Source: Candidatus Poseidoniaceae archaeon (lineage in GTDB: Archaea; Thermoplasmatota; Poseidoniia; Poseidoniales; Poseidoniaceae). From it: DNA of 64,000 bases. Positions 1 through 64,000 of the stretch are shown piece by piece. The notes below the pieces were generated by a model. It was given only the letters and a program-made list of their open reading frames with translations, made no database searches and was not told where the DNA came from. How positions within the stretch are numbered: the stretch's first letter is position 1; each line of letters starts with the position of its first letter. Where the stretch lies: contig CASICQ010000003.1 of NCBI GenBank assembly GCA_949373235.1, positions 49,136 to 113,135 of the forward strand, read 5' to 3'. Both the position numbers and the translations under genes were made by a program.

Positions 1-1
1 G

Positions 2-1024
2 GCTCTGTTCTCCAACGGGCTTCTTTTCGAAATCGGTGTAGATTTTTTCCATTGTGGTGTAGTACTTCACTAACTTTTTTGGATTTGGAGTGAGATCCGT
101 CATGGTCAACAGAGCATCGAACGCCTCTTGCATCTCTTGACGGGAGAGGTGGTCGAAAAAGTGGAACAAGGCATGAGCGACTCGTTTTGGGGCATGGCAG
201 ATGGCTCCATTGTCGATAAAAACAAACTTTCCATCGTTATCGATGATGCAGTTTCCAGGATGTAAATCGCCATGGAAGGTACCGATGCCAAACAAGTAGG
301 CACCGTGAATGCGGAAAAATTGCAGCAAAAATTCCCATGATAGGGCCTTTTCTTCTATGCCTTCTTCCAGCGACATGCCTTCTATGTACTCGGAAACCAA
401 GATGTCAGAGTTTGAGAGTTCTGAGTAATAGATTGGGAAGCGGAGCAAATCCATTTGGAATTGACCATCGAGGGATTCTTTGATTGCTTCCAGTTCGTCG
501 GCACCCTTGATTTCATTTCGAAGATCGAGTTCACGAAGGGTGTAATCCGCTACGTGATTAATCAAGGCCATTGGGTTGCCAACTTTGCGAAGTTTTGGAG
601 CAAACACAAGGAAGATTCGCAACCAGCGACGCATACGAACGACTTCTTTCTTGAATTCAACAGCGTTGGTTTGTTTGATGAACTTGATGACCACTTCTTC
701 TCCGGTCTTGAGCCGCCCACGGTGGACTTGACCAACTGAAGCGGCTGCAAGTGGTTCATCATCGACGGACTCGAAGGCGTCCATGAAGCCTGCAGGTGCT
801 TTGTTGGCAATGGTCTCATGAAGGTTTTCCGAGGCAATCGAAGCTGCGTGTTGATACAGTTGCTGAAGCTGCCTCGCTTTCTCTACACCAAGCAGGTCAG
901 GGCGCAGTGCGAAAATCTGCGCAAGCTTCACAGCGATGAGCCCTTGGCGTTGTATCCAATCCAAGTCTGCCGGTTTTTTGCGAAGAATTTGACGCATGAA
1001 GCGGAAAAACGTCAGCATTCGCAT
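2..1024 (-). CDS. ABC1/UbiB-family atypical protein kinase (N-terminal 340 aa; C-terminus beyond window start)
   Basis: Manual translation of the minus strand from ATG at 1024..1022 is open to position 2 and absent from the ORF track. It contains AAASVGQVHRGRLKTGEEVVIKF (ATP-binding Lys region) and FHGDLHPGNCIID (catalytic loop), both typical of the UbiB/ABC1/ADCK family. Confidence 0.8.
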   Translation of the reverse strand, partial: MRMLTFFRFMRQILRKKPADLDWIQRQGLIAVKLAQIFALRPDLLGVEKARQLQQLYQHAASIASENLHETIANKAPAGFMDAFESVDDEPLAAASVGQVHRGRLKTGEEVVIKFIKQTNAVEFKKEVVRMRRWLRIFLVFAPKLRKVGNPMALINHVADYTLRELDLRNEIKGADELEAIKESLDGQFQMDLLRFPIYYSELSNSDILVSEYIEGMSLEEGIEEKALSWEFLLQFFRIHGAYLFGIGTFHGDLHPGNCIIDNDGKFVFIDNGAICHAPKRVAHALFHFFDHLSRQEMQEAFDALLTMTDLTPNPKKLVKYYTTMEKIYTDFEKKPVGEQS

Positions 1025-1062
1025 GCCGGCTAATCTGCGGTTTTGCTTATCAAGAGATGTTT

Positions 1063-2454
1063 TCAATCAAGCAGATTTCCATCCGTTTCATCGATGAAAA
1101 CAAGGGTATATCGCCATGCCTCTTTCCCTTCGGCTTCCCTTCGGATTCGAACGTTTCCGTTTTCAGGGTAACGTGCAAGAAGTGCACCTTCGATGATTCC
1201 ATCATCAAGTTGCCAGAGTGGGAGCACGTCGTCATCTTGAGTTTCCGGATGAGCGAGGTTGACAATGATGTGGAAGAAGGGATCTGCGTTGTAATCCAGC
1301 TCGCCAAGACCTGCGTGTTCCCACCAATCCATAAGTTCGTTGAGGAATTCGACATGCCCTTCGATTTTTCTTAGGCTAAATGCGAGTTCTTCACCGATGC
1401 GTTGACCCACTTGTCGAAGCATGGTCCCCAAGTCAATGCCAAGTTCATGCAGGCTGCTCATACGACCTTCTTGCAGTGCAGCGCGGGCTTGATTGATTTC
1501 GCTGCTCGAAGCAAGGAACGATTCAGGGTTGAATGGAACGTCATCTTCTGGCAGATTTTCACTCACCTTGAGGGCGCCTCGGAATTGTTCCAAGAAGGAG
1601 CCTTGGCCGACTGTGAGACGGAGTGGATCCACAATCCGTTCCTCTGTGAATCGCTTTTTGGCCGCCTCAATGTCGATGGCCTTTGACCAAATCGCATTGA
1701 CGAAGTCGCTGTGAGAGCTAGCGAAGGCTTCCGAATTGACGACGAGCGCAGCATCGTCACGGCCTCGGCCAACGGGGTTTTCTTCTACATGCAAGAATTG
1801 AATGACGTTTCCTGTGTCTTGAAGCACACCCAGAGAACTCACTTCGTCCGAATGGCGAACCGATATTGAATCGTGCAATTGATCGTAAAACCGCACCGTG
1901 CGCCGATCGAGTTGGGCCAAAACGGTGACGATAACGCCCCGTTCGGCTGCGAGGTTGACTTCCTCAAGGCCCACGGAACGGCACAGATGGAGGATTCCAA
2001 ATCGACCAAGAAGGAGAACCAACCGTTCTTCAGCCTGAGCCGCAAATTCCCCAATTCGCTTGTGGATGTGCTCTCTTCCTTTGAGCACTGCAAACTTGGC
2101 GTTTGTGTCATCGGTATCTTCTTCAGAAGTTTCGTCGTATTCGGAGGTTGCCCCGGACATGATTGACTCGAAAGCCTTCGATGTACGCTCGATTCGCTCA
2201 CGCTGTTCATTCAGCAATCGCTTGAAAAGCACTGGAAGCGATGAACAAGAAAAGCGCATAGGACGGTCTGCGGTGACGGAAACCAGACCGATTTCAGTCA
2301 ACCGGGAGAGGGAATTGTAAGCATCAAGACGGTTTGTCCCCAGTTCTTTTGCCAATTCGCTGGCTTTCAACTCTTTTGAAGAAGAGAGTATGACCAGGGA
2401 GCGTGCTTCACGTTCAGAGAGGCCTGCGTCTTCGAACAATTCGAACCAATTCAT
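1063..2454 (-). CDS. TrmB-family transcriptional regulator (N-terminal wHTH plus C-terminal sensor domain)
   Basis: The N-terminus LSEREARSLVILSSSKELKASELAKELGTNRLDAYNSLSRLTEIGLV resembles a TrmB-type winged helix. A long C-terminal domain follows. There is a 4-nt start/stop overlap with the upstream bcp-like gene. Confidence 0.6.
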   Translation of the reverse strand: MNWFELFEDAGLSEREARSLVILSSSKELKASELAKELGTNRLDAYNSLSRLTEIGLVSVTADRPMRFSCSSLPVLFKRLLNEQRERIERTSKAFESIMSGATSEYDETSEEDTDDTNAKFAVLKGREHIHKRIGEFAAQAEERLVLLLGRFGILHLCRSVGLEEVNLAAERGVIVTVLAQLDRRTVRFYDQLHDSISVRHSDEVSSLGVLQDTGNVIQFLHVEENPVGRGRDDAALVVNSEAFASSHSDFVNAIWSKAIDIEAAKKRFTEERIVDPLRLTVGQGSFLEQFRGALKVSENLPEDDVPFNPESFLASSSEINQARAALQEGRMSSLHELGIDLGTMLRQVGQRIGEELAFSLRKIEGHVEFLNELMDWWEHAGLGELDYNADPFFHIIVNLAHPETQDDDVLPLWQLDDGIIEGALLARYPENGNVRIRREAEGKEAWRYTLVFIDETDGNLLD

Positions 2455-2930
2455 TGCATTGAGCCTCCCGATGAAAGTTCACTGAAGGCGTCAAGGATTC
2501 GAGCAACGTGACGGCGAGGACGGAACAACCAGTCGTAGCAGTAATGCACGGTTCGGTCTGGGCCGATGAGGAAAGAGGATTTTGCAGGGAAACGTCCCAA
2601 AAATACTGGCACTCCGAACGCATCGGCGACTTGACGATCTGGATCGCTTAGAAGGGGGAACGGGAGTTTCAGGTCTTCTTTGAACCGGCGATGGTCTTCG
2701 ATTGAATCTTGACTGATCCCAATCACTTCAACGGGGGGCGTCAATGATTGAAACAAGTCATATTGCTCCTTGAAGGTCAAGCATCCGCGCTTGCATGTAG
2801 GAGAACCATCCTTGGCGTAGAAGAACACAACCTTCCATTTGCCATCAAAGTCTGACAATGAGAAGGTCTCCCCGTTCGAGGTAGGTAGGGTAAACTCAGG
2901 GGCGGTTTTCCCCGACAACTCATTGGCCAT
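2451..2930 (-). CDS. bcp: Peroxiredoxin, Bcp/PrxQ type (thioredoxin fold)
   Basis: VVFFYAKDGSPTCKRGC matches the FYPKDxTPGCT peroxidatic-Cys motif of Bcp-family peroxiredoxins. Length is 159 aa. Confidence 0.75.
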   Translation of the reverse strand: MANELSGKTAPEFTLPTSNGETFSLSDFDGKWKVVFFYAKDGSPTCKRGCLTFKEQYDLFQSLTPPVEVIGISQDSIEDHRRFKEDLKLPFPLLSDPDRQVADAFGVPVFLGRFPAKSSFLIGPDRTVHYCYDWLFRPRRHVARILDAFSELSSGGSMQ

Positions 2931-2965
2931 GTATCTCCCTCAAACCCTGCGCTTATAACTTGAGG

Positions 2966-3619
2966 TTAAGCCTGTTCTGGAATCAAATGCCCCATTCGCT
3001 TCTGTTTTGTAGAGAGGTAGTGGTCGTTTGATTCACAACGTCCAGCGAGATGAGGCACACGCTCCTGTACGGTGATGCCGTTGATGCGCAGACCTCGGAT
3101 TTTGAGAGGATTGTTGGTCATCAATCGGACTTCGTTCACGCCAACCTTTTCCAGCATTTCGGCGCAGAAGGAGTAATCTCGTGCGTCGGCTGGTAAGTTG
3201 AGCGCCAGGTTGGCATCGAGGGTATCGAATCCAATATCTTGCAAGGCATAGGCTCGAATCTTTGCTTCAAGCCCGATTCCTCTTCCTTCTTGGCGCATGT
3301 AAAGTATAGCGCCGCTTCCTTCTTCTTGGATGCGAGCCATGGATGCTTTGAGTTGGGGGCCGCAGTCGCACTTCAACGAGCCGAATGCATCGCCGGTGAG
3401 GCATTCTGAATGGATCCTAACAATCGGCACGGAGGAGGAATCTTCGAGGCCCACTGAGAGCACCGAATGTTCGCCTCCTTGATCGTCGACGAAGACCCTC
3501 ATGCGGAAGTTTCCGTATTCGGTGGGAAGGTTAGCGTCTGCTTTGATGTCTGCGACGGGTACGTTTAGTTGAGGCATAGGCCGAAATGACAAGGATTGTA
3601 TTATAATATCCTGTTTCAA
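2966..3619 (-). CDS. ribA: GTP cyclohydrolase II
   Basis: The zinc-site motif [24 protein letters not shown] is present, together with [18 protein letters not shown] and RLMTNNPLK; all are RibA signatures. Confidence 0.9.
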
Positions 3620-3643
3620 ATCGTATAGGCTCGGAAACAGTCC

Positions 3644-3649
3644 TTTATA
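3644..3649 (+). promoter_or_regulatory. Putative archaeal TATA box (TTTATA) for the nudix-phr operon; leaderless transcript likely
   Basis: TTTATA lies about 25-28 nt upstream of ATG at 3674 (GTG at 3665), which matches archaeal BRE/TATA-to-TSS spacing. Confidence 0.4.
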
Positions 3650-3673
3650 CGCTTTTCAGCCAAAGTGGCTTCC

Positions 3674-4165
3674 ATGCACAACGTAGAATGTGATTTGGGT
3701 GTCGCAGCAATCGTGCGTCGCGCCCGCTCCATTTTGCTTGTTCGAGAACTTCACGGTCGCTACCAAGGAAGGTGGGGCCTACCTAAAGGGTATGTCGATG
3801 CTGGAGAATTACCGCGCAACGCAGCGCTCAGAGAACTGAGAGAAGAATGCGGCGTCGAGGGCAACGTCTTGGGCGTTCAATCGGTGCGAGAACGCCTTCT
3901 TGAAGGCACGCCCGCCATATTTATCGCTTACATGGTCGAGATTGCCAAAGATGCTCAGCCAATCCCTAACGAAGAAGTCTCAGAAGCTTTGTTCGTCCCA
4001 GTTGACCAATTTTCTAAGCTGGAGTGGATCAGCGATGCCATGCAAACGATGGCCGTTAACGCAGTCAATTCAAAACACCGCCTTTCCAGTGTGGACTACG
4101 AAGCCGCACGTGGCCATCCATACGTCCTTCACACCTTACCTGAATCACGCGGGGGCATTCTATGA
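3674..4165 (+). CDS. NUDIX hydrolase
   Basis: The Nudix box GLPKGYVDAGELPRNAALRELREECGVEG follows the Gx5Ex7REUxEExGU pattern. The ORF track starts at GTG 3665; ATG 3674 is favoured from the promoter spacing. Confidence 0.75.
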   Translation: MHNVECDLGVAAIVRRARSILLVRELHGRYQGRWGLPKGYVDAGELPRNAALRELREECGVEGNVLGVQSVRERLLEGTPAIFIAYMVEIAKDAQPIPNEEVSEALFVPVDQFSKLEWISDAMQTMAVNAVNSKHRLSSVDYEAARGHPYVLHTLPESRGGIL

Positions 4166-5658
4166 ACACAAAACTAGCAGATCGAGCAAGAGTCCTAAAC
4201 ACCAAACCACTCAACAGTGAAGGGAAATATGTCCTCTACTGGATGATCGCAAATCGAAGGTTCCACTGCAATGCGGCGTTGGAATACGCCGCACATGTAG
4301 CGCACCAGCAAAACGTGCCCTTGATTGTACTCGAAGAGATTTCAACTCGGCACGACTTTGCCAACGACCGAGTCACGGCTTTCGTTGTACAAGGCATGTT
4401 GGACAACATTCGAACCTTCAAAGAGAACAAGATTCGCTACATTCCATGGGTCGAAACACCACTTTCTGGGAAAACAGGGAAATTACACGAACTCGCAAAG
4501 GATGCTGTCATCATCATCAGCGATGAGTTCCCGACTTACTTCCCCCGCAAAGCGGCAGAGAGCGCAGCCAAATCGTTGCCTTACAGGTTCATGATCGTGG
4601 ACTCGAACGGTGTGTTCCCGATGTCTTGGACAGAACGACCATACCCCACGGCACACGGATTCCGCCGATTTGTGCACGAACGATTTGTTGAATGCATCGA
4701 GACCTGGCCATCTCACATGCCAGTTTCCAACGACCACGATCTGTGGATGGAAGATGAAGATTTCATACCGCTCGCTGAGCGCTCAAACCTTGGTGTGACT
4801 CCGTTTGAGTGGTTGTGGCGAGCAGGTGAGCAGGGCTCCGTCGGAAGGGATGCTCTTTCGACCCTCGATATCGATCACAGCGTGGAACCCGTCAAGAACG
4901 TCCGAGGCGGCAGGGACACTGCAGTTCGCATGCTCAGAGAATTCCTGTCCAATCGGCTTGGGCGTTATCATGAAGACAGAAACCAAGTAAAAAATCCGGC
5001 AACCAGTGGCCTTTCGCCTTGGTTCCACTTCGGCCATATTTCCACGGTTGAAGTCGTTCGCCGAATCATAGATTCAAACGGCTGGATGCCCGATTTGATC
5101 AACGCCTCTCGACGAGGGGCTCGAGCAGGTTGGTGGGGTCTACCAGAACCTGTCGAGGCTTTCCTCGACCAAATCATCACATGGCGTGAACTCGGATTCA
5201 ACAACGCATTCCACAACCCCAATCACAATGAATTCGAATCCCTGCCCAACTGGGCAAAAATTACCCTTTCGGAACACGCTGATGATGAACGAACAACATA
5301 CACCCTTGAGCAGATCAGGAACGCTGACACGCATGATGAGATTTGGAACGCTGCCCAGCGGCAACTCGTGAGAAAAGGCATCATCCACAATTATTTGCGC
5401 ATGCTGTGGGGCAAAAGAATCCTCGAATGGGCGGCTTCACCCGAACAAGCCGCAAAGTGGATGATCGAACTCAACGACACCTACGCACTGGATGGACGCG
5501 ACCCGAACTCCTACACAGGGATTTTCTGGGTGCTCGGCCGTCACGACCGCGCATGGGGTCCAGAACGTGCCATCTTCGGTAAAATTCGCTACATGTCATC
5601 TGAGAACACTCGACGCAAGTTTGACCTCAAACCTTACTTGCAAGAGTTTGGCCATTGA
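4162..5658 (+). CDS. phr: Deoxyribodipyrimidine photolyase, class II CPD type
   Basis: The N-terminus KYVLYWMIANRRFHCNAAL and C-terminus GRDPNSYTGIFWVLGRHDRAWGPERAIFGKIRYM match class II photolyases. ATGA overlaps with the Nudix gene and with the downstream gene. Confidence 0.85.
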   Translation: MNTKLADRARVLNTKPLNSEGKYVLYWMIANRRFHCNAALEYAAHVAHQQNVPLIVLEEISTRHDFANDRVTAFVVQGMLDNIRTFKENKIRYIPWVETPLSGKTGKLHELAKDAVIIISDEFPTYFPRKAAESAAKSLPYRFMIVDSNGVFPMSWTERPYPTAHGFRRFVHERFVECIETWPSHMPVSNDHDLWMEDEDFIPLAERSNLGVTPFEWLWRAGEQGSVGRDALSTLDIDHSVEPVKNVRGGRDTAVRMLREFLSNRLGRYHEDRNQVKNPATSGLSPWFHFGHISTVEVVRRIIDSNGWMPDLINASRRGARAGWWGLPEPVEAFLDQIITWRELGFNNAFHNPNHNEFESLPNWAKITLSEHADDERTTYTLEQIRNADTHDEIWNAAQRQLVRKGIIHNYLRMLWGKRILEWAASPEQAAKWMIELNDTYALDGRDPNSYTGIFWVLGRHDRAWGPERAIFGKIRYMSSENTRRKFDLKPYLQEFGH

Positions 5659-7055
5659 AAACAAGGGGCCTTGATATGCGTTACACTCACACCACCCACG
5701 TCGCTGCAGACGTGCAAACCACATTTGATTGGCATGAACGCAAAGGATCCTTCCGTAGGTTGATGCCGCCATGGGAAGAGGTCGAAGAAGTTCGTGCTGA
5801 CCCGACTTTGGAAGATGGTTCTGAACGAATTTTCAGATTCCCAATGGGCCCGATCAAACTTCAATGGATCGCCCGACATAAAGGGTACAATCCACCTCAT
5901 GCGTTTGAGGACGACATGATCAAGGGGCCATTCAAGTCATGGCACCACGTTCACGCGTTCGAAGCAAATGAAGACGGCACGAGCAGAGTCGAAGACACTG
6001 TGAACTTCAGCGTTCCTTTGGGTGGCCTTGGCATGTTGGTTGCAGGACGAAGCATCAACAAACGTATTGACCGTATGTTCACAGCACGGGGCAACAGGCT
6101 TTCCCGAGACATTGCTCGGCACAAGGAATTCGAACACATCGAAAGGAAAAAAATACTGATTGCCGGATCTTCAGGATTGATTGGCAGGCAACTCGTTGCT
6201 TTCCTTGACACTGGCGGCCACGAAGTGTGGCGGCTGGTGCGAAGAACACCGGCTGAAGGAGCACATGAAATTCAATGGGATCCAAAAAACGGAACCCTCG
6301 AGGCTTCGGCCCTCGAAGGTTTTGACGCTGTCATTCATCTCGGTGGTGCTGGCGTTGGTGACAAACGCTGGAGCAAGAAACGCATGGATCTCATCCGTAC
6401 AAGTCGAACCGAAAGCACCACCCTTCTGGCGACCACGCTCGCAGGCTTGGACCAGAAGCCAGAGGTCTTCATGGTGGCAAGCGCTATCGGCTATTACGGC
6501 AACAGAGGCGATGAAGAACTCACTGAAGCCTCCACATCTGGTGACGGTTATCTTCCTGAAACATGCATAGCTTGGGAAGCTTCTGCCCAGCCTGCAAAAG
6601 ATGCTGGCATCCGAACCATTCACGCTCGAACCGGTGGAATTGTGCTCGACGCTACCGGTGGCGGGCTAGGAAAGATGCTGCTGCCTGCAAAACTCGGCGC
6701 TGGCGGTCCAATCGGGCGGGGCAAGCAATGGCTATCATGGATTTCAATGGACGACGAGGTCTATGCAATGCACCACCTGCTCATGACTCAAGCCTGCGAT
6801 GGCGCCTACAACCTCGTGTCGCCTGACACCGTTCAACAGAAAACATTCGCAAAGGTGCTTGGAAAGGTTCTACGTCGCCCTGCTTTCATCCCAACACCGC
6901 CGTTCGGCGTCTGGATTCTATTTGGAAAAATGGGTGTGACATTGACAACCGATAGCGCAAGGGTCGTTCCGACCCGCCTGACTGAACTCGGCTACCGATT
7001 CGAACACACAACCCTCGAACCTGCCTTGCGGGACACGCTTGGTTTGTGGCGCTGA
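5655..7055 (+). CDS. SRPBCC (polyketide-cyclase-like) domain fused to a YfcH/TIGR01777-type NAD-dependent epimerase with a DUF1731-like C-terminal domain
   Basis: The N-terminal 150 aa resemble a START/SRPBCC fold. The Rossmann motif ILIAGSSGLIGRQL is followed by a C-terminal region similar to the YfcH-family DUF1731 tail. Confidence 0.65.
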   Translation: MKTRGLDMRYTHTTHVAADVQTTFDWHERKGSFRRLMPPWEEVEEVRADPTLEDGSERIFRFPMGPIKLQWIARHKGYNPPHAFEDDMIKGPFKSWHHVHAFEANEDGTSRVEDTVNFSVPLGGLGMLVAGRSINKRIDRMFTARGNRLSRDIARHKEFEHIERKKILIAGSSGLIGRQLVAFLDTGGHEVWRLVRRTPAEGAHEIQWDPKNGTLEASALEGFDAVIHLGGAGVGDKRWSKKRMDLIRTSRTESTTLLATTLAGLDQKPEVFMVASAIGYYGNRGDEELTEASTSGDGYLPETCIAWEASAQPAKDAGIRTIHARTGGIVLDATGGGLGKMLLPAKLGAGGPIGRGKQWLSWISMDDEVYAMHHLLMTQACDGAYNLVSPDTVQQKTFAKVLGKVLRRPAFIPTPPFGVWILFGKMGVTLTTDSARVVPTRLTELGYRFEHTTLEPALRDTLGLWR

Positions 7056-7070
7056 TTTGGACCCCGGGAT

Positions 7071-7160
7071 CCCTAAGGGGTAGCGAGTGTACTGGGGGAC
7101 TGAACACCCATTGCACTCTTCCATAATGTCTTGAGGGGTTTGAGAGAACCTTGAGATACG
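7071..7160 (+). repeat. Intergenic repeat element copy A (core ...GTGTACTGGGGGACTGAACACCCATTGCACTCTTCCATAATGTCTTGAGGGGTTTGAGAGAACC...)
   Basis: It is nearly identical to the reverse complement of copy D and similar to copies B and C. It lies immediately 3' of the stop at 7055. Confidence 0.8.
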
Positions 7161-7213
7161 GTGCGATTTGTTGGGACAAAAGAGGGCCCTCTCTTTACGA
7201 TTGAATAACAATA

Positions 7214-10200
7214 ATGTTACCTAATGGTTATATGCGTTCATTCGGACAGTATTACATGCGTATTCCTGTTCTTGTGATCCTTCTCCTTGCCTCAATGCAA
7301 CCAATGCTGGCTCAACCCTCGTTCGATGAGGGGGGAAACCCCCACTTTGCCGATGCCGGAAGCGTTGATGTCATTCAAGAAATTGAACCAAACAACCTCA
7401 ACACCACTGGCCAAGAAGTCTATCCGGGAGACGTGGTTCGAGGAGCAGTCGATATGTGGAGCGATGAATTGGATTACTTTGGTGTTTGGCTGGAGCCTGG
7501 CCAAACCCTCCTGTTGACCCTTTCACACGCCGCAGGCGATGGCGTGTCAATGTCAGTTTGGGACGAAGAAGGAACTCACCTAGGTGCGAGCAACCCTGGA
7601 AAAACCAGGGACACACTGTTCCTTGGGGAAGAGGAAACCGACTACGGTGGGCTCTACATCGTCTCTGTGAACGCAACCATGACCGAAGCTGGTGGTGGCG
7701 CCTATGTTCTTGAGATCGATGCAGGTTACCTCGTCCACTGGTACGCACCAGCTGTTGGCTGGAACGCAGCGACAGAGATGTTCGATGCAAAAGCCAACCT
7801 TTTGTACACTGAATCGCTTTCTTCCTATCAGTTCGCAAACTCAGCATCGTCCACAGCATCTTCTGCACCGGTGTGGACCACCGGTGATTTCTGGAATTTC
7901 ACAGTCACAATGCCAAGCATGATGGGCGCTGAATACAGCGAATATCACCAAATGACGGTAACAGGTACAGAAACAGTTTCTGGAAACGAATGCTACAGAG
8001 TCTCTTTAGAAGGAAAGATGACCTTCTCGATGAGTTTCTTTGGCATGACGACGACCACCACCGATGAAGAAACCGGGGTTGCATGTTATGCTACCTCCGA
8101 TCTTTCACTTGTCCACGAAAACATCACCTTCACCTCCAAAATGGAAACATCTGGCGGCATTGGTGCCATGAGCAGCGATGAAACTTCTGGACGAAGTTGC
8201 ACGACGTCCGATGGCGAACCGGATGAGGATTGTGATGGTGTTGAGGACTTTTTCGACGATTGTTCTGGCACTGCCCCTGGTGCGGAAGTTGACTTCTGGG
8301 GTTGTTCTGAAGCCCAAAACAACGGTGGAGGCAGCGGCGGTAACGACGGCGATAGCGACGGAGTTCCTGACACGGATGATGACTGTCCAAACACTGAGGC
8401 TGGCGCCTCGGTTGATCTGAACGGTTGTTCAGAAGCCCAAAACGGAGGCGGAAACGGCGACGGCGGTGACGGAAACGGTGGTAGCGATGCGACCGATACT
8501 GACGGTGATGGCGTTAACGACAATGACGACATGTGCCCAGATACGATGGCGGGAGCGACCGTCGATGTGATGGGATGTTCTGATGCTCAAAATGGCGGAG
8601 GCAACAACGGCGAAGATGATGGTTCTGGAAACGGAGGCAACGGTGGCTCTGGAAACGGTGGAGACGACGGCTCCGGTGGCAATGACCTTGGATTCGGTTG
8701 TGTTCCTGACATGAGCGACATGAGCACCACTACGGTGTTCCGCTCAGACCTCGTCTACGCTCAGGGCATGGACAACTTCCACTTCCCAATTGAGGAAGGA
8801 ACTGTTTGGAGTGAGGCTGCTGTGGGTGATGGTTCGATTTCGATGTCCTCAGAAATGGGTGGCTGCGAGTTGTTTTCAATCGATGTTCCTGCATCGGATG
8901 CACTGCCTTTGAACTACCGTCATCTTTCAACAAAAGACTTCACCGTAGGTAACGATACGGTAACAGCCAACGGAATCCAAGTCTTTGCCGGACGAGATGG
9001 CAACAATGACTGGGCGACACCTGATTTCACCTTATTACCAAGCGTTCCTGATGATGTAGCCAAGATGGGCCTACCGTTCGCAGCATGGGTGAATGTTGTT
9101 GGGTTTAACGAATTCAACGCACCCGTCAACATGAGTGCGAGCTTGAACGCAGAGAATGCGCCAATTATGTTTGATCAATACCAACTGACCATCGATGATG
9201 CAGGCACCGTGATTGTCGATACAATGAACCTCACCAGTGGAGAGTATCTGCTTACCGTGACAGGTTCTTCAAACGGAGGTGCTGAGCGTTCAATCACGAT
9301 TCCATTTACCGTTGACAACGACCCAGACTTCGAGATTCTCACCTTCGATCCATGGATTGTCTTACCACAAGGTGCAGAGTGGGTTGTACCTACGCCTATT
9401 TTTATCGAACCAGTGAATGGTTTCGGTGCTGATGTCAGCGTCAGTGTGACCGTGCCAGATGGCGTCACGGCTCAACTTGACTTTGCCCGTGGTTCCGCTC
9501 CGTTCATGTCAATCTTGACCCTCACTATCCCTTCTAACCTCACTGCTGGAGATTACACCGTGATCGTAACAGGTGCTGCAGGGAGCAACGTCCATTCTGA
9601 TGAACTCACCTTTACGCTGACGTCATTGCCTGAATTCTCCTTGGAAATTGAAGAGCGCGAACAAATCATCACCAACGGTGCTATGTCCATCAGCGGCGTC
9701 ATCAACGCACACAACGGACTCGACTTGGCGCTAGGTGGGGCTTTGGATATTTTCATTGAACCTTACAACCAGGCGCTGTTGGATTCAGCCGTCATTGAAT
9801 TTGGTGCCATGGATTCAAACGGTGATTTGCCCTTTACAGTGACCTTCACCGTGAGCGACACCACGGACAGAAACGAGTACACCGTGAATCTCAATGTGGT
9901 CGCCCTAGATGGTGGGATCGCTCACATGGCATCCGTTGCCTTTGTCACCGAATCCTCAACACTTGACGGAACAGCAGTTGCAGCAGATGCTTCCGCAGTT
10001 GTATCTGGCAACACCAGTCAGCACGATGGCACAGAAGAAGCAGCCCAAGCGATTGCGAATGGGGAGGAAGTCGAGCAAGAAGATCAGACAAAGGATGAGG
10101 ATGACAAGGGTGATGGCAGCAGCGAGGCTCAATCATCAAACACAGGTCTGATTGTAGGATCGACCATTGGAATTCTTGGCGTCGTTGTTGGCGTTGCAGT

Positions 10201-10630
10201 GGTTCTCATGCGCCGTCGTGACGATGGCGCAGGTAAGGATTTCAATCAACAACAATGGAATCAGGCACCTGCACAACCAATGCCCGCTCAAGCAGGTATG
10301 GCGCCCATGCCAGACTATGCAACAGTGCAACAACCTGTTCAGCCAGCACAACCTGTTCAACACGTGCAACCGGTTCAACCAGCGCAAGTTGCCGCACCAG
10401 TTGCTCCAGTACAGCCTGCAGCAGTTCCTGCACCAGCGCCTGTTGCTACCGCACCTCCACCGCCTGTTGCCACCGCACCTCCTCCACCAGCTCAACCAAC
10501 AACCGTGGCTGATTACACTGGTTTGCCACCTGGTGGCTCCTATGATCAGTCAACCGGACAAACGGTCTACATTCAAGCAGATGGTGTACGATGGCAAATG
10601 ATGGGCGATGGAAGTTTCAATCGACTGTGA
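7214..10630 (+). CDS. Large secreted surface protein (signal peptide, four thrombospondin-type-3-like Ca-binding repeats, C-terminal TM anchor and Pro-rich cytoplasmic tail)
   Basis: There is an N-terminal hydrophobic signal (MRIPVLVILLLASMQPMLAQP). The motif DxDxDGVxDxxDxCPxTxAGAxVDxxGCSEAQNGGG is repeated four times. A TM helix GLIVGSTIGILGVVVGVAVVLM is followed by RRRDD and a PAQPVQ-rich tail. Confidence 0.8.
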   Translation: MLPNGYMRSFGQYYMRIPVLVILLLASMQPMLAQPSFDEGGNPHFADAGSVDVIQEIEPNNLNTTGQEVYPGDVVRGAVDMWSDELDYFGVWLEPGQTLLLTLSHAAGDGVSMSVWDEEGTHLGASNPGKTRDTLFLGEEETDYGGLYIVSVNATMTEAGGGAYVLEIDAGYLVHWYAPAVGWNAATEMFDAKANLLYTESLSSYQFANSASSTASSAPVWTTGDFWNFTVTMPSMMGAEYSEYHQMTVTGTETVSGNECYRVSLEGKMTFSMSFFGMTTTTTDEETGVACYATSDLSLVHENITFTSKMETSGGIGAMSSDETSGRSCTTSDGEPDEDCDGVEDFFDDCSGTAPGAEVDFWGCSEAQNNGGGSGGNDGDSDGVPDTDDDCPNTEAGASVDLNGCSEAQNGGGNGDGGDGNGGSDATDTDGDGVNDNDDMCPDTMAGATVDVMGCSDAQNGGGNNGEDDGSGNGGNGGSGNGGDDGSGGNDLGFGCVPDMSDMSTTTVFRSDLVYAQGMDNFHFPIEEGTVWSEAAVGDGSISMSSEMGGCELFSIDVPASDALPLNYRHLSTKDFTVGNDTVTANGIQVFAGRDGNNDWATPDFTLLPSVPDDVAKMGLPFAAWVNVVGFNEFNAPVNMSASLNAENAPIMFDQYQLTIDDAGTVIVDTMNLTSGEYLLTVTGSSNGGAERSITIPFTVDNDPDFEILTFDPWIVLPQGAEWVVPTPIFIEPVNGFGADVSVSVTVPDGVTAQLDFARGSAPFMSILTLTIPSNLTAGDYTVIVTGAAGSNVHSDELTFTLTSLPEFSLEIEEREQIITNGAMSISGVINAHNGLDLALGGALDIFIEPYNQALLDSAVIEFGAMDSNGDLPFTVTFTVSDTTDRNEYTVNLNVVALDGGIAHMASVAFVTESSTLDGTAVAADASAVVSGNTSQHDGTEEAAQAIANGEEVEQEDQTKDEDDKGDGSSEAQSSNTGLIVGSTIGILGVVVGVAVVLMRRRDDGAGKDFNQQQWNQAPAQPMPAQAGMAPMPDYATVQQPVQPAQPVQHVQPVQPAQVAAPVAPVQPAAVPAPAPVATAPPPPVATAPPPPAQPTTVADYTGLPPGGSYDQSTGQTVYIQADGVRWQMMGDGSFNRL
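8190..8700 (+). repeat. Coding tandem repeats (TSP3-like calcium-binding motifs separated by Gly/Asp/Asn linkers) within the surface protein gene
   Basis: The amino-acid repeat occurs four times: EDCDGVEDFFDDCSGTAPGAEVDFWGCSEAQN, then DSDGVPDTDDDCPNTEAGASVDLNGCSEAQN, then DTDGDGVNDNDDMCPDTMAGATVDVMGCSDAQN, plus a partial fourth copy. Confidence 0.8.
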
Positions 10631-10699
10631 TTGTTTCCTCGACATTGAATATCTTCAACGTCAAGGCTGACGTCAATGAGTCGGGATTCAGCACATTCT

Positions 10700-10830
10700 C
10701 CCACTGTACACCCATTCATGAAATGCATGTTGAGGGTAGCGATCCGACAGACCCACTGAACACCCATTGTACTCCTCCATAATGTCTTGAGGGGTTTGAA
10801 AGAACCCTTGCGATTTCATGGGAATGATAT
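10700..10830 (+). repeat. Intergenic repeat element copy B (with a partial degenerate half-copy immediately upstream)
   Basis: ACTGAACACCCATTGTACTCCTCCATAATGTCTTGAGGGGTTTGAAAGAACCCTTGCGATTTCATGGGAATGAT lies directly 3' of the stop at 10630. CCACTGTACACCCATTCATGAAATGCATGTTGAGGG at 10701..10737 is a degenerate partial copy. Confidence 0.8.
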
Positions 10831-10855
10831 GTCGCTCACTGTATCCTGTTAAGAT

Positions 10856-11227
10856 TCAAAGTGATTTGTCTGCTCGATTTAGCACCCATTCAAACATCGA
10901 TTTAAGACTGGGGTGAAGTGATATTGCATCCTTGGTAAGCGTATATTCGACTGTAGCCGGAACGGTTGCATAAGCAGTACGAGTGACCAACCCATTGGCT
11001 TCAAGTTCGCCCAATCGTCTTGCAACAGTTGTTGAGGAAGAGTCAACCCTCTTTTTTATTTCAGAAAAACGCATTGGCGTAGGATCACAATTCATTATGT
11101 AGAGAATACTGAGCATCTTAGATTTTGAGAGTAAAACCAGTAAATCATCAACATGGCTTCGGGCCGATTCGCACATTGATTCAATGCGCAGTGATTGTAC
11201 TTGAGACATGGAGATCCTAAGTAACAT
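10856..11227 (-). CDS. HxlR-family winged-helix transcriptional regulator
   Basis: CDPTPMRFSEIKKRVDSSSTTVARRLGELEANGLVTRTAYATVPATVEYTLTKDAISL matches the HxlR signature (RFxEL ... LEANGLV ... VEYxLT). The true start may be the internal Met at about 11209. The gene is divergent from an MDR oxidoreductase gene, a common pairing. Confidence 0.75.
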   Translation of the reverse strand: MLLRISMSQVQSLRIESMCESARSHVDDLLVLLSKSKMLSILYIMNCDPTPMRFSEIKKRVDSSSTTVARRLGELEANGLVTRTAYATVPATVEYTLTKDAISLHPSLKSMFEWVLNRADKSL

Positions 11228-11316
11228 TTTGGTATTAAGGCACAGGTTACAACATTGTTACAAAAGAACACTTCTGCCACTTTTTGGTTTATGTACGGAA
11301 GTACTTAGCCGGGGTC

Positions 11317-12420
11317 ATGATGGCACATCCAAACGGCAAAACAATGAACAGCATCGGTTTCTCGAAATACGGCAAACCCGCCCAATTGAAGAAAACGGAG
11401 GTGCCTTATCCACATGGATTTGATGCATCTAAAAATGTAGTCATCAAGGTTCACGCATCTTCGGTTAATCCAGTGGACAAAATACTGCTGTCTGGAGATT
11501 TGAAACTTGTTTTCCCTGTTGCTGAATTCCCTCATGTCATCTCTTATGATGTCGCAGGAGTTGTGGAAAAAGCCGATAGCAAAGGAGTATTTTCGGTAGG
11601 ACAGCCTGTATTTGCTCGCGTATGGGGAGATGTAGATGATGACAAGAAGACACCGTGGTTCAGAGGTGCAATGGCCGAATTTTGTGTTGCACGTACATCT
11701 GATGTTGTCACTAAGCCAGACAGCATCAGTTTCGAGGAAGCCGCATCTATTCCACTCGCTGGAATGACTGCATTCCAGGTACTGAAAGAATCTGGGCTGA
11801 AAGAAGGTGACTCTGTCTTCATCTCCGGAGGGGCTGGTGGAGTTGGCACAATGGCCATTCAATTGGCAAAGCATGTATTCAAAGCAGGACTTGTAGTTAC
11901 CACAGCATCAAAAGGCGAAAAGATGGATTTGTGTAAGAGCCTTGGTGCAGATGAAGTCCTCGATTACAGATCAGAGAACTTTGTCACAGTATATGGAAAC
12001 GATGACAGTACGAAATTCGATGTTTGTTTTGATACAACTGCAGAAGGTCTTGAGATGGTCAAAGTCATCAAAGAAGGGGGACGAATTGTATCTATTGCAG
12101 GAACGCCTACTTTAGATGAAATTAGGAGAATCGGAGGAACTGCTTGGATTCTCAAGTTGTTTTTGAAGAGGAGAGAGAAGCGCAAGGAGTACAAAGCTGC
12201 TCAATCTAAGAACGCTAACTGGACCTACCTCTTCCTTTCACCAAGTCATGAAGATCTCTCAACGCTTGCAAATCATCTCGAAAGCGGTGCGATTAAGCCT
12301 GTGCTTGACGGTGTTTGGGACTTCCATTCAGAAGATCTCGAAGATGGTTGGCAGGGGGCGTTCAATCGCTCTTTTTCAGGTCGAGCAAAGGGGAAATGCG
12401 TTGTGAAAATTTCATCCTAA
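11317..12420 (+). CDS. Medium-chain dehydrogenase/reductase (zeta-crystallin/quinone-oxidoreductase-like)
   Basis: MNSIGFSKYGKPAQL is an MDR-type N-terminus and GGAGGVGTMAIQLAKH is a Rossmann motif. The ORF track starts at TTG 11284. ATG candidates are 11317 and 11344. Confidence 0.65.
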   Translation: MMAHPNGKTMNSIGFSKYGKPAQLKKTEVPYPHGFDASKNVVIKVHASSVNPVDKILLSGDLKLVFPVAEFPHVISYDVAGVVEKADSKGVFSVGQPVFARVWGDVDDDKKTPWFRGAMAEFCVARTSDVVTKPDSISFEEAASIPLAGMTAFQVLKESGLKEGDSVFISGGAGGVGTMAIQLAKHVFKAGLVVTTASKGEKMDLCKSLGADEVLDYRSENFVTVYGNDDSTKFDVCFDTTAEGLEMVKVIKEGGRIVSIAGTPTLDEIRRIGGTAWILKLFLKRREKRKEYKAAQSKNANWTYLFLSPSHEDLSTLANHLESGAIKPVLDGVWDFHSEDLEDGWQGAFNRSFSGRAKGKCVVKISS

Positions 12421-12485
12421 GCATGGTCTGAACGAATTGCGATACCCCTCTGTATACCCTTGCGACAAGCGTCTCACGCGTCGGT

Positions 12486-12562
12486 ACCTAAGGGTTCTTC
12501 CAAACTCCTCAAGACATTATGGAGAAGGACGCTGGGGTTTAATTTCCGAGTACACTGAAGGT
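12486..12562 (-). repeat. Intergenic repeat element copy C (diverged, reverse orientation)
   Basis: CCTCAAGACATTATGGAGAAGGACGCTGGGGTTTAATTTCCGAGTACACTG. The reverse complement shares the conserved CAGTGTACT ... CTCCATAATGTCTTGAGG(A/G)GTTTG(G/T)AAGAACCCT blocks. It lies between two plus-strand genes. Confidence 0.7.
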
Positions 12563-12620
12563 GAAGAACTTACAGAAGTGTTAGCGAGGTAAAATATACT
12601 TCATCGCATTGTTAAATTAC

Positions 12621-14624
12621 ATGGCGAAGAAAACTATACCTGTTGTGCTAATTGTATTACTGCTTGTTGGAGCGTCGGTTCTTGCCCTTCAACGCCACGG
12701 GGAGGCAGGAATCACTCAAGATGGGGAGAACTCTGACGGGTTGCCTCTCGTACCTCTCGTTGAGCGTACCACACAGGGCATTCAAGCCTCAGACGACCTT
12801 CGTATTGCTCTTCAAAATGAGGCATACATGAATCTTGAATTCTACCAAAACAATGCGTATGAATGCGGATTAAGCGGTGTGTACTCATTTATGGTGATGA
12901 ATCCAATCAACAGTGAAGCTGGAGATGAGGCGCCGCTTTGGGTTTACTTACATGGCGGGGGCTCAGGCTATTGGGCTGAAGATGGGACCTATTACGCCGT
13001 AGGTGCACAGACTCAGGACACATGGAACCATGAGGAAACATCCGAAGATCTTCTCGAAACGATTACACTTCGAATTGATTTCATCGGTGGGCAAGTGGAA
13101 GACAACACGTTGTCTCGACGCATCATGGAGGGGTATCGGCTGCTTGTGGTCTCTATGTGCGACCATGACCAATACCTCGGAATGGGGACCGCCATCCCAA
13201 ATCATCCATCAAATCCGAATGCTGAAGTGAACGGTTTACAAGCAACTATGGCGGCCATTGATTACACTGTAGCGAGTTATCCAACGACCAATGTGTTCGT
13301 GCACGGAACAAGTGCGGGTTCCGTTGGCGCCTATGCTGTTGGGTTGAGTTACGCTGCCGAAGGAACAGGTTTGACCGGTGTTGTATCCGATTCGATTCTC
13401 ACCTCACGCAACATCGTGATTCAAGATCTATTTGCTGGAACACCGGGTTTTCCTCAACAGGAAGGGTTTGAGACTTCAGGTGTTGATGCAAAGGTGGGCG
13501 TATGGAGAGACAGTGATAACCTGCTTTCACCGGAGGAAAGAATTGCTGCTGGTTTTGAGATGACGCCCATTCTCCAAATTGGCGGCACAATTGATTCTCA
13601 ATGTGCAGGTGATCGGGCTGCAATCCCCGAAGCCGTTGCGGAAGGATTCGACAACAATTGTAGGTGGCTGGCTCAGCCAATGAAAGACATCCTTAATCTA
13701 CAACCCAACAACCCACACGGGCTGGCATTAATCGAAGGCGAAAAACATGTTCCAACCATTAATGTCGGAGCTTCACATGACATCGTCGATTCATTCATTT
13801 CAGCATCCATTCAACGCTCAATTGCTTACCCGTTTGAAGAAGGAATAACCCTCGATAACGACTGGATGGCTGACCAATTGAGTCCTGACAATCATAACGT
13901 CCTCTACATTGGCCACAGTTTTGGAAATATTTTCGCAAAAACGCTTAGTAATCATGCAGAATTAGCAGGCATTACCAATCATTCACAATACAATGAGGTA
14001 AGTGGAGGGGCATCCGGAGCGCCTGATGCGCTGTGGGCTGATGAAGGGCACCGCGAGACCATCAAGGCTTACTTGGATACTGGTGAAGTCGATGTATTGA
14101 TCATGATTTGTTGCAGCATTGAGTTTATTGAAACCGGTCTCCAATCTGATGCGGCAATTTGGAATTTCACCTCCTATGCCATAGAAAAGAATCCTGATAC
14201 ACACATTGGTTTGGCCATGCCATGGAAAGATTTCCCAGCGGAATATGAGAACGGAACGGAGTACAGAAATCAATCAGATATTGCCTATGATGCCTGGGTG
14301 AATCTCTCCACAAACTTGAGTACTGATTTCCCATCTACTGATGTATTTACATTCAATCATGGGGCAGTCTTGTATGAACTCCGAGATATGTTTGAAGCAG
14401 GTGAACTGGATGGAGACGTTGACCAACTTACAGGACCGAAAGAAACCTCCATTTTCACCGATGCAAAAGGCCACGCAGGGCAAATCGCAATTGATACTGG
14501 TACGCTGGTATGGCTTCATGCCGTGTATGGTATTGAACCCACCAGTGTTCCAGAATTTGATCAATATGAAGTTGATATTCGACAGATTGCTCAGACTGTT
14601 ATTGATGAGCAAAATCAACAGTAG
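12621..14624 (+). CDS. Secreted alpha/beta-hydrolase-fold protein (esterase/lipase-like) with a large C-terminal extension
   Basis: A signal peptide KKTIPVVLIVLLLVGASVLAL is present. PLWVYLHGGGSG is an HGGG oxyanion-hole-like motif. VFVHGTSAGSVGAY is a GxSxG nucleophile elbow. The ORF track starts at TTG 12609; the first ATG is 12621. Confidence 0.5.
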   Translation: MAKKTIPVVLIVLLLVGASVLALQRHGEAGITQDGENSDGLPLVPLVERTTQGIQASDDLRIALQNEAYMNLEFYQNNAYECGLSGVYSFMVMNPINSEAGDEAPLWVYLHGGGSGYWAEDGTYYAVGAQTQDTWNHEETSEDLLETITLRIDFIGGQVEDNTLSRRIMEGYRLLVVSMCDHDQYLGMGTAIPNHPSNPNAEVNGLQATMAAIDYTVASYPTTNVFVHGTSAGSVGAYAVGLSYAAEGTGLTGVVSDSILTSRNIVIQDLFAGTPGFPQQEGFETSGVDAKVGVWRDSDNLLSPEERIAAGFEMTPILQIGGTIDSQCAGDRAAIPEAVAEGFDNNCRWLAQPMKDILNLQPNNPHGLALIEGEKHVPTINVGASHDIVDSFISASIQRSIAYPFEEGITLDNDWMADQLSPDNHNVLYIGHSFGNIFAKTLSNHAELAGITNHSQYNEVSGGASGAPDALWADEGHRETIKAYLDTGEVDVLIMICCSIEFIETGLQSDAAIWNFTSYAIEKNPDTHIGLAMPWKDFPAEYENGTEYRNQSDIAYDAWVNLSTNLSTDFPSTDVFTFNHGAVLYELRDMFEAGELDGDVDQLTGPKETSIFTDAKGHAGQIAIDTGTLVWLHAVYGIEPTSVPEFDQYEVDIRQIAQTVIDEQNQQ

Positions 14625-14629
14625 CGACA

Positions 14630-14725
14630 TATCATTTCCATGAAATCGCGAGGGTTCTTACAAACCCCTCAAGACATTATGGAGGAGTACAATGGGTGTT
14701 CAGTCCCCCAGTACACTGCCTAGCG
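14630..14725 (-). repeat. Intergenic repeat element copy D (reverse orientation; best match to copy A)
   Basis: The reverse complement is CGCTAGGCAGTGTACTGGGGGACTGAACACCCATTGTACTCCTCCATAATGTCTTGAGGGGTTTGTAAGAACCCTCGCGATTTCATGGAAATGAT. It sits between convergent genes ending at 14624 and 14745. Confidence 0.8.
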
Positions 14726-14744
14726 TCTGTATCGGCCCACTGAG

Positions 14745-15779
14745 TTAGTCGAGGCTCGGGGAAAAAAGCGTTGAAAGAGCAATTTGCATCTTTCTGTAAA
14801 AGTTTAGGGTAAGCCTTCGACTCAAAACATCCCCGTTCCGGCGTATCGCTTCTTTCAGAATGGCGTTGTAAGCCATGCACATCAAGCGAGGCGATCTGCG
14901 AGCGTCCTTGTCCAGCAGAGGCAGAAGCCCCAGAGCATTGTTTCGATTCGCAACGACATGGTCGATGTAGTGGCGCATGAAGTTTTGCCATGCTGGGCGT
15001 GTAGCGAGGGTAGGGTCGGTTAGATCATCGTGTGTAAGTCCGAACTTTGCAAGCTCTTCTGTTGGCAAGTATATGCGATTGCGCTCGAGGTCTTCCTGGA
15101 TATCTCTGAGCACGTTCACGAGTTGCAAAAACAATCCCATTTCGACGGCATGGCGCCGAGCGTTTGGGTCGGTGTAACCATAAATTTCGATTAAGCACAG
15201 GCCGACGGTGGATGCCACGCGGTAACAATAACGTCGTAGGTCTTCAAAACGAGCGTAATTTGTTTCAAACAAATCATCTTCCATGCCGTTGATGAGTTCT
15301 CGCAGGTGTTCCAAATCAATCGGATAGCGCTGAGCGGTATCTGCGAGTGCGATGAACATCGGTTCGTTCATTGATTCCCCACGTTCGATGCTGTCAAGTC
15401 GAGCCCTGAACATCATCAAGCCACGCAATCGCAATCGATGCTGTTCCGTTTCATAAATTGGATTTGCTTCTCGTTGATCAAGCAGCGTTGAGCGGCGTTC
15501 TTCTGTCGCCCCGTCAAAGCTGGATAGATCTCCTTCGGGGAGCCAGTCACCGTCGACGATGTCGTCAACCCGCCGGCAGAAGGCATACAACGCATTGACG
15601 GCTTTTCTCTTTGGTTCCGGCAAATGCCTGAACGAGCGGAAGAAGGAACTTGAAGCACCACGGGCAATGGATTCACAATCAATGTATGCCTGTTCAAGAC
15701 GTTCACTGGAAGTTGAACTTCCATCTTCAACCAACAAGAAACTCGATGTCATCTGTTCTTCACCTCCGGTAACAATCAA
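14745..15779 (-). CDS. crtB: Phytoene synthase (squalene/phytoene synthase family)
   Basis: YCYRVASTVGLCLIEIYG and VNVLRDIQEDLERNRIYLP correspond to the two Asp-rich/substrate motifs YCYxVAGTVG and NILRDVxEDxxRGRxYLP of CrtB. Confidence 0.8.
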   Translation of the reverse strand: MIVTGGEEQMTSSFLLVEDGSSTSSERLEQAYIDCESIARGASSSFFRSFRHLPEPKRKAVNALYAFCRRVDDIVDGDWLPEGDLSSFDGATEERRSTLLDQREANPIYETEQHRLRLRGLMMFRARLDSIERGESMNEPMFIALADTAQRYPIDLEHLRELINGMEDDLFETNYARFEDLRRYCYRVASTVGLCLIEIYGYTDPNARRHAVEMGLFLQLVNVLRDIQEDLERNRIYLPTEELAKFGLTHDDLTDPTLATRPAWQNFMRHYIDHVVANRNNALGLLPLLDKDARRSPRLMCMAYNAILKEAIRRNGDVLSRRLTLNFYRKMQIALSTLFSPSLD

Positions 15780-15841
15780 GATTCAACTATGTTCATATTT
15801 GAAGTGTGGTTTTTTTTCCGTCAAAGAAACAGAAAAAAACC
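15780..15841 (-). terminator. Putative intrinsic terminator/intergenic hairpin between the ALDH gene and crtB (minus-strand transcript GGTTTTTTT...AAAAAAAACC, inverted repeat plus U-tract)
   Basis: T8 and A7 runs form an inverted repeat directly after the ALDH stop codon. Archaeal termination commonly uses oligo-T tracts. Confidence 0.35.
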
Positions 15842-17470
15842 TCAAGCGAGTTGAGTCCAGTCAACGTCAGCTTCAGCCATCTCAACTTCCTCAACATCCA
15901 TTTGAGCCAGTTGCAATTTGCCTGAGAGTTCGTCGTTCACTGCATGCCAGTAAGAGTAGGCTTCAATGACCCAAATCCCAGATTCACGGGTTCCGTTGCC
16001 ACTGCCTTTTACACCACCAAACGGTAGGTGAGCTTCTGCACCAGTGGTTGAATTGTTGATGCCGGTCATACCAGCCTTAATCCCGGTCTTGTAGCGGTAG
16101 GCCTCAAGGCGGTCGTTGGTGTAGATCGCAGACGAGAGACCGTATGGGCTAGCGTTGGCCAAGTGAAGAGCGTGATCGAAATCCCGTGCCTTGCAAATGG
16201 TGATTGCAGGTCCAAACACTTCTTCGTGGAAGCATTCCATGTCTTCGGTGACATCGGTGAAAACGTGTGGCCACATGTAGACGCCATCTTCAGCAGTGCT
16301 GAGGAAGTTTGTTGGCTTGTTGTCGCTGGAGATGCGGCCTTTGCCGTGAATGAGGTTTGCACCAGATGCCTTGCACATTTCGACAGCGACTAAGAAGTCC
16401 TTGGCGTATTTCTCAGAAAGCATTGGACCGTAAAGCACGCCATCATGGACCAACGAATCGCCGATTCTTGTGGCTTCAACTTTCGCCATGAGTTTTGTCA
16501 TAAACTCGTCGTAAATATCTTCGTGAAGAATGAGGTTTCCAAGGGAAGTGCAGCGTTGTCCAGCCGTTCCAAAGCCGCCCCAATAAGCACCCTCAACAGC
16601 GTTGTCAAGGTTCGCCGATGGCATGACGACAAGGGGGTTCTTTCCGCCCAATTCAAGCGAACATGAAACCAAGTTGCGCCCACAGACTTCGCCGATCATC
16701 TTGCCGACTTCGGTTGAACCGGTAAAGGAGATTTTGTTGACTCGACCTTCATCGACTGCGTCGACCAAGTGCTGGCCAGCGCCGCTGCCTTTCCCGTGGA
16801 CGAGGTTAATCACACCGTTGGGCAGGCCTGCCTCGTGCATAATACGGGCAAGGGCAAACGAAAGCAAAGGTGCGTCTTGTGGACTCTTCCAAACGCAAGT
16901 GTTTCCGCACATGATGGCTGGAATCATCTTCCAGAAAGGTACGGCTGCAGGGAAGTTGCAGGCGTTGATGATGCCACAAACGCCAAGCGGGCGGCGGTAG
17001 GTGAACAGTTCCTTGTCAGGAAGTTCGGAATTGACGGTCTGACCGTACAAACGGCGGCCTTCAGACTGGAAGAACAAGCACGTGTCAATGGCTTCTTGAA
17101 CTGAACCTGCGGCTTCTTTCAGCGTCTTTCCAATTTCACGGGTTTCCAAAGCGACGATGGCATCTTTGTGATCCATGAGCAATCGACCCATGTTGCCAAT
17201 GATTTGGCCACGGGTTGGAGCGGGCGTTGCGGCCCATCCGGGGAAGGCTTCGTGTGCTGCATCCAATGCTGCGTTCACATCTGCTTTGGTCGACAATGGG
17301 AATTCTCCGAGGTGATCCTTGAGCAGAGCGGGATTCATCGAGGAAAAGGTTGCACCGTCACTGGCCAAGGTGAGTTGACCATTGATGATGTTGTAGCCAC
17401 GAACAGCCGGTTTTCCATTTGGATTTTCGTTGGCGAGGAACTCAAGACCAGTTTCTAAAACATGAACCAT
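15842..17470 (-). CDS. NAD(P)-dependent aldehyde dehydrogenase (possibly 1-pyrroline-5-carboxylate/glutamate-semialdehyde dehydrogenase subtype)
   Basis: FTGSTEVGKMI, LELGGKNP and catalytic-Cys context GQRCTS are ALDH superfamily motifs. The 542-aa length fits P5C dehydrogenases. The subtype assignment is inference. Confidence 0.75.
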   Translation of the reverse strand: MVHVLETGLEFLANENPNGKPAVRGYNIINGQLTLASDGATFSSMNPALLKDHLGEFPLSTKADVNAALDAAHEAFPGWAATPAPTRGQIIGNMGRLLMDHKDAIVALETREIGKTLKEAAGSVQEAIDTCLFFQSEGRRLYGQTVNSELPDKELFTYRRPLGVCGIINACNFPAAVPFWKMIPAIMCGNTCVWKSPQDAPLLSFALARIMHEAGLPNGVINLVHGKGSGAGQHLVDAVDEGRVNKISFTGSTEVGKMIGEVCGRNLVSCSLELGGKNPLVVMPSANLDNAVEGAYWGGFGTAGQRCTSLGNLILHEDIYDEFMTKLMAKVEATRIGDSLVHDGVLYGPMLSEKYAKDFLVAVEMCKASGANLIHGKGRISSDNKPTNFLSTAEDGVYMWPHVFTDVTEDMECFHEEVFGPAITICKARDFDHALHLANASPYGLSSAIYTNDRLEAYRYKTGIKAGMTGINNSTTGAEAHLPFGGVKGSGNGTRESGIWVIEAYSYWHAVNDELSGKLQLAQMDVEEVEMAEADVDWTQLA

Positions 17471-17608
17471 GGTTTGGCCAATAAAACGCCCCTCTTCAAA
17501 GTGATGGAGTCAGAGGGTCGAAGTTCGTGGACCTAAAATCATGAAAAATCGACATTAGGTTAAAAGGGGGTCGACTTGAACCGAAGAAGGAGAGGGGTTG
17601 CACCGAGG

Positions 17609-17615
17609 TTTAAAT
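17609..17615 (+). promoter_or_regulatory. Putative TATA box (TTTAAAT) upstream of cdc48
   Basis: It is located about 35 nt upstream of ATG 17650, in a 180-nt intergenic region. Confidence 0.35.
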
Positions 17616-17649
17616 GAACTCGACTACCTAACTCTTGGAAGTGAACAAT

Positions 17650-19878
17650 ATGGCTGGCGATGAAAACACAATGTCCCTGCGAGTAGCAAAAGCAATACCA
17701 TCCGATGTCGGCCATGGCCGTGCACGTATTTCGGGTGAGAACGACCTCGACTTGAAGCCTGGGGACATTGTAGAAATCAAGGGCGATAAGCGCTCCACTG
17801 CCGCTATTTACTGGCGAAGCCGTCCCGAAGACACGAAAATGGAAATCATTCGAGTCGACGGCATCATTCGGAAGAACGCGGGTGTCAGCCTTGGCGACCG
17901 TGTGACCGTATCCAAAGTTGAAGCCAAAGAATGCACAAAACTTGTGCTCTCGCCGGTCATGGCCAACAAACAGAAGGTCAAGTTCGGCCCGGGCATCGAA
18001 GGTTTTGCTCGACGAGGCCTCTCGAAGCGACCTGTTGTTCAAGGCGATCGTATTTTCATACCCGGCATGACCCTCTTTGCTGAGGCGTTGCCGTTCGCAG
18101 TTGTCAGCACCGTTCCAAAGGGCATTGTCAAGGTCACCAACGACACGGACATCGTCATCAAAGACGAAACGGTCGATGACGAAGACGCAGGTCAATCTGA
18201 AGGCATCACCTACGAAGACGTGGGCGGCATCGGGCAACAGTTGCAGAAGGTCAGAGAAATGATCGAACTGCCCCTGAAGCACCCAGAGTTGTTCCGTCGG
18301 CTGGGCATCGACCCGCCAAAGGGCGTTCTCCTCCACGGGCCACCGGGCACAGGGAAAACCATGATTGCCAAGGCTGTAGCCACTGAAGTGCAAGCGCACT
18401 TTAAGTCGATTAACGGGCCAGAAATTATTTCCAAGTACTACGGAGAATCCGAAAAGCAATTGCGTGAAATTTTCGACGAAGCTGCAGAAAATGCACCGGC
18501 GATTATCTTCATTGACGAAATTGATTCAATCTGCCCCAAGCGCGAAGACGTCAGCGGTGAAGTTGAGCGGCGGGTTGTTGCCCAGATGCTCACCCTCATG
18601 GATGGTATGCAAGGACGTGACAATGTCGTCGTCATCGGTGCAACCAACCGAAGGGACGCACTCGACCCTGCCTTGAGAAGGCCTGGCCGATTCGACCGAG
18701 AAATCGAAATTGGAGTCCCTGACCGCGATGGACGAAACGAAATCATGGACGTTCACACCCGCCAAATGCCAATTTCGGAAGACTTTGACATCAGTTGGGT
18801 CCTTGACAACACATATGGTTTCGTCGGCGCAGATCTTGCAGCACTCGTTCGTGAGGCTGCCATGAGGGCCCTCCGACGATACCTGCCTGAGATCGAACTG
18901 GAAGAGGAAACCATACCTCCGGAAGTTCTCGAAAAGATGGAAGTTCGCATGGATGACTTCAAGGAAGCAATCAAGGATGTTGAACCGTCTGCATTGCGTG
19001 AGATTTATGTTGAAATCCCCGAAGTTACATGGGAAGAAGTCGGTGGCCTAGAAGAAGTCAAAGACCGCTTGAAGGAATCTGTGGAATGGCCTCTTACTCA
19101 ACCTGAACTGTTCGAACATTTCGGCATTAAGCCACCACGAGGTATCGTGCTATTCGGTGCACCGGGGACAGGGAAAACCCTTCTGGCCAAAGCGATTGCT
19201 AACGAAGCCCAAGCCAATTTCATCAGCATCAAAGGACCTGAACTGATTTCAAAATGGGTTGGAGAATCGGAACGTGCAATCCGTGAGATTTTCAAGAAAG
19301 CCAAGCAATCCGCGCCCGCCATCATCTTCCTTGATGAGTTTGAATCGATTGCAAGCATGCGGTCATCAAATTCCGACGGATCGGGAAGCGATGTTTCGAA
19401 CCGTGTGGTCAACCAGTTGCTTGCCAGTATGGACGGTGTCGAATCGCTCGATGGTGTGATCATTGTTGCGGCGACAAATCGACCGGAAATGATTGACCCT
19501 GCCCTGTTAAGAAGCGGCCGATTCGAGCGTGTGCTCCACGTCCCACCACCGGACATTGGTGCGCGTGAAACAATCTTTGCGATTCACAGCGAAAGCATGC
19601 CGCTCTCCAAATTCTCAATCAAGGACATCATTGGCGGTCTTGACGGATTCACCGGTGCTGACATTGAAGCAGTTTGCCGAGAAGCAGCCCTCATTTGCAT
19701 GCGTGCAAAGAAAAAGAAGGTCACTAAGACACACTTCGAAGAAGCAATCAAGCGTGTTCGCCCGACGGTTACACCTGAAATGTTGGATTACTATCAGAAG
19801 ATGGAAACCCGTCTCACGAGTGGCTTATCCAACATTAAGCGCAACCGCGACACCAGCTTCGGCATGGAATCGATGTGA
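17650..19878 (+). CDS. cdc48: CDC48/VCP-like AAA+ ATPase (two AAA domains, N-terminal CDC48 domain)
   Basis: There are two Walker A motifs GPPGTGKT and GAPGTGKT and two Walker B motifs ([18 protein letters not shown]). SRH regions and an N-terminal double-psi barrel are present. The ORF track start 17635 is a TTG; the first ATG is at 17650. Confidence 0.92.
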
Positions 19879-19948
19879 GACCCTCATTGCAAGCGACGCA
19901 TTGATGTGACGAAACTCGTTCGCTAGGCCATCGAAGGAGGGACTGAAC

Positions 19949-20188
19949 ATGGCAATATTTGCGCGGGAAATCATTGGAAGGGACGTTGTCGATTCACACC
20001 TCGAGCGGCTGGGTGAACTGAAGGACCTCGTTTTCGACAGCCCAACAGGCACCGTCATCGCCCTAAAAGTGGCCATTGAAGGGGATATTGATCCATCAAA
20101 ACTTCCTTGGGAATTGTCGGATGGCTTCGTCCAAATCCCGATCGATGAGATTCATCGAGTCGCAGCAAAAATACACCTCAAACGATGA
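19949..20188 (+). CDS. PRC-barrel domain protein
   Basis: The 79-aa sequence REIIGRDVVDSHLERLGELKDLVFDSPTGTVIALKV matches the archaeal PRC-barrel pattern. Confidence 0.55.
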   Translation: MAIFAREIIGRDVVDSHLERLGELKDLVFDSPTGTVIALKVAIEGDIDPSKLPWELSDGFVQIPIDEIHRVAAKIHLKR

Positions 20189-20326
20189 TTTTGGGAGCCC
20201 TCTGACTGGTTTCCATCCCTCGATTGCAAGTGATTTTGTTGAGCATTTGTTTGACAACCAGTCACAACCTTCTAAACCGATGCGAGAGCGTCCTCATGTC
20301 GGAATCTCGCTCCACTTGGTGTTTTT

Positions 20327-21934
20327 ATGTTCGGCGACCGCAACTTCAACTACCGACGAATCGGCCTACAAGCCGCTTTTTGGTTTGTGATGTCGCTTCT
20401 CTTGCTCACGGTTTTACTCAATTTTGTCAACCTTTCAAACACCAATCAATTGTCTGCTTATGACGACGATTGGGACGACATGTCAGCGTTTAGAGCGGAC
20501 TTGAAGGACGCTGGGATCAAGACGAGTTCTCTGGTGAGCAGTCCACTTTTGCTCGCCGATATTGAAGACCCTCGCAACACAACTTACATCGTGGCCGGTG
20601 TAGAACGCGACACCCTTTCGCTGCCTCAATTTGACGAAGATGGGTTCATTACCATCGCCGCTGATGACGGCTACTCTCCGTCTGAAATTGACGCTATTGT
20701 GGAGTTTGTCGAGGCAGGCGGAACTGCGCTTGTTCTCGATGATTATGGGTTTGCTGGCACCATTGCAGAAGCCTTCGGGATACGATACACAGGATACCAG
20801 CTTTACGACACCACCTATGTGGCGGATTTAGATTACAACTTCATTTGGATGTGCGTCCAAGCCACTCCCTGCGGCATGAACGGAACCGAAATCGATGCAT
20901 CCACGGTATCCGTTCACAACCGCTGGAGCGGAAACTTGGGCGAAGGCGAACACCCTTGCAGCGTCCTTGACGGTCAAACCATGGCGCTTGAAGACGCAGG
21001 TTTGTGCGCTCAGCATTGGGCTGCTGGAGAAATTCAATACAACGCGACCTACCAAATGCTCCTCAACGACATCACTGCACTCGAACTCATTCCTGGAGCG
21101 ATCGGCGCTTTACCCGAGGTTTCTGTACGGGCCGTAACCAGCAATGAAGCCACCGTCGATGTCAACGGTGACGGCGAAATATGGGTTGGCAACGAACAAA
21201 ACTCAGAAACCCCAGATTTATGGGGGCAATTCAATCTCAGTTTCGAAGCCTGTGCACGCAGTACATGCGATCCAAATGATGGGGGTCGCATTGTGTTCAT
21301 GGCTGATGGATCTGCGCTCATCAACGCCATGTATGATTATGAAGCGTTCAACGAAGGAGAATACGGCCCAACCAACAAAACGATTCCAAAGAACGACAAT
21401 CGCAAATGGGCTATGGATTTCGTCGCCGAGGCGTTGATGTCAACCGACCCCGCTGAGGCAGGGCAACCTTCTGAAACCGCAATGGTGATCTTCGATGAAT
21501 CACGGCATCCGCAAAATGCACTCCTTGCCGATTCCTACAACACCGTCTATTTCCTTCTGGTTTACTTTACAGGTGAAGGGCTTGCTATGCTCTTGCTGTT
21601 CTTGGTCCTCTTCGTGACCTTCGAAGCGGTGCTGCTGAAAAAGCGGGACCCGGAACCATGGCGCCACGTATTCAGCATCATCTACTACGGATTCGGGGAC
21701 GCCAACAGGTACACTTACTACGCCAAGAGTGAGAAAATCCGACAGGTGTTTTTATCCAAGGTCCGCAACCAAAACGGCCTCACACGAGAGGAATTCCACG
21801 CCATGCCGGCCAAGGACCTCGTCGCCCTCATCAATGACCCCGTGCTTGCTAAATTTGCCATTGAACCAAGCAGGTATTCACTGGAACAGACCGTTGCGGT
21901 GGTTAAACGAATCAAAGCGTGGGGCAGAACCTGA
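20327..21934 (+). CDS. Membrane-anchored hypothetical protein (N-terminal TM, large external domain with GATase1-like segment, C-terminal TM); architecture reminiscent of DUF4350-type partners of DUF58
   Basis: An N-terminal helix AAFWFVMSLLLLTVLLNFV and a C-terminal helix LLVYFTGEGLAMLLLFLVLFV are present. The segment ITIAADDGYSPSEIDAIVEFVEAGGTALVLDDYGF resembles a class-I glutamine-amidotransferase-like fold. An SD-like GGTGA precedes the next gene. Confidence 0.45.
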   Translation: MFGDRNFNYRRIGLQAAFWFVMSLLLLTVLLNFVNLSNTNQLSAYDDDWDDMSAFRADLKDAGIKTSSLVSSPLLLADIEDPRNTTYIVAGVERDTLSLPQFDEDGFITIAADDGYSPSEIDAIVEFVEAGGTALVLDDYGFAGTIAEAFGIRYTGYQLYDTTYVADLDYNFIWMCVQATPCGMNGTEIDASTVSVHNRWSGNLGEGEHPCSVLDGQTMALEDAGLCAQHWAAGEIQYNATYQMLLNDITALELIPGAIGALPEVSVRAVTSNEATVDVNGDGEIWVGNEQNSETPDLWGQFNLSFEACARSTCDPNDGGRIVFMADGSALINAMYDYEAFNEGEYGPTNKTIPKNDNRKWAMDFVAEALMSTDPAEAGQPSETAMVIFDESRHPQNALLADSYNTVYFLLVYFTGEGLAMLLLFLVLFVTFEAVLLKKRDPEPWRHVFSIIYYGFGDANRYTYYAKSEKIRQVFLSKVRNQNGLTREEFHAMPAKDLVALINDPVLAKFAIEPSRYSLEQTVAVVKRIKAWGRT

Positions 21935-21943
21935 GGTGAGATC

Positions 21944-23197
21944 ATGTGGACGCGTAAGGCATCATTTACATTCACCGGTGGTATTGCACTGGTTCTCATC
22001 GGGATGATGATTTCCAATCTTCAAATGATGATTTTAGGGCTTACTTTTGTTGCCTTCATCGTGGTCAATTCATGGATTTCAGGCCATGGAGAGGTGGAAG
22101 TGCAACGAACCCTCTCAGCCGATAACCTGTACAAGGGGGACGACCTCTATGTCGAACTTCTTGTGACCAACCGATCCAACAGAAACACACAGTTGCTTGA
22201 AGTCTACGATAACATTCCACACGAAATGAAATTGCGGAGCGGTTTGAATCAAATGCGACTCAACCTAAAGCCGGGTGAAAGCGCCCGAATCCGCTATGTG
22301 TTGCGCTGCCCATTGCGCGGGCATTACTCGATTGGCCCAGTTTCCCTGCGTTCTCGCAACACCTTCAACCTCGGTGTCGATGAAATGTACGTCGACCACC
22401 ACAGTGACATCGTCATCTTCCCACAGATCAAGGAAGTCGAGGAAGCCTTCCTCCGCTCTCGCACACCCAAGATGTACACGGGGGCCACAACCCTGCGCAC
22501 ACCTGGCCAAGGTTCTGAATTCTATTCGCTAAGGGAGTATGTCCCCGGAGACCCGTTCAAAAACATCAACTGGAAAGCGTTTGCACGGACAGGCGAGCTC
22601 ATGGTCAACGAAAAATGCCGGGACGCTGTTACCGATCTCTACTTGCTGCTCGACAGTCGAGATATTGCCCGAATCGGAACGGTGCTCAAGAACCCGCTCG
22701 AGATGGGGACGGTTTCTGCTGCAAGCCTCGCAGCCTTCTTCCTTAAGCGACGTGACTCGGTTGCGCTTGCTATTTTTGATGAAAAATTGTCCTACTTGCC
22801 GCCCGATACGGGTGACAAGCAGTACTTCAAAATCCTCAGTGCTCTTGCTGGAGTGTCACCAAAAGGTGCCATGCCTTTGCAAGCGGTCACCAATTCCCTG
22901 AGTGGAAGGTTCAGCCGAGGAAGCCCTGTGTTCATCATCTCTTCATGCGAAGGAGACGGGACGGTTCCCGCCGCAGTTCGTGACCTTGTTGGTCGCGGCC
23001 ACGAGGTGACTGTGTTGTCACCCTCGAGCATCGACTTCGAACGCCTCGTCAGTCGAATTCCACGCATGTCGTATGAGGTGCTCAAGCTCGAGCGTCAAAA
23101 CCGCCTCACCACGCTTGCTGGCTCTGGGGCACAAGTCATCGATTGGATGCCGGACATGGATTTGTCCCAAGCGTTGATGCAGGTAAGGGGGTACTGA
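21944..23197 (+). CDS. DUF58-domain protein (vWA-like; normally partnered with MoxR AAA ATPases)
   Basis: GSEFYSLREYVPGDPFKNINWKAFARTGELMVNE matches the DUF58 signature (G.EF..LR.Y..GD..R.I.WK..AR...L.V.E). An N-terminal TM pair is present. Confidence 0.75.
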   Translation: MWTRKASFTFTGGIALVLIGMMISNLQMMILGLTFVAFIVVNSWISGHGEVEVQRTLSADNLYKGDDLYVELLVTNRSNRNTQLLEVYDNIPHEMKLRSGLNQMRLNLKPGESARIRYVLRCPLRGHYSIGPVSLRSRNTFNLGVDEMYVDHHSDIVIFPQIKEVEEAFLRSRTPKMYTGATTLRTPGQGSEFYSLREYVPGDPFKNINWKAFARTGELMVNEKCRDAVTDLYLLLDSRDIARIGTVLKNPLEMGTVSAASLAAFFLKRRDSVALAIFDEKLSYLPPDTGDKQYFKILSALAGVSPKGAMPLQAVTNSLSGRFSRGSPVFIISSCEGDGTVPAAVRDLVGRGHEVTVLSPSSIDFERLVSRIPRMSYEVLKLERQNRLTTLAGSGAQVIDWMPDMDLSQALMQVRGY

Positions 23198-23199
23198 GC

Positions 23200-24423
23200 A
23201 TGGCTGAAGATGTTGGACTCCAACGCGACGTCACCGTTGGTGGTGAGTACAGCCCGAGGACGCTTCACCTGAAGTTGCTGAGAAAGCAGTGGCAAATTAT
23301 TGCCCTCCAGGTGATTGCAACAGTGGCCCTGGTTGGCATGTACCTCGAAGTCGTCTCAACCTATGTTGTCGGCTCCATTGACCACACCATGCTTTTCGAT
23401 ACAATTGAAGTGCTGATTGGCCAACAACTTCCAATTGGTGATTTCCTCACTGGAGAAGGAAACACAGGACTCGGACGCTTTTCTGTGCCGTTGATCCTTG
23501 GGATGTCGCTTGGCGGGAGCATGGCGTTCTTGGCCTTCCAAACCCCTAAGACTCAACAGCGAATCAAACTCGGCTTCATCATCACACTCATCGTGGTCCT
23601 TGTCGGACGATTGATTGTTTCTTGGGGCTTCGGCATGCTCACATCGTTTGATTTGCGCCTGCCCGATCAAGGGGAATTAGCCACATTAGAATGGCCTCTT
23701 TTGATGATCATGTCGCTGATGATTTTGTTCATTTACCTCCTTCCCGTCATTATGGGCACACGTGGAATATGGGGGCTTTCAAGGAGGTCAATCGCATGGT
23801 CCATCGGGTTCACATTGTTGTTTTTGGGGATTCACGCAATCCTAGCATTCCCGCTCATCAACGGTCAACTTGGAACCTACGGCGAAGCGTTAGCGACGGT
23901 TGAAACCCAATTTACTGAACCAACCATCGGCCTTTTCGGATTAATGTTGGTCACTAAGGAGCAGTTTGCTTTGATCATGATCGCAGTCCTCATCATGGTG
24001 TTCCAAGAATCATCTTACGGGGTAATCCGCTACCTTGAGTACGCATACAGACTTCCAGAATCTTGTAAGAGGGACCCTGAGTATGTCCGCCAAATGGACA
24101 ACGTGCTGAACACTCACCTCAAGCACACCTTCGGGTTCTTGGGATTAACAGGCATTGCTACGATGGTTGCCCTTGGTTTCCACAGCGTGCTGTTGGGCAT
24201 TGTTGAGGGTTCAACCGGAAGTCAATGGGCTGGGCAAATCTCGGAATCGATTGAACTGTCCTTAACGTATGGATTGGTCATTTCAGCGCTGATGTTTTTG
24301 AGCATCATGGCCTTGCTCAGGTTCTTTGTTCCATGGGAGCGGGTTTGGGGACTTGTCAACTCCTTACGGGGTCAAACTCCCATTGCAGCGACCCCGATGA
24401 CGAAAGACATCGTGGACCTTTGA
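23200..24423 (+). CDS. Polytopic membrane protein, hypothetical (same operon as the DUF58 gene)
   Basis: There are at least eight predicted hydrophobic helices. ATG 23200 follows the stop at 23197 by 2 nt. The ORF-track start 23143 would overlap the upstream gene by 55 nt. Confidence 0.5.
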   Translation: MAEDVGLQRDVTVGGEYSPRTLHLKLLRKQWQIIALQVIATVALVGMYLEVVSTYVVGSIDHTMLFDTIEVLIGQQLPIGDFLTGEGNTGLGRFSVPLILGMSLGGSMAFLAFQTPKTQQRIKLGFIITLIVVLVGRLIVSWGFGMLTSFDLRLPDQGELATLEWPLLMIMSLMILFIYLLPVIMGTRGIWGLSRRSIAWSIGFTLLFLGIHAILAFPLINGQLGTYGEALATVETQFTEPTIGLFGLMLVTKEQFALIMIAVLIMVFQESSYGVIRYLEYAYRLPESCKRDPEYVRQMDNVLNTHLKHTFGFLGLTGIATMVALGFHSVLLGIVEGSTGSQWAGQISESIELSLTYGLVISALMFLSIMALLRFFVPWERVWGLVNSLRGQTPIAATPMTKDIVDL

Positions 24424-24426
24424 GAT

Positions 24427-24672
24427 TCAGTTCGAGATCAAACGCTGCATTACACGGCCGATCAATTCGGTCGTGAACATCAGCAAAATCGGTAAGCCAC
24501 ACCAACCTGCCAGAGCGGACAAAACCGTCGATTCAATGGGATCCATCACCATCGGTTGTACAAAGAAGAAGGCCACGATGGCCCCGAGAAACAACAAACG
24601 TTCAATGAACAATGGATAGGTACGGCCTTTCGATTCTTCGCGAGCCATCAATGTTGTGGGTTTTTCTTCCAT
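24427..24672 (-). CDS. Small membrane protein (2 TM), hypothetical
   Basis: The 81-aa ORF has two hydrophobic helices. It lies 9 nt downstream of the coiled-coil gene on the same strand. Confidence 0.4.
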   Translation of the reverse strand: MEEKPTTLMAREESKGRTYPLFIERLLFLGAIVAFFFVQPMVMDPIESTVLSALAGWCGLPILLMFTTELIGRVMQRLISN

Positions 24673-24681
24673 GAAACCACC

Positions 24682-27600
24682 TCAGAGGTCCAGTCCTGAA
24701 AGACGGGCTTCAAGTGCGGCGAGCGCAGGATCAGGTGCTGCTTCTGGAGCTGGCTCCTTGCGATGCTCCCAAGATGCGTCGAGTTGAGCAAGTTCGGCTT
24801 CCAGTGCCGCCCGTTCGTCGCTGCCGTCCAAATCCGAGGTTGGTTCGATCGATGGTGATTCGGGGGGGGTTTCATCCACAGAATTTGTGCCTGCATCCAC
24901 CGGAATGGGCATTTCCTCCCACCCCTGTTCGTCGGCAACAGCAACCTCGACCGCAGCGTCAAGGGACACTGGAACTTCCCCTGCGAGGGTGGATTCCATG
25001 GTTGCAATCATGTTCACTTCAACCGGGGTGCGTTGACTGGCAGGCACTGAATCCCTTTCGTATGGCAATAAGCCGTCGCGTTGGAATTCCCAAAGCATGC
25101 CGCGGGGCACACCATCGGCAAGACCTGAAGCGTCGAGTTGCGTGATTAATTCCTCAAGCACCCTAGCGGTGTCTTCCAAAGCCACAGCCTCCCCAGCATC
25201 CCTTTGATCAGCTTCCAAGTAGATATCATCAAGTGCAACTTGAATCAATTGGCGTGTGGATTTGGCAATGCTTGGGAGCGCTTCTGGCCGAGTGCAATTG
25301 TTGAGCAGGGCCTCCACCTCTTCAGGTGGGGCGCCGAGTCGAACAAGTTGCTCGAGTACATTTCTCAATCGACGCAACATGGTGATGGATCGGTCGTAGT
25401 CTTCCAGTAAGTGTTCAAGGTCCAAGACCACATGGCCTACTGTCTCACCGAGTTGGTGTTCAAGGCGTTGTTGAACCGACCATCGAGCGAGTCCTCGTAC
25501 CGCACCTGCTGTCTGAGGCACTTGGCGTTCAAGTAAGGTCATGACTTCGCTTGAAAGTAAATGCCGTGGAGTTGCTGCAACATGATCAACAGTGGATTGA
25601 ATCACCTGCAAACCGCGTTCCACCGCTCGGTCAAGAAGGGTGACGGAGTACCCAAGCGCACGGGCGTGTTCCAAGCGTTCCAGCACCGGTCCAAGTCCGT
25701 CAAAGGTTTGAGCGTCGTCAAGAAGGGCTTGTGCAAGCGGTTCTTCTGCCAAACGTGCACGCAGGCGCTCAGCTTCCTGGATGTCGGCCACTGCAGCTTC
25801 GTGGGCTTCGGACAACGCCTCCGCTCGTTCGATGAGCGAAGCAAGTTCTGCTTCTGCGTGGCCTCTTCGAGCACCAAGGTCCCCTAACTCCCGCAAAATA
25901 TGCCTGCGTTCGTCCATTAGTTCGCGAAGTTCAGCCTGAACTTGGGCTTGGCGTGCCTCATCGGTGGCAAGTCGGTTTCGATCCTCTTCTGAACGACGTC
26001 GGCTGGCCTTGGCTTCCGATTCAATGGCGGACAACTCAGAGGTGTTGGTCTTGATTTTCTCATCCAACAGGAGGACTTCTGCTTGGGCCCGAGCGTGGCG
26101 TTCTCGTGTTGCTGCCACTTGTTCTTGCAGCACCTGCAGTCGACGTTCGTCGTCCTCGCTTTGTTGACGAATGGAGGAAAGTTGTTGGCTGTGGGTGTTG
26201 AGTTCAGCGTTCAAAGCCGCTTCTTTCAGCGACATGTCTTCAATTGCGGTTCGCAATGTTTCACTCGACGAGGCATCGCCGAGTGCTTTCGCTAATTCTG
26301 CGGCACGTTGGGAAACTTGGTGTTCAAGTTCATTGACTCGACGCACAAGACGCTCAGCTCGGTTCTCTGCTTGTTCAGAAGAAGCCTTAGATTGGGCCAA
26401 TTCAACTTGCATTGTGTTGTGCTTTGAATGAGCTTCTTCAAGCGAAGTTGTTGATTCCGCCCGAGTTTCTTTCGCTTCTCTGGCGACAATTTGTGCAGCG
26501 GTGGCTGCTGCATTCGCTTCATTCAATCTGTTCTCAACTGTTGCTTTTTCTTTCTCAAGTTCATCAATTCGATGGTCTGCGGCTTCCAGCCGACGGCGCA
26601 GGCCAGCGTCAACAGCAAGGGGTTGTGATGCTTCACCGCCCAAACCACCGCTTACCACTGCCACAGTTTCTGTGAACGAGGCTCCAGCGCGTTGGGTTCT
26701 GAGGTGTTCCATGCCTGTCTCAAAGCCATACAGTTCGTTTAATTTTGAAGTTAAATTCGCCCGACGGCTTTCCGAACGAGTTCGTAAAGTCACAAGGAGA
26801 TCTTGGAAATGATCAAGCGTGAATCCTTCGATGGTTCCGGAGTCCCTCGAAACAATGCTACCAGATGGCAATCGATGCAATTTCAAGACTCGAGTGGAAT
26901 CGGTAAAGGTCAGCATGGCTTCCTCCATGGTTCCACTTTGAGGGGCAGAAACACCCACTGGGATACCACGCGCTAAGACCACGGAAACAGCGGTTGAAGA
27001 TTGGCCAGACTGGAGGTGACCCGTGACTTCCTCATGCATTGCGGCAGAAAGCATGGACAGAATGGCGTCAGGTCCGCCTCGGCCTTCCCTCAAGACGAAT
27101 CCATCAGGGATGGGGCCCCCGGATGCACCGATTGCACCAAACTCTCCGTCCAAAATGCCAGCAACTGCAGAAATAATCCGAGCATGATCTGCATTTGCCT
27201 CTGTCCAAACACCGAGGGATGCATCACCGGATTGGGCGAGTAAAAGAGCACCGTCTTCGTGGTGCATGGTCCAGTGCGATGCCGAGGGGTCAATCCCTTC
27301 ATCCATCACTGAAATGGCCATGGCGCTCAAAGAGCCATGGATCTCACGGGCGAGTGTCTCTGCATCATTGGGTAAATCACCAACGCTGTCAATTAACAAG
27401 CCTTGATCGATGGCAACTGCTCCTCGGACCGTATCACGGCCCACAAGCACTTGCAATACGGAAGATAAATCACGGGACATGAGGCGTTGCAATGCATCCC
27501 CGCGCGGCAACAGCCCTTGGCGATCAGCTGGATGTTCAAACGCTTCAGGGAGAACTTCAGCGACGCTACCTAATCCAGCGAGGGAGTAGGATTGAGCAAT

Positions 27601-27852
27601 GAAGCGTGAAGCACCTTCGGCTTCAATTGAAAGCAAACGATCTTTCGCTGCTGTGCCTGCGAGGAGGGTTTTACCCTTTCCAGATTCTGCAAGCCAACCG
27701 ACAATCCTTCCAGCACGGACCAGTCGATGGCCAGCAGGGGTTTTCCTACGTCCAATCCAGGTGCTGATTACGCCGTGGTCAAAAGGCTGAATTATTCCGT
27801 CATCAACCGAAATGGCTTCTTCGATTGGGGTTCCTTGTGGTAGGTTAAACAT
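24682..27852 (-). CDS. Giant coiled-coil protein with N-terminal Roadblock/LC7-like segments and an acidic Pro/Ala-rich C-terminus
   Basis: The N-terminal region has VRGAVAIDQGLLIDSVGDLPNDAETLAREI (Roadblock-like) and a P-loop-like AESGKGKT. About 500 aa of heptad-rich sequence follows (ELEKEKATVENRLNEANAAATAAQ...). The C-terminus is rich in E/D/P/A. Confidence 0.6.
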   Translation of the reverse strand: MFNLPQGTPIEEAISVDDGIIQPFDHGVISTWIGRRKTPAGHRLVRAGRIVGWLAESGKGKTLLAGTAAKDRLLSIEAEGASRFIAQSYSLAGLGSVAEVLPEAFEHPADRQGLLPRGDALQRLMSRDLSSVLQVLVGRDTVRGAVAIDQGLLIDSVGDLPNDAETLAREIHGSLSAMAISVMDEGIDPSASHWTMHHEDGALLLAQSGDASLGVWTEANADHARIISAVAGILDGEFGAIGASGGPIPDGFVLREGRGGPDAILSMLSAAMHEEVTGHLQSGQSSTAVSVVLARGIPVGVSAPQSGTMEEAMLTFTDSTRVLKLHRLPSGSIVSRDSGTIEGFTLDHFQDLLVTLRTRSESRRANLTSKLNELYGFETGMEHLRTQRAGASFTETVAVVSGGLGGEASQPLAVDAGLRRRLEAADHRIDELEKEKATVENRLNEANAAATAAQIVAREAKETRAESTTSLEEAHSKHNTMQVELAQSKASSEQAENRAERLVRRVNELEHQVSQRAAELAKALGDASSSETLRTAIEDMSLKEAALNAELNTHSQQLSSIRQQSEDDERRLQVLQEQVAATRERHARAQAEVLLLDEKIKTNTSELSAIESEAKASRRRSEEDRNRLATDEARQAQVQAELRELMDERRHILRELGDLGARRGHAEAELASLIERAEALSEAHEAAVADIQEAERLRARLAEEPLAQALLDDAQTFDGLGPVLERLEHARALGYSVTLLDRAVERGLQVIQSTVDHVAATPRHLLSSEVMTLLERQVPQTAGAVRGLARWSVQQRLEHQLGETVGHVVLDLEHLLEDYDRSITMLRRLRNVLEQLVRLGAPPEEVEALLNNCTRPEALPSIAKSTRQLIQVALDDIYLEADQRDAGEAVALEDTARVLEELITQLDASGLADGVPRGMLWEFQRDGLLPYERDSVPASQRTPVEVNMIATMESTLAGEVPVSLDAAVEVAVADEQGWEEMPIPVDAGTNSVDETPPESPSIEPTSDLDGSDERAALEAELAQLDASWEHRKEPAPEAAPDPALAALEARLSGLDL

Positions 27853-27861
27853 ATCATCAAC

Positions 27862-28200
27862 TCACTGGGGGGTGGTGGCCAAAATTTTCCGATCGCGATC
27901 AAGAGCGTGACGCCATCGGGCCAGGCGACCTCCATTGCCTGACAGAGCGACGATTCGCGTTGGCGAAGCAACGTCGATCATCATCCGGTTTTCACCTTCA
28001 CACCATGCTTCGTACACCGCCCCCAATCCGAGGGCATCGGCTGATTCCAAAGCAGCAGAAATCACATCGACTGCGTGTTCAAATGGGGGGATTAGCCCTT
28101 CATCGCCTACGCTTGCCAACAAGGTCCCACTGTCGTCGATCAACATAGCGTGTTGAACGCCATCAAGGCGATACAATCCGGCCAGCGTGCGTTGCAACAT
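27862..28200 (-). CDS. Roadblock/LC7 (MglB-like) domain protein
   Basis: LYRLDGVQHAMLIDDSGTLLASVGDEG...ALGLGAVYEAWCEGENRMMIDVASPTRIVALSGNGG fits the Roadblock/LC7 pattern in a 112-aa protein. It lies 9 nt upstream of the coiled-coil gene. Confidence 0.65.
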   Translation of the reverse strand: MLQRTLAGLYRLDGVQHAMLIDDSGTLLASVGDEGLIPPFEHAVDVISAALESADALGLGAVYEAWCEGENRMMIDVASPTRIVALSGNGGRLARWRHALDRDRKILATTPQ

Positions 28201-28540
28201 GGATGCTCAAACCTTTCGTCAGCGTTGTGGGCTTCAAGAAGTTTTGTGCTGCCATCCCCCTAAAGGGGGATTTGAAGACCAAAATCAATTTCCCAACTGG
28301 ATTTCGATAAAACAAGGTCGCGGAAGCCCTTTCTTTGCCTCTTTTCCGCGCATATATTTGCCCCCTGAAACCTGAATATTTCATGGAATCTGGACCCCAG
28401 ATCGCATATTTCACTGCTCATTCGTCAATTGAAAAATTAAATCTTCAATTGGGAATTTCTACTTACTCAAACCAGCAAAACCAGCCGATGGTTGCATCGC
28501 GAAGCGGGGAGTTCAAACCTAAGCCGCACCCCGCAAGGGT

Positions 28541-29533
28541 ATGGCAGAGGAGTCGGAGCAGGGGTTTAGCATCCCTCAATGCGACAGTTGTTCCCGGCCA
28601 GCCGTGCTTGAACAGGCGTATTCTGGACGGATTTTGTGCAACGAGCACATGGCCAAATCGGTAAGGAAAAAAATCGCAAAGGAACTTCGCCAACAACTGG
28701 TGTTGCCGAAAGACAAAAACACGACAATTTTCGTTGCCATCTCAGGTGGCAAGGATTCTGCGGTTCTGCTTGACAGCCTCGTCGACTTAATCGGAGAACG
28801 CCCCGATGTACGAATTGTTGCAGGAACCGTCGACGAGGGCATCGAAGGGTACCGTCCACCATCGCTTGACTGCGCTCAAGAACTCTGCGACCGATTGGGT
28901 GTTGAATTCATCACTGTTTCTTACCCTGAACTGAGTTTCAAGGAAATGGACGAAGTGGCTCGGCGGATACCTGGTTTGTTGGAAACCAACCCAAGTGCGC
29001 CTCGCCTACCATGCTCGTACTGCGGTGTGTTCAGGCGCCAAGGCATCAACCACTTAGCCGATCGAATTGACGCTGACATCATTGCCCTTGGCCACAACCT
29101 CGACGACATGGCTCAAACGGTCTTGATGAACATGACCAACGGCGATCTTGACCGAACCTTGCGCCTCGCCCCTCATACCTCAACCGTTGTTGAAGGGATG
29201 GCCCCGCGAATTGTCCCCCTTCGATGGATCCCCGAACAAGAAGTCCACCTTTACGCCCTCCACCGAGAACTACCCCTTCATCACGAGGAGTGCCCTCATG
29301 CCGAAGGTGCTCTGCGTTGGCGTCACCGGGAGATGGTGGCTCAAATGGAAGCCGATTCGCCAGGCACGAGGCATGGCTTGCTTCGAATGGCAGACAACAT
29401 CAAAGCGTTGAGGCATCGATCCCCCGAGGAAGGCTCGAAGATTGCCCCCCCGACCCCATGCCCTGCATGCGGCGCGATGACATCTGGAACACAATGCAAA
29501 GCATGTGACTTCAGAGCGCTGTTAAACGACTGA
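28541..29533 (+). CDS. ncsA: tRNA thiolation PP-loop ATPase, Ncs6/NcsA/TtcA family
   Basis: An N-terminal zinc ribbon (CDSC...CNEH) precedes the PP-loop AISGGKDSAV. CSYCGVFRR and a C-terminal CPACG...CKAC zinc finger are also present. Confidence 0.8.
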   Translation: MAEESEQGFSIPQCDSCSRPAVLEQAYSGRILCNEHMAKSVRKKIAKELRQQLVLPKDKNTTIFVAISGGKDSAVLLDSLVDLIGERPDVRIVAGTVDEGIEGYRPPSLDCAQELCDRLGVEFITVSYPELSFKEMDEVARRIPGLLETNPSAPRLPCSYCGVFRRQGINHLADRIDADIIALGHNLDDMAQTVLMNMTNGDLDRTLRLAPHTSTVVEGMAPRIVPLRWIPEQEVHLYALHRELPLHHEECPHAEGALRWRHREMVAQMEADSPGTRHGLLRMADNIKALRHRSPEEGSKIAPPTPCPACGAMTSGTQCKACDFRALLND

Positions 29534-30010
29534 TCAAAGTGCATTCTTGACCAATTCGTCAAGATCCTGCGGTCTGCCACAATAATGGCAGCGGAGGTGC
29601 AACGGATCTCGGCTGACGACCCGCAACCTGTGAGGTTGAGGTTCTCGGGCGTTGGTGGTGATGCAGTTTGAAAAGGTGCAACGAACGACATTGACAACCT
29701 CGTCACCGAGGTTAATGGACAACTTTTCAGCAACCACATAGGCACGAATGATGGCCACGTGAGCATCTGGTGCGACAAGAGCGAGGCGATCTAATTCCCC
29801 TTGGGTAAGTTCACGGTCTTCGACCTTGATGATGTCCTTTGATCCGAGTTTCTTGGAAGGGACGTTCATCACGAGGGACACTGGGACCGAAGTCTCGCCT
29901 GCAATACCAAGCATTTCGAGGACTCGGAGTGCTTGACCAGATGGTACGTGGTCGATGACGGTCCCGTTGCGGATTGCAGTTACACGGCGCATGCTCTGTT
30001 CGTTGGACAT
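29534..30010 (-). CDS. pyrI: Aspartate carbamoyltransferase regulatory subunit
   Basis: RVTAIRNGTVIDHVP plus the C-terminal zinc domain CTFSNCITTN...CHYCGR are present. The gene lies directly downstream of pyrB with a 1-nt overlap. Confidence 0.9.
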   Translation of the reverse strand: MSNEQSMRRVTAIRNGTVIDHVPSGQALRVLEMLGIAGETSVPVSLVMNVPSKKLGSKDIIKVEDRELTQGELDRLALVAPDAHVAIIRAYVVAEKLSINLGDEVVNVVRCTFSNCITTNAREPQPHRLRVVSRDPLHLRCHYCGRPQDLDELVKNAL

Positions 30011-30996
30011 TACAACACCCTCCCTGCCGATGCGACGTCTTCAGGAACCGGAACGCCAAGTAATTTGCAAAGCAGCGCCATTCGGGCTACAACGCCATTG
30101 AACGCTTGTTCGAAGTACCGTGCATGCCTTGTGACGTCAACCGACGGGTCAATCTCATCGACACGTGGCAGAGGGTGCATGATGATCATGTCCCCTTTCA
30201 CATCCCCAAGGTGCTTGGCGTGAAGCTTGTAAGCGCCCGCACATCGAGCGTATTCATCTTCATCAGCAAATCGCTCTTTTTGGATTCGCGTCATGTAGAT
30301 GACATCGGCATCGTTGATGCAGCCGTAAAGGTCCTCTGTTTCGACTACATTGGACCCGTGTTCTCGCAAATCTGAAACGATTTCTGCAGGCATTCGCAAA
30401 AGCGATGGGCTTGCAAAAATCAATTCACAGCCAAAACGAGTCAAAGCATGCGAGAGGGAATGGACGGTTCGCCCGTAGCGGAGATCGCCTGCCAGGACCA
30501 CCTTGAGGCCGTCAAGACGACCGTGTGCTTGTCGGATGGTAAACAGATCAAGCATCGTTTGTGTAGGATGGTTACCAGCGCCGTCTCCGCCGTTGAGAAT
30601 GGGGACTCTCGCTGCGTCCTGTGCGTATTGAGCCGCTCCCTGGCGTGGATGGCGCATGGCAATAATGTCAGTGTATCCGTCGACCATTTGAATCGTGTCA
30701 AACAGGGTCTCGCCCTTGACAACTGATGAAGTCTTGACGTCGCCAAGGTTGACCACACCGCCACCGAGGCGCTTCATTGCGGTCTCGAAGGACATGCGGG
30801 TTCGGGTGCTTGGTTCAAAAAACAAGTTCCCCATAATGCGTCCTTGCAACAAAGGGAGGTGCATTTCACCTCGGGCCACTGGCAGGAGGCGTTCTGCATC
30901 GTCCAAAATGCTGAGGATTTCCTCATTCGTCAAGTCGTCCATTGTGATGAGACCGGTCATTGATACTCCTCTTCCTTCCAAGCGGGTGAATGACAC
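30010..30996 (-). CDS. pyrB: Aspartate carbamoyltransferase catalytic subunit
   Basis: STRTR (carbamoyl-phosphate binding), HPTQ and HPLP motifs are present. Confidence 0.92.
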   Translation of the reverse strand: MSFTRLEGRGVSMTGLITMDDLTNEEILSILDDAERLLPVARGEMHLPLLQGRIMGNLFFEPSTRTRMSFETAMKRLGGGVVNLGDVKTSSVVKGETLFDTIQMVDGYTDIIAMRHPRQGAAQYAQDAARVPILNGGDGAGNHPTQTMLDLFTIRQAHGRLDGLKVVLAGDLRYGRTVHSLSHALTRFGCELIFASPSLLRMPAEIVSDLREHGSNVVETEDLYGCINDADVIYMTRIQKERFADEDEYARCAGAYKLHAKHLGDVKGDMIIMHPLPRVDEIDPSVDVTRHARYFEQAFNGVVARMALLCKLLGVPVPEDVASAGRVL

Positions 30997-31109
30997 TCAT
31001 GAACATTCCCGTCATGCCGGTTGAAGTTTGCATAGGGTTTGGAACCTACTTTCCCCGAAGGAGCACCGACTTTTCAGAATCATAACAGCGGAGTGATTAT
31101 GACCATTGT

Positions 31110-32888
31110 GTGGAAGTCGAATGCATGGTGGACGCTTGGGCTGATGTTGAAACGGCTATTGAGTCCGCTATCAAGCAACGTCAACAACGGCTCGAACGAT
31201 TGACATCCACCTCGGCCCTGCTGCTCCTGAGTGGAGCGCTATGGCTGATGTGGCCAAACCTCAACGCCGCAATACTCGGGGAATCTGGATTGCTCAAGGG
31301 CCTTGGTTTCCCACTCCTGATCATTGTATGGGGCCTCATCATCCAAGACTTAGCAGTCGATGATGCCCGGGCAAGAACCCGTGTCGGTTCTGCAGCAAGC
31401 GTTCTTTGGCCTGTGCTTCTTATCATTGCGGCCCAAGCCCTCGATGTTTCCAACCTCAGCATGGTTGCAGGGAGCGTTCTGCTCACAGGGGTTGCCTTTT
31501 CATGCCTCAGCGCTTCTAAATCAATCCTTCAGGGAGGGTTGGATGTTCTGCGATGGCGGGCCATTATGACTGGGCTCGGCACGGTTATTGCGATCTCGCT
31601 CTTCGCTGGCAACACGCCTGAATCGATGACCAATGAATGGCTGGCCTGTATCGTCACTATGGCGTTTGGCGTTGGCTTGACCGGCTATGTTTGGTTCGTC
31701 GGTGACGACCAGCGTGCAAATCGAAAGAAATTCAGCCGACGATTGGACTCACTGGAGGTTCAACTTTTGGAACTCAAAGCAAACGGTGCAGCGGTGGACC
31801 AAGCTTCCAGTTTGATCATGACGGCCCGCGAAGAAGGCCACGTGGAACCCCTTCACGGCATGGAACTCCTCAATCAAGCAGAAGATGAAATGGAACGTGC
31901 GCTCTCCCTTTCTGGTGACGTTGAAGCAATCCGCGATGATGCAAGGGCCAGCATGGAGCAGGCTGAAGCCATCGCTCCAACAGCAAAACGGCCACGGAAA
32001 TCCTTCGACATGGGTGAAAGGGAAGTCAAACTTGGTTCGTTACGAGAGGGCGAACTCCTCTTCCGACAATCAAAAAAATACGCTCATGAAATCATTGAGT
32101 GGTGGGGGGTTGCTGAGAAAGCAATCGCCGAAGCGAGCCGTCAACTTCAACAAAAAGAAGGTGAAGGTGTTGAACATTTGAAGGAAATGCTTGCGGACGC
32201 CCGCAAGAAGTTGGCATCAGAAGCACCAAAGAAAGCCTACGAATTTGCTGTTGTGATTCCAGTTCAACTCGCTGCGGATGACGATGCATTAGGCAAAGCA
32301 GCCTTGTCGCTCAAAGAAGCAAATAGACAGTTAAAGCAAACTGATGGTTTAGACACCAGTGCAATGACACAACGCCTCGCACAAGCTGAAGAAGCACTCG
32401 AAGCCGGCAACGCAGGACAAGCCATCGGGTTGGCCGACGGTGTGGTACGTTCCATCGTTCAAGAACGTGAGGCAATGGACAATGTTCAGCGGGCGCTGCG
32501 CCAGCGAAAAAAGCTCATTTCTCAATATCAAGACCGAGACGATGAGACCGATTGGACAGAACGCCTAACGGCGATTGAACAAGCGGCGGATGCACGAAAG
32601 TGGAGCGAAGCCTCTGATTTGTTGAGCGCTATGAACCAAGACCTCGACAAAGAAGGCAAGGCGAGCGAAGAAGCGCTCGAACTGTACGACTTTGTTATGG
32701 ATGAATGGCGGATTCTTCGCAACCAGAGTGAAGCGATTGGAATCAAGGTCGAGGATGACGATCGCAGATTGACCGAGCAAGCCATTGCAGAAGCTGGAGA
32801 CGCATTGAGCGTTGGTCGCATCGAGGATTGTTTAGAGCACCTCGGTTCTGCAGACGCCTCTATGGAACGGTTGCGCCGGCGTATTTGA
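31110..32888 (+). CDS. Membrane protein with 5-6 N-terminal TM helices and a long alpha-helical/coiled-coil cytoplasmic domain, hypothetical
   Basis: Hydrophobic helices span residues about 30-210. A charged helical region with heptad character follows. The track start is a GTG; the first ATG is at 31125. Confidence 0.45.
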   Translation: MEVECMVDAWADVETAIESAIKQRQQRLERLTSTSALLLLSGALWLMWPNLNAAILGESGLLKGLGFPLLIIVWGLIIQDLAVDDARARTRVGSAASVLWPVLLIIAAQALDVSNLSMVAGSVLLTGVAFSCLSASKSILQGGLDVLRWRAIMTGLGTVIAISLFAGNTPESMTNEWLACIVTMAFGVGLTGYVWFVGDDQRANRKKFSRRLDSLEVQLLELKANGAAVDQASSLIMTAREEGHVEPLHGMELLNQAEDEMERALSLSGDVEAIRDDARASMEQAEAIAPTAKRPRKSFDMGEREVKLGSLREGELLFRQSKKYAHEIIEWWGVAEKAIAEASRQLQQKEGEGVEHLKEMLADARKKLASEAPKKAYEFAVVIPVQLAADDDALGKAALSLKEANRQLKQTDGLDTSAMTQRLAQAEEALEAGNAGQAIGLADGVVRSIVQEREAMDNVQRALRQRKKLISQYQDRDDETDWTERLTAIEQAADARKWSEASDLLSAMNQDLDKEGKASEEALELYDFVMDEWRILRNQSEAIGIKVEDDDRRLTEQAIAEAGDALSVGRIEDCLEHLGSADASMERLRRRI

Positions 32889-32894
32889 TGCGTC

Positions 32895-35447
32895 TTAGAG
32901 ATCGATGAGCCCTTTGGCCTTGATCGACTGGAAATCCATTCCGCCTGGGAAACCGAGGTCGACAGGCATACCACCAACCGTGACGATGATGCCAGTGAGA
33001 TGAAGATGAAGACCAACTGGGAAGGTTGAGGGATCGACCTTGGACAACATCTTCCATCCGTTCTGCCCTTTTTTAGAGGCGATGGTAAGTTGATTCGAAT
33101 CACCATGGAGGAACCAAGCATTCGCCCTCCAAGCATGTTGTTTAAGCCCCTTTTTGTGGAAGGCTGGAGGGGGCGCTACGACGTGGACTTTGCTCCAATA
33201 CTCATCGATGCTCTGCTCGGATTCTGTAATCCATTCCAATTCGGTTAATTCGCTTGGGCAAACTGGAGTCAAGCCCATTCGGGACAAATGGCCAAACAAA
33301 GCCCTCAGGTGCGGATGTCGGCCATGTTCGGCCAGCATGGTTTCCGCTGTTGCCACTGCGGTGTTCACTCGACCTGCATCAAGGTGCAACAAGCATCGAA
33401 CGACTTCCCCGTGAACCCATAAATCAATTTCGTTCGTTTTAATGAAACGCTCAAGCAAATCAAGAGCATCTTCGCTTTCTCTCGCCAAGCGCATTCGGGC
33501 GATATCGCCCAGCAAAAAGAGCCGCCCTGCTGGAGAGTCGACGTACTTCAGATCGCTTCTGCTTGTACCCGTTTGAAACCGCTTGACAAGGTCTATGTTT
33601 CGGCGCATGATGCTGTCCATAGACAACTGAGGCTTGAAACGGTCATCGAGTGGTTTTAATTTCGTGCTGAACAACGAAGCAGCCCATTTAATTCGGACGG
33701 TCTCGATGTTATCATCAGGCAGCAGTGGCAGTCGAGGCCTCGCTTCTGCAAAATCTCGTTGTGCCAAACTTGCGGCTGCAAGAATCAATCGGGCCAATTC
33801 TGCTTGCTTGCCCCCCTGGTATGCAATCAGTGAAATAGCGTTTTCTTCGGCATCGTTCCATCGGCTGAAACCAGCGTACAGCGTCATAACCGCAGCCGTT
33901 TTACGACCGAGGCTGACGGCGTCGAGATCCTTACCGTGACCCTGCAGGACTGTATCGAGTTGTTTCAGGGCTTTGACCCATTCATCTTGAGCCACCAAAG
34001 TGGTAAGTGGTTGCTGCTTGAGGTAGATGATATCTTCCATTTCGGTGAACTGTTGCCGTTCTTCTCCAACAGCAGCATCAAAGGTAATGTCTTCAATCTT
34101 AGAGCCGACTCGAAGCGAACTTACCCAGATGGCTAGGAAGGCAATTTGACCACCCGAAGCCAACATCCACGTTAATTCTTCAAGTCCTTCTTTTGTGAGC
34201 ACACTGCAAACTGTCGATTCCCATGTGCCGCATTGAGTGGTTTGAGGAAGAAAACTTGAATCCCAAAATGTAATCATGGCAAGCGCCAAGAGAAGCATGG
34301 ATTGACCGGCGAAGCCAGTGAAGCAAAAATTCAGAACCTTTGCTTGTTGGGAGCGTTCAGCCCTAAGCAAGCGGCTGTCTGCCAATTTAATTCCACCCTT
34401 CCCCGATACATCCTGCACGTTCAAGAACAGGATGTGTGCAACTTCGGAGACAAAGAGAAAACCGATGATGGCCACGTTGAGCAAGAGGAACAGAAGCACC
34501 ATAGAAACAATTGGGACCCGAATGCCATCGATTGGAATGTAAGAAAAGAGCTCGATTAAACCGAAACCAAGCAAACCACCTTCCTCCATGAAGGTTTCTT
34601 GAGGCCTATACTCTGGAAGGTTGAGCACGCGGTCTGAGTGAACCAATAAGTTCGAATCCACCAACAACACAAGGAGGGAAAGCAATGTGTTGAGCGCAAC
34701 AAAGGGCATAATGATAAGGTTGAAATTAACAAATTGTGCTAAGATTTGCTGTCGAGCGTTTGGAGCGTGATTATGGAAAGGTGAAATTTCCCCAATGGCG
34801 GTCTTTTTTGATGATTGGCGAAGGGCTTGCCATGATGACCCGAGGATACGTCCGTAGGCGAGCGCCGAAGGGGAAAATAGCGTTAAAGAAGCAATGCTGA
34901 ACCGTCTAGAATCGGATACGCCGGCATGGCCTAAAGCCATGTAAAGACCACACACAACGGCCAACCAAAACAAAAGCAGGTAGACATAATTGTAAGTGCG
35001 CGCCAAACTTGAACTTTGAAGGGTGGCTCGATCTTGTCGAATTGGTTTCAGAACTTGCGTTCCCAAGGAAGATGCACTCGACACAAGGGCGGGCAAAGCG
35101 ATGAACATCAAGGCAACAGAAAGCGAAGGTGTGTGGTACCCAGAAGAAATATCAAATTGAGTGAGAACGAACTCAAACAAGAGGATCAAAACCCCAACAA
35201 GGGCGAAGAGGTATGTTATGACTCCGAACTTCATGCCTGGAGCGCGCAGCAATTCACGAGCATCGGTCACTGTGTGCGTCACCTGATGGACTTCGTAGGA
35301 TAATTCTCCTGTTTCAAAAGCGACTTGCAATCCACGCAACTGGCGGGGAACAATTTTGGCCCAAAACATCCATGCCGTCAATCCTGCCAGCAAGAGAGGG
35401 ATGATGGCAACAGAAGGAAATCCGTCGATGATAGGGGGTGCTGCCAT
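32895..35447 (-). CDS. Large polytopic integral membrane protein (850 aa), hypothetical
   Basis: There are more than 12 hydrophobic segments. No recognisable catalytic motif was seen. Confidence 0.45.
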   Translation of the reverse strand: MAAPPIIDGFPSVAIIPLLLAGLTAWMFWAKIVPRQLRGLQVAFETGELSYEVHQVTHTVTDARELLRAPGMKFGVITYLFALVGVLILLFEFVLTQFDISSGYHTPSLSVALMFIALPALVSSASSLGTQVLKPIRQDRATLQSSSLARTYNYVYLLLFWLAVVCGLYMALGHAGVSDSRRFSIASLTLFSPSALAYGRILGSSWQALRQSSKKTAIGEISPFHNHAPNARQQILAQFVNFNLIIMPFVALNTLLSLLVLLVDSNLLVHSDRVLNLPEYRPQETFMEEGGLLGFGLIELFSYIPIDGIRVPIVSMVLLFLLLNVAIIGFLFVSEVAHILFLNVQDVSGKGGIKLADSRLLRAERSQQAKVLNFCFTGFAGQSMLLLALAMITFWDSSFLPQTTQCGTWESTVCSVLTKEGLEELTWMLASGGQIAFLAIWVSSLRVGSKIEDITFDAAVGEERQQFTEMEDIIYLKQQPLTTLVAQDEWVKALKQLDTVLQGHGKDLDAVSLGRKTAAVMTLYAGFSRWNDAEENAISLIAYQGGKQAELARLILAAASLAQRDFAEARPRLPLLPDDNIETVRIKWAASLFSTKLKPLDDRFKPQLSMDSIMRRNIDLVKRFQTGTSRSDLKYVDSPAGRLFLLGDIARMRLARESEDALDLLERFIKTNEIDLWVHGEVVRCLLHLDAGRVNTAVATAETMLAEHGRHPHLRALFGHLSRMGLTPVCPSELTELEWITESEQSIDEYWSKVHVVAPPPAFHKKGLKQHAWRANAWFLHGDSNQLTIASKKGQNGWKMLSKVDPSTFPVGLHLHLTGIIVTVGGMPVDLGFPGGMDFQSIKAKGLIDL

Positions 35448-35460
35448 GGTGATTCCTCGT

Positions 35461-37488
35461 TCAATTTTCGGGTTCTACGACAACAAGCGACGGCTGTGCA
35501 GCCTTCATCTTAATTTCATCCACCAAGGCGTGAACGAATTCGTCGAGTCCCATGCCACTGATTTGATCGCCATTTCGGGCTCGAAGGCTCACAGTTCGCC
35601 CTTCTGCTTCACCGTCACCAACGATCACCATGTAGGCAGGTTGTAATTTCCGATGGTTTCGGATTTTCTTGCCGATGGTATCATCGCCATCATCGACTTC
35701 GACCCGAATTTCACGTGATCTGAGGGCTTGTGCCACTTCCTCTGCGTACGCCTTGTGTTTCTCAGAGATGGTAATGATGTGGACCTGAGTTGGCGTCAAC
35801 CATGTTGGGAATTTACCTGCAAAGTGTTCGATGAGGACACCACAGAACCGTTCCATGGACCCGAACGGGGCGCGGTGGATGACCACCGGACGATGGATTT
35901 CCCCATCGTTCCCTTTGTACTCTAAGCCAAACCGTTCAGGGAGGTTGTAATCCACTTGAACCGTACCAAGTTGCCATTCTCGCCCGATAACATCCTTGAC
36001 CACAAAGTCAATTTTAGGCCCATAAAACGCTGCTTCACCTTCTTCTTCTGACCAATTGACTCCGAGGGATTTTGCGGCTGCTCTGCACGCTTCTTCGGCT
36101 TTATCCCAACGCTCTGGTTCACCAACATACTTGTCAGAATCTGAGTCGCGTAACCCGACTCGGACGCGGTAATCGGTCATCCCTAACTTCTCAAAGATGA
36201 TTTGAACAAGCTCGATGCAACCAAGCACTTCACCAGCAATTTGATCTTCTGTGACAAACAGATGGGCGTCGTCTTGAGTAAAGCCCCGGACGCGAGTTAA
36301 ACCTGAAATTTCACCCGATTGTTCCCAGCGGTAAACGGTTCCAAATTCAGCAAGCCGAAGGGGAAGGTCTCGATAGGAACGTTGTTGGGAGGCGTAAATT
36401 TTGATGTGATGAGGGCAATTCATTGGTTTGAGCATGTACCCGTCGATGTCACCCGATTTCATGAGGTTGGCAAGTTCCCCGCACGTGCATCCTTCATCAG
36501 CCAGTTTCTTCATCAAATCCCGTTCCACAAGGGGCGGGTATTGAGAGTCTTGGTAGTATGGGAAGTGGCCAGAGGTGCGGTAAAGATCGAGTTTACCAAC
36601 GTGGGGCGTGAAGACTTGCGAGTACCCTTGTCGGCGCAGGTGGAAGGAGATGAAATCCTGCAACTCTTGGCGAATAATGGCGCCCCTAGGAGTCCACAAA
36701 ATCAAGCCTTGGCCAACTTCTTCATCGATATGAAACAACTGCAGGTCCTTGCCAAGTTTCCGGTGATCTCGCTTTTTAGCTTCCTCAAGGCGCGTCAAGG
36801 TCGCCCTGAGGGCTTCCTTCGAAGGCTCAACAATGCCGTAAATTCGAACGAGTTGTTCACGGTCTTGATCGCCACGCCAGTAAGCGGAAGAAACACTGGT
36901 CAATTTGACATTCATCAACCTCGAAGTGTTGGGAACGTGGGGGCCCAAGCACAAATCGTACCATTCATCTTGTTTGTAAATCGTGGAGCCGCCCCCGTCT
37001 TCGATCTTATCGTTGATGATTTCCAACTTGTAGGGGTTGTCTGCGAAGTGGTCTTGCAATTCTGCTTCTGAAAGTTCGACGCGCTCGACTGTGAAGTTTT
37101 TGCGAGCCAATTCTTGCATTTTCTTTTGAATTGGCTTGAGGTCCGATTCGGTGATGGCTTCCATTGCAAAGTCGTAGTAGAACCCACGGTCAATCGCTGG
37201 GCCAATGGTTGGTTTGGCACCGGGATAGAGGGCCATCACGGCTTGGGCCAGCAAGTGGGCTGCGCTGTGCCTCAAGATATGGATGCCATCGTTGGAATCT
37301 GTGAGGATTCCTTCGACATTACAATCCGAATCGATGAGGGTTGACAAGTCGCAATCAACACCGTCAATTCGTGCAGCAAGGCACCCGTGCTTGCGGCCCA
37401 GTGCATCGGTAATGACCTCTGCGCAGGTGATGCCTGCAGCGTACTCGTTAACCGTTCCATCGGGCAGAGTGACGTGAATGAGTGCCAT
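35461..37488 (-). CDS. thrS: Threonyl-tRNA synthetase (bacterial-type, N-terminal TGS and editing domains)
   Basis: The TGS domain starts MALIHVTLPDGT. The editing-domain HxxxH region is HSAAHLL. Class II motifs and a C-terminal anticodon-binding domain are present. Confidence 0.92.
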   Translation of the reverse strand: MALIHVTLPDGTVNEYAAGITCAEVITDALGRKHGCLAARIDGVDCDLSTLIDSDCNVEGILTDSNDGIHILRHSAAHLLAQAVMALYPGAKPTIGPAIDRGFYYDFAMEAITESDLKPIQKKMQELARKNFTVERVELSEAELQDHFADNPYKLEIINDKIEDGGGSTIYKQDEWYDLCLGPHVPNTSRLMNVKLTSVSSAYWRGDQDREQLVRIYGIVEPSKEALRATLTRLEEAKKRDHRKLGKDLQLFHIDEEVGQGLILWTPRGAIIRQELQDFISFHLRRQGYSQVFTPHVGKLDLYRTSGHFPYYQDSQYPPLVERDLMKKLADEGCTCGELANLMKSGDIDGYMLKPMNCPHHIKIYASQQRSYRDLPLRLAEFGTVYRWEQSGEISGLTRVRGFTQDDAHLFVTEDQIAGEVLGCIELVQIIFEKLGMTDYRVRVGLRDSDSDKYVGEPERWDKAEEACRAAAKSLGVNWSEEEGEAAFYGPKIDFVVKDVIGREWQLGTVQVDYNLPERFGLEYKGNDGEIHRPVVIHRAPFGSMERFCGVLIEHFAGKFPTWLTPTQVHIITISEKHKAYAEEVAQALRSREIRVEVDDGDDTIGKKIRNHRKLQPAYMVIVGDGEAEGRTVSLRARNGDQISGMGLDEFVHALVDEIKMKAAQPSLVVVEPEN

Positions 37489-37589
37489 GGTGCTTACTCC
37501 TCAACCCCTATGGGGTTGCTTCTCCCTCATCAAACCACCACTCTTTCCATGTCCAAAAAGGGCTTCGTGAGCGTGGAAGGACGCAGCCA

Positions 37590-38162
37590 TCACCAAGGGA
37601 ATTTGAGGTTCCAATAAATTCCATCGAAAAGAATGCATTGGATGCCGAGTAAAATCGACCCGATGAGCATGGCTCTCCCACCTTGGACACCGTCTCGGTA
37701 GGCGGAATAGGCAAGCAAACCCATCAAAATGTTTCCAATGCAGGCCAGCATTAAGATGCCGATCACCAAAAATGGGGTCCAGCTGTAATCGTGGTCAATG
37801 TGGTAAATTGTAGCTTCCAGCCACAGTGCGCTTGGGATGACCAACAGTGCAAACGCCAACAACAACCGCCCCCCACCGTGACCGTTTGATTCGCCCCATG
37901 GCCATCGCAAGTCAGCGATGACGCTGGCCTCGTTTTGGTACAAAATAATCCACCAGTACATCAGGAAACCGAACGCTGCAAGGAACATGAAGGGAACGAT
38001 AAATTGCGCCTGAGACCATGCGATTCCACCCCAGAGTGCAGCTGTATCGGAGGCATGAGAGACGCCGTAACCGTATGAGACAAGCACCATTGTGCCAAAG
38101 ATGAAAATGAAGAGACGTAAGAAACGACGGGAGACTTCCATACCTTTCGCAGGTGGACTCAA
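37590..38162 (-). CDS. Small polytopic membrane protein (about 5 TM), hypothetical
   Basis: Evidence is hydrophobicity pattern only. Confidence 0.4.
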   Translation of the reverse strand: MSPPAKGMEVSRRFLRLFIFIFGTMVLVSYGYGVSHASDTAALWGGIAWSQAQFIVPFMFLAAFGFLMYWWIILYQNEASVIADLRWPWGESNGHGGGRLLLAFALLVIPSALWLEATIYHIDHDYSWTPFLVIGILMLACIGNILMGLLAYSAYRDGVQGGRAMLIGSILLGIQCILFDGIYWNLKFPW

Positions 38163-38556
38163 TTGATAAGCACCTGTATGGATCTTACCAGTCTACGTCG
38201 AAATCATCGCCAATTGAGCTCGATGCTTCATCGACAACCTCAACGCCCGCTGATGATTCCTTGGGGGTTTTGGGGGTGCTTTGGTTCGATTGTACCGGTG
38301 TGTTTACGACAAATTCAGCTCGATCTTCGACAGCCTCAAATTTTTGATTGTACAGAATCGGTTGTTGTGCTGGAACTGCTTCTTGTGACGGCAGTGGTGT
38401 TTCATTCTCTGGATTTTTTATGTTGGCTTCCCCAACCTTCAGTTCAGAAAACCCTGTTTTCAAAGCGTCTTCAAGGGAAGGAACCTTGCTGTGATGCTTG
38501 CTCATATTGCATGGAAAGCAGACCATGCACATCAATGCTCGGGCTAAAAGGGCGGC

Positions 38557-39303
38557 TTATTCCTCGTTTTCTGGCGGTGGTTCTGGTGTTCCAAACGAAA
38601 CTTCTGGCAGGAAGGAAAGAATGGTGCCCAATATTCCCGCAACGAGCACATATTCCCATGCCGCACCGGTGTTGATTGCGGGTTCAAGCGCTTCAGTGCA
38701 AAAAGCAAGCATATCGGAAGCTGAAGCATTGTACGCGTCCCAATCGAAATCGTCGCCCCAAACTGAAATTTGGGTGGTGATCATTTTGAACAACCCGACT
38801 GCTGCGCTCACAGCAGCCCCGAGCCGCATCCAAAGGATCCGCTTAAACGATGGGAAGTTCCACCAAATTCGTGCTGATACCAAGGTGACGAGGAGGCACC
38901 AATAGACGCCGTTGTAGAAGATATCCATAGCGTAGTGCCCGTGCATCGGACCGTCAGTGTCCCATGGTACGGTCCCAATTCGAATGCATGAAAAAGCGCC
39001 AATTAATCCCGGGAAAACAGCCAGATGGTTCAGCCCATGCCACACGTTTCCATGGTTGCCAGCGCTGATGTGGTTCATGTTCATAACGTGGAGTTCCATG
39101 ACGATCCAAAACACCAAAAATCCACTCACAAACGTACCCACAGTGAAAATGGTATCTCCTGGTTCGTACAAATCGAAGTCTGAGATGTAAGGGAGCCAAG
39201 CCCGGCATCCGTTCATCAACCAAGTGCCGTAACCAAGGCAAAGCCACAAGCTTGTCGCACCAACCATCGAAAGGATAGCCAATCGGCGACGCCCGACATG
39301 CTC
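38557..39303 (-). CDS. Polytopic membrane protein, hypothetical
   Basis: The ORF-track N-terminus (to 39453) would overlap the divergent gene starting at 39395. The internal Met (MEHVGRRRLAI...) at 39303 is preferred. Confidence 0.4.
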   Translation of the reverse strand, partial: EHVGRRRLAILSMVGATSLWLCLGYGTWLMNGCRAWLPYISDFDLYEPGDTIFTVGTFVSGFLVFWIVMELHVMNMNHISAGNHGNVWHGLNHLAVFPGLIGAFSCIRIGTVPWDTDGPMHGHYAMDIFYNGVYWCLLVTLVSARIWWNFPSFKRILWMRLGAAVSAAVGLFKMITTQISVWGDDFDWDAYNASASDMLAFCTEALEPAINTGAAWEYVLVAGILGTILSFLPEVSFGTPEPPPENEE

Positions 39304-39394
39304 CATGATTGACGGTCGAGATTCGGCTTTTTGAGGGCATCGATGGACCACAACCCGCACAGGCCTTCTTGAAGGAGAACCTCGTGGTTGCGTC

Positions 39395-40591
39395 ATGCGC
39401 ATCGGCTTGGTGGTAAATCCCGACGCCGGCCTTGGCGGTCGGCTCGGTTTCAAAGGCAGCGATGGCCGTGCAGCTGAGGCGAGGGCTGCAGGTGCAGAAG
39501 ACCGAGCAGGCCCCCGAATGGCACAGAGTCTTCAATCACTTTCCACCCTCTTGTCGGGCTCCCTCAACAGGACAGAAACCAAAGTGGTCTTGGTCGGATG
39601 GGAAGGAAGAATGGGTGGTTCATGGGCACCTCAATCATCCGGACGCTTAGAATTCGAGGCGATTGGTACAACTCCAGAAACGACATCTGATGCAGATACA
39701 CTTGCACTGGTTACCAGTTTGGTCGAAGAAGGAGTCGAAGCGATCGTTTACGCTGGAGGCGACGGAACCACGCGCGACATCGTAAAAGCGCTGGAAACCA
39801 TGGGTGAGGCCGCTCAAGAGATTCCGCTTGTAGGGGTGCCTGGGGGCGTTAAAATGCATTCTGGCTGCTTTGCAACAACCCCAAAAGCGGCTGCAGAAGT
39901 TGTGCTTGCCTTCATCTTAGGCGATCTGCGCTGCGCCATCACGGAAGTTATGGATCTCGACGAAGACGTCTATCAAGAAGGCGTCTGGAAGGTAAGGATG
40001 TACGGTGAAGCATGGACACCGTCAAGCCCGAGGTTCATGCAAGGTGCCAAGGAACAAGTCGAACGCTCAAGTGAAGTTGACACCATTGAAGGGTTGGCCC
40101 ATCACGTCCAAACCCTGCTTGAAGACCAACCGGATTTGATGATCATTTGGGGCAGTGGGGGTACACTGCGACGGATGGGCGAGCATGTGGACCTAGAATT
40201 AACGCTTCTTGGAATCGATATTCAAGGACCATCAGAAGATGGAGATCGCCCTTTTTATGCCGATTTAAACGAACAGCAGTTGTTGGAAATTTTGTCAGAG
40301 CATGTGGATGAACACGGCAAAGAACGGCCGAGGTTATTGCTGCTTTCACCCATGGGTGGGCAAGGATTTTTGATTGGAAGAGGAAACTTGCAACTCTCCC
40401 CAGCCGTGCTGCGAACCATTGGTTTTGACAGCATCTTAGGCGTTGCCACACCTGCCAAACTCATCGGATTAAATGCAGTACGAATCGACACCGGTGAGGG
40501 CCTATTGGACGAACTTTTCCACGCCAAGCGGTTCATCAAAATCCTACAAGGTTTCAGAACAACGCGATTGCTGAGAATTGCTGAGGCCTAA
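39395..40591 (+). CDS. ATP-NAD kinase/diacylglycerol-kinase-like protein (GGDGT family)
   Basis: MRIGLVVNP is a NAD-kinase-like N-terminus. The GGDGT motif (IVYAGGDGTTRD) is present. It is longer (398 aa) than canonical NadK. Confidence 0.5.
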   Translation: MRIGLVVNPDAGLGGRLGFKGSDGRAAEARAAGAEDRAGPRMAQSLQSLSTLLSGSLNRTETKVVLVGWEGRMGGSWAPQSSGRLEFEAIGTTPETTSDADTLALVTSLVEEGVEAIVYAGGDGTTRDIVKALETMGEAAQEIPLVGVPGGVKMHSGCFATTPKAAAEVVLAFILGDLRCAITEVMDLDEDVYQEGVWKVRMYGEAWTPSSPRFMQGAKEQVERSSEVDTIEGLAHHVQTLLEDQPDLMIIWGSGGTLRRMGEHVDLELTLLGIDIQGPSEDGDRPFYADLNEQQLLEILSEHVDEHGKERPRLLLLSPMGGQGFLIGRGNLQLSPAVLRTIGFDSILGVATPAKLIGLNAVRIDTGEGLLDELFHAKRFIKILQGFRTTRLLRIAEA

Positions 40592-40624
40592 CACCTTGAA
40601 ATAGGCTGAAGCCAAGATAGGGCT

Positions 40625-41338
40625 GTGACCGAAAAACGAATCGTTGTGCTGACGGGAGCGGGCATTTCTGCAGAATCAGGTGTCCGTACATTCCGTGACA
40701 ACAACGGACTGTGGGAGGAGCACGCCGTTGAGGACGTTGCAACGCCACGGGCATGGCTTAGGGATGCTGGAGTCGTCTGGCGCTTTTACCAAGCCCGCAG
40801 ACGACAACTGTTGGAAGTTGAGCCAAACGGCGCCCATGTGGCGCTTGCCAACCTCCAATCAAAGTTCGAACACGTAACCCTTGTGACCCAAAACGTCGAT
40901 GACTTACATGAACGAGGTGGAAGCACCGAAGTGATCCATATGCATGGTGAATTGAGAACCTTACGTTGTGAGGCCAGTGGGCGAAATGAGGTTCGCATGC
41001 AAACACAAGATTTGGCAGATGATTTTCTGTTCTGCACCTGCTGTGAACTGCCTTCTCGGCTCCGACCCGACATTGTCTGGTTTGGCGAAGTGCCCATGCA
41101 AATGAGCGAGATTTACAACGCTGTGGAATCCTGTGACCTGTTCATCGTTGTTGGCAGTTCAGGCCATGTCTATCCCGCAGCAAACCTCGTTCATGCCGCA
41201 AATCAAAACGGCGCCCACACCGTACTCGTCAATCTAGAACATCCAATCAACGCTGATGCGTTCAAAGAAATCCACATTGGCAAAGCAGGTGAATTGTTGC
41301 CAAGGTTGGTTGAAGAATGGACTTCCAACCGCAGCTAA
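40625..41338 (+). CDS. cobB: NAD-dependent protein deacylase, Sir2 family
   Basis: GAGISAESGVRTFRD, TQNVDDLHERGG and Zn-ribbon cysteines (CEASG...CTCC) are present. The start is GTG. Confidence 0.88.
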   Translation: MTEKRIVVLTGAGISAESGVRTFRDNNGLWEEHAVEDVATPRAWLRDAGVVWRFYQARRRQLLEVEPNGAHVALANLQSKFEHVTLVTQNVDDLHERGGSTEVIHMHGELRTLRCEASGRNEVRMQTQDLADDFLFCTCCELPSRLRPDIVWFGEVPMQMSEIYNAVESCDLFIVVGSSGHVYPAANLVHAANQNGAHTVLVNLEHPINADAFKEIHIGKAGELLPRLVEEWTSNRS

Positions 41339-41344
41339 CCTTGC

Positions 41345-42976
41345 TCAGGTGTTGAGAACGGACGCCTCGAGCAAACCAAGGAACGGTGGGCTTGGACGCC
41401 CTGGCCGACTCTTGAATTCAGGATGATACTGAACGCCGACATAGTACGGGTGGCCTTCCAGTTCAAAGATTTCGCAACGTTGCCCTGTCTCGTCTTTCCC
41501 AACATAGATGAGCCCTGCTGCTTCGATGCGTTCGATCAAATCAGGGTTGACCTCGTAGCGGTGACGGTGACGTTCATCGACAGCATCACCTTCACCGTAC
41601 AACCGCTTGATGGCGCAATCCTCCACTTGCCAAAGGGTGGGCCTCGCGCCAAGGCGCATGGTGCCGCCGAGGTGTGTTTTGGAAATCTCCGGCATAAAAA
41701 TCACAGCCGCTGTTGGGGCATTCTCGTCGAACTCTGTGGAATTAGCGCCCTCAAGACCGAGCACATTTCGGCAGAACTCGATGGTTGCAACTTGAAGGCC
41801 AAGGCAAATCCCGAGGTACGGGGTGTTGCTGGTTCGAGCGTAATGAGCGGCCAGAATTTTTCCTTCGACGCCTCGGTCTCCAAAGCCACCGGGAACGAGA
41901 ACCCCTTGAGCTTGTTTGAGCAGTTCCCAGGCTGTGGATTTCTCGGCTTCATCAGCCCAATCGGTTTCAAGATGACTCGCTTCGATCCAATCGATGATGA
42001 GTTTTCGGTCAACGGCCATAGCAGCGTGTTGAAGACTTTTGATCACCGAAAGGTAAGCGTCGGACAGGTTGGTGTACTTCCCGACCATTGCGATGTGGAT
42101 TTCTTCAGTGAGCGTGTCAAGGTGGTGGGCCATGACCTTCCAGTCTTTGAGAAGGTTCGTTGAATGGCAGTCGACGCCTAGAATGTCGCACAAGCCTTGT
42201 TCTTGCAACATGAGCGGCACGTGGTAGATGTTTGGCACATCGTGTGTCGACATGACGGCCTGAGGTGAGACATGACAGAAAGCTGCCAACTTTTCTCTGG
42301 TCTCTTTGGTCAAAGGAGCGGTTGAGCGGCAAACAAGGATATCGGGCGTAATCCCTAGTCCGCGCAACTCTTTCACGGTGTGTTGTGTTGGTTTGGTTTT
42401 TTGTTCACCAACCGGTCCCATCACAGGAACAAGAGAGACATGAACAAAAGTTACGTTCTCCCTTCCGACGCGAAACTGGAATTGCCTCAGCGCTTCGATG
42501 TAGGGGGACGATTCGATGTCACCAACCGTGCCACCAAGTTCGATGATGCATGCATCTGGGATTTCACCGCTGCCATCTGCTGGTTGGTGGGCGACGTCCT
42601 CAATCCACTCTTGGACTGCATCGGTCACATGTGGGATCACTTGGACGGTTTTGCCAAGGTAATCGCCTCGCCGTTCAGCCTCGATCACCTTGGAGTAAAT
42701 TTTGCCCGTGGTGAGGTTGTTGTCCTTGCCCAAATTGATGTCGAGGAAACGCTCGTAGTTGCCGAGGTCCAAATCCACTTCGCCGCCGTCGTCCAAAACG
42801 AAAACTTCGCCGTGTTCAAACGGCGACATGGTTCCAGCATCGCTGTTAAGATACGGGTCGATTTTAATCGAGGTGACTCTCAGTCCAGCGCTTTTCAGCA
42901 AAACGCCGATGCTGCTTGCCGTAACTCCTTTGCCCAATCCGGACAGGACGCCCCCGCTAACAACAACGTACTTCAT
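41345..42976 (-). CDS. pyrG: CTP synthase
   Basis: [17 protein letters not shown] is the N-terminal synthetase domain. The C-terminal GATase triad context ([15 protein letters not shown]) is present. The start is set at MKYVVV rather than the upstream in-frame Met of the ORF track. Confidence 0.92.
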
Positions 42977-43106
42977 GCACATCAACGGGCTTTTAGGCCG
43001 TCGCGCCTCCCATATCAACATACCTCAAGGAACGCGTGTTTGGCATGTTGTCAAGGTGAGCGAAGGATGAAAAGGTGGCTGCGCTGAACTCTGGGGGAGG
43101 GAGAGC

Positions 43107-44159
43107 ATGGGCACCATTCCGAACACCATGATGGCTTGGACCAAAACCCTCGACGAGACCGGCGGTTTCACTCAAGAACAGCACCCTGTGCCATCGCCTG
43201 CCCAGGGAGAAGTGCTCGTTAAGACGCATTCAACCTCCGTCTGCGGCACAGACATCCACATTTGGAAATGGGACCAATGGAGCAAGGAAAACGTGCCGCT
43301 CGGCACCATCACAGGCCACGAAACTTGCGGTGAGGTTGTTGCTGTTGGCGAGGGTGTCAGCGAACCCTCGGTTGGAGATTTTGTCGCCATTGAATGCCAT
43401 TTCGCATGTTGGAACTGCCCTCGCTGCGATGAAGGCAATGCACACATCTGTGAGAATGGCTCGATCTTTGGCGTTCACATCAATGGGGCATTTGGGCCTT
43501 ACTTCGTAGCACCCGCCGTTAACGCTCGAAGAATTCCTAAGGGACTCGATCCCGGTCACGCTTCCATCCAAGACCCGCTTGGCAACGCAATCCATACGCT
43601 TACTGGTGGGCCTGTTGAGGGGGCAACGGTGGCGATCCACGGCCTTGGGCCAATTGGGTTGTTTGCCGTAAACGCAGCCAAGGCCATGGGGGCACGGATG
43701 ATCATCGCCATCGATTGGGACAATGAATACAGAATGGAACTGGCGAAGGAACTCGGTGCTGACCTGGTGCTCGGTAAGGACCACGATGTCATCGCTGAGA
43801 TTCTGAACGCAACGGAGGGCCGTGGCGTGGACAATTCGTGTGAATTTTCAGGATCTGCACAGGCCCTTGCCAACACGATTCACAGCACCCGTATGGGAGG
43901 TTATGTCAATGTGCTTTCCGTGTACGGGAACCCAACACCAGAAGTCCCGATGAACGACCTTGTGTTCCGCTACTTGCACCTTAAGGGCATCAACGGCAGG
44001 AAGATGTGGTCAACTTGGGACACCATGCATGCGCTGTTGGAACAGGGTGCTATTGACGTTGAACGGGTGCTCACCCATCGGATGAGCATCGATGAGTTCC
44101 CCGAAGCGGTCAAATTGGCCATCGGCGGGAAGTGCGGCAAAGTGGTCTTGGACTTTTGA
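43107..44159 (+). CDS. tdh: L-threonine 3-dehydrogenase (Zn-dependent MDR)
   Basis: VCGTDIHIWKWDQW matches Tdh ICGTDVHIYNWDEW. The structural-zinc Cys cluster CHFACWNCPRCDEGNAHIC and the GHETCG motif are present. The start may be Met at 43131. Confidence 0.8.
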   Translation: MGTIPNTMMAWTKTLDETGGFTQEQHPVPSPAQGEVLVKTHSTSVCGTDIHIWKWDQWSKENVPLGTITGHETCGEVVAVGEGVSEPSVGDFVAIECHFACWNCPRCDEGNAHICENGSIFGVHINGAFGPYFVAPAVNARRIPKGLDPGHASIQDPLGNAIHTLTGGPVEGATVAIHGLGPIGLFAVNAAKAMGARMIIAIDWDNEYRMELAKELGADLVLGKDHDVIAEILNATEGRGVDNSCEFSGSAQALANTIHSTRMGGYVNVLSVYGNPTPEVPMNDLVFRYLHLKGINGRKMWSTWDTMHALLEQGAIDVERVLTHRMSIDEFPEAVKLAIGGKCGKVVLDF

Positions 44160-44161
44160 AC

Positions 44162-45733
44162 TCAAGCACTGATCCATCGGTAACGGCGGGCGCCCTCTTG
44201 GACACCCTCTTCCCCGATTTCAACCAAGGCGAACTCACCTTGTGGTGTGACGACGCTTTCATCCTGCAATCCCTTGTGCAGGTTTTCATAGGTCACATGG
44301 TCAATCGCCATGCGTCCTGCAAGGCGTTCAAAGAGATGCCAGCGAGAAACTACTTCTCGCCATCGAGGACTCACTTTGCCTTCAAACACCTTGGCTTTGG
44401 CGCCTGAACCATAGCCACACAGTCCGAACAAGGTGTTGTCAAGGTTGCAATTCTCTTCCAAATCCGACTCAAAAGTCGACATGAGGGCGAGGAAAATAGA
44501 GCCCGTGTATTGATTGCCAATCAAGCTGCTCGCCCGCTGGCCCTTTTCAATTCGGCTTTCGTGGAACGCAAGGTATTCTGGAGTTTTGGAGATTGCGCGC
44601 CGATAACCGTCCATTGCTTTTTCCCAGATTTCAATGATTTGAGGGTCTTCCGAATTGTGTTCTGCTGGCATTGGTCCAAGTTGTTCTGCCATGTGTTCCC
44701 ACATCTCGGTTTTTTCTCTGTCGTGACGAAAAATATCAGGGAACATGCGCTTGGCTTGGAAGGCATAGGGGAGGTGCATGATGATCCTCGACCATTGTTC
44801 GGTCAGCCTCTCGTCCTCAGCATGCGTGTAACGGCCTTGCCGTTCTGCTTTCTCTGCAAAGTTGTGGAAGGCTTGACGGACTGCAGATTGGTAGCAGCGG
44901 TTGGAATACTGCCCATCGAAAATAGGCTCGTCTCGGTGGACGCTAACGCTGGTTTCACCGTGAGAGAAAATACCGAGTTTGCGGACGGTTGATTCCGGCA
45001 AATGTCGTATCATGCGTTCAACAAGACCTTTCTTCATCGTTTGACCCGTTTCTTGTGCCAGTTGGAGAACATTTGTGATCACTGAACGAAGGGTCACTTC
45101 ACGCCGAGGCTTGAAGAAATCGTGGACTGGGGTTGTTGAAACACCAATGCAATCAGGTATTTCCAGCAACCGAGGGTTGCGGCGAATGAGCAACGCTCCG
45201 CCACCTGCACCCTGGGTGTATTCTCCGGAAGATTCGAGAGCGTATTTTGCGTTGTCTGAAAAAATGACAATGCCAACTCGCTCGTCGTGTTCGGTCGAAC
45301 GAGCAACCCAGTCTAAGGTCGTGTGAAGCGCATCGACTGCCCCAATGCAAGCAAACGTCATGTCGACCACGTCGCAGTTCCTGAAGCAGGCCGAGCCATA
45401 TCGCTCTTCATAGCGCTGTGTGAGCATATCGACGATGTAGGTTGCAGTTGGTTTGGCACCGTCTAAAGCAGACTCGGTTCCGAGGTACATTCGTCCAACG
45501 GTGTTTGGGTCCAATCCGTTGCGATCAATGATTTGCATAACCGCCATTGCCCCCATAGTGGCTGTGTCTTCGTGAACATCGGGAATGGCCATGGCTTCAA
45601 GACCAAGTCCTTTGTTGAGTTTTCCAAAATCTGCACCCCGCAGTTCAGCGAAATCCCTCATGTCCATGTAGAGACGCGGGAAATGAATTGCAATGTCGTC
45701 GATACCAACGCAAATATCCTTGTCGGTTCCCAT
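44162..45733 (-). CDS. hmgB: Hydroxymethylglutaryl-CoA synthase (eukaryote/haloarchaeal-like long form)
   Basis: VGIDDIAIHFP, GTESALDGAKP, the catalytic-Cys context DMTFACIGAV and a C-terminal YGSGAKA segment parallel HMGCS motifs. Confidence 0.75.
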   Translation of the reverse strand: MGTDKDICVGIDDIAIHFPRLYMDMRDFAELRGADFGKLNKGLGLEAMAIPDVHEDTATMGAMAVMQIIDRNGLDPNTVGRMYLGTESALDGAKPTATYIVDMLTQRYEERYGSACFRNCDVVDMTFACIGAVDALHTTLDWVARSTEHDERVGIVIFSDNAKYALESSGEYTQGAGGGALLIRRNPRLLEIPDCIGVSTTPVHDFFKPRREVTLRSVITNVLQLAQETGQTMKKGLVERMIRHLPESTVRKLGIFSHGETSVSVHRDEPIFDGQYSNRCYQSAVRQAFHNFAEKAERQGRYTHAEDERLTEQWSRIIMHLPYAFQAKRMFPDIFRHDREKTEMWEHMAEQLGPMPAEHNSEDPQIIEIWEKAMDGYRRAISKTPEYLAFHESRIEKGQRASSLIGNQYTGSIFLALMSTFESDLEENCNLDNTLFGLCGYGSGAKAKVFEGKVSPRWREVVSRWHLFERLAGRMAIDHVTYENLHKGLQDESVVTPQGEFALVEIGEEGVQEGARRYRWISA

Positions 45734-45805
45734 CAGCAGGAGGTTTCGACCCCCCCTATTTGAACAACCATCCTGTCAAGAGGCGCTTCAATTGGTTTTG
45801 AAGGG

Positions 45806-47398
45806 TCATCCCATATCGGGGACATCGGCCATTACAGGGTCCTGCTTGGCCCAGAGCACATCGTCAATGCGCAGAACTGAAATTGCTGCTTCTGTTGCAC
45901 CTGCAATGCCTTGATCGAGGATCAGAAGCGGTTCAAGAACCCCCATTTCAATCATGTTGGTCGGTCGACGCCCAAGCACATCAAGGCCAATGCTGTCTGC
46001 TGTTTCAGCGCTTGCGTTGGCTTGTGCAGCCACAAGGGTGAGGAGGGTATCAATCGGGTCAAGGCCAGCGTTTTCAGCCAGCACTCGGGGAATCACTTCA
46101 AGAGCATCAGCGAAAGCTTCCACGCCCAGTTGTTCTCGACCGGGGATGGATTCAGCGTATCGGCGCAAACGTCGAGCGAGGGCGACTTGTGTAGCACCGC
46201 CTCCAGGGATGAGGTGAGCGTCTTCAACAAGTTGGCAAGCAACACCAAGAGCGTCTGCAAAACAACGTTCGACTTCACCCAAGACCGCTTCCGTACTGCC
46301 TCGAGCGATGAAAGTGGCGCCACCGGCTTCTGTTTCAACAATCCAGTGGACCGTATTGCCCCAAGTCTCATTTTTGCTGGAAATAAAGGCACCTAAATCG
46401 GCAACAGAGGCCCGACTCACATCGTGTACAAGCCTCGCTCCACACCCTCTTGCTAAGAGGTCCAGATCGGAACGAGCGACCCTTCGGAACGCTTTGATGC
46501 CCGCTTTGGTTAACATCATTCGAGCATCGTCGTCGATGCCCTCCTTGCAGGCTAAGAGATCAACACCGAGCGCTTTCAGTTGAGCCACCTGCTCCCCGAG
46601 CAATGCTGTTTCTTTTTCTCTAAAAGCATCCAAAACGCCGGTCGAGGTGACGTTTAGTTTTACGCTCCCCATCATAGCCCTGCGTTCAATACCGCCATCG
46701 ATCAACAGAATCTTTCCGCCTTTGATGTGCCGTGGCATGTCGTCGTGAATTCGGTTTTTAGCAAGCACAAGCCCGGTCACAAGTTTACTGTCCCCAATGG
46801 TGCCTCCTGATTGAGAGAGTACCTTGACGCGTGTTGGATCGGCTTGGATGCCTTGTTCATCTTCCACAAGAATGGCTTCTGCTGCGTCTAAAGCCAGTTG
46901 CGCAAGCAGCGTTTGCATGCTTTCATGCCCCTTACCGGTCAAGCAAGTTTTGGTCGCCAAAATCCGATGGGAGCGTTTGGAAGCAAATGAAAGCGAGCGA
47001 AGTTCCGTACGAGCGTGGTCTTCCGCCATTCGAAAACCCCGAGCAATGATGGCTGGATGGACGCCTTGTGTGACAAGGTGCCAAGCATTTTGTAGCATTT
47101 CCGCACTCAGTAAAACGGTTGATGTGGTGCCGTCCCTTGCAATTTTATCCTGCACTGAGGAGGCGTTGATGATCATCCGAGCAACAGGGTGTTCAACCTT
47201 GGCAGACTCCAAAACGGTCACACCGTCATTGGTCACCATGGTTCGCCCGTCATCATCGATGAGCAACTTGTCGAGGCCTCTTGGACCGAGGGTTGAGCGA
47301 ACAGCTCCAGCAAGCGCAAGCGCTGCTTGTATGTTCTTCTGGAGCGCACCGCGGCCAGTTGACCGGTCGGTGTCCTTCAGGATTGGAACATCGCTCAT
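45806..47398 (-). CDS. ths: Thermosome (group II chaperonin) subunit
   Basis: RSTLGPRGLDKLL, NDGVTVLE and the ATP-binding GDGTTS region are present. Length is 530 aa. Confidence 0.92.
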   Translation of the reverse strand: MSDVPILKDTDRSTGRGALQKNIQAALALAGAVRSTLGPRGLDKLLIDDDGRTMVTNDGVTVLESAKVEHPVARMIINASSVQDKIARDGTTSTVLLSAEMLQNAWHLVTQGVHPAIIARGFRMAEDHARTELRSLSFASKRSHRILATKTCLTGKGHESMQTLLAQLALDAAEAILVEDEQGIQADPTRVKVLSQSGGTIGDSKLVTGLVLAKNRIHDDMPRHIKGGKILLIDGGIERRAMMGSVKLNVTSTGVLDAFREKETALLGEQVAQLKALGVDLLACKEGIDDDARMMLTKAGIKAFRRVARSDLDLLARGCGARLVHDVSRASVADLGAFISSKNETWGNTVHWIVETEAGGATFIARGSTEAVLGEVERCFADALGVACQLVEDAHLIPGGGATQVALARRLRRYAESIPGREQLGVEAFADALEVIPRVLAENAGLDPIDTLLTLVAAQANASAETADSIGLDVLGRRPTNMIEMGVLEPLLILDQGIAGATEAAISVLRIDDVLWAKQDPVMADVPDMG

Positions 47399-47460
47399 GG
47401 TCGGCCCACCGGACTTCTCGCCATAAGGTCAACTCTTGTCATAAACCGGTGCGGTTTGAC

Positions 47461-49353
47461 TCAATCTTCGTCTTCGTCAACAACTTCGAAGTCGGCATCG
47501 ACCACGTCATCGCCGCCTACGTCGATGTCGCCATCTTCTCCAGAGCCGTCTTGCTCAGCCATCTCTGCTGCTGCAGCTTCGTACAATTTTGCAGACACAC
47601 CGTGCATGGCTTCTTCGACTTCCTTGACCTTGGCCTGAATCGCTGCGTCATCGATGGCATCGATTTCCAACGGCTTACCGTCTTCGTCTTGCACCATCTT
47701 TTCGAGTTCATCGAGGTGTGCTTTCACCGGATCGGTTTCAGCATCGTCAAGTTTGTCAGCGGATTCATCAAGGGTACGACGGGTTTGGTAAACAACCTGA
47801 TCTGCCATGTTTCGAAGTTCGACCTTAGCTTTGCGCATTTGATCTTCTTCGGCGAATTTTTCTGCTTCAGCGATCTTCGATTGAATGTCGTCTTCCGAGA
47901 GGGAGGTCTGGGCTTCGATTTTGACCGATTGTTCCTTGCCAGTCCCCATGTCTTTTGCACTGACATCGACAATTCCGTTTGCATCAATGTCGAAGGTGAC
48001 TTCGATTTGAGGCGTTCCGCGCGGGGCGGCAGGAATCCCCATGAGGGTAAATTCTCCCAAGGTGACGTTGTCTTTGGCAAAGTTCCGCTCGCCTTGAAGC
48101 ACGTGAATGGTCACAGCTGGCTGGTTGTCGCTCGCTGTCGAGTAGATCTCCGACCGTCGGGCAGGGATGGTTGTGTTGCGTTCAATCATGGTCGTCATGA
48201 CGCCACCGAGGGTTTCGATGCCGAGGGTGAGTGGTGTTACATCGAGCAAAAGAATGTCAGACACACCTTCGTCACCAGCAATGATTCCTGCTTGAAGTGC
48301 GGCGCCCATGGCAACCGCTTCATCAGGGTTGATGCCTTTGTATGGGGCTTTCCCTGCTTCTTTTTCAACGGCTTCTTGAACCGCAGGAACACGGGTAGAA
48401 CCACCGACAAGAATGACCTTATCGACATCACCCTTCTTGAGGTTGGCATCCTTCATGGCTTGCCGGGTTGGACCCATTGTGGCTTCCACGAGTTTGGAGA
48501 TGAGGTCTTCGAACTTGGCTCGGCTCAGCGTCATGTCCATGTGTTCAGGTTGACCGTCGCGCATGGTGATGAACGGGAGGTTGATTTGAGTTTGTTGAGT
48601 CCCAGAGAGTTCGATTTTGGCCTTCTCTGCTGCTTCCTTGAGCCTGGACATGGCTTGAGCGTCTTTGCTGAGATCGATACCAGTGTCGCGCTTGAATTCA
48701 GCAACCATCCAATCAATGACCAAATCGTCGAAATCGTCGCCACCGAGTTTGTTGTTTCCAGCTGTTGCTTTGACTTCAATTTGAGGCTGGCCGTCGACTT
48801 GATAGATTTCCAAGACGGATACGTCGAAGGTTCCACCACCGAGATCGTAGACGAGGATGGTTTGGTCTTCGCCTTTGTCCACGCCGTAAGCCAGAGCCGC
48901 AGCGGTTGGTTCGTTGATGATTCGCAGCACTTCTAAGCCTGCAATTCGTCCTGCATCCTTGGTTGCGGTTCGTTGAGCGTCGGTGAAGTAAGCAGGACAG
49001 GTGATGACCGCTTGCTTGACTTCGTGACCGAGGTATGCCTCTGCATCCGCCTTCAACTTTTGAAGGATGAACGCTGAAATTTCTTGTGGCGTGTAATCGG
49101 TTCCGTCAACGTTTGTGTTCCAATCGGTTCCCATGTGACGCTTCACAGAGATCATTGTACGATCGATGTTAGTGACGGCTTGCCGCTTTGCGGTGACGCC
49201 AATCATGCGTTCGCTTCCGTCTTTGGCAAAAGCCACGACTGAAGGGGTCGTTCGTGCGCCTTCTGCGTTTGCGATGACAACGGGCTCTCCGTTCTCAATC
49301 GTTGCAACACAGCTGTTTGTCGTTCCTAGGTCAATTCCAATCACTTTGCTCAT
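47461..49353 (-). CDS. dnaK: Molecular chaperone DnaK (Hsp70)
   Basis: [13 protein letters not shown] and [12 protein letters not shown] are present. Length is 630 aa. Confidence 0.95.
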
Positions 49354-49371
49354 TTATGTTCACTTCCTTTT

Positions 49372-50079
49372 TCAAAAGATGGGGATACCACCGTCGTCGT
49401 CTTCATCGTCGTCGTTATCGTCGTTGTCACCAAGGTCAATGCTGACCTCAGGGGGCGCTGGACTGGCATCGTCCTCAGGGACGGCCGAGCCTTGCGGAGT
49501 GAGTTTTAGGGTGATGTCGAGGATGCCGTTGTTCAACGACCAGTCGACCAGTTCCTCGCATTGGTGAGGTAAGTCAATTTGAGCCAGTGGCTCAGGGAGT
49601 GTGTCTTTGATGACTTCGATGCGTTGGCCTTGACGGACGAGAGCCAGTTCAAGTTCGCTCTCTTCGACTTCGCCACGAAGGGTGAAATCGACGGTAACAG
49701 CCATGTTCCAGCCTTCAAGATAAACATCGTTTGCAGGAATATTGATGATTTCATCGAGCGAAATGTCCACGTCTGGGGCCTTAATTTCTACCGCGTTTGC
49801 ATCGACTTGGAGATCCATGCCGATGTTGGCCAAGATGTCCTCCATCGATTTACCAGATTGAAACATCTTAGCGAGTTGGGACAAATCAAAGTTGAAGTTG
49901 ACGTCGCCTTTTGCGAGTTTCTCTGCGTCCAATCCCATGTTTTCGAATTGTGAACGGAACTGTTCCATCATGCCTCGGATTTGCTCCTTATCCATGTTCA
50001 TGCCCATGTTTCGGAACATTTCCACGAGTTGCTCAACCAGTTTTTCTTCCCAATCGTCTGCTCCAGTCATCATCTCCAC
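49372..50079 (-). CDS. Hsp20/alpha-crystallin-like domain protein with Met-rich N-terminus and poly-acidic C-terminus (occupies the position where grpE is usually found)
   Basis: The C-terminal block WSLNNGILDITLKL resembles the Hsp20 motif A-x-x-x-NGVL-x-I-x-LPK. The N-terminus is MEMMTGADDWEE...MGMNMDKEQIRGMM. It is not clearly GrpE. Confidence 0.35.
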   Translation of the reverse strand: MEMMTGADDWEEKLVEQLVEMFRNMGMNMDKEQIRGMMEQFRSQFENMGLDAEKLAKGDVNFNFDLSQLAKMFQSGKSMEDILANIGMDLQVDANAVEIKAPDVDISLDEIINIPANDVYLEGWNMAVTVDFTLRGEVEESELELALVRQGQRIEVIKDTLPEPLAQIDLPHQCEELVDWSLNNGILDITLKLTPQGSAVPEDDASPAPPEVSIDLGDNDDNDDDEDDDGGIPIF

Positions 50080-50230
50080 CTTCCATTACTGAACCATCGG
50101 TTACATAGTGGCGTGGAAGTCACCCTATATCAAGTTCACCAAATGAGCCCACTGCTCTCGAGAAACATGGTATCCCCTGAGAAGCGAACCCATAAGAGGG
50201 GGCAACGATGCCAACAGAACAGGGAGCAAC

Positions 50231-51634
50231 ATGACTTACTCACTGCGTGCCTTTGGCCTGATTGCTTTGATGCTCATGGCGCCGCTTGCCGGATGCTTTG
50301 GTGAAGCGGAAGAAGGAAATGGAGGCGATCAAAACGCCCTCATGATTGATTTTGTACCGGCGCGGGAAGCCTCGCTCAGTGCGGGCGAGTGGCACACCTT
50401 CACCCTTGAAGGCGAAGGAACACGGTTGGTGGTCCCAGAAGACGTTCTGCTGTTCGTCAATGACAGCATCGTACCGCTTGGCGTCATTCAAGTTCAAAAC
50501 AGTGATTTGCTCAATGGGAAGATCCTCACCACCCCATACGTCAGTTCAACCACGCTGACGGTTGTTCACAGCGATGGCACAGCATCAGAGATTGACCTGA
50601 TGGTTGAAAATGGCACACCAATCGTCAACGGGGAAGAATGGTTGGACAAAATGAAATTCATCCTCAATGTGTGCACCGATTCAACCGAATGCGGTGGCTA
50701 CATCAACCGATGGATGGGAAGTCCAAACCCTGCATTTGAACGGGCGGCAAGCTTCTTTCACGGGCACTTCGAAGGTTTGGGGTATGAAACTCACATTATG
50801 CGCGTAACCGACCACCTCAACCCATCGCAACCTGAATCACTCAACATCATCGCTTGGAAGGACGGTCGTTCAGATGCTTGCGTTCAAGGGATGGGTGCTC
50901 ACATGGACATTGCACCACCGGCTTCGCCACCTGCGGGAGGCACCTACGAAGGAGCCTACGACAACACAGCAGGGACGGTGGCGATGATGCTCTTCGCCAA
51001 GGCGTTCGTGGATGTGGAATTCGAATGTGACACCTTCCTAGCACTCTGGTCTTCTGAAGAAGAAGGGTTGCGCGGCTCCAACGCGTTTGCCAACAATGAT
51101 TGCGATTATTGCCTTCCCCAGGACAAAGAACTGCGGTTCTACATCAACATGGACATGATGGGCATCTCTTGGCCTGCGTTGAAGGATACCGGCGACCCGT
51201 TCCCTTACCACGCCTGGTCAGGGCCGGACAACGACCCCGAAATCGATGAATTAGCAATTACCGGCGTGATGGACCATGTGCATCGAAACATCCTGAAGGC
51301 GCCAATGGACCTGCGAATTGAGGGATCCTACGGGGCTGGATGCGACATGCATTGGGATGACCATTACAACCTTGTAATGGATGTTCACGAGGACACCTTC
51401 GGGCGTTCTGACCATGTCACGTTCCGCGACAAAGGCGCTCAAACAATCTTCCACCTCGGCGCCTATGACGACGATTACAGCGCTTACCACTCCCCTCAAG
51501 ACACCCTGGACAACATGATCACCTCAGTGGGCGGTGAAGCCGAACTTCAGAAGTCAATACAATTCGTGATGTGGGCTGCAATGCTCGAATTCTTGATTGC
51601 TGACCAGACCCCGGAAGTTCGGAATCTTGAATGA
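50231..51634 (+). CDS. M28-family metallopeptidase (aminopeptidase), probable lipoprotein
   Basis: A lipobox LAGC follows an N-terminal hydrophobic stretch. The Zn ligand motifs GAHMDIA...GAYDNTAGTVAMM and SSEEEGLRGS are present. Confidence 0.8.
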   Translation: MTYSLRAFGLIALMLMAPLAGCFGEAEEGNGGDQNALMIDFVPAREASLSAGEWHTFTLEGEGTRLVVPEDVLLFVNDSIVPLGVIQVQNSDLLNGKILTTPYVSSTTLTVVHSDGTASEIDLMVENGTPIVNGEEWLDKMKFILNVCTDSTECGGYINRWMGSPNPAFERAASFFHGHFEGLGYETHIMRVTDHLNPSQPESLNIIAWKDGRSDACVQGMGAHMDIAPPASPPAGGTYEGAYDNTAGTVAMMLFAKAFVDVEFECDTFLALWSSEEEGLRGSNAFANNDCDYCLPQDKELRFYINMDMMGISWPALKDTGDPFPYHAWSGPDNDPEIDELAITGVMDHVHRNILKAPMDLRIEGSYGAGCDMHWDDHYNLVMDVHEDTFGRSDHVTFRDKGAQTIFHLGAYDDDYSAYHSPQDTLDNMITSVGGEAELQKSIQFVMWAAMLEFLIADQTPEVRNLE

Positions 51635-51679
51635 TTGTCCAAAACATCACTTCAAAAGCAAGTCCCCTAATCTCCACTC

Positions 51680-52126
51680 GTGTCAGAGGTCGCATTGGAA
51701 GTTGAAACAAACCCCCTCAAATCCCTCTGGAAGGTCATTGCGGGCTCCACATTGATCGCCTCGATGTGTTGCCTACCCTCTGTGGTTTTGGTGATGCTAG
51801 GGCTTGCAACCGTCTCGACTGGAGCCGCTCTTTCCGACACCCTCTACTGGGGCGGCGATGGATACGGTTGGTTTCGTCCGCTGATGGGCGTTGTGGCCGC
51901 AATCAGCGTTGTTATTGGATTGACCGTGTACTTCAGAAACCAGGGCATATGCACCCTCGACCAAGCAAAACAATCCCGTCGAAAAATAATCAACACCTCG
52001 TTGCTGGTGTTGACCGTCACCTACCTGACATACTTGTTGTTTAACTACGTCATCCTCACTGAGATTGGCATCCAATTCGGATTGCCTTGGGAATCAAGCC
52101 GTGATTCCTACATGTTTTGGCGATGA
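51680..52126 (+). CDS. Small membrane protein (4 TM), hypothetical
   Basis: Evidence is hydrophobicity pattern only. It is convergent with the PPTase gene. Confidence 0.35.
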   Translation: MSEVALEVETNPLKSLWKVIAGSTLIASMCCLPSVVLVMLGLATVSTGAALSDTLYWGGDGYGWFRPLMGVVAAISVVIGLTVYFRNQGICTLDQAKQSRRKIINTSLLVLTVTYLTYLLFNYVILTEIGIQFGLPWESSRDSYMFWR

Positions 52127-52882
52127 TCAGGCATTGCCCCGGGTGGTCTTGCAACCAACGCCCCATTCGCTTTCAGTCATTGCTTTCCTTGTCGCTTCGA
52201 GCAGCGCATCCTCCGGGGTTGGAACAGCGCGGATCCCCGCTGTAAAGGCGATGGCCATACTGGCCTCCTTGTGAGCCCACTTTACCAATTGAATTTTTGA
52301 TTTTTCAATTGATAAGTATGACCGTTCTACTCCAATTGGAATTTCAATTTTCCTCGGGTTCAGGTGCATGCCTAGGCCAAGGGATTTTTGGATTGCTTCT
52401 TTGGAAACCCACGCTTCGATGGCGCAAGAAGGGTGAGCGAGTAAAAACTCCAGTTCTGCTCCTTTGGCCATCATGGAAAAGGCGTTTGGTTGGATGCCTC
52501 GGTCGCTCGGCTCTCCGTCCAAACCAACGCACCATTCAGGCTCGGCAATGGCCACATAAGCCCACCCGCCGCTGTGACAGAGGCTGATCGAAGGCAGCGG
52601 CGTGTTCTTCCAAACGCCTGCGATGTAGGCGAGGTAAGGAGCTCGATGTTTCGTACGTTCAACGCTCACCAGCGTGGCATCAATGCCCCACAGGGCGAGG
52701 GCTTCTTGCAACAACCAGCGGCCTGTGAGGTGCTCATCGCATCGCTTCTGAACGACAAACGTAGCCACTTCATCAGCATCAGCCAAAACCACATGTTCAG
52801 GTTCATGCGTTTGGACTGGACTGCGTAAAACCAAGCAGGTTGGCAAATCATCCCCGGGTGGTTGGAGATGTTCAATTGTCAT
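52127..52882 (-). CDS. 4'-phosphopantetheinyl transferase, Sfp/PfaE type
   Basis: SISLCHSGGWAYVAI (SxSHS-like), CVGLDGEP (Mg-binding GxDxE-like) and WVSKEAIQKSLG (WxxKEAxxK) are present. It lies 12 nt downstream of the megasynthase. Confidence 0.7.
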   Translation of the reverse strand: MTIEHLQPPGDDLPTCLVLRSPVQTHEPEHVVLADADEVATFVVQKRCDEHLTGRWLLQEALALWGIDATLVSVERTKHRAPYLAYIAGVWKNTPLPSISLCHSGGWAYVAIAEPEWCVGLDGEPSDRGIQPNAFSMMAKGAELEFLLAHPSCAIEAWVSKEAIQKSLGLGMHLNPRKIEIPIGVERSYLSIEKSKIQLVKWAHKEASMAIAFTAGIRAVPTPEDALLEATRKAMTESEWGVGCKTTRGNA

Positions 52883-52894
52883 TTTTAGGCCTCA

Positions 52895-54712
52895 TCAACG
52901 CTCAAGCGTGAAGGCTTCTTCATCCGAAACCGGAGCCATGCCCTTGAGGCGTAGACCCTTGAGCGCCAAAACAGGTGCGTCATCTTCTCCGACAATCACC
53001 ACATCATGCACCGTAACACCGGCCTCTTCAACCGAAGTTCGGAGGCTCCGCATACGAAGCAGTTCATCTCGTTCTGGCACCCGAAGCATGGAAGACCATT
53101 CGATGCCTACGGGGAGGGACGAGAAACCTTCGCTCTCCATAGCCACCAATCCCGCATTTTGGAACCCTGCCTCGATGAGCATGGGAAGCGCTTCAAGCAA
53201 GACTGTTTCACCTTCTGATTCATGCGCAAACTGGTCGGTTGCAGGCAATTGATGCCGCATCAAAGCAATGCCGTCTGCCCCTGGCATCGATTCGTCACCG
53301 ACGCCACGCAGAACACCTCCATGCGACTGGAATCGAGGCCCGTGGAAGTACCTGTCATAGATGAAGGAAGGTTGTTCCGCAAGTTCACCAGGCGCGGGAA
53401 TTCCAAGATTCGGGAGCGCTTCCACTTCCGCTTGCAAGAACGGCCAAAGGTCGTCGCCTTTTTCCACGAGGCGTACTGAAGCCTTGTGGTGCTCTCGTTC
53501 ACCAAACACCTCGCCTTTAGAATTCGTAAGATCTGACACGAGGGTGCATTTCACCCATGTGAGGTCGTTTTCCGTCCGATCAAACTCAGCGGTGACTCGC
53601 ACGGTCATCGGTCCTTTGAGCAACTTCACAGGCAAACCGAATTCGACGGATTCAAATCCAGCTAAACAGGTCGAAGGACGCATCAACAACGCCACTTCAG
53701 CGAACATTTCCAACGCCATAACCCCGGGGTGGTACGGAACGCCCTCAATCGCGTGGTCGATCAGGAAGGGGTGGTCCTCTTCCGACAAGGTTGATTGTAC
53801 AGTCAGTGATTGATCTTCTCGGCAGGCAAGCACTTTGTCGATGAAAGGAAAACGTTGTGGGTCGGCAATGATGCTTGCCATTTCAGCAGGTAGACGGAGG
53901 GGGGCTTCTCTAAAGGCATCGAAATGATCCATCTCTCCTAGGGATCCACATCCAATGACGCGACGCTTGCCTCCTGCAAGGGCTTCATCCACAAAGATGT
54001 TCACGCCTTCATCCACTGAAAGGGTGTCAATTCCTGCGGCTTCAAAGACCGCTTCAATTGAGCCTCTTGTCGCCATACCAACGTCCCGCCACCCAGTCCA
54101 ACCAATGGCTACAGCACGGCAGGTTCCAGAAGCGGTGAGCCGTGCCATTTCAGCATCGAGAACACTGTTTGCTGCTGCATAGTCTGTTTGCCCTCCGTTG
54201 CCGAACCGTCCGGCAACGCTGGTGAAGCATGCTGCGAAACGAGGGCTTTCGGCTCCTGAGGCCAAGCATGCGGCAAGCATGCACTGCCAACCATCCACCT
54301 TGACTCGAACCACCTTGTCGAACACATCGTAGTCCTTGTCCGCAACAAGTTTCGAATCCTCTAAACCAGCACCGTGAATCAAGCCCGTAATCGGACGATT
54401 GAGGCTTTCTCCGACCGCTTGCATTGCTTCACGGTCCATGACGTCGACGGGGTGGTATGAGGCAGAGTTGCCCGTGGACTCAATTGAGTTGAGGGTATCA
54501 TACACATCTCGACTGCGAGTGAACTTTTGCCAAGCCTTGTTCCACTCAACCATGGTGACCTTGCCTGATTCGCTTGCCGCAGCAAGACGTTCGCGCAAAG
54601 CCATCCGTTCAACCTCAAGTTCTGGTTCGCCCCAAGTGATCCATGTTTTGGTTTGTTCAATGAGGTGAGAGCGACCAAGAAGGGCGAAATGAGCTCCTGC
54701 ATTGAATGACAT
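52895..54712 (-). CDS. C-terminal fragment of the type I FAS/PKS megasynthase: catalytic ketoreductase subdomain plus PKS-type dehydratase
   Basis: The KR subdomain (about 53918..54712) shows the HGAG...KVDGW...YAAANSVLD catalytic Tyr/Asn region. The DH domain (about 52913..53860) carries the HxxxGxxxxP motif LIDHAIEGVPYHPGV. The reading frame is contiguous with the upstream 2364-aa ORF if one base is removed at the C5 run 54721..54725. Confidence 0.8.
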   Translation of the reverse strand: MSFNAGAHFALLGRSHLIEQTKTWITWGEPELEVERMALRERLAAASESGKVTMVEWNKAWQKFTRSRDVYDTLNSIESTGNSASYHPVDVMDREAMQAVGESLNRPITGLIHGAGLEDSKLVADKDYDVFDKVVRVKVDGWQCMLAACLASGAESPRFAACFTSVAGRFGNGGQTDYAAANSVLDAEMARLTASGTCRAVAIGWTGWRDVGMATRGSIEAVFEAAGIDTLSVDEGVNIFVDEALAGGKRRVIGCGSLGEMDHFDAFREAPLRLPAEMASIIADPQRFPFIDKVLACREDQSLTVQSTLSEEDHPFLIDHAIEGVPYHPGVMALEMFAEVALLMRPSTCLAGFESVEFGLPVKLLKGPMTVRVTAEFDRTENDLTWVKCTLVSDLTNSKGEVFGEREHHKASVRLVEKGDDLWPFLQAEVEALPNLGIPAPGELAEQPSFIYDRYFHGPRFQSHGGVLRGVGDESMPGADGIALMRHQLPATDQFAHESEGETVLLEALPMLIEAGFQNAGLVAMESEGFSSLPVGIEWSSMLRVPERDELLRMRSLRTSVEEAGVTVHDVVIVGEDDAPVLALKGLRLKGMAPVSDEEAFTLER

Positions 54713-57700
54713 TTCTGCTACCCCCGATCACCGATGCAGCCGTGACGCCAGATCCGCCGCCTGAAACCAACCAAGTGTCGTCGGATTGCAAGGGCGTACG
54801 TTCTTCAACCAAATCTTCAGCAAATGCCACAAGCGCCCACCGGCGTTCGTCTCGGTCAAGGCCAATTTCAACCTCGCCCGCAATGTTGAACACGTCATGA
54901 TGAATCAAAGCGGCTGCTTGTGCAGGATCTAGAATGAGTTCAGGATGAACATCAAGGGCACGGCAGCGGAGGTGCGGTTGTTCAAATGCATAGGATTTCG
55001 TCACACCGGAGGCAGCGCATTGAACCGCATTGAACCGCTCACCAATGTTTCCATGTCGTCCATCTAAGGCGGTAATAGAGGCTACAATTCCAGCATCGAG
55101 GTTTGAAAGCTGTGCGTCGAGGCCTTGCAGCAAGGAAAAGTATCCTTGTGCGGCCAGAGCAATCTGAGATGAAGGATGCCCATCTTCCGCCCACGAAGCG
55201 CTGGCCAACTTGAGCGGCGACATGTGAATCAAGGCAGAGATGTTGTGTCCGTTCAAGGCTTGACTCACCGCAGCGATGTGTTCGGGGTTACCGGGATCTG
55301 CACGGTAGACGACTCTCTTGCCTTCTTGCTGGACAGACATGTCCCGAATGTTGCTCTCGAAACCGATGCGAATCGCATCCATGCCGTCCGCTTCAAGGAG
55401 TTGACAGAATACCTCTGCGATGCCCCAACCGTCGTCTGTAACAACGGCTGTTCCCTTCAAAGACATGGGGGCATCTCGACCCGGTGCTGCTTCAACTTCA
55501 ATTTGCCAGCGTCGTGATTCAACGGTTGTGGTCGTTGAAACCAAAGAGGGAGCGGTTGATGCCTCCGTTTGGCTTGGAGGGGCGGGTGAACCAGTGGATG
55601 CATCGCCCTTCATGCGGAGGATGTAGGCAGTAAAATGGTTCAGCGTAGGATGATCAGACAAGACGAAGTCTTCGTCCAATGGAAGGTCGAACACCTCTCG
55701 TACATCACCCATAATTTCGGCTTGCTTCACGGTGTCTATGCCCAATTCTCCCTCGAGGTCTTGATCCATTTCAATGAAATCAGCTGGGTAACCCGTGTGC
55801 TTAACGACAATCTCAACCAATTGGTCATCAACTGTGCCGTCTGTTGCCACACCTTTCGGTTTTGAGGTTGTTGGCTCACTTGGGGCAGGTGCTACCGGGG
55901 CAGGTGCTACCGGTGCTGGTGGAGAGGGCGCCGGTGCTGCCTTGGCTGGGCTCGATGGTGCTTCGCCTCCTTGCATGCGATGGATGTAGGCAATCATGTG
56001 ATTCAAGGTTGGATAATCGGATAGAACAAAATCTTCATCAAGCGGTAAACCAAATCGATCGCGTATGTCCGCCATAATTTCGGCTTGCTTCACCGTGTCA
56101 ATCCCCAATTCACCTTCGAGGTCCTGGTCGAGTTCAATGAAATCAGCCGGATAACCGGTGTGAGTCACGACAACTTCGACCACAGTGGCCCGCAAATGCT
56201 CTTCATCAACCGGGGAGGCTGGAGGGTGTGGGGCTGGGGAAGCAAGAGGTTGCGATTCAGCGACTGGCTGTGGTGCTTCCTCAGAAGGCAGTTGGGTCGG
56301 TGCAGCAGGTGCTGGAACGGGAGCAGTGGTTCCACCGCTCATTCGTTGAATGTAGCCAATCATGTGATTCAAGGTCGGATAATCAGAGAGCACAAATTCT
56401 TCATCCACAGGGAGGTTGAACCGTTCACGAATATCAGCCATGATCTCGGCCTGCTTGACCGTATCAATGCCCAACTCACCCTCTAGGTCCTGATCCAATT
56501 CAACAAAATCAGCTGGGTAGCCCGTGTGATTGACAACCACATCGATGACTACGGTGACGGCATCGCCTTCAGCGACAGCCGACGGGCTGAGTGATTGTAC
56601 TGAAGCCGGTGCTGGTGTTGGAGCAGGGAGGCTCGGCTGAGGAGCGGGGACTGAAACTGGTGGAGGAACGGGGGTTGGGACTGGGTTTGGCACAACCGAG
56701 GGTTTGCCTTCAAAAGGCGCTGTGATGGGCCAAGGATCCCCTTGAACGCCGCCATGAAGGTTGTTCTCACCGTCCACATAAGCAACCAACTTCTGATCCA
56801 GCAAACGCATGACTACGTCTTCATTGCCCGCTAAGCGACGGTTCCATGCCAGGAATTTCGCCCCGTCAATCCGTTCACCAACAACGGGCCAGCGGCGAAC
56901 AAGTGAAAGCGCCATTTGAGACCCAAATCCAGCAGCGAACCGAAGGCCGTACTTGAGGTTTGGATAATCGCCACCTTTTGAGAGGTTGAGGTTACCCAAC
57001 TCAGGGTCGACTTCCTTGTGGTTTGCAATCGGAGGTATCCTTCCAGTTTTCATGCCGTGGAACATGCTGGCGTCTTCAATTCCAACTGCCATTGGATGAC
57101 CAGTGAAGCCTTTTGTGTTCGCAATGACAAGTTTGTCCGTGCTGTGTGTGAAGGTGTCTCGCAACGCCCGAACTTCGGATTGCGCCGACCCACCCCGAGC
57201 AGGGGTGTAGGTCTCATGGGAGAAAAACACGGTGTCAGAAGCGATTTCATGGCGGTCGATGCCCCATTGTTGTTCCATGGAGGTGACGAAGTTGTCCACC
57301 GTTTCAGCAACGTGATCAACATCAAGGCGAGTGCCGTGGAAGGCGGAATTGGCGGTGGTCGCACCGAGCAATTCTGCAATTGGTTGAACACCACGCTCTT
57401 CCGCTTCTGAATTGCGTTCAACAACGAAGGCTGCTGCGCCCATGCCGAGGATCAATCCATTGCGCCTCCGGTCGAATGGCAATGCTGTTTCTTCGACCAC
57501 GTTGTGGGTTGCAGCAGCTCCTGATGCGGCGAAGCCCCCACCAATCCATTCCCACATGTCATCGCCCGTTACGTCATCCGCCGAGATGATAACAACACGA
57601 TCGACGCGATCGGCGTTGAGCCAATCTTCCGCAACGCCAAACGCTGCTGTGGCCGATGCACACGCTAGATTGATGATTGTGTTTGGACCTCGAATACCAG

Positions 57701-60700
57701 AGTATTGAGCGAATTGTGAATGGCCCATTGCTAGAGTTTGGAACAGGTACCGTCGATCAAAGCGCCCCTCACCGTCGTCGCCGTTTGCTTTCGCATGTTT
57801 CAGGGCCATTTGGAAGCCAGGGAAACACGAAGCGAAGACGATTCCTGTTCGATCCCGGGTGTGCTGAGGGACTTGCCAGTTTCGAATCAAGCGCAATCCG
57901 CCCTTGCCGATTTGTTCAACGGGAGTCAATGGAATCGCTGCATCTCTTAGGGCAAGGAGCCCAGCGGCCATGCCGAGTTGTGTCGTTATGTCCCAAGCCA
58001 GTATGACCTTTGGATCAATGCCAAATTCTTCTGCAAGATCAAAAGCACCTTTCACGCCTGCGAGTTGGGGCACGTCGCCAAACGCTGTGGCTTGGTCCAT
58101 GTTCACTGAACCATCTCGCCCTTTGATCAAGCGAACCAGATTCTTGTCCAGTAAGCGTTGCTTGTAATCATCGGTGACTTCTGAGATGCAAGTTTCACCG
58201 CGAACAAGGCGCTCAAAAGTATCTTCATTGAACACACTCTCCCCGCCAGGAAGTCCAAGCGACACGCCCGTTACGACAAACGGATCTGCACGGCGCCGGC
58301 TCATTGGGTCATGGCCTGTTGCAGGGGCATGACCTGCAGAAGAAGGAGCGGCCATTCGAGTCATTGAGGACTTCGGTGACCAACCAGCAGGAGGTGTTGC
58401 AATCCAACGGGCTACGTCCGCAACCGTTTTGGCGCCGCTAACGTCCACTTCCGGGTCGGTTTTCGCCTCGGAAACCACAGTTTGGAACAGAGAGGCAATG
58501 CTTGCTTCCGACATGCCAAGGCCAAGGCGTAAATCGACCATTCCGTGGCAGAAACGAGCGGGATAATTCGTAAGGGAAGCAATCCGGTCTCCAAGGTAAG
58601 CATCCTTGGCTTTTTGAGCGGCAATCTCCGGATCGAGGTTCGGGGAGCTCGAGGCTTGCTGAACATGCACCACTTGAGGTGTTCCAGTTCCAGCAGCAGA
58701 AGGCAACGGGCGGGCTCGCGTGCGCAAATCTTCACCCGATGAGGTGGCTCGATGTGCTTCAATTGGCCCGGCACGGAACGCTTCGGTCAGTGCGGCTGAT
58801 GTTGGCGCCGGCCAATTCATCGGACGTCCTGCGAGCGCCATCGTAGCGAGGGCGGTCAAAAAGGATGCGATTCCACCTTGTTTGGGGTGGTTTGTCATGA
58901 CTGGCAAGTGAGGCTGATCTTCAAGAATCTGAACCGCAAACATGCTCAGAGCGCGCTTGGGCCCGACTTCGATGAACGCTCGTGCTCCGGCTTCATACAT
59001 GGTTTGAATTTGAGCGGTCCATTCAACTGAGGAAGCCATTTGCAAGGCTAACTTGCTGAGAACTGCGGATTTCGAAGCCTCCAAATCCTCGCTGTCTGAA
59101 GGGTTCATTGGGTAGAATTCCCCGTCGACATTGGCCGTGATTGGGATGGTGGGCCAACGAATATCAAGCCCTTCTAAGAACCTGCGAAGAGGTTCGTTGG
59201 CTGGTGCGACAATCCTCGAATGGAAAGCGTGGGAGGTGGCCAATGGCATCGATTGGAATCCTTTGGCTTCAAACTCAGCCATTGCGGCCTTCACCGGTTC
59301 TGTTTCACCAGCGATGACGGTCATCTTTGGAGAATTTTTATTCGCTGCGATGACGTAACCGTCGACAGCGTTGATGATTGTTTCAACCTCTGAATATGGC
59401 GCACTAACGCTTGCCATGAGCCCTTTATCGTCAATTTCTACAGCGCCCATTTCAGTTCCGCGAGCAGCTGCTGCACGAAGTGCTCCGTCCATATCCAAAA
59501 TCCCTGCAGCCATCAAGGCAGCGTATTCGCCGAGCGAATGGCCAGCGACCATATCGGGGTGAATGCCGTGATCGTTGAGCGCTCGCTCGATGGCCAGGTC
59601 AGCGGTCAACATGGCAGGCTGAGTGTATTCTGTCTGCTTTAGTTTGTGTTCAGCCTCTGCCTGTTCTTCTTTCGAGAGGTTTGACCGAAGTACGAAACTT
59701 GACAGGGTTTCACCTTCAAGCACCTCGATCATGGTCTCATCGGCCTTGGCCCAAACCTGCTGAACCGCAGTGTAGCGTTGATGCAGATCATGGGTCATAC
59801 CGACGTATTGACTGCCTTGTCCAGGGTACATGTGCGCAACCTTGGCTTTAGCATGAAGCGGAGCGTCTTTGGTGATCAAAACGCCTTGGGCTTGTAGGAA
59901 GCCCCACTTGTCTTCATCGTCCATGGCCTTGAGAGCCAATTCAACTCGCTTGTTGAACTCGGCCCAATTGGTGGCAATAACGGCCATCCGCATTGAAGCG
60001 CTTGAATCAAAGGAACTTGATGCAGCATAGAGAGCATAAGACAGACGGATTCCTTTCGGGTCTTCATCGAAGGTGGCTCCTTCGAAGGAAGTTGTCGTGA
60101 GGGCCTGCCTTAGGCCTTCGAGGGATTCGGCAGAGAGCAGAAGCATGCCACCTTCAACCGCTTTGAGTTGTTCGTGAGTCATGCTTGGTGCCGCAGAACC
60201 ATCGAGAATGGACGGGGCGGAAGGGGTTGTTGAAGAAGAGGTTTCAATCGCAGCATAGGCTTGCCATCGAAGATCCCATTCGCGCGCCAACGGAGCGTGA
60301 TATTCTGGCTCATAGCCCTCAAGAGCGATGTGGAAGTTCGTACCGCCGAAGCCAAAGGCGGAAATGCCTGCCCGTCGCGGGTGGTGTTCAGGTCGAGGCC
60401 AATCGCGGGCTTCGGTTGGAACAAAGAAGGGAATCTCACTCCATTCAACGGTCGGGTTTGGCGTTTCAAACCCTGCGGATGGGGGAATGGTGCGGTGGTG
60501 AAGCGCCATAACGGTCTTCATGATTCCTGCAATACCAGCAGCGGCTTTGAGATGGCCAATCTGAGATTTTATCGAGCCGACAGCAACATGGTCTCCACTT
60601 GGGAACCCGTCCCAAAGCAAAGATAACGTCGACAATTCGGTCGCATCTCCCACCTTTGTCGAGGTGCCGTGGGCTTCCACGAGTTCCACTGTGCTTGCAG

Positions 60701-61751
60701 GATACCCCGCTTGATTGTACGCTCGGGCGATGGCCTGAACTTGGCCCCGCTGGCTTGGTGCAGTGATGCCCTTGCCGCGCCCATCGGAGGAACCACCTAT
60801 GCCACGGATGACTGCGTGAACCTCATCGCCATCTGCCAAAGCATCGCTCAGGCGTTTCAACAGCAACACACCAGCCCCCTCACCCATCACAAAGCCGTTT
60901 GCTCGGGCATCAAATGGGGTTGAATGAGTCGGTGATAAAGCGCCAATGGCACTGAACTTCGAAAATGTGGCCGGATCCATCGTACGGTCTGTAGCCCCTG
61001 CGAGCATGAGGTCCACCTGACGGGTTTGCAGCAATCGGCAAGCATCCAAAACAGCCGCCATGGAAGACGCACAGGCGGCGTCCATTGCGTGGTTGGGGCC
61101 TTGTAAATCGAGTAGGTTTGCGACTCGGCCTGAAACCACATTGGCCAATTCCCCAGGCATTGTGTCTTCATCGATTCGTGGCGTACCCTCAACCAACTCT
61201 TCGGTGAACGCTTCGATGTTCTGTTCTGCAAGCCCATGCTTCTTAGCCAGCTCTTTGGTGTGGTTGGACCACACGCGAATGTTGGAAAGGTTGCGGTTCT
61301 CACCGCCGAGCGCATTTGCGAAAACAACGCCACATCGAGTGCGATCGATGTCTTTTGTTTCGCCATCATAGCCGGCTTGCTCGATGGCATCTGCTGCTAC
61401 AGAAACCGCCCAAAGTTGGCATGGATCAATTTGCGGGAGGGTGCCTGGTGGCTGCCTCCATCGACGCCAGTCGAATTCGAACCCTTCGACAAGAGCTCCG
61501 ATTTTGGCGTAGGTGAACCCTTCTTTGCTGTCGCCAGGCCCACCTTCTCGATAGAAATGGTTGATTGGACCCGGCCATCGGCCTTCCTGTATCTCTCGAA
61601 TACTGACTTTGGAATCGATGATGTTCTGCCAGAAGGCTTCGATGCTTGGCGCGTCAGGCATCAGGGCTGCCAAACCGATGACTGCAATCGGTTCGAACGG
61701 TCCTTGATCAAGCCCTTCGCAGGGTTTGCCATTTGCTGTTGTGATCGTCAT
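54657..61751 (-). CDS. Type I FAS/PKS megasynthase, PfaA-like: KS - malonyl-AT - second KS - 3 tandem ACP-like domains - KR structural subdomain and start of the KR Rossmann fold
   Basis: KS1 (about 60327..61694) has GPNHAMDAACASS, EAHGTSTKVGD and KSQIGHLKAAAG. AT (about 58947..59834) has GQGSQY, GHSLGE and the malonyl-type SHAFHS. KS2 (about 56892..58289) has NLACASATAAF, FHGTRLD and GFTGHPMAVG. Three repeats of HTGYPADF(V/I)E(L/M)DQDLEGELGIDTVKQAEIM are PfaA-style ACPs with Thr at the Ser position. The ORF ends within the KR GGGSG loop because of a frameshift. Confidence 0.85.
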   Translation of the reverse strand: MTITTANGKPCEGLDQGPFEPIAVIGLAALMPDAPSIEAFWQNIIDSKVSIREIQEGRWPGPINHFYREGGPGDSKEGFTYAKIGALVEGFEFDWRRWRQPPGTLPQIDPCQLWAVSVAADAIEQAGYDGETKDIDRTRCGVVFANALGGENRNLSNIRVWSNHTKELAKKHGLAEQNIEAFTEELVEGTPRIDEDTMPGELANVVSGRVANLLDLQGPNHAMDAACASSMAAVLDACRLLQTRQVDLMLAGATDRTMDPATFSKFSAIGALSPTHSTPFDARANGFVMGEGAGVLLLKRLSDALADGDEVHAVIRGIGGSSDGRGKGITAPSQRGQVQAIARAYNQAGYPASTVELVEAHGTSTKVGDATELSTLSLLWDGFPSGDHVAVGSIKSQIGHLKAAAGIAGIMKTVMALHHRTIPPSAGFETPNPTVEWSEIPFFVPTEARDWPRPEHHPRRAGISAFGFGGTNFHIALEGYEPEYHAPLAREWDLRWQAYAAIETSSSTTPSAPSILDGSAAPSMTHEQLKAVEGGMLLLSAESLEGLRQALTTTSFEGATFDEDPKGIRLSYALYAASSSFDSSASMRMAVIATNWAEFNKRVELALKAMDDEDKWGFLQAQGVLITKDAPLHAKAKVAHMYPGQGSQYVGMTHDLHQRYTAVQQVWAKADETMIEVLEGETLSSFVLRSNLSKEEQAEAEHKLKQTEYTQPAMLTADLAIERALNDHGIHPDMVAGHSLGEYAALMAAGILDMDGALRAAAARGTEMGAVEIDDKGLMASVSAPYSEVETIINAVDGYVIAANKNSPKMTVIAGETEPVKAAMAEFEAKGFQSMPLATSHAFHSRIVAPANEPLRRFLEGLDIRWPTIPITANVDGEFYPMNPSDSEDLEASKSAVLSKLALQMASSVEWTAQIQTMYEAGARAFIEVGPKRALSMFAVQILEDQPHLPVMTNHPKQGGIASFLTALATMALAGRPMNWPAPTSAALTEAFRAGPIEAHRATSSGEDLRTRARPLPSAAGTGTPQVVHVQQASSSPNLDPEIAAQKAKDAYLGDRIASLTNYPARFCHGMVDLRLGLGMSEASIASLFQTVVSEAKTDPEVDVSGAKTVADVARWIATPPAGWSPKSSMTRMAAPSSAGHAPATGHDPMSRRRADPFVVTGVSLGLPGGESVFNEDTFERLVRGETCISEVTDDYKQRLLDKNLVRLIKGRDGSVNMDQATAFGDVPQLAGVKGAFDLAEEFGIDPKVILAWDITTQLGMAAGLLALRDAAIPLTPVEQIGKGGLRLIRNWQVPQHTRDRTGIVFASCFPGFQMALKHAKANGDDGEGRFDRRYLFQTLAMGHSQFAQYSGIRGPNTIINLACASATAAFGVAEDWLNADRVDRVVIISADDVTGDDMWEWIGGGFAASGAAATHNVVEETALPFDRRRNGLILGMGAAAFVVERNSEAEERGVQPIAELLGATTANSAFHGTRLDVDHVAETVDNFVTSMEQQWGIDRHEIASDTVFFSHETYTPARGGSAQSEVRALRDTFTHSTDKLVIANTKGFTGHPMAVGIEDASMFHGMKTGRIPPIANHKEVDPELGNLNLSKGGDYPNLKYGLRFAAGFGSQMALSLVRRWPVVGERIDGAKFLAWNRRLAGNEDVVMRLLDQKLVAYVDGENNLHGGVQGDPWPITAPFEGKPSVVPNPVPTPVPPPVSVPAPQPSLPAPTPAPASVQSLSPSAVAEGDAVTVVIDVVVNHTGYPADFVELDQDLEGELGIDTVKQAEIMADIRERFNLPVDEEFVLSDYPTLNHMIGYIQRMSGGTTAPVPAPAAPTQLPSEEAPQPVAESQPLASPAPHPPASPVDEEHLRATVVEVVVTHTGYPADFIELDQDLEGELGIDTVKQAEIMADIRDRFGLPLDEDFVLSDYPTLNHMIAYIHRMQGGEAPSSPAKAAPAPSPPAPVAPAPVAPAPSEPTTSKPKGVATDGTVDDQLVEIVVKHTGYPADFIEMDQDLEGELGIDTVKQAEIMGDVREVFDLPLDEDFVLSDHPTLNHFTAYILRMKGDASTGSPAPPSQTEASTAPSLVSTTTTVESRRWQIEVEAAPGRDAPMSLKGTAVVTDDGWGIAEVFCQLLEADGMDAIRIGFESNIRDMSVQQEGKRVVYRADPGNPEHIAAVSQALNGHNISALIHMSPLKLASASWAEDGHPSSQIALAAQGYFSLLQGLDAQLSNLDAGIVASITALDGRHGNIGERFNAVQCAASGVTKSYAFEQPHLRCRALDVHPELILDPAQAAALIHHDVFNIAGEVEIGLDRDERRWALVAFAEDLVEERTPLQSDDTWLVSGGGSGVTAASVIGGSRNVIQCRSSFRPSWSLSPH
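55608..56579 (-). repeat. Three tandem coding repeats (363-366 nt period) encoding ACP-like carrier domains joined by Pro/Ala-rich linkers
   Basis: The repeat units are about 70-aa identical-motif blocks separated by PAP-rich linkers. The copies are diverged at synonymous sites. The 'Ser-position' codons are CGT/CGT/GGT on the plus strand, which read ACG/ACG/ACC (Thr) on the coding strand, at 56460..56462, 56094..56096 and 55731..55733. Confidence 0.85.
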
Positions 61752-61760
61752 GCGCTCACT

Positions 61761-62555
61761 TCACTGATCCATGATGCTCTGAGGCACCATGGTGATCGAA
61801 TAACCGCCATCGACGTATATGCACTGGCCTGTAACGCCGCTTGCGAGAGGGCTTGCAAGCCAAAGCGTTGCTCCCGCTACATCGTTTTGATTGACGTTAC
61901 GGCGCAATGGTGCATTGGCTTCGACGTGGTCAAGGATTTTGTCAAAACCCGGAATGCCACCTGCGGCAATGGTGCGTATGGGGCCGGAAGAGATGGCGTT
62001 GACGCGATGACCTTCCGGACCGAGGTGGCACGCAAGTTCCCTCGTCCAGCATTCCAATGCAGCCTTAGCCATCGACATGATGCCATAATTAGGAACATAT
62101 CGGGTCGAAGCGGCGTAGGTTAGCGTGATGGTGGACGAACCAGGGTTGAGGTAAGGCAGCGCATGCTTCAAGCAACGTTGCAGCGAATTTGCTGAAATGG
62201 TCATGGCCGTGTTGATATCAGCATCTTCGACGAAGAGAATGGGGCGATCAAAGCAACTTCGAGGCGCAAAGCCGATCGCATGAATGAGAATATCAGCCTT
62301 GAGCCCTGGATGTTCTGCTGCAAAGGCGTCGAAAAATTCCTTTGTTGTTGCGTCCTCTGCCACATCAAGCGGGTAGAATCCGCCAATTTGTGGTAATTTG
62401 TCTTTGAGTTGGAAAATTCGGCTCATGAATCGCTTCTGATACCCGAGGTAAAGCGTCACACCAGCGGCCGCCAACTGTTGACAAATCGCCCAAGCGATGG
62501 AATCCTCGCTCGCCACACCAAACACGAAGGCGGTCTTTCCTTGCAATTGTAGCAT
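61761..62555 (-). CDS. fabI: Enoyl-[acyl-carrier-protein] reductase, FabI-like (SDR family)
   Basis: LQGKTAFVFGVASEDSIAWAICQQLAAAGVTL parallels the FabI N-terminus [21 protein letters not shown]. The FabI-type Tyr/Lys catalytic spacing (YxxMxxxK region AASTRYVPNYGIMSMAKAALE) is present. It lies 9 nt upstream of the megasynthase. Confidence 0.8.
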   Translation of the reverse strand: MLQLQGKTAFVFGVASEDSIAWAICQQLAAAGVTLYLGYQKRFMSRIFQLKDKLPQIGGFYPLDVAEDATTKEFFDAFAAEHPGLKADILIHAIGFAPRSCFDRPILFVEDADINTAMTISANSLQRCLKHALPYLNPGSSTITLTYAASTRYVPNYGIMSMAKAALECWTRELACHLGPEGHRVNAISSGPIRTIAAGGIPGFDKILDHVEANAPLRRNVNQNDVAGATLWLASPLASGVTGQCIYVDGGYSITMVPQSIMDQ

Positions 62556-62670
62556 AACAGTACCTCCTCAATGGATAGGTGTTGGCCAGCACACCTAACC
62601 TATGACTGTTGCCTATGTCACGACCTATGAAACCGCATATCTGCGACCCATTTTGTTTCGCCGAAGAGGC
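62556..62670 (-). promoter_or_regulatory. Leader/promoter region of the fabI-megasynthase-PPTase operon with three direct CATAGG repeats, a 7-bp-arm palindrome and a strong SD-like GAGGAGGT
   Basis: The transcribed-strand sequence is ...TTTCATAGGTCGTGACATAGGCAACAGTCATAGGTTAGGTGTGCTGGCCAACACCTATCCATTGAGGAGGTACTGTTATG. CATAGG occurs three times at 12-13 nt spacing. TAGGTGT...ACACCTA is an inverted repeat around the palindromic TGGCCA. GAGGAGGT sits 8 nt before ATG. Confidence 0.4.
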
Positions 62671-63804
62671 TTACAAATCATCGAACATATCGTCGAATTC
62701 GTCGGCCTTTGAAGGACCGTCGAGGTCTGAAAAGAAATCGTCTAAATCGTCATCCAAAGCTGGCGATTCAACTGAAGCGGGATATTCGGGAAGATCGATG
62801 GCGACAGGCACCTGAATCGCTGAAGCGGCTGCAGTGCCCCGAGAGGAGCGCTTGGTGGCTTTTGCTAAAACCACGACCAAAAGCAGAACGAGGATGACCC
62901 CTCCTGCGATTGCAGCGTATTGAAGCACCTGATCCTTGTCTATTTCCTCAAGGTTACCGCCAAGCGAACTTGATTGACCGGGAGCAACGACGTTGAGTTG
63001 AACTGTAATTTCGCTCGACGCTGCGCTGCTGTCAACGCTGCTTTCGGCTTGGAAAAGCACAGGGAGGCGGATGTCTTCAGCGAGATCCGAAGGTGAGCGT
63101 ACCGTCAAGGTTCGGAGGCTCGAAGTGCCTTGGTAGGCCACTTCTTCGCTCACAAATGTGCCTGCTGGGAACGAGAAGCCTGCGGCAACCAAGTCCGCTT
63201 CATTGGCGATACGAATCACAATGTTATCGTCATCGTTGCCTTTGTTGGTGAATTGGAAGGTGAAATCGACTTCTTCTGATGTAGAGAGTTCACGGGTGGT
63301 TTTGTCGGACATGATCAATTCAACCATTCCATAGGAAGCAATTGAGAAATCACCAAGATAGGATTGGTTGACCACCCATGGGCCATCCGGAAGTTCCCCG
63401 TATGGAAGGCCGTTCCAAGAGGTCACTTTGGCTTCGATTTCAAATTCATGAGTGAGGGAAGCTGGGAGTCTTGTTTGGCCCGAGAACACGATGTTGAAAC
63501 TCTCTTCATCGCCGGCAGCAAGAGTAAATTCATCTTCACTGAGCGTCATTTCTACGTTGACGCCATCCCATTCGATTTTATCGACCTTGACGACTTCACT
63601 TGCCGAGGTTGGGTTGGTGACCGTGCAGACAAGGACAGCATCCTCGTAGAAGTTTGGATGAACGTTCATCACCGGGTCTGAGCCACAGTCCAACTCGACC
63701 GCAGGAAGCGGTGAGCCTTGTGCTGCGGCGCCAGTTGAGAGCGCAGGCAAGACGAATAAGGTCAACACGAGCAACGCGGTGAATGCCCTACCAAATCGTG
63801 CCAT
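62671..63804 (-). CDS. Secreted surface protein with C-terminal TM anchor and poly-acidic cytoplasmic tail, hypothetical
   Basis: A signal peptide FTALLVLTLFVLPALSTGAAAQG is present. The C-terminal helix AIAGGVILVLLLVVVLA is followed by KATKRSSRG and a DDDLDDFFSDLD...DEFDDMFDDL tail. Confidence 0.55.
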   Translation of the reverse strand: MARFGRAFTALLVLTLFVLPALSTGAAAQGSPLPAVELDCGSDPVMNVHPNFYEDAVLVCTVTNPTSASEVVKVDKIEWDGVNVEMTLSEDEFTLAAGDEESFNIVFSGQTRLPASLTHEFEIEAKVTSWNGLPYGELPDGPWVVNQSYLGDFSIASYGMVELIMSDKTTRELSTSEEVDFTFQFTNKGNDDDNIVIRIANEADLVAAGFSFPAGTFVSEEVAYQGTSSLRTLTVRSPSDLAEDIRLPVLFQAESSVDSSAASSEITVQLNVVAPGQSSSLGGNLEEIDKDQVLQYAAIAGGVILVLLLVVVLAKATKRSSRGTAAASAIQVPVAIDLPEYPASVESPALDDDLDDFFSDLDGPSKADEFDDMFDDL

Positions 63805-63882
63805 GAGCCACCGGTGACGGCGCTAACTCATCAATGTGGTGGCGGATGGTACCCCTCAAAGTGGGCTCTTTGGGCCTGTTCC

Positions 63883-64000
63883 TCATGGTGAAGGGCCATA
63901 GAGGTAATCGGGCAGTTCCTGATGCGCTTTCCACAGAAATTCTTCATCGAGGCCTGCTTCGAGCAACTGGTTGGTTCTTTTTGGGACGGTTTTAGGGCCG
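63883..64000 (-). CDS. C-terminal 38 codons of an unidentified gene entering from beyond the window end
   Basis: The minus strand has an open frame from the window edge to TGA at 63883..63885 (...GPKTVPKRTNQLLEAGLDEEFLWKAHQELPDYLYGPSP*). It is absent from the ORF track. Confidence 0.3.
   Translation of the reverse strand, partial: GPKTVPKRTNQLLEAGLDEEFLWKAHQELPDYLYGPSP

Follow-up and report, generated by a model that had tools for sequence, protein, structure and literature searches.

Four intergenic repeats as probable recombination sites between exchangeable cassettes of a hypervariable genomic island in Marine Group II archaea

What is the short conserved element that recurs between genes in this DNA, and what does it do there? 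In the window, i.e. the whole 64-kb stretch that was analysed, the initial annotation had placed four copies of a roughly 90-bp repeat, two per orientation, and had favoured a MITE-like mobile repeat or a structured DNA/RNA element. The four places were borne out: the 22-mer CCATAATGTCTTGAGGNGTTTG matched the window four times, compared to zero matches expected from 100 shuffles. Copy A and the reverse complement of copy D were 91% complementary over 70 nt, copies B and D 96% over 82 nt. A fifth copy of this family, termed F1, was not found in the 64-kb window, where the only further piece was 24 nt from the 5' part of a sister-family unit (14721-14744). An alignment of 72 copies, taken like all sequences compared from metagenome assemblies, revealed a full unit of ~105 nt that starts with (G/C)TAG and ends in ...ATGATATGTCG, with a sharp 3' end unrelated to the 5' end. 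The family stands as described, while its unit is longer than first given, and copies A and C are incomplete. With 21 of its 22 bases specified, the F1 core was present in 74 stretches, nearly all of them Poseidoniales (Marine Group II) MAG contigs; a local duplication confined to this contig does not apply. The MAGs tallied as examples held 1-7 exact-core copies each. Sister subfamilies F2 and F3 have their architecture in common with F1 and are found beside it; mosaic modules and head-to-head unit pairs occur among the elements.

The repeat is one side of a strongly asymmetric site with little dyad symmetry. This site has a putative crossover TA within W-S-G-S-TA-G-S-S-W. On the outer side of the TA almost nothing is conserved; on the inner side follows a conserved arm of ~100 nt, which is the "element". 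At one orthologous site the element was 91% identical between species, compared to 73% for the adjacent gene, and the outer flank could not be aligned.

The region from 7.08 to 14.72 kb is a hypervariable island flanked by the core genes for an epimerase and a phytoene synthase. Copy A (7081..7150, plus strand, model positions 5-94) forms the left boundary, with the crossover TA at 7081-7082 (...CCCTAAGGGG-TA-GCGAGTGTACTGG). It has an internal deletion past GAACC (7150), where it is fused to TTGAGATACGGTG (7151..7163, plus strand). Comparison with the downstream modules of L001/L013 and with the leader that separates unit and recombinase gene in autonomous copies identified the latter as what is left of the end of module M, a component of this leader. 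All strains L093-L100 have copy A in the same form. The first cassette encodes an 1138-aa protein with Gly/Asn/Asp-rich repeats (7214..10630, plus strand) that had no Pfam match; homologues of 1124-1144 aa are encoded at the same place in sister strains. Copy A faces the start of this gene with its 3' end, so that the initial statement that all copies abut gene 3' ends holds only in part. The outer flank of site B, ...CCCACTGTACACCCATTCATGAAATGCATGTTGAGGG (10690..10736, plus strand), contains the degenerate half-copy already noted beside copy B (10690-10733) and is joined via TA to three different partners (window, L088, L090). Copy B (10737..10834, plus strand, TA at 10737-10738) is a complete F1 unit with the variant 5' box TAGCGATCCGACAGACCC. 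A gap of 21 nt separates its 3' end from the stop codon of an HxlR-type regulator (10856-11227, minus strand), which together with a Zn-dependent alcohol dehydrogenase (11284-12420, plus strand) is the cargo of the second cassette. Homology around copy B begins at 10755 for L075/L077 and extends until 10834 for L093. The HxlR/alcohol dehydrogenase module (10755-12486/12488) was found with 99.2-99.4% identity in at least four different contexts. A "type-1" outer module, TACCCCTCTGTATACCCTTGCGACAAGCGTCTCACGCGTCGG (12443..12486, plus strand), leads to the junction point, the TA at 12485-12486, past which six different continuations were observed (window, L003, L013/L077, L075, L078, L087).

The third cassette is inverted and encodes a 667-aa protein (12621..14624, plus strand), again without a Pfam match. 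Copy C (12489..12557, minus strand, model positions 13-82) is a diverged F1 unit lacking both ends and the TA tip. It is a fossil site within this cassette; its orthologues in L071, L052 and L086 are complete, and its truncation between CCCTTA and GG-TA does not cleanly follow the TA rule. L052 and L033/L071, representatives of other species, share the 2.2-kb segment 12489-14722 at 99.3-99.8% identity, with different outer flanks. Copy D, a complete F1 unit (14625..14722, minus strand, TA at 14721-14722), forms the right boundary; its 3' end adjoins the stop codon of the 667-aa gene, and homology to L087 and L090 restarts at 14720/14721. Copy D arose by recombination between two F1 copies in tandem, both retained in L086. 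Head-to-head with it, and with the TA in common, the F2-type 5' fragment TAGCGTCTGTATCGGCCCACTGAG (14721..14744, plus strand) is a resident half-site beside the phytoene synthase stop codon, adjoining crtB in all strains L085-L092.

Comparison of near-isogenic strains revealed turnover of cassettes within the island. Epimerase and phytoene synthase proteins were identical and the flanks 99-100% identical, and the gene sets between them differed. In the strain maps, most cassette boundaries have an F element at or close to them. The junctions examined at sequence level were located exactly at the TA of (G/C)TAG, the element 5' end. The empty site of L087 reads CGTCGG-TA-GCGTCTG, compared to CGTCGG-TA-[2232 nt]-TA-GCGTCTG in the filled window. 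Exactly at the copy A TA (7081-7082), L096 has a 4035-nt cassette inserted (AAGGGG-TA-GCGAGTG in the window vs AAGGGG-TA-[4035 nt]...CCATGGG-TA-GCGAGTG). The inserts of these two events have a TA on either side, while their ends are unlike or just one of them has a unit. All three join types were present (outer-TA-outer, inner-TA-inner and outer-TA-inner), the outer-TA-outer joins (L075, L088) being without any repeat. In the TA-exact events that distinguish L087, L088 and L090 from the window, the partners have only TA and 1-3 flanking bases in common. The islands of L181 (2.04-Mb contig) and L182 are bounded, like A...D, by inverted F1 units with their tips outward. Among 161 internal breakpoints of homology between segments at least 97% identical, which like the element copies are mutually non-independent observations, 22 coincided with the TA of a site, and the number rose to 34 at a tolerance of 2 nt and to 55 at 6 nt; chance expectation for a position within ±2 nt is 0.09%. 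Within elements lay 102 of the 161; 12 breakpoints are located 18 nt into the unit, on the border of its conserved core. It is gene cassettes of kb size that move, and their joints are at the TA of the unit 5' tip. The proposed MITE is not borne out, as for the F1 unit neither terminal inverted repeats, nor a target-site duplication of its own, nor a linked transposase was found.

Although the 64-kb window contains no recombinase gene, F elements are physically linked to one elsewhere. In ∼40 metagenome loci, a 257-aa serine recombinase has an F element upstream, in the same orientation and at a fixed distance of -154 to -188 nt. Such a unit was present at essentially every metagenome locus with 63% or more recombinase identity to the query and 300 nt or more of available upstream sequence. 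The linkage is also phylogenetic, with element subfamilies pairing with recombinase clades: F1 is located at -154 to -159 (one locus -183) where recombinases are 77-100% identical, F2-type units at -162 to -188 where identity is 62-76%, and upstream of recombinases at 42-62% identity no F unit was detected. Directly before the linked units stands S-G-S-TA (mostly SGG-TA); further out there are ∼20 unrelated flanks. The 257-aa protein matched PF00239 (E=3e-32) and, weakly, PF07508; its best fold matches over ~250 columns were Bxb1, phiC31 and other serine integrases. Of the domains of large serine integrases, it contains the catalytic and the "recombinase" domain and lacks the zinc-ribbon/coiled-coil domain. 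The best curated model, NCBIfam CcrB, matched weakly (E=1e-19 to 7e-23) and fell well short of its cut-off.

These results make it likely that the four elements are att/res-like recombination sites, with a palindromic TA crossover, of a serine-recombinase gene-cassette system in Marine Group II archaea; a DNA-level element connected with mobility, as anticipated, is supported. The autonomous form carries the 257-aa recombinase gene ~155-190 nt downstream of the unit. Judged from sequence, this recombinase is the probable catalyst, and it would make the usual 2-bp staggered cuts at TA and swap partners whichever two sites meet. In serine integrases, strand exchange takes place at a central dinucleotide of 2 bp, which alone sets polarity, and a palindromic dinucleotide reportedly abolishes polarity in Bxb1 (Ghosh et al. 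2003). Since the central dinucleotide is palindromic and the directionality domain is missing, the sites are predicted to pair in either alignment, allowing integration, excision and inversion. The region 7081-14722 would then be a three-cassette array made by TA exchange between two core genes, with the 1138-aa protein, HxlR plus alcohol dehydrogenase, and the inverted 667-aa protein as cargo. Known serine-integrase att sites are ~40-50 bp long and roughly symmetric, and this model does not account for 100 nt of one-sided conservation. By analogy to Tn3 res, the long arm possibly holds accessory binding sites. The four repeats mark where exchangeable cassettes meet within the variable island of an archaeon from a group abundant in the ocean.

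Turnover might instead arise only from homologous recombination between ~100-nt passive repeats of the REP/BIME kind, selfish or conserved for a different reason, the recombinase being mere cargo that happens to adjoin a repeat. Homologous recombination does occur, as copy D attests, and the 12 breakpoints at the core edge, the BIME-like mosaics and head-to-head pairs, a family-wide preference for convergent over divergent intergenic regions (35:9) and the (G/C)TAG end, which recalls the GTAG of REP, would fit. However, homologous recombination requires likeness on both sides, so the TA-exact events count against passive repeats, which we consider unlikely; outer-TA-outer joins hold no repeat, the fixed unit-recombinase distance and the agreement of subfamily with clade are unexpected for random cargo, and no RAYT/Y1 transposase was found among the sampled neighbours. 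Chimeric assembly at a 100-nt repeat could mimic shuffling as well, all data being assemblies and contigs with these genes often being 1-2 kb long and ending near elements. Such an artefact is highly improbable: every junction sequence has to be present in reads, the 105-nt unit is shorter than a typical read, and arrangements recur across independent samples and projects, including 290-580-kb contigs and the polished 2.04-Mb contig. Several joins have no repeat beyond TA and a few bases, too little to mislead an assembler.

F1 units might also be long terminal inverted repeats, flanked by TA duplications, of a cut-and-paste transposon that targets TA in the manner of IS630/Tc1-mariner, or of a derived MITE, with the transposase encoded elsewhere. 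This would explain the TA on each side of inserts and the inverted F1 units with TA at their outer tips that bound the islands of L181, L182 and the window. We regard this as very unlikely: single units lack inverted repeats and have an unrelated 3' end, inserts may have one unit or unlike ends, insertion occurs at the TA of an existing site and not at random TAs, the linked gene is a serine recombinase, and no DDE transposase was found among 490 ORFs clustered around elements, of which the commonest neighbour families were Pfam-scanned. A structured non-coding RNA or 3'-UTR element, co-transcribed with its neighbour and acting on mRNA stability, processing or regulation, would agree with conservation exceeding that of the adjacent gene, with several G-U-compatible substitutions on the F1 forward strand, and with F2/F3 variants whose sequence changes while complementary segments stay. 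The latter are equally readable as inverted protein-binding half-sites in duplex DNA, and a direct-repeat motif covaries too. The unit 3' end faces a gene 3' end in 54/72 F1 copies before de-duplication, a bias that weakens to 23:15 once orthologous sites are removed. Rfam contained no family matching F1 at either threshold, RNAalifold gave 13 pairs with essentially no covariation, and fold z-scores were weak and alike on both strands (F1 -0.7/-0.9, F2 -1.7/-1.6). The hairpin GGGTT/AACCC noted initially is present, though with only 5 Watson-Crick pairs and two hypervariable loop bases. TA-exact junctions and recombinase linkage would be left unaccounted for, and an RNA function is scarcely probable. 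A shared terminator had rightly been doubted: no T-runs or consistent promoter were found at the elements, and orientation is largely independent of transcription (28:14 relative to the neighbours in tandem, co-directional contexts, orthologous sites removed). Reading frames over F1 are indeed spurious and not coding C-termini, with ±1 indels in 5/72 copies and no conserved ATG. A known RNA, terminator, coding sequence or MITE was rejected as the identity of F1.

A serine-recombinase cassette system recalls several known ones; an integron-like system of this sort in Marine Group II archaea was not found described in the literature. Tn4451/Tn4453 (TnpX) and Tn5397 (TndX) are flanked on both sides by their crossover dinucleotide, GA in place of TA, and excision, as would hold for F cassettes, yields a circle and an empty site keeping one dinucleotide copy. 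They resemble the proposed archaeal system, as do Bxb1 and phiC31, in drawing polarity from the central dinucleotide only. In contrast, all of these use full-length large serine recombinases with directionality control, non-palindromic dinucleotides and roughly symmetric sites of ~40-50 bp, and they move one defined element and form no multi-cassette arrays. Tn3 res is similarly a ~105-120-bp site directly upstream of a serine recombinase gene, with a palindromic AT/TA crossover dinucleotide at the gene-distal end and the remainder toward the gene. In res this stretch holds accessory subsites II and III, whose archaeal counterpart is putative. Unlike F sites, which are scattered over the cassette joints and take part in joins of all configurations, res occurs once per replicon, acts only on direct repeats in cis and resolves cointegrates; the archaeal C-terminal domain resembles the integrase "recombinase domain" and not the small resolvase HTH.

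The staphylococcal cassette chromosome (SCCmec and relatives) is also driven by a serine recombinase, the large Ccr. Its cassettes integrate at a conserved chromosomal gene 3' end, form composite arrays with repeated site sequences in between, and many have no recombinase of their own. However, Ccr comprises 440-560 aa with a zinc-ribbon/coiled-coil domain, compared to 257 aa here. SCC sites are short, directly repeated and uniform in orientation, whereas F sites have a ~100-nt one-sided arm and occur in both, and the host here is an archaeon. Integrons share small promoter-poor cassettes, each with one or more genes and, at the gene 3' end, a site of 60-140 nt, stacked arrays differing between strains, and sites conserved in sequence within chromosomal arrays, as in Vibrio VCRs. 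They differ in that IntI is a tyrosine recombinase and cuts the folded bottom strand between G and TT instead of at a 2-bp TA; F sites lack an R''/R' inverted-repeat hairpin spanning the site, F cassettes occur in both orientations, and no attI/Pc platform was seen. REP/BIME repeats (RAYT) and bacterial MITEs are likewise short conserved intergenic repeats, with mosaics and head-to-head pairs, enriched between convergent genes. In contrast, the TAG of F units is not followed by a GC-rich REP-type hairpin, the linked gene is a serine recombinase, a Y1/HUH transposase was not observed among the sampled neighbours, exact-core copies per tallied MAG are few (1-7), and the F unit has no TIR or TSD of its own. 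Prochlorococcus tycheposons mostly use tyrosine recombinases, integrate at tRNA genes, of which the window has none, and often carry replication modules. Nevertheless, they offer an ecological parallel, as integrative elements with cargo that reshape the genomic islands of a streamlined and abundant marine microbe (10.1101/2020.12.28.424599); some of these elements carry cargo only (10.1101/2020.12.28.424599).

All four copies proposed in the initial annotation were present where it had placed them: A at 7081-7150 (+), B at 10737-10834 (+), C at 12489-12557 (-, truncated) and D at 14625-14722 (-). A search for inverted and direct repeats paired A with D (70 nt, 91% identity), B with D (82 nt, 96%) and A with B (73 nt, 84%). 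An invariant 22-mer, CCATAATGTCTTGAGGNGTTTG, occurred four times in the window and never in 100 shuffles. Profile searches of the 64-kb window revealed no further F copies; at 14721-14744 they added only 24 nt from the 5' end of a sister-family element. When 72 non-identical copies taken from public genomes were aligned, family F1 emerged as a unit of ~105 nt with two sharp ends, extending from (G/C)TAG to ...GGAAATGATATGTCG. Measured against this unit, copy A is internally deleted, copy C lacks both ends and copy B is variant in its first 18 nt. In the 72 aligned copies, TAGGCAGTGTAC... at the 5' end bears no relation to ...ATGATATGTCG at the 3' end. At one orthologous site compared between species the element was 91% identical (~88% once the 22 nt prescribed by the search pattern are set aside, and with an ascertainment bias, as the sampled copies are those that kept the core), the adjacent gene was 73% identical and the outer flank was unalignable. 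The sister subfamilies F2 and F3 have the same layout with a different sequence and were found in the same MAG loci. They may contain an H-type pseudoknot (loop UCGGAU with AUCCGA), a region that varies little among the copies.

One scan of species-representative genomes yielded 74 stretches, nearly all from Candidatus Poseidoniales/Poseidoniaceae (Marine Group II, MGII) MAGs, with 1-7 exact-core copies per MAG in the examples tallied. This distribution identifies the window as archaeal. When orthologous sites were collapsed, convergent and divergent intergenic regions stood at 35:9, and the orientation preference in co-directional gene contexts was weak (28:14). No viral contig matched the element. 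Two F1-bearing contigs are filed under bacteria, as a Bacteroidetes MAG (L022, CAJXLR010000360.1) and a Deltaproteobacteria single-cell genome (L070, JAOMAZ010000003.1); these labels are probably due to mis-binning or contamination. In the literature searched, no paper contained the core sequence or described a repeat or recombinase system of MGII.

The initial annotation had favoured a MITE-like mobile repeat or an orientation-independent structured DNA/RNA element. As for a MITE, the apparent terminal inverted repeats proved to be a partial unit lying inverted next to F1, or else a leader module; F1 itself lacks terminal inverted repeats and a duplication of its own, and no filled/empty pair of unit size was found. 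Indels of unit size between related loci were absent, the polymorphic inserts being 2.2 and 4.0 kb long and carrying cargo genes, and neither a transposase nor a RAYT gene was found among the commonest families of clustered neighbour genes. A reading of the flanking TA as a transposon target-site duplication was rejected because the two ends of the inserts differ and insertion is always into a site already present. Elements of the REP/BIME type have a GTAG, which the (G/C)TAG of the unit resembles, but here no REP-type GC-rich hairpin follows, and the commonest families of clustered neighbours contained no Y1 (HUH) transposase.

The other proposal, as far as it concerns a structured RNA, was not supported. 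RNAalifold on the 72 F1 copies returned 13 pairs with essentially no covariation, and single-sequence folds together with RNAalifold on sequence-based alignments (72 F1 and 24 F2/F3 copies) indicated little structure and almost no covariation. Fold z-scores of 117 copies were weak and equal on both strands. Rfam 15 gave no window match at gathering thresholds, and a permissive search gave only chance-level matches (E ≥2) in 6500-15500. One ncRNA, Tan1, is known from MGIIb (PMC5069720). A 3'-UTR element was suggested by an initial orientation bias (51 of 65), which faded once orthologous sites were removed. The earlier view that a shared terminator is unlikely was borne out, as the unit contains no T-run longer than 3 nt and the orientation relative to flanking genes is mixed. 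A small peptide or other coding function was discarded in view of one-base indels in 5 of 72 copies and an unconserved start codon. Inspection by eye found the defining motifs of C/D-box and H/ACA RNAs, ribozymes, promoters (TATA/BRE), origins (ORB) and terminators to be lacking.

Clean filled/empty pairs were absent among the first 74 loci and surfaced only with near-isogenic strains, which were gathered by exact-protein look-ups with the HxlR, phytoene synthase and epimerase of the window. In these strains the flanks are 99-100% identical to the window, and the content between epimerase and phytoene synthase (window 7.08-14.72 kb) is variable among them. A 1124-1144-aa protein, HxlR with a Zn alcohol dehydrogenase (ADH), HxlR with an aldo/keto reductase in either orientation, the 667-aa protein, a 575-aa TSP3-repeat protein, small ORFs without assigned identity and, in some strains, a 257-259-aa serine recombinase were seen in this island. 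Most cassette boundaries in the strain maps lie at or near F elements. With 99.2-99.4% identity, the HxlR-ADH module (window 10755-12486/12488) turns up in four or more different contexts. The 2.2-kb cassette at 12489-14722 recurs with 99.3-99.8% identity in two other species representatives with unrelated outer flanks; such identity in three genomic contexts, two of them in different species-representative genomes, supports transfer between species. Cargo types included defence systems, redox-sensor/oxidoreductase pairs and surface proteins.

Several further features of the region were recorded. Pairs of an HxlR-type regulator with either the Zn-ADH or the aldo/keto reductase are alternative cassettes of the same island (window 10856-12420; comparison loci L088:6791-8309 and L089:9247-10765), and the aldo/keto reductase cassette is inverted between the near-identical strains L088 and L089. 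The island is flanked by light- and redox-related core genes (window 4162-7055 and 14745-17470), with a photolyase-like protein and the epimerase/DUF1731 on one side and phytoene synthase and an aldehyde dehydrogenase on the other. The G+C content is lower in window 10-16 kb (0.47 vs 0.52). At 8300-8680, tandem repeats with a period of ~24 nt encode Gly/Asn/Asp-rich stretches inside the 1138-aa ORF, which has no Pfam match; the largest ORF of the window (2364 aa) lies at 54657-61751 (-). Eight of 13 HxlR-bearing contigs, and likewise most recombinase-bearing contigs, are shorter than 2 kb. Short-read assemblies are systematically broken at these islands, which MAGs therefore probably under-represent.

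Comparison of junctions resolved the exchange points. The empty site in L087 reads ...CACGCGTCGG-TA-GCGTCTGTATCGG..., and the filled site of the window reads ...CACGCGTCGG-TA-CCTAAGGG...(2232 nt: C, the 667-aa gene, D)...CACTGCC-TA-GCGTCTGTATCGG... The junction at copy A, ...CCCTAAGGGG-TA-GCGAGTGTACTGG, has its counterpart in L096 as ...AAGGGG-TA-GCCATCAATACGGCCCACTG...(4035 nt)...GTTGCCATGGG-TA-GCGAGTGTACTGG. The flank left of B is joined via the same TA to two further partners in L088 and L090. Junction partners share the TA and 1-3 neighbouring bases, and nothing more. With the unit taken as the inner arm, all three types of join were seen: outer-TA-inner, outer-TA-outer (GGTACC type) and inner-TA-inner (CCTAGG/CCTAGC, in head-to-head pairs). 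The truncation of copy C (CCCTTA|GG-TA) is one join that does not fit the TA rule cleanly. Across 170 distinct sites the profile was W-S-G-S-TA-G-S-S-W, followed by TGTAC/TGTAT at +7 to +11. The WSGS-TA-GSSW core is compositionally symmetric, the conserved TGTAC/TGTAT motif is on the inner arm only, and dyad symmetry is good only in head-to-head inner-TA-inner joins. The TA-adjacent motif recurs 24 nt downstream and covaries with its repeat (4.8 of 9 vs 3.6 when permuted; reached in 2 of 5000 permutations).

For quantification, segments with at least 97% identity were compared across 1.11 Mb, which gave 161 internal breakpoints. Breakpoints fell exactly on a site TA in 22 cases, within 2 nt of it in 34 (against 0.09% by chance, breakpoints and copies being non-independent observations) and within 6 nt in 55. 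Altogether 102 lay in or at elements, a count to be read with the fact that synteny breaks in intergenic regions anyway and that elements fill much of these. Taken together, the comparative evidence suggests that strand exchange is confined to a 2-bp central dinucleotide. Twelve of the 161 breakpoints were located 18 nt into the unit, on the border of its variable 5' box, and copy D of the window is a recombinant of two tandem copies that both persist in L086. These cases show that units also undergo ordinary homologous recombination with one another.

The serine recombinase gene is absent from the 64-kb window. The recombinases of three islands are homologous (42-82% identity) and contain a Resolvase catalytic domain (PF00239, E=3e-32) and a weak "Recombinase" match (PF07508). 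In Foldseek, the predicted model (pLDDT 77) aligned with serine integrases, Bxb1 and phiC31 among them, over ~250 columns that span the catalytic and recombinase domains. Integrases have a further zinc-ribbon/coiled-coil domain, for which this protein, ending at 257 aa, is too short; it was thus rejected as a full large serine recombinase. Curated NCBI models matched weakly, the best being CcrB, XisF and CcrC. A metagenome scan with the recombinase returned 80 loci. Where the recombinase is at least 63% identical to the query and 300 nt or more of sequence precede the gene, essentially every locus has an F unit upstream, in the same orientation and at a fixed distance. F1 units are positioned at -154 to -159 (one locus -183) where the recombinase is 77-100% identical to the query, and F2-type units at -162 to -188 where it is 62-76% identical. 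In some 40 loci the F unit lies between -154 and -188 nt, and recombinase clades are matched by site subfamilies. The linked units are preceded by S-G-S-TA (mostly SGG-TA), beyond which ~20 unrelated flanks were seen. The stretch between unit and gene consists of modules M and H', a leader that explains the mosaic fragments beside other copies, among them the remnant to which copy A is fused. Upstream of the 42-62% identical homologues (L142-L156, L166-L178) no F1/F2 unit was detectable. Some of these share a weak partial F2 match 1681 nt upstream, and they may use further site families. The recombinase family comprises 789 clusters in the protein collection, under generic names only and mostly on 1-2-kb contigs.

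The geometry of the recombinase islands matches that of A...D in the window. On a 2.04-Mb contig (L181), core genes are followed by TA-F1, the recombinase, 7.4 kb of small ORFs and an inverted F1-TA. Following the recombinase, about a dozen ORFs of 38-157 aa without Pfam match occupy L181:10782-17059; this run resembles an integron-style cassette array, in which F1/F2 profiles detected no internal sites. Another island (L182:1113-7395; also L077:1-3226) carries Wadjet-like genes (MksE, MksF, JetD-C) and a PIN7-domain gene as cargo, flanked by a recombinase-linked F1 unit on one side and an inverted one on the other. Defence systems are therefore among the passengers of these islands.

From comparisons among metagenome assemblies, on which all the results rest, we derive a model in which the F elements would be the conserved inner arms of recombination sites with TA as the crossover. 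The linked recombinase, as the putative catalyst, would make 2-bp staggered cuts at this TA. In serine integrases polarity is set by the central dinucleotide alone and directionality by the coiled-coil domain. A palindromic TA combined with a truncated enzyme predicts the integration, excision, inversion and left-left and right-right joins that were observed. The one-sided conservation of 100 nt might, as a guess, represent accessory sites as in Tn3 res. We propose a "serine integron" of MGII, in which a 257-aa integrase without directionality domain recombines any two one-armed ~105-nt sites at a palindromic TA, thereby excising, inserting and flipping promoter-poor cassettes and passing them between species; we consider the chances of this proposal being right or wrong to be evenly balanced.

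Among the archaea of the surface ocean, Marine Group II is one of the most abundant groups; its members are uncultured, and we know of no gene-exchange mechanism described for them so far. If correct, the proposal would identify the mechanism behind the hypervariable islands of MGII, and with it the main engine of the flexible genome in these very abundant archaea, and would explain why assemblies break at these loci. It would constitute a cassette system of a kind described in neither domain, and imply that integron-like cassette economies can rest on serine recombinases, and in archaea. Site and recombinase would then provide a signature for flexible genes and horizontal transfer in MAGs, and developers of genome-engineering tools would find interest in a recombinase of 257 aa that has a defined site and lacks a directionality module.

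The system resembles SCC elements and integrons in its stacked cassettes, often without an enzyme of their own, Tn3 res in the position of the site relative to the recombinase gene, and Tn4451/Tn5397 in being flanked by the crossover dinucleotide. The inversions and intermolecular products deduced from the comparisons argue against a strict Tn3-type resolution selectivity. In contrast to integron attC sites, the ends of F1 are non-complementary and lack GTTRRRY; inverted repeats in F1 are barely above shuffled controls, and no tyrosine recombinase occurred among the neighbours sampled. A further difference from integrons is that cassettes occur in both orientations, as for HxlR with the aldo/keto reductase. 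The elements and the enzyme fail the defining tests of a MITE, an attC site, a REP/BIME and a full-length large serine recombinase. The nearest ecological analogue is provided by the tycheposons (10.1101/2020.12.28.424599).

Follow-up and report, generated by a model that had tools for sequence, protein, structure and literature searches.

What might a 1,056-aa coiled-coil protein do in an archaeon, when its head includes a Roadblock domain, its gene is flanked by those of a second Roadblock protein and of a small membrane protein, and no GTPase is encoded nearby? Roadblock platforms are central to the spatial control of GTPases in bacteria (MglA/MglB) and in eukaryotes (Ragulator-Rag, dynein). 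To our knowledge, the Poseidoniales (Marine Group II) rank with the most abundant archaea of the plankton and lack a cultured representative, and we are aware of no work on their cell biology. As of 2014, the 'orphan' Roadblock proteins of prokaryotes were uncharacterised (PMC4316618).

A three-gene operon of the Poseidoniales

The locus comprises three co-directional genes of the window, i.e. the whole 64-kb stretch of DNA that was analysed. All features described here lie on the minus strand, and coordinates are positions in the window. In the ORF list, gene 1 (27862..28200) codes for a single-domain Roadblock/LC7-like protein of 112 aa and gene 2 (24682..27852) for the 1,056-aa rod protein, hereafter the giant. 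Gene 3 (24427..24672) codes for a membrane protein of 81 aa whose two TM segments form a hairpin, as indicated by hydropathy, its orthologues and HMM searches. The two intergenic gaps are both of 9 nt, and the one before gene 3 harbours a Shine-Dalgarno-like GGTGG. The ORFs lie exactly where a preliminary description made from the sequence alone had placed them, and that description had also noted the 9 nt between the first two.

That description had proposed to look at gene-neighbourhood conservation. In an HMM survey of 88 loci, the order and strand of the three genes are kept in 81; among the seven exceptions, five run to a contig end and two are the loci L006 and L007. By HMM, 87 of the 88 loci have the two-TM gene following that of the giant, and the gaps within the unit measure 1-11 nt in all loci examined. 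The three-gene module is retained in a lineage whose giant is 25% identical to that of the window, and in one lineage the giant and two-TM genes are separated by an inserted FG-GAP gene. The locus is an operon of three genes that is confined to the order Poseidoniales. The conserved neighbourhood outside this tight unit carries no information, since synteny is generally high in these archaea: PyrBI, a TtuA-like gene, Aldedh and SQS_PSY are likewise retained near the module in related loci.

At least 230 species genomes code for a relative, and all the named homologues are from Poseidoniales, with both families represented. More than 120 full-length homologues share 64-100% identity with the giant, and others go down to 25%; their full length is 1020-1095 aa. 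The small Roadblock family is limited to 71 clusters, all of them orthologues. The preliminary description did not recognise the architecture from characterised archaeal systems. In agreement with this, the named homologues are annotated as 'hypothetical' or merely with a generic COG Roadblock name, and our literature search for this Roadblock-rod family found no description of it. The architecture is new, built on the known Roadblock domain.

Two divergent Roadblock domains

The 112-aa protein itself scores below threshold against Pfam Robl_LC7 (18.2 bits for a cut-off of 23, E 0.002), with a match restricted to residues 3-32. However, 18 of 19 orthologues match PF03259 (best E 1.2e-5), and several orthologue clusters have a precomputed PF03259 assignment. 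The family profile aligns residues 2-87 to the solved Roadblock protein 7yh1_D (E 0.022), and its top two PDB matches, 7yh1_D and 7f8m_A, are both Roadblock proteins, albeit at no better than E 0.02-0.035. The gene 1 product is Roadblock/LC7-like, in line with its initial identification. In the orthologue alignment, its basic segment GGRLARWRHALDRDRR (residues 89-104) is near-invariant; judging from sequence, we assign it to helix α3 of the Roadblock fold.

The giant begins with a three-domain head in which the Roadblock fold is central. This domain, D2 (residues 126-236; 27145..27477), has the topology α-β-β-α-β-β-β-α in the AF2 model (pLDDT 79) and superposes on solved Roadblock proteins. 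It contains VRGAVAIDQGLLIDSVGDLPNDAETLAREI (residues 142-171), the segment previously singled out as a further Roadblock-like one. The head profile matches CvnB5 (3leq_A) in the PDB with an E value of 1.8e-4 over residues 132-230 (28% identity over ~95 residues). Against PF03259, the D2 of the window protein gave no match, and sub-threshold matches were obtained for 4 of 19 homologues (best E 6e-4). Similarity between the small Roadblock protein and the head Roadblock domain is undetectable by profile comparison. Both Roadblock domains of the module are thus very divergent, the window proteins being sub-threshold in Pfam. The outcome foreseen in the preliminary description as fatal to its proposal, namely profile searches without a Roadblock/LC7 hit for either protein, did not occur: the orthologues of the gene 1 product match PF03259, and the head matches CvnB5.

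D2 is preceded by the β-rich domain D1 (residues 1-112; 27517..27852; AF2 pLDDT ~87-94), whose profile yielded nothing significant against PDB sequences. D1 contains the string AESGKGKT (residues 55-62; 27667-27690), described earlier as P-loop-like. Homologues have ESKKASEL, ESDNASVL or ENETGKYL at this position, and in the AF2 model the string forms the turn of a β-hairpin with strands 49-56 and 62-65. A P-loop NTPase (Walker A GxxxxGK[ST], strand-loop-helix) was thus rejected; being non-conserved and located in a β-hairpin, the string is a chance match.

D3 (residues 251-358; 26779..27102; AF2 pLDDT ~86-93) is an α/β domain of order β-α-β-β-β-α-β-α. It has no Pfam or PDB sequence match, and hhalign shows no resemblance between it and D1, D2 or the small Roadblock protein. 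The PATAN/DUF4388 domain (PF14332) was considered for D3 and D1 on by-eye resemblance and rejected for lack of a profile match: DUF4388 is absent among 16 D3 segments (E ≤ 10) and 19 full-length proteins (E ≤ 1). An invariant R357 at the end of D3 immediately precedes a neck helix (residues 359-392; 26677..26778) with invariant G376, F377 and E382, as delineated from the alignment and the AF2 model. Neither the searches with D1 and D3 nor those with the C-terminal domain hinted at a function.

A rod of fixed length, a C-terminal domain and a membrane hairpin

On the basis of composition and heptad scores, the coiled-coil rod spans residues 417-703 (25744..26604). It consists of the segments CC1 (417-520), CC2 (537-652) and CC3 (665-703), separated by conserved breaks at 521-536 (AKALGDxxSSExLR) and 653-664 (RELGDLGARRG). 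Between residues 451 and 650, Pro is absent, Gly is nearly absent and heptad scores are high. The preliminary description of about 500 residues of continuous coiled coil was correct as to the presence of a coiled coil but not as to its extent, which is ~285 residues with two conserved breaks. Segment lengths are invariant in 19 sequences (CC2 116 aa, CC3 39 aa), and over residues 521-935 an alignment of sequences that are ~35% identical has just three gapped columns, all in the C-terminal domain.

That domain (residues 704-935; 25048..25743) is predicted to be all-α, with a mean pLDDT of 80.6, and is the best-conserved part of the giant. Its motifs are EPLAQALL, GYSVTLLDRAVERGL, VRGLxRWSVQQRLE, RPEALP, ALDDIYLEADQRDAG and LWxFQRDGLLPxE, and we found no structural relative of it among known structures. 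It is followed by an Ala/Pro-rich tail (residues 936-1056; 24685..25047; defined by alignment and composition), as acidic as first described: its 121 residues include 20 Ala, 17 Glu, 13 Pro and 10 Asp, with 27 acidic versus 5 basic residues. Tail length differs among homologues. The alignment revealed two conserved tail motifs, A (DERAxLEAELARLD; 24769-24819) and B (ALxxLEAxLSDLD[LMIF]-COOH; 24685-24729). The ESCRT-III MIM1 consensus, (D/E)xxLxxRLxxL(K/R), has a conserved Arg and a basic residue at its end. The tail motifs have the Leu spacing, but the Arg position is occupied by R, K, D or E, and the end is non-basic; it is acidic and hydrophobic (LDL, LEL, LDM) in 19 of 19 sequences. A MIM1-type motif was therefore rejected. 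The C-terminal α-domain and the two tail motifs, missed in the preliminary description, are probably the most important part of the giant.

As for the 81-aa protein, hydropathy shows hydrophobic stretches at residues ~20-44 and 48-72, in line with the two TM segments initially proposed. Its conserved flanks are RxYPxxIE, preceding TM1, and TExIGR, following TM2. Both termini are probably cytoplasmic, given the positive-inside rule.

Absence of a GTPase gene from the neighbourhood

No gene for a GTPase or other NTPase partner was found within the 64-kb window, which extends an early remark that no small GTPase is encoded close by. A Walker-A scan of all window ORFs returned only CDC48, a 1138-aa ORF and chance matches, and a search with an MglA probe found nothing. 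Similarly, in five loci spread over the Poseidoniales, the Pfam annotation of the neighbours up to 10 kb away on either side indicated no GTPase. A MglB-type GAP 'coupled' to MglA as defined in PMC4316618 was rejected, as there is no MglA-family GTPase within about four genes. A conservon was also rejected, the CvnA kinase-like sensor, CvnC (DUF742) and the CvnD GTPase being absent from the neighbourhood. The same holds for the Dip divisome-positioning system, made up of the DipA GTPase, DipB (DUF2073, SepF-like) and DipC (Zn ribbon and disordered region) (PMC13228585): DipA/B/C domains are absent from all three proteins. Among 749 prokaryotic MglB homologues, 328 are 'orphans' devoid of an adjacent GTPase gene (PMC4316618), and Asgard GTPases are generally encoded outside operons with Roadblock genes (PMC10933270).

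Possible function of the operon

We tentatively favour a reading in which the operon encodes a membrane-anchored Roadblock-platform scaffold, Ragulator- or MglB/MglC-like, with an unlinked partner. A scaffold role, be it cytoskeletal, in polarity or in membrane remodelling, had been suggested from the outset and fits the anatomy read from the sequence. The rod would dimerise, and the head Roadblock domain may pair or stack with the small Roadblock protein, as Roadblock domains do in LAMTOR2/3, Rag C-terminal domains and MglB/MglC. The two-TM protein would hold the assembly at the cytoplasmic membrane, possibly helped by the small Roadblock protein through its basic α3 face. The partner bound by the Roadblock platform could be a nucleotide-dependent switch protein, or some other protein, whose gene lies elsewhere in the genome, while the rod would fix the distance at which the C-terminal domain and tail motifs recruit effectors. 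Roadblock dimers do serve as GTPase platforms, and a basic patch of MglB and MKD1-RB binds membrane (PMC10933270). The role is likely to be spatial organisation at the membrane, in polarity, at the division site or in the envelope.

A bolder form of this scaffold proposal, which we consider quite unlikely, is that of a novel membrane-organising machine of the Poseidoniales, with the new C-terminal domain at its core. A Roadblock heterodimer on a fixed-length rod would position an unlinked, possibly new switch protein, in a euryarchaeal Ragulator-like platform independent of, or predating, the Asgard and eukaryotic ones, and would control division-site, polarity or envelope organisation in archaea that rank among the most abundant of the surface ocean.

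It is somewhat unlikely that the giant instead works on its own as a coiled-coil element of a cytoskeleton or filament, in the manner of crescentin, FilP, DivIVA or EzrA, and gives the cell its shape or braces it. The Roadblock domains would then serve for oligomerisation and as adaptors only, without a nucleotide switch, as befits the absence of a GTPase nearby and the pure adaptor role of Roadblock in dynein LC7 (PMC10933270). A long, length-invariant rod with conserved internal segments also suits a filament; however, it has just ~285 aa and two conserved breaks, and the strongest constraint is seen in the globular C-terminal domain rather than at heptad positions. A recruiter, more than a polymer, is what one would expect from the conserved head of three domains, the docking motifs of the tail and a membrane partner of its own.

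Cooperation of the module with a convergent cluster, which encodes CDC48, a PRC-barrel protein, DUF4350 and DUF58 proteins and a ~407-aa polytopic membrane protein (426-aa ORF), appears distinctly improbable. The module might, for instance, serve the AAA+ unfoldase as substrate or adaptor, or belong to an FtsZ-division or envelope complex, with the tail motifs docking onto the ATPase. Only 3 nt separate the two clusters, in an arrangement shared by Poseidoniaceae and Thalassarchaeaceae, but they are on opposite strands and hence on separate transcripts, and unrelated housekeeping genes are just as syntenic. In the lineage with the FG-GAP insertion, the giant no longer adjoins the cluster. PRC-barrel proteins (CdpB) do participate in archaeal FtsZ division, often with Cdc48 (bioRxiv 10.1101/2023.03.28.534520). 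The conserved short helical motifs at the tail end have a MIM1-like Leu spacing; nevertheless, the Arg and Lys positions of MIM1 are non-conserved, and CDC48 has a CDC48_N domain and no MIT domain.

A SMC/Rad50-like chromosome-associated protein is very improbable. The weak NCBIfam SMC and Rad50 matches (residues 418-707; E 3.5e-8 to 1e-3) are limited to the coiled-coil arms and reach 27-32 bits for cut-offs of 567-729. AESGKGKT conforms to the Walker A pattern but has the shortcomings described above, and where the halves of an ABC-type ATPase head would be expected, the giant has a Roadblock head at one end and a novel α-domain at the other. A domain with Walker B or signature motifs, a hinge and a zinc hook are lacking. 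Some homologues bear nucleic-acid-related COG names at JGI, whereas the giant is strongly acidic (176 D+E versus 105 K+R). Lastly, the possibility that the long ORF is spurious or reflects low complexity, a caveat of the preliminary description that only its bias towards Ala, Glu and Leu could support, can be dismissed in view of hundreds of intact full-length orthologues, confidently predicted globular domains and strong purifying selection (dN << dS; ω ~0.02-0.1, with dS saturated).

Comparison with known systems

The operon encodes three domains without recognisable relatives in addition to two Roadblock domains, and its conserved combination of Roadblock, rod and membrane anchor offers a handle on orphan Roadblock function in non-Asgard archaea. 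The membrane-tethered coiled-coil organisers of bacteria, of the EzrA and DivIVA types, have no Roadblock domain and no sequence or significant fold relationship with these proteins. In dynein LC7, helix α3 is missing and a partner helix, from the intermediate chain, is bound in its place; both Roadblock domains here appear to retain the C-terminal helix, according to sequence for the small protein and to the model for D2, and we know of no dynein-type motor in archaea. CvnB5 of the actinobacterial conservons is the best sequence-level match of the head profile, but the CvnA, CvnC (DUF742) and CvnD genes do not accompany the module.

As with MglB and MglC, the Roadblock proteins of the MglA polarity module in Myxococcus and Thermus, the genes of two distinct Roadblock proteins lie side by side, and the conserved basic surface of the small protein recalls the membrane-binding patch of MglB (PMC10933270). 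In contrast, one Roadblock domain sits here within a 1,056-aa rod protein, the host is archaeal and there is no sequence-level affinity with the MglB clade beyond the fold. With no MglA-type GTPase within four genes or in the window, the module counts as an 'orphan' by the definition of PMC4316618.

The stand-alone Asgard Roadblock proteins (MKD1-RB 7yh1, RB2/RB3 9jq8/9jue and Thor-RB 7f8m) are the best profile matches of the small protein. They are archaeal, homodimeric and encoded outside GTPase operons (PMC10933270), but they are single-domain proteins of ~115-120 aa from a different phylum, with no rod fusion or membrane hairpin. Finally, Ragulator (LAMTOR1-5) has no counterpart of the coiled-coil rod or of the novel C-terminal domain, its anchor is the lipidated, extended LAMTOR1 rather than a two-TM hairpin protein, and the GTPase-Roadblock fusion of the Rag type does not occur here. 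What the operon would have in common with Ragulator and the Rag Roadblock domains is the logic of a membrane-anchored scaffold with paired Roadblock domains.

Organization and conservation of the operon

Three co-directional ORFs on the minus strand code for a small Roadblock-like protein (112 aa; 28200..27862), a giant rod protein (1056 aa; 27852..24682) and a two-TM protein (81 aa; 24672..24427). This array, identified in the preliminary description, was found as reported (24427-28200). The two intergenic gaps are 9 nt each, and the second, between the giant and two-TM genes, contains a Shine-Dalgarno-like GGTGG. The window is ordinary housekeeping DNA from the chromosome of a Candidatus Poseidoniaceae member (Marine Group II), with genes for PyrB/PyrI, a TtuA-like tRNA thiolase, ThrRS, CTP synthase, thermosome, DnaK and CDC48. 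The C-terminal domain of the giant shares 100% identity with MAG contig CALDNA010000052.1 and 97% with the published MG-II chromosome CM001443.1.

An HMM scan indicated that the order small Roadblock, giant and two-TM gene is kept, on the same strand, in 81 of 88 related loci. Five of the seven exceptions run into a contig end; the remaining pair, L006 and L007, comes from the lineage that has diverged furthest (25% identity). There, the small upstream ORF, though degenerate, can still be recognized by its N-terminus (hhalign 62%), and the two-TM gene is found directly behind an inserted FG-GAP gene. The latter (13182-14567 of the Thalassarchaeaceae-type locus, GCA_964389655.1) overlaps the 3' end of the giant gene and codes for an FG-GAP repeat protein of 448-461 aa with a C-terminal TM segment. 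The two-TM protein has conserved RxYPxxIE and TExIGR motifs on its presumably cytoplasmic flanks.

The giant protein and its homologues

Full-length homologues of the giant (1047-1085 aa, 64-100% identity) fall into more than 120 clusters. Comparison with close relatives yielded dN values of 0.03-0.2 with dS saturated at >1, and hence ω of ~0.02-0.1 in every region. The possibility, raised at the outset, that the long ORF is a low-complexity artefact is thus effectively excluded; the giant has full-length homologues, with dN well below dS, and is a real gene.

Searched exhaustively against 1.84 billion representatives, the head (residues 1-400) gave only 65 matches, ~13 of them full-length (1020-1089 aa), with identities down to 25%. 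A relative of the C-terminal domain is encoded in at least 230 species-representative genomes. All named homologues of the giant belong to Candidatus Poseidoniaceae, Candidatus Thalassarchaeaceae or a generic 'Euryarchaeota/Thermoplasmatota archaeon', and in all cases they are labelled 'hypothetical protein' or carry the generic COG name of JGI for Roadblock. Searches with the giant head and with the profile of the small Roadblock protein gave no remote homologues outside Poseidoniales among the named matches, and the search for phage homologues found none.

Two distinct Roadblock-like domains

The 112-aa protein is Roadblock/LC7-like: 18 of 19 orthologues match Pfam Robl_LC7, but its own sequence remains below threshold (E 0.002). 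In the PDB, the family profile best matches two Roadblock structures, 7yh1_D and 7f8m_A (E 0.02-0.035), the alignment with 7yh1_D covering residues 2-87. The family is narrow, as a profile search collected only 71 clusters, all of them orthologues. Its best-conserved stretch is the near-invariant GGRLARWRHALDRDRR, which, judging from the sequence, we place in the putative helix α3 of the Roadblock fold.

The head of the giant was modelled with AlphaFold2 on a 16-sequence alignment (mean pLDDT 79, pTM 0.65). The model comprises a β-rich domain D1 (residues 1-112), D2 (residues 126-236) with an α-β-β-α-β-β-β-α topology, D3 (residues 251-358) with the order β-α-β-β-β-α-β-α and, directly after it, a neck helix (residues 361-390). 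The Roadblock segment initially proposed for the head lies in D2, as confirmed by Foldseek, which concurs with the Roadblock topology, and by the sequence match of the head profile to CvnB5 (E 1.8e-4, residues 132-230); the Pfam search itself missed this domain. Since hhalign detected no sequence similarity between D2 and the small Roadblock protein, they do not result from a recent duplication.

D1 and D3 had no profile matches in PDB sequences or Pfam, and by hhalign they resembled neither each other nor D2 nor the small Roadblock protein. Given these null results and a strand and helix order unlike that of Roadblock, we rejected the idea that either of them adds a further Roadblock domain to the head. 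A PATAN/DUF4388 identity of D3 or D1, suggested by eye, found no support in Pfam and PDB sequence searches. The putative P-loop AESGKGKT of the preliminary description was also discarded: it agrees with the Walker A pattern in the lineage of the window alone, is replaced by ESKKASEL, ESDNASVL or ENETGKYL in homologues and forms the turn of a β-hairpin in the model.

Rod, C-terminal domain and tail

The ~500 residues of continuous coiled coil first proposed shrink to residues ~417-703, with two conserved breaks (AKALGDxxSSExLR and RELGDLGARRG). Proline is absent and glycine nearly absent from residues 451-650. An alignment of 19 sequences has only three gapped columns over residues 521-935, all of them within the C-terminal domain, which indicates that the length of the rod is under constraint. 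Two rod segments (window 25744-26604) stand far above the surrounding heptads in conservation, namely RAERLVRRVNELEHQVSxRAxELAKALGD (residues 498-536) and LRELMxERRxxLRELGDLGARRG (residues 645-664). As the coiled-coil segments CC1 (101-104 aa) and CC2 (116 aa) are of comparable length, it is possible that the rod doubles back in an antiparallel manner at the first break. An SMC/Rad50 identity is effectively excluded, the match reflecting coiled-coil composition alone.

For residues 704-935 the prediction is a globular domain consisting of α-helices (pLDDT 80.6), not coiled coil. It is the best-conserved part of the giant, with 60% identity between the window protein and its nine most distant homologues, compared with 29-36% for the head and rod. 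The tail (residues 936-1056) has the acidic, Ala/Pro-rich composition noted previously. It carries two conserved motifs of a single type, DERAxLEAELARLD, preceded by a variable stretch of 37 to 99 aa, and ALxxLEAxLSDLD[LMIF] at the extreme C-terminus. An ESCRT-III MIM1-like tail was ruled out, as its Arg and Lys positions vary.

Other genes of the window

A bacterial-type PUFA/polyketide-synthase-like cluster is present in this archaeal genome (52127-62555, minus strand). It codes for a phosphopantetheinyl transferase (52127-52882), a KR-DH protein (52895-54712), a 2,364-aa megasynthase with KS-AT-ACP(x3) organization (54657-61751) and an enoyl-ACP reductase (61761-62555), all on the minus strand. 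Two large proteins without significant Pfam matches are encoded between ThrRS and PyrB, at positions kept in related genomes. By eye, the first (592 aa; 31110-32888, plus) has hydrophobic segments near its N-terminus that may be TM and an extended helical region that closes with MERLRRRI, and the second (850 aa; 32895-35447, minus) has many hydrophobic stretches, with a sub-threshold TPR_19 match (E 0.0026). The long ORFs at 7214-10630 (plus; 1,138 aa) and 12609-14624 (plus; 671 aa) have no Pfam match at E ≤ 0.001; the former contains a Walker-A-like GASNPGKT.

Possible mode of action

We tentatively favour a membrane-anchored Roadblock-platform scaffold with an unlinked partner. The rod would dimerize, and D2 and the small Roadblock protein might pair or stack in the manner of LAMTOR2/3, the Rag C-terminal domains or MglB/MglC. 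The assembly would be held at the membrane by the hairpin protein and perhaps also by the basic face of the putative helix α3 in the small Roadblock protein, as a basic patch does in MglB and is proposed to do in MKD1-RB (PMC10933270). The platform would bind a switch protein or another partner encoded at an unlinked site, and the C-terminal domain and tail would recruit effectors, the tail motifs possibly being of the docking type.

Neither the 64-kb window nor the flanks of 88 related loci yielded a GTPase, in line with the preliminary description, which had noted no partner small GTPase nearby; the MglA probe that formed part of this search was approximate and a weak query. The main rival explanation, a structural scaffold that works without a GTPase, appears rather unlikely to us. 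A GTPase may exist without being adjacent: in a survey, 328 of 749 prokaryotic MglB homologues were orphans, none of which had been characterized by 2014 (PMC4316618). Asgard GTPases are generally encoded outside operons with Roadblock genes (PMC10933270).

A functional link of the operon with the gene cluster that converges on it, 3 nt from the two-TM gene, is improbable. This cluster (17635-24423, plus strand) codes for CDC48 with two AAA domains, a 79-aa PRC-barrel protein, DUF4350 and DUF58 proteins and a polytopic membrane protein without Pfam match (~407 aa as called, in a 426-aa ORF). Work on archaeal cell division has remarked on the pairing of PRC-barrel proteins with Cdc48 (bioRxiv 10.1101/2023.03.28.534520). 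The convergent arrangement is kept across Poseidoniales, but unrelated housekeeping neighbours are equally kept, and wider synteny therefore says little.

Comparison with known systems

The operon does not belong to the coupled MglA/MglB family, because it has no adjacent GTPase. Its identity as a conservon was rejected, and the Dip system, which surfaced in the literature, is unrelated. We found no description of the giant and small Roadblock family in the searchable literature. The Roadblock domain itself is already known; for the architecture combining D1, Roadblock, D3, rod and a novel α-domain with two partner proteins, neither Pfam, NCBIfam and the PDB nor the searchable literature offers a description.

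Poseidoniales are a very abundant, uncultured archaeal group. The presence of the operon throughout the order offers a tractable entry to the role of orphan Roadblock proteins. In its putative working mode, the operon most closely resembles Ragulator and the MglB/MglC module.

What the first reader, a model, noticed from the sequence alone, without database searches (positions are those of the whole stretch)
52127..62670. Self-contained type I fatty-acid/polyketide megasynthase operon (FabI - KS-AT-KS-ACP3-KR-DH - PPTase) in an archaeal genome
The neighbouring genes mark this as an archaeal chromosome: thermosome, CDC48, PyrI, a TrmB-family regulator and NcsA. Archaea build isoprenoid ether lipids and as a rule lack acyl carrier protein (ACP), type I FAS/PKS and Sfp-type phosphopantetheinyl transferases (PPTases).

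Here a single minus-strand operon encodes every activity needed for an iterative fatty-acyl or polyketide elongation cycle:
- condensation (two KS domains);
- malonyl transfer (AT with the HAFH motif);
- carrier (three tandem PfaA-style ACP domains);
- ketoreduction (KR);
- dehydration (PKS-type DH with HxxxGxxxxP);
- enoyl reduction (a trans-acting FabI-like SDR);
- a dedicated PPTase.

The tandem TGYP...LGID-type carriers and the KR-DH tail resemble PUFA-synthase PfaA. There is no PfaB, no PfaC (chain-length factor plus FabA-type DH) and no PfaD-type enoyl reductase. The product is therefore unlikely to be a canonical PUFA. The system could make saturated or hydroxy fatty acids, a long-chain polyketide, or lipid modifications.

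This is the strongest candidate for an undescribed system in the window.
Basis: partly seen in the sequence, partly recalled or inferred. Interest (0 to 1): 0.9.

Follow-up and report, generated by a model that had tools for sequence, protein, structure and literature searches.

The report
Archaeal PfaA-like fatty-acyl synthase operon
Marine Group II archaea, the commonest archaea of the surface ocean, carry a conserved bacterial-type operon for building fatty-acyl chains on a giant multi-domain enzyme, and its carrier domains have a threonine where every characterised carrier protein has the cofactor-bearing serine.

Summary
On the minus strand, 52127-62555 encodes FabI, a KS-AT-KS-ACP3-KR-DH megasynthase and an Sfp-type PPTase, separated by 9 and 12 bp. 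In this window a 1-nt insertion (C5 run, 54721-54725) splits the megasynthase. Six 99.5-99.9% identical contigs carry it intact (2951 aa).

It is not a misassembly. The host is a Marine Group II archaeon (Poseidoniaceae). The operon and its flanks are syntenic in about 80 species-level genomes. All catalytic residues are invariant, and the tetranucleotide signature matches the rest of the window.

It is not an unknown kind. Its architecture matches the bacterial "Type R secondary lipid synthase" of Shulse & Allen 2011 (pfaA homologue KS-MAT-"CLF"-ACPn-KR plus PPTase; product unknown). MGII "bacterial-like fatty acid genes" are already in the literature. The archaeal version has FabI where bacterial relatives have a conserved acyl-CoA-dehydrogenase-like gene.

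All carrier domains (252/252 in MGII loci, and the bacterial relatives) have Thr, encoded by all four ACN codons, at the first residue of helix II, where the phosphopantetheine-bearing Ser should be.

The most likely function is an iterative synthase making saturated fatty-acyl chains. The product and the release step are unknown.

The parts
61761..62555 (-). FabI-like enoyl reductase (264 aa), first gene of the operon; RBS GAGGAGG lies upstream of its ATG
   Evidence: Pfam adh_short_C2 E 4e-70. PDB FabI of T. thermophilus E 2.5e-56, with Y-x6-K (YGIMSMAK) present. 82-100% identical across MGIIa loci and always 9-15 bp upstream of the synthase. NCBIfam FabI equivalog models score below cutoff, 223 vs 391 bits.
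52895..61751 (-). PfaA-like megasynthase gene, KS1-AT-KS2-ACP3-KR-DH. Intact it encodes 2951 aa. Here it is split into ORFs 54657-61751 and 52895-54712.
   Evidence: It is a single 2951-aa gene in six 99.5-99.9% identical contigs. It is a single ORF of more than 2700 aa in 65 loci.
54721..54725 (.). C5 homopolymer (G5 on the coding strand) carrying a 1-nt insertion that shifts the frame inside the KR Rossmann motif (GGGSGVTAASVIG|VAEMSFNAGAHFALLGRS)
   Evidence: Alignment with L001, L002, L005 and L006, which all have G4. Coordinates checked.
60282..61694 (-). KS1, a PKS/PfaA-type ketosynthase with C227, H361, H400
   Evidence: Pfam ketoacyl-synt, Ketoacyl-synt_C and KAsynt_C_assoc. Triad invariant in 63 sequences.
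58827..59846 (-). Acyltransferase with GHSLG (S739) and the malonyl-type HAFH motif
   Evidence: Pfam Acyl_transf_1 E 9e-36. Both motifs invariant.
56802..58286 (-). KS2, a FabF-like second ketosynthase with an intact triad: C1364 (ACAS), H1512 (HETYTP), K1547/H1552. It is the domain earlier called 'CLF' in Type R clusters.
   Evidence: PDB FabF hits at 1e-20. Residues invariant. The HETYTP motif is shared with the bacterial relatives P0507 and Nonomuraea.
55596..56561 (-). Three tandem PUFA-type carrier domains (56325-56561, 55959-56195, 55596-55832) joined by Pro/Ala-rich linkers. The motif DQDLEGELGIDTVKQAEIM has Thr (T1764, T1886, T2007; codons 56460-56462, 56094-56096, 55731-55733) at the Ser position.
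   Evidence: Pfam PP-binding, 3 stretches, E 1.5e-25. PDB ACP alignments put T opposite the pantetheinylated S. The AF2 model is a four-helix ACP fold with T34 as the first residue of helix II. 252/252 carriers are Thr in 86 loci. All four ACN codons are used.
53891..55595 (-). KR region: an N-terminal structural half (54777-55595) and a catalytic half (53891-54776) with GGGSGVT, K2484 and YAAAN (Y2524)
   Evidence: Pfam KR E 5e-24. Motifs invariant.
52898..53890 (-). PKS-type dehydratase: H2666 in HxxxGxxxxP, GPxF, and ExxxQ in place of DxxxQ
   Evidence: Pfam PKS_DH_N E 2e-8 and PS-DH. Motifs conserved.
52127..52882 (-). Sfp/EntD-type 4'-phosphopantetheinyl transferase (251 aa) with a conserved C-terminal extension of about 40 aa
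   Evidence: Weak Pfam 4PPT_N/ACPS hits. 292 relatives, many carrying PF01648. Invariant G120-x-D122-x-E124, H103 and W158..K161-E162..K166. AF2 pLDDT 88; Foldseek hits to 2cg5, 4mrt, 1qr0 and PptT at E 1e-10 to 1e-6.

Best explanation
This is the Marine Group II (Poseidoniaceae) copy of a PfaA-like, 'Type R' iterative type I fatty-acyl synthase operon. It was probably acquired once from bacteria by an ancestor of these archaea and has been inherited vertically since.

Proposed mechanism:
1. The PPTase converts the three tandem carrier domains to their holo form. Inferred: on the conserved Thr at the start of helix II.
2. The HAFH-type AT loads malonyl units from malonyl-CoA.
3. KS1 (PfaA-type) and KS2 (FabF-like, catalytically intact, probably paired with KS1 as a KS/'CLF'-like dimer) carry out decarboxylative condensations. 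They may divide the work by chain length or by priming versus elongation.
4. KR reduces the 3-keto group and the PKS-type DH makes the trans-2-enoyl intermediate.
5. The separately encoded FabI reduces it. With no FabA-type isomerising DH, the product is predicted to be a saturated (or largely saturated) fatty-acyl chain.
6. Release uses an enzyme outside the operon, or the AT acting in reverse. The acyl chain is then available for ester-linked or other acyl lipids.

Shown: gene order, domain identity, intact catalytic residues, strong purifying selection, conservation across the lineage, and relatedness to the bacterial family. Inferred: holo-modification on Thr, the roles of the two KS domains, FabI acting on the carrier-bound enoyl intermediate, product saturation and chain length, and the product's fate. 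In this particular window the synthase gene carries a frameshift, most likely an assembly error or a rare variant.
For: - Domains and motifs.
- Operon compaction (9- and 12-bp gaps).
- PPTase fold and motifs.
- Host and distribution: 244 GTDB species genomes have a relative, and the 80 listed are almost all Poseidoniales/Poseidoniaceae, including the CM001443.1 MG-II genome.
- Synteny anchor-T/FabI/synthase/PPTase/orf148/M28 is conserved in all loci that extend far enough.
- A 48%-identical relative (P0376, L090) has the same TatD-FabI-synthase-PPTase-M28 order.
- The gene is an intact single ORF in 65 loci, with mean identity 0.76-0.84 in the catalytic domains against about 0.5 in the linkers.
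- Native composition: tetranucleotide r = 0.94 against the rest of the window (other segments 0.90-0.975), GC 0.53-0.55.
- Bacterial relatives with the same domain order plus a PPTase and/or ACC: L087, L088, Nonomuraea L091. These match the Type R description.
- In an NJ tree of KS2 the archaeal sequences are monophyletic.
- FabI is the most conserved gene of the operon: 75% identity even in L090, where the synthase N-terminal 1200 residues (KS1-AT) are 48% and the PPTase 33% identical.
- Literature context: MGII lack G1P dehydrogenase, have G3P dehydrogenase and PlsC-like genes, and their lipids are unknown.
Against: - No product, transcript or protein evidence exists.
- No thioesterase, acyltransferase or ACC lies in the operon or the window.
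- The family was classed as a 'secondary lipid' synthase with unknown product, so a specialised lipid is as compatible with the data as a bulk fatty acid.
- The carriers lack the canonical Ser. From my own knowledge, Ser-to-Thr ACP mutants are not modified by E. coli AcpS, so holo-formation on Thr is unproven.
- The synthase scores below the PfaA cutoff and FabI below the FabI equivalog cutoffs.
- The bacterial relatives pair the synthase with an ACAD-like gene rather than FabI, so chemistry may differ between lineages.
- The NJ tree places the archaeal clade as sister to, not nested within, the sampled bacteria. The direction of transfer therefore rests on parsimony only.
- In this window the gene is frameshifted.
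Confidence: 0.6

Rival explanations
1. It is a specialised 'secondary lipid' or polyketide synthase, not the cell's fatty-acid supply. It would make a dedicated long-chain product (hydroxy or partly unsaturated acyl chain, glycolipid aglycone, alkyl-resorcinol or hydrocarbon precursor) that accessory enzymes elsewhere in the genome then take up.
For: The family is classed among the uncharacterised secondary lipid synthases. antiSMASH surveys label Poseidoniaceae clusters T1PKS/HglE-KS/resorcinol (that paper is retracted). Tandem PUFA-type carriers and two KS domains are typical of product-specialised Pfa-like systems. No release enzyme sits in the operon.
Against: A tightly coupled and extremely conserved FabI argues for full reduction in each cycle. 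No FabA-type DH, methyltransferase, type III PKS or glycosyltransferase is syntenic with the operon in MGIIa. Conservation across all sampled MGIIa species fits a core function better than an accessory one.
Confidence: 0.22
2. The Thr carriers are not phosphopantetheinylated. The synthase would then work on CoA thioesters or by another tethering chemistry, and the 'carrier' domains would be structural or regulatory. Alternatively the system has lost its original function.
For: Thr replaces the universally conserved Ser in 252/252 MGII carriers and in the bacterial relatives. No other conserved Ser lies in or near the carriers.
Against: A PPTase with an intact catalytic site is strictly co-conserved next to the synthase, and the bacterial family is defined partly by a downstream PPTase. 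The carrier motif around the Thr is invariant, and the Thr sits at the N-terminus of helix II exactly as the modified Ser does. The Thr codons drift synonymously (ACG/ACC/ACA/ACT), while Ser, one mutation away, never appears. This indicates selection for a hydroxyl residue of this particular kind. All catalytic domains are under purifying selection.
Confidence: 0.12
3. It is an artefact: a bacterial fragment joined to an archaeal contig by misassembly or mis-binning. A weaker form is that the operon is a decaying pseudogene in this organism.
For: The synthase reading frame is broken in this window. Three GTDB genomes holding a relative are labelled bacterial: Verrucomicrobiales, Salinimicrobium and Rhodobiaceae.
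Against: The same junctions with archaeal flanks (M28 peptidase, Hsp70, anchor-T protein, TatD) recur in 23 contigs with the identical FabI and in about 80 species-level genomes, including contigs of 0.5-2 Mb. The tetranucleotide signature and GC are native. The three 'bacterial' contigs show MGII synteny, so they are the mis-binned ones. The frameshift is a single homopolymer base that is absent from six 99.5-99.9% identical contigs.
Confidence: 0.03

Closest known systems
Type R secondary lipid synthase gene cluster (Shulse & Allen 2011, PLoS One 6:e20146; Koribacter versatilis, Solibacter usitatus, Elusimicrobium minutum, Roseiflexus spp.)
   Same: There is one pfaA homologue with KS-MAT-second KS ('CLF')-tandem ACPs-KR, followed by a PPTase gene. 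Homologues from Acidobacteria, Chloroflexota and Actinomycetota share the KS2 HETYTP motif and the Thr carriers. Some bacterial members have an ACC gene next to the synthase, as described for Koribacter.
   Different: The host is an archaeon. A FabI gene precedes the synthase instead of the conserved 490-604-aa ACAD-like gene of the bacterial loci. The PPTase shows no detectable sequence similarity to the PPTase of a bacterial locus. The second KS keeps Cys-His-His, so 'CLF' is a misnomer here. The C-terminal PKS-type DH was not listed in the 2011 description. The product is unknown in both.
PUFA synthase subunit PfaA (TIGR02813; Shewanella, Photobacterium, Schizochytrium subunit A)
   Same: It is the best NCBIfam match. 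Shared features are the KS-MAT...tandem ACP-KR-DH backbone, the TGYP...LGID-type carriers with Pro/Ala linkers, and a dedicated Sfp-type PPTase.
   Different: The score is below the family cutoff, 877 vs 1010 bits. An extra FabF-like KS lies between AT and the ACPs. No PfaB, PfaC (KS-CLF-FabA DHs) or PfaD lies nearby. The reductase is FabI rather than PfaD-type. Carriers have Thr instead of Ser (LGIDTVKQAE vs LGIDSIKRVE; the latter motif is from my own knowledge). The predicted product is saturated, not polyunsaturated.
Bacterial type II FAS components FabI and FabF
   Same: FabI aligns end to end with solved FabI enzymes and keeps Y-x6-K. KS2 aligns best with FabF structures and keeps the triad.
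   Different: Both score below NCBIfam equivalog cutoffs. KS2 is a domain inside a megasynthase and has HETYTP instead of the usual HGTGT-type motif. No free ACP, FabD, FabG, FabZ or FabH gene lies in the operon.
Heterocyst glycolipid synthase HglE and Azotobacter ArsA/ArsD type I FAS for phenolic lipids (other Pfa-like 'secondary lipid' systems; from my own knowledge)
   Same: All are iterative Pfa-like type I synthases with tandem carriers that make long saturated or hydroxylated chains rather than PUFAs. antiSMASH labels such clusters hglE-KS.
   Different: Those systems have partner genes (HglC/D/G; ArsB/C type III PKS) that are not seen near the MGII operon. I made no direct sequence comparison here.

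Membership tests
Type R secondary lipid synthase (Shulse & Allen 2011) | Single pfaA homologue with domain order KS-MAT-CLF(second KS)-ACP(3-6)-KR | tested here: met
   Pfam and motif mapping give KS1-AT-KS2-ACP3-KR(-DH).
Type R secondary lipid synthase (Shulse & Allen 2011) | PPTase gene downstream of the pfaA homologue | tested here: met
   The PPTase starts 12 bp after the synthase stop codon and is conserved in all loci that reach that far.
Type R secondary lipid synthase (Shulse & Allen 2011) | KS domain clusters phylogenetically with the reference Type R sequences (Koribacter, Solibacter, Roseiflexus, Elusimicrobium) | tested here: inconclusive
   The reference sequences could not be fetched. 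Homologues named Acidobacteria, Chloroflexales, Caldilineaceae and Anaerolineae share 44-51% identity in KS2 and form the sister clade.
PUFA synthase PfaA (TIGR02813) | Score at or above the curated NCBIfam cutoff | tested here: not met
   877.3 bits against a cutoff of 1010.1.
PUFA synthase PfaA (TIGR02813) | Partner genes pfaB, pfaC (KS-CLF-FabA-type DH) and pfaD in the cluster | tested here: not met
   None is present within 10 kb either side in the MGII loci or in the 64-kb window. The rest of the genome was not examined.
Acyl carrier protein / PP-binding domain | Four-helix carrier fold and a Pfam PP-binding match | tested here: met
   Three stretches, E 1.5e-25. The AF2 model has helices at 2-13, 34-48, 54-57 and 64-74.
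Acyl carrier protein / PP-binding domain | Conserved Ser at the N-terminus of helix II as the phosphopantetheine attachment site | tested here: not met
   Thr occupies this position in all three domains here, in 252/252 domains of the MGII loci and in the bacterial relatives.
Acyl carrier protein / PP-binding domain | Actual 4'-phosphopantetheinylation | not testable with these tools
   This needs mass spectrometry of the expressed carrier with and without the PPTase.
Sfp-type (group II) 4'-phosphopantetheinyl transferase | Two-lobed pseudo-dimeric PPTase fold | tested here: met
   AF2 pLDDT 88.1. Foldseek hits to 2cg5, 4mrt, 1qr0 and PptT structures at E 4e-10 to 1e-6 over 220-250 columns.
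Sfp-type (group II) 4'-phosphopantetheinyl transferase | Mg/CoA-binding and catalytic motifs (GxDxE; WxxKE[AS]xxK) | tested here: met
   G120, D122, E124, W158, K161, E162 and K166 are invariant in 28 sequences.
Sfp-type (group II) 4'-phosphopantetheinyl transferase | Pfam ACPS/4PPT_N score above gathering | tested here: not met
   22.0-22.3 bits against 25-27 for the window protein. Many relatives carry a precomputed PF01648 hit. A profile search found no PDB sequence hit.
FabI enoyl-ACP reductase | SDR fold with the Y-x6-K catalytic motif and end-to-end similarity to FabI | tested here: met
   adh_short_C2 E 4e-70. PDB FabI E 2.5e-56 over residues 3-255. YGIMSMAK motif present.
FabI enoyl-ACP reductase | NCBIfam equivalog cutoff | tested here: not met
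   Best score is 223.5 bits against a cutoff of 391. It is a divergent FabI-family member.
Integrated type I FAS (animal, fungal or corynebacterial) | ER and a release domain (TE or MPT) inside the megasynthase | tested here: not met
   The 2951-aa protein has no ER or TE domain. ER is supplied in trans.

The most novel reading that the evidence does not exclude
An entire, widely distributed family of Pfa-like synthases (bacterial Type R plus the Marine Group II archaeal clade) uses carrier domains whose prosthetic group is attached to a threonine. This would be O-phosphopantetheinyl-threonine, installed by the co-encoded PPTases, and would be a chemistry not described for any carrier protein. 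In MGII archaea this enzyme would be the source of fatty-acyl chains for non-isoprenoid or mixed membrane lipids. The 'lipid divide' question in the most abundant surface-ocean archaea would then become directly testable with one 10-kb operon.
Probability: 0.3. Interest if true: 0.85.

Novelty: new variant of a known kind. Interest (0 to 1): 0.62.

Why it matters
Marine Group II archaea dominate archaeal communities in the surface ocean and are uncultured. The lipids they make are unknown. They lack G1P dehydrogenase, and no intact polar GDGTs were found where they dominate.

The literature mentions 'bacterial-like fatty acid genes' in MGII only in general terms. This analysis pins that capacity to one compact, strictly conserved, selection-maintained operon. 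It identifies the operon as the archaeal branch of an uncharacterised bacterial family (Type R). It also gives a cloneable unit of about 10 kb for heterologous expression.

The Thr-for-Ser carriers matter in two ways. If they are modified, the known chemistry of phosphopantetheinylation would widen, and this would explain why these clusters always bring their own PPTase. If they are not modified, the enzyme works in an unexpected way. Either outcome is informative for carrier-protein enzymology and for annotation pipelines that assume a Ser.

Tried and rejected
- Literature: ten full-text searches found no paper that dissects this MGII megasynthase and none on Thr-type carriers. Villanueva 2017, Iverson 2012, Dibrova 2014 and the Beld PPTase review are not held. 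What Villanueva et al. actually described therefore remains second-hand.
- The exhaustive representative search was swamped by giant modular PKSs, whose many KS-AT modules add up in score. Only P0361, P0376 and P0507 were colinear relatives.
- The listing of cluster members gave no organism names for the bacterial carrier fragments.
- The Nostocoides australiense hit is only a KS2 gene fragment with no cluster around it.
- A profile search of the PPTase against PDB sequences found nothing. The fold search was needed instead.
- I considered a fourth, degenerate carrier between AT and KS2 (TNYP...GLGMSEASI). The segment is poorly conserved (mean identity 0.49, no conserved Ser in the motif), so I treat it as a linker.
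- The ACP and linker boundaries were mis-set.
- Programmed frameshifting at the G-run is rejected because near-identical strains have G4 and a continuous frame.
- Whether MGIIb (Thalassarchaeaceae) or MGIII carry the operon could not be settled. Only the best 80 of 244 GTDB hits are listed, and L090 (48% relative) has no taxonomic label.

Full report
**1. What is in the sequence**

Four co-directional minus-strand ORFs fill 52127-62555:
- 61761-62555 (264 aa)
- 54657-61751 (2364 aa)
- 52895-54712 (605 aa)
- 52127-52882 (251 aa)

Nine bp separate the first gene from the synthase and 12 bp separate the synthase from the last gene. An RBS (GAGGAGG) precedes the first ATG.

Pfam assignments:
- The 264-aa protein is an adh_short_C2/enoyl-ACP-reductase SDR (E 4e-70).
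- The 2364-aa protein carries ketoacyl-synt N and C domains, Acyl_transf_1, a second ketoacyl-synt stretch and three PP-binding domains.
- The 605-aa protein carries KR, PKS_DH_N and PS-DH.
- The 251-aa protein gives only sub-threshold PPTase hits.

The two large ORFs overlap by 56 nt. Read across a G-run on the coding strand, they give a normal KR Rossmann motif (GGGSGVTAASVIG|VAEMSFNAGAHFALLGRS). Six contigs from independent metagenome assemblies are 99.5-99.9% identical over the whole 10.7 kb. They have G4 where the window has G5 (C5 at 54721-54725 on the + strand) and carry one 2951-aa gene. The split is therefore a single-base homopolymer insertion. It is an assembly error or a rare variant, not the native state.

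**2. Is it real and archaeal?**

The rest of the window encodes thermosome, CDC48, PyrB/PyrI, TrmB, NcsA/TtuA-like, HMG-CoA synthase, Hsp70 and ThrRS.

A scan of one genome per GTDB species found relatives of the synthase in 244 genomes. The 80 listed are almost all named Candidatus Poseidoniales, Poseidoniaceae, Poseidonia or MGIIa. They include the original MG-II chromosome CM001443.1.

In every locus that extends far enough, the gene order is conserved: anchor-T protein, FabI, synthase, PPTase, a small convergent membrane protein, M28 peptidase.

Three contigs filed under bacterial MAGs (Verrucomicrobiales, Salinimicrobium, Rhodobiaceae) show the same archaeal synteny, so those contigs are mis-binned.

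The operon's tetranucleotide signature correlates 0.94 with the rest of the window, against 0.90-0.975 for other 10.4-kb segments. Its GC content is unremarkable. The misassembly explanation is rejected.

**3. Anatomy of the synthase**

Numbering follows the intact 2951-aa protein.

| Domain | Residues | Key residues |
|---|---|---|
| KS1 | 20-490 | C227, H361, H400 |
| AT | 636-975 | GHSLG (S739); malonyl-type HAFH |
| Linker | 976-1155 | poorly conserved |
| KS2 | 1156-1650 | C1364 (ACAS), H1512 (HETYTP), K1547/H1552 |
| Three carriers | Thr at 1764, 1886, 2007 | joined by Pro/Ala-rich linkers |
| KR | 2053-2620 | structural half plus catalytic half; GGGSGVT, K2484, YAAAN |
| DH (PKS-type) | 2621-2951 | H2666 in HxxxGxxxxP, GPxF, ExxxQ |

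KS2 is most similar to FabF structures (E 1e-20).

Every residue in the table is invariant or nearly so in 63 distinct full-length MGII sequences. These sequences are otherwise only 64-94% identical to the query. Catalytic domains average 0.76-0.84 identity and linkers about 0.5. This is the pattern of purifying selection on a working enzyme.

The best NCBIfam model is PfaA (TIGR02813), but the score is below its cutoff (877 vs 1010 bits).

**4. The two small genes**

*FabI-like protein.* It aligns end to end with solved FabI enzymes (Thermus FabI, E 2.5e-56) and keeps Y-x6-K. It scores below the NCBIfam FabI equivalog cutoffs. It is the most conserved gene of the operon: 82-100% within MGIIa, and 75% in a lineage where the synthase N-terminal 1200 residues (KS1-AT) are 48% identical.

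*The 251-aa protein.* It has 292 relatives, mostly from Poseidoniales, and many of them carry Pfam ACPS. An alignment of 28 sequences shows invariant GxDxE, H103 and WxxKE..K. An AlphaFold model (pLDDT 88) matches human AASDHPPT, Sfp and mycobacterial PptT by Foldseek (E 4e-10 to 1e-6). It is an Sfp-type PPTase, but a divergent one. A profile search found no PDB sequence hit. It shows no detectable similarity to the PPTase of a bacterial relative.

**5. The carriers have Thr, not Ser**

All three carriers read DQDLEGELGIDTVKQAEIM.

- Alignments to solved ACPs and to PigH place the Thr opposite the phosphopantetheinylated Ser.
- An AlphaFold model of the domain is a four-helix ACP fold, and the Thr is the first residue of helix II, exactly where the Ser sits.
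- In 86 loci all 252 carriers have Thr, and the 19-residue motif is essentially invariant.
- The Thr codon drifts among all four synonymous codons: ACG 105, ACC 52, ACA 43, ACT 38. Ser is one mutation away (TCN) and never occurs.
- No other conserved Ser lies in or near the carriers.

The same holds for the bacterial relatives:
- Fragments from Myxococcota, Lujinxingia and Anaerolineales carry the Thr motif.
- 22 KS2-search hits that extend into a carrier domain all carry Thr.
- The cultured actinomycete Nonomuraea gerenzanensis has DLGVDTVKQAE.
- P0507 also carries the Thr motif.

A few PUFA-like tandem carriers with Ser were also retrieved, for example a Thermoguttaceae protein with GIDSIKKAQ. 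Thr is therefore a trait of this family, not of all Pfa-type carriers.

I found no mention of this feature in the held literature. From my own knowledge, characterised carrier proteins are all modified on Ser. The strictly co-conserved PPTase argues that the Thr is modified, but this is inference.

**6. Relatives and family**

Bacterial loci show the same domain order.
- L087: ACAD-like gene, KS-AT, KS2, four Thr carriers, KR-DH, ACPS-type PPTase. The ORFs are fragmented by long-read errors.
- L088: ETF and ferredoxin genes, ACAD, the synthase, then a biotin carboxylase.
- Nonomuraea (L091): ACAD, a 2555-aa KS-AT-KS2-ACP-KR-DH protein, then a single-chain ACC.

The three ACAD-like proteins are 57-66% identical to each other, so they are a conserved partner in bacteria.

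Shulse & Allen (2011) described this architecture as the 'Type R' secondary lipid synthase: KS-MAT-CLF-ACP(3-6)-KR plus a downstream PPTase. They found it in Koribacter (with an ACC gene between the two), Solibacter, Elusimicrobium and Roseiflexus, with unknown product. Their paper mentions neither archaea nor threonine.

The names attached to my KS2 homologues fit this family: Acidobacteria, Chloroflexales, Caldilineaceae, Anaerolineae and Actinomycetota. I could not fetch the reference Type R genes themselves.

In an NJ tree of KS2 rooted with KS1, MGIIa plus P0376 form one clade, sister to the sampled bacterial clade. P0376 is a 48%-identical relative on a 3.0-Mb contig with the same TatD-FabI-synthase-PPTase-M28 order and four Thr carriers. 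This fits one ancient acquisition followed by vertical descent. The direction (bacteria to archaea) rests on parsimony and on the general absence of ACP machinery in archaea (PMC3533463).

**7. How it most likely works**

Shown:
- All activities of a malonyl-dependent elongation cycle are encoded.
- The catalytic residues are intact.
- The genes are transcriptionally compact.
- The genes are co-conserved.

Inferred:
1. The PPTase primes the carriers on Thr.
2. AT loads malonyl units.
3. KS1 and KS2 condense. KS2 occupies the place of a chain-length factor but is catalytically competent. The two probably pair and divide the work by chain length or by priming versus elongation, as the two KSs of PUFA synthases do (the latter from my own knowledge).
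4. KR and DH give the trans-2-enoyl intermediate.
5. FabI reduces it in trans.

With no FabA-type isomerising dehydratase, the expected product is a saturated acyl chain.

Release is unexplained. No thioesterase or acyltransferase lies in the operon or the 64-kb window. A 4HBT-type thioesterase gene lies about 10 kb upstream in the near-identical contigs, outside the window. I did not follow this up.

The literature adds context. MGII lack G1P dehydrogenase, encode G3P dehydrogenase and PlsC-like genes, and make unknown lipids. This makes a role in acyl-lipid synthesis attractive but unproven. A specialised secondary lipid is the main rival.

**8. Known or new?**

The kind of system is known (Pfa-like, Type R). 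The existence of 'bacterial-like fatty acid genes' in MGII is also known in general terms. One antiSMASH survey, since retracted, listed T1PKS/HglE-KS clusters in Poseidoniaceae.

As far as the held literature shows, the following are not described:
- the assignment of the MGII genes to this family;
- the FabI-for-ACAD exchange;
- the catalytically intact second KS;
- the family-wide Thr carriers.

I therefore rate it a new variant of a known kind. It is interesting mainly because of its host and the carrier chemistry, not because it is an unknown class of system.

Noticed in passing
window 55596-56561 (codons 56460-56462, 56094-56096, 55731-55733); also L007-L091: Every carrier domain has Thr at the phosphopantetheine-attachment position (LGIDTVKQAE). 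All four Thr codons are used and Ser never occurs. The trait is shared with bacterial relatives, including cultured Nonomuraea gerenzanensis. I found no description of it in the held literature.
   Followed up: yes
window 54721-54725: A one-base homopolymer insertion (C5 vs C4 on the + strand) splits the megasynthase gene in this assembly only. Six 99.5-99.9% identical contigs are intact.
   Followed up: yes
L018 (NZEQ01000014.1), L039 (CAXRAI010000082.1), L086 (CALDQY010000187.1): Contigs filed in GTDB species genomes labelled Verrucomicrobiales, Salinimicrobium and Rhodobiaceae carry the MGII operon with MGII flanking genes. They look like mis-binned archaeal contigs in bacterial MAGs.
   Followed up: partly
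L087 3047-4681, L088 3417-4889 (with ETF/Fer4/CCG genes upstream), L091 7067-8881: The bacterial relatives have a conserved 490-604-aa acyl-CoA-dehydrogenase-like gene (57-66% mutual identity) directly upstream of the synthase, where MGII has FabI. In L088 it sits with electron-transfer flavoprotein and ferredoxin-like genes. It may be an alternative enoyl reductase or a desaturase.
   Followed up: partly
window 51680-52126 (+): A small convergent membrane protein (148 aa, MCC motif, weak MerT-like hit) abuts the PPTase stop codon. It keeps this position in nearly all MGIIa loci. Its function is unknown.
   Followed up: partly
window 62671-63804 (-): A 'choice-of-anchor T' family protein (NCBIfam NF041740, above cutoff) lies immediately upstream of FabI in all MGIIa loci, separated by 115 bp. 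It is probably a surface protein unrelated to the synthase.
   Followed up: partly
window 58287-58826 (aa 976-1155 of the synthase): The linker between AT and KS2 contains a carrier-like relic (TNYP...DLRLGLGMSEASI) that aligns with the real carriers. It is poorly conserved and lacks a conserved hydroxyl residue at the attachment position.
   Followed up: yes
window 10000-15000: A low-GC stretch (0.45-0.47 against 0.52 elsewhere) holds a zinc-type alcohol dehydrogenase gene (11284-12420) and a 671-aa ORF with no Pfam match (12609-14624). It may be a genomic island.
   Followed up: no
window 14745-15779 (-) and 44162-45733 (-): The same window holds isoprenoid-pathway genes: a squalene/phytoene synthase and an unusually long (523 aa) HMG-CoA synthase homologue.
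   Followed up: no
window 7214-10630, 24682-27852, 32895-35447, 31110-32888: Several large ORFs (1138, 1056, 850 and 592 aa) have no Pfam match at E 1e-3 or 1e-4.
   Followed up: no
L001-L006 position 1-82 (about 10 kb upstream of FabI, outside the window): A 4HBT-type hot-dog thioesterase gene lies about 10 kb from the operon in the near-identical contigs. 4HBT thioesterases accompany some pfa clusters (from my own knowledge), so it is a candidate release enzyme.
   Followed up: no
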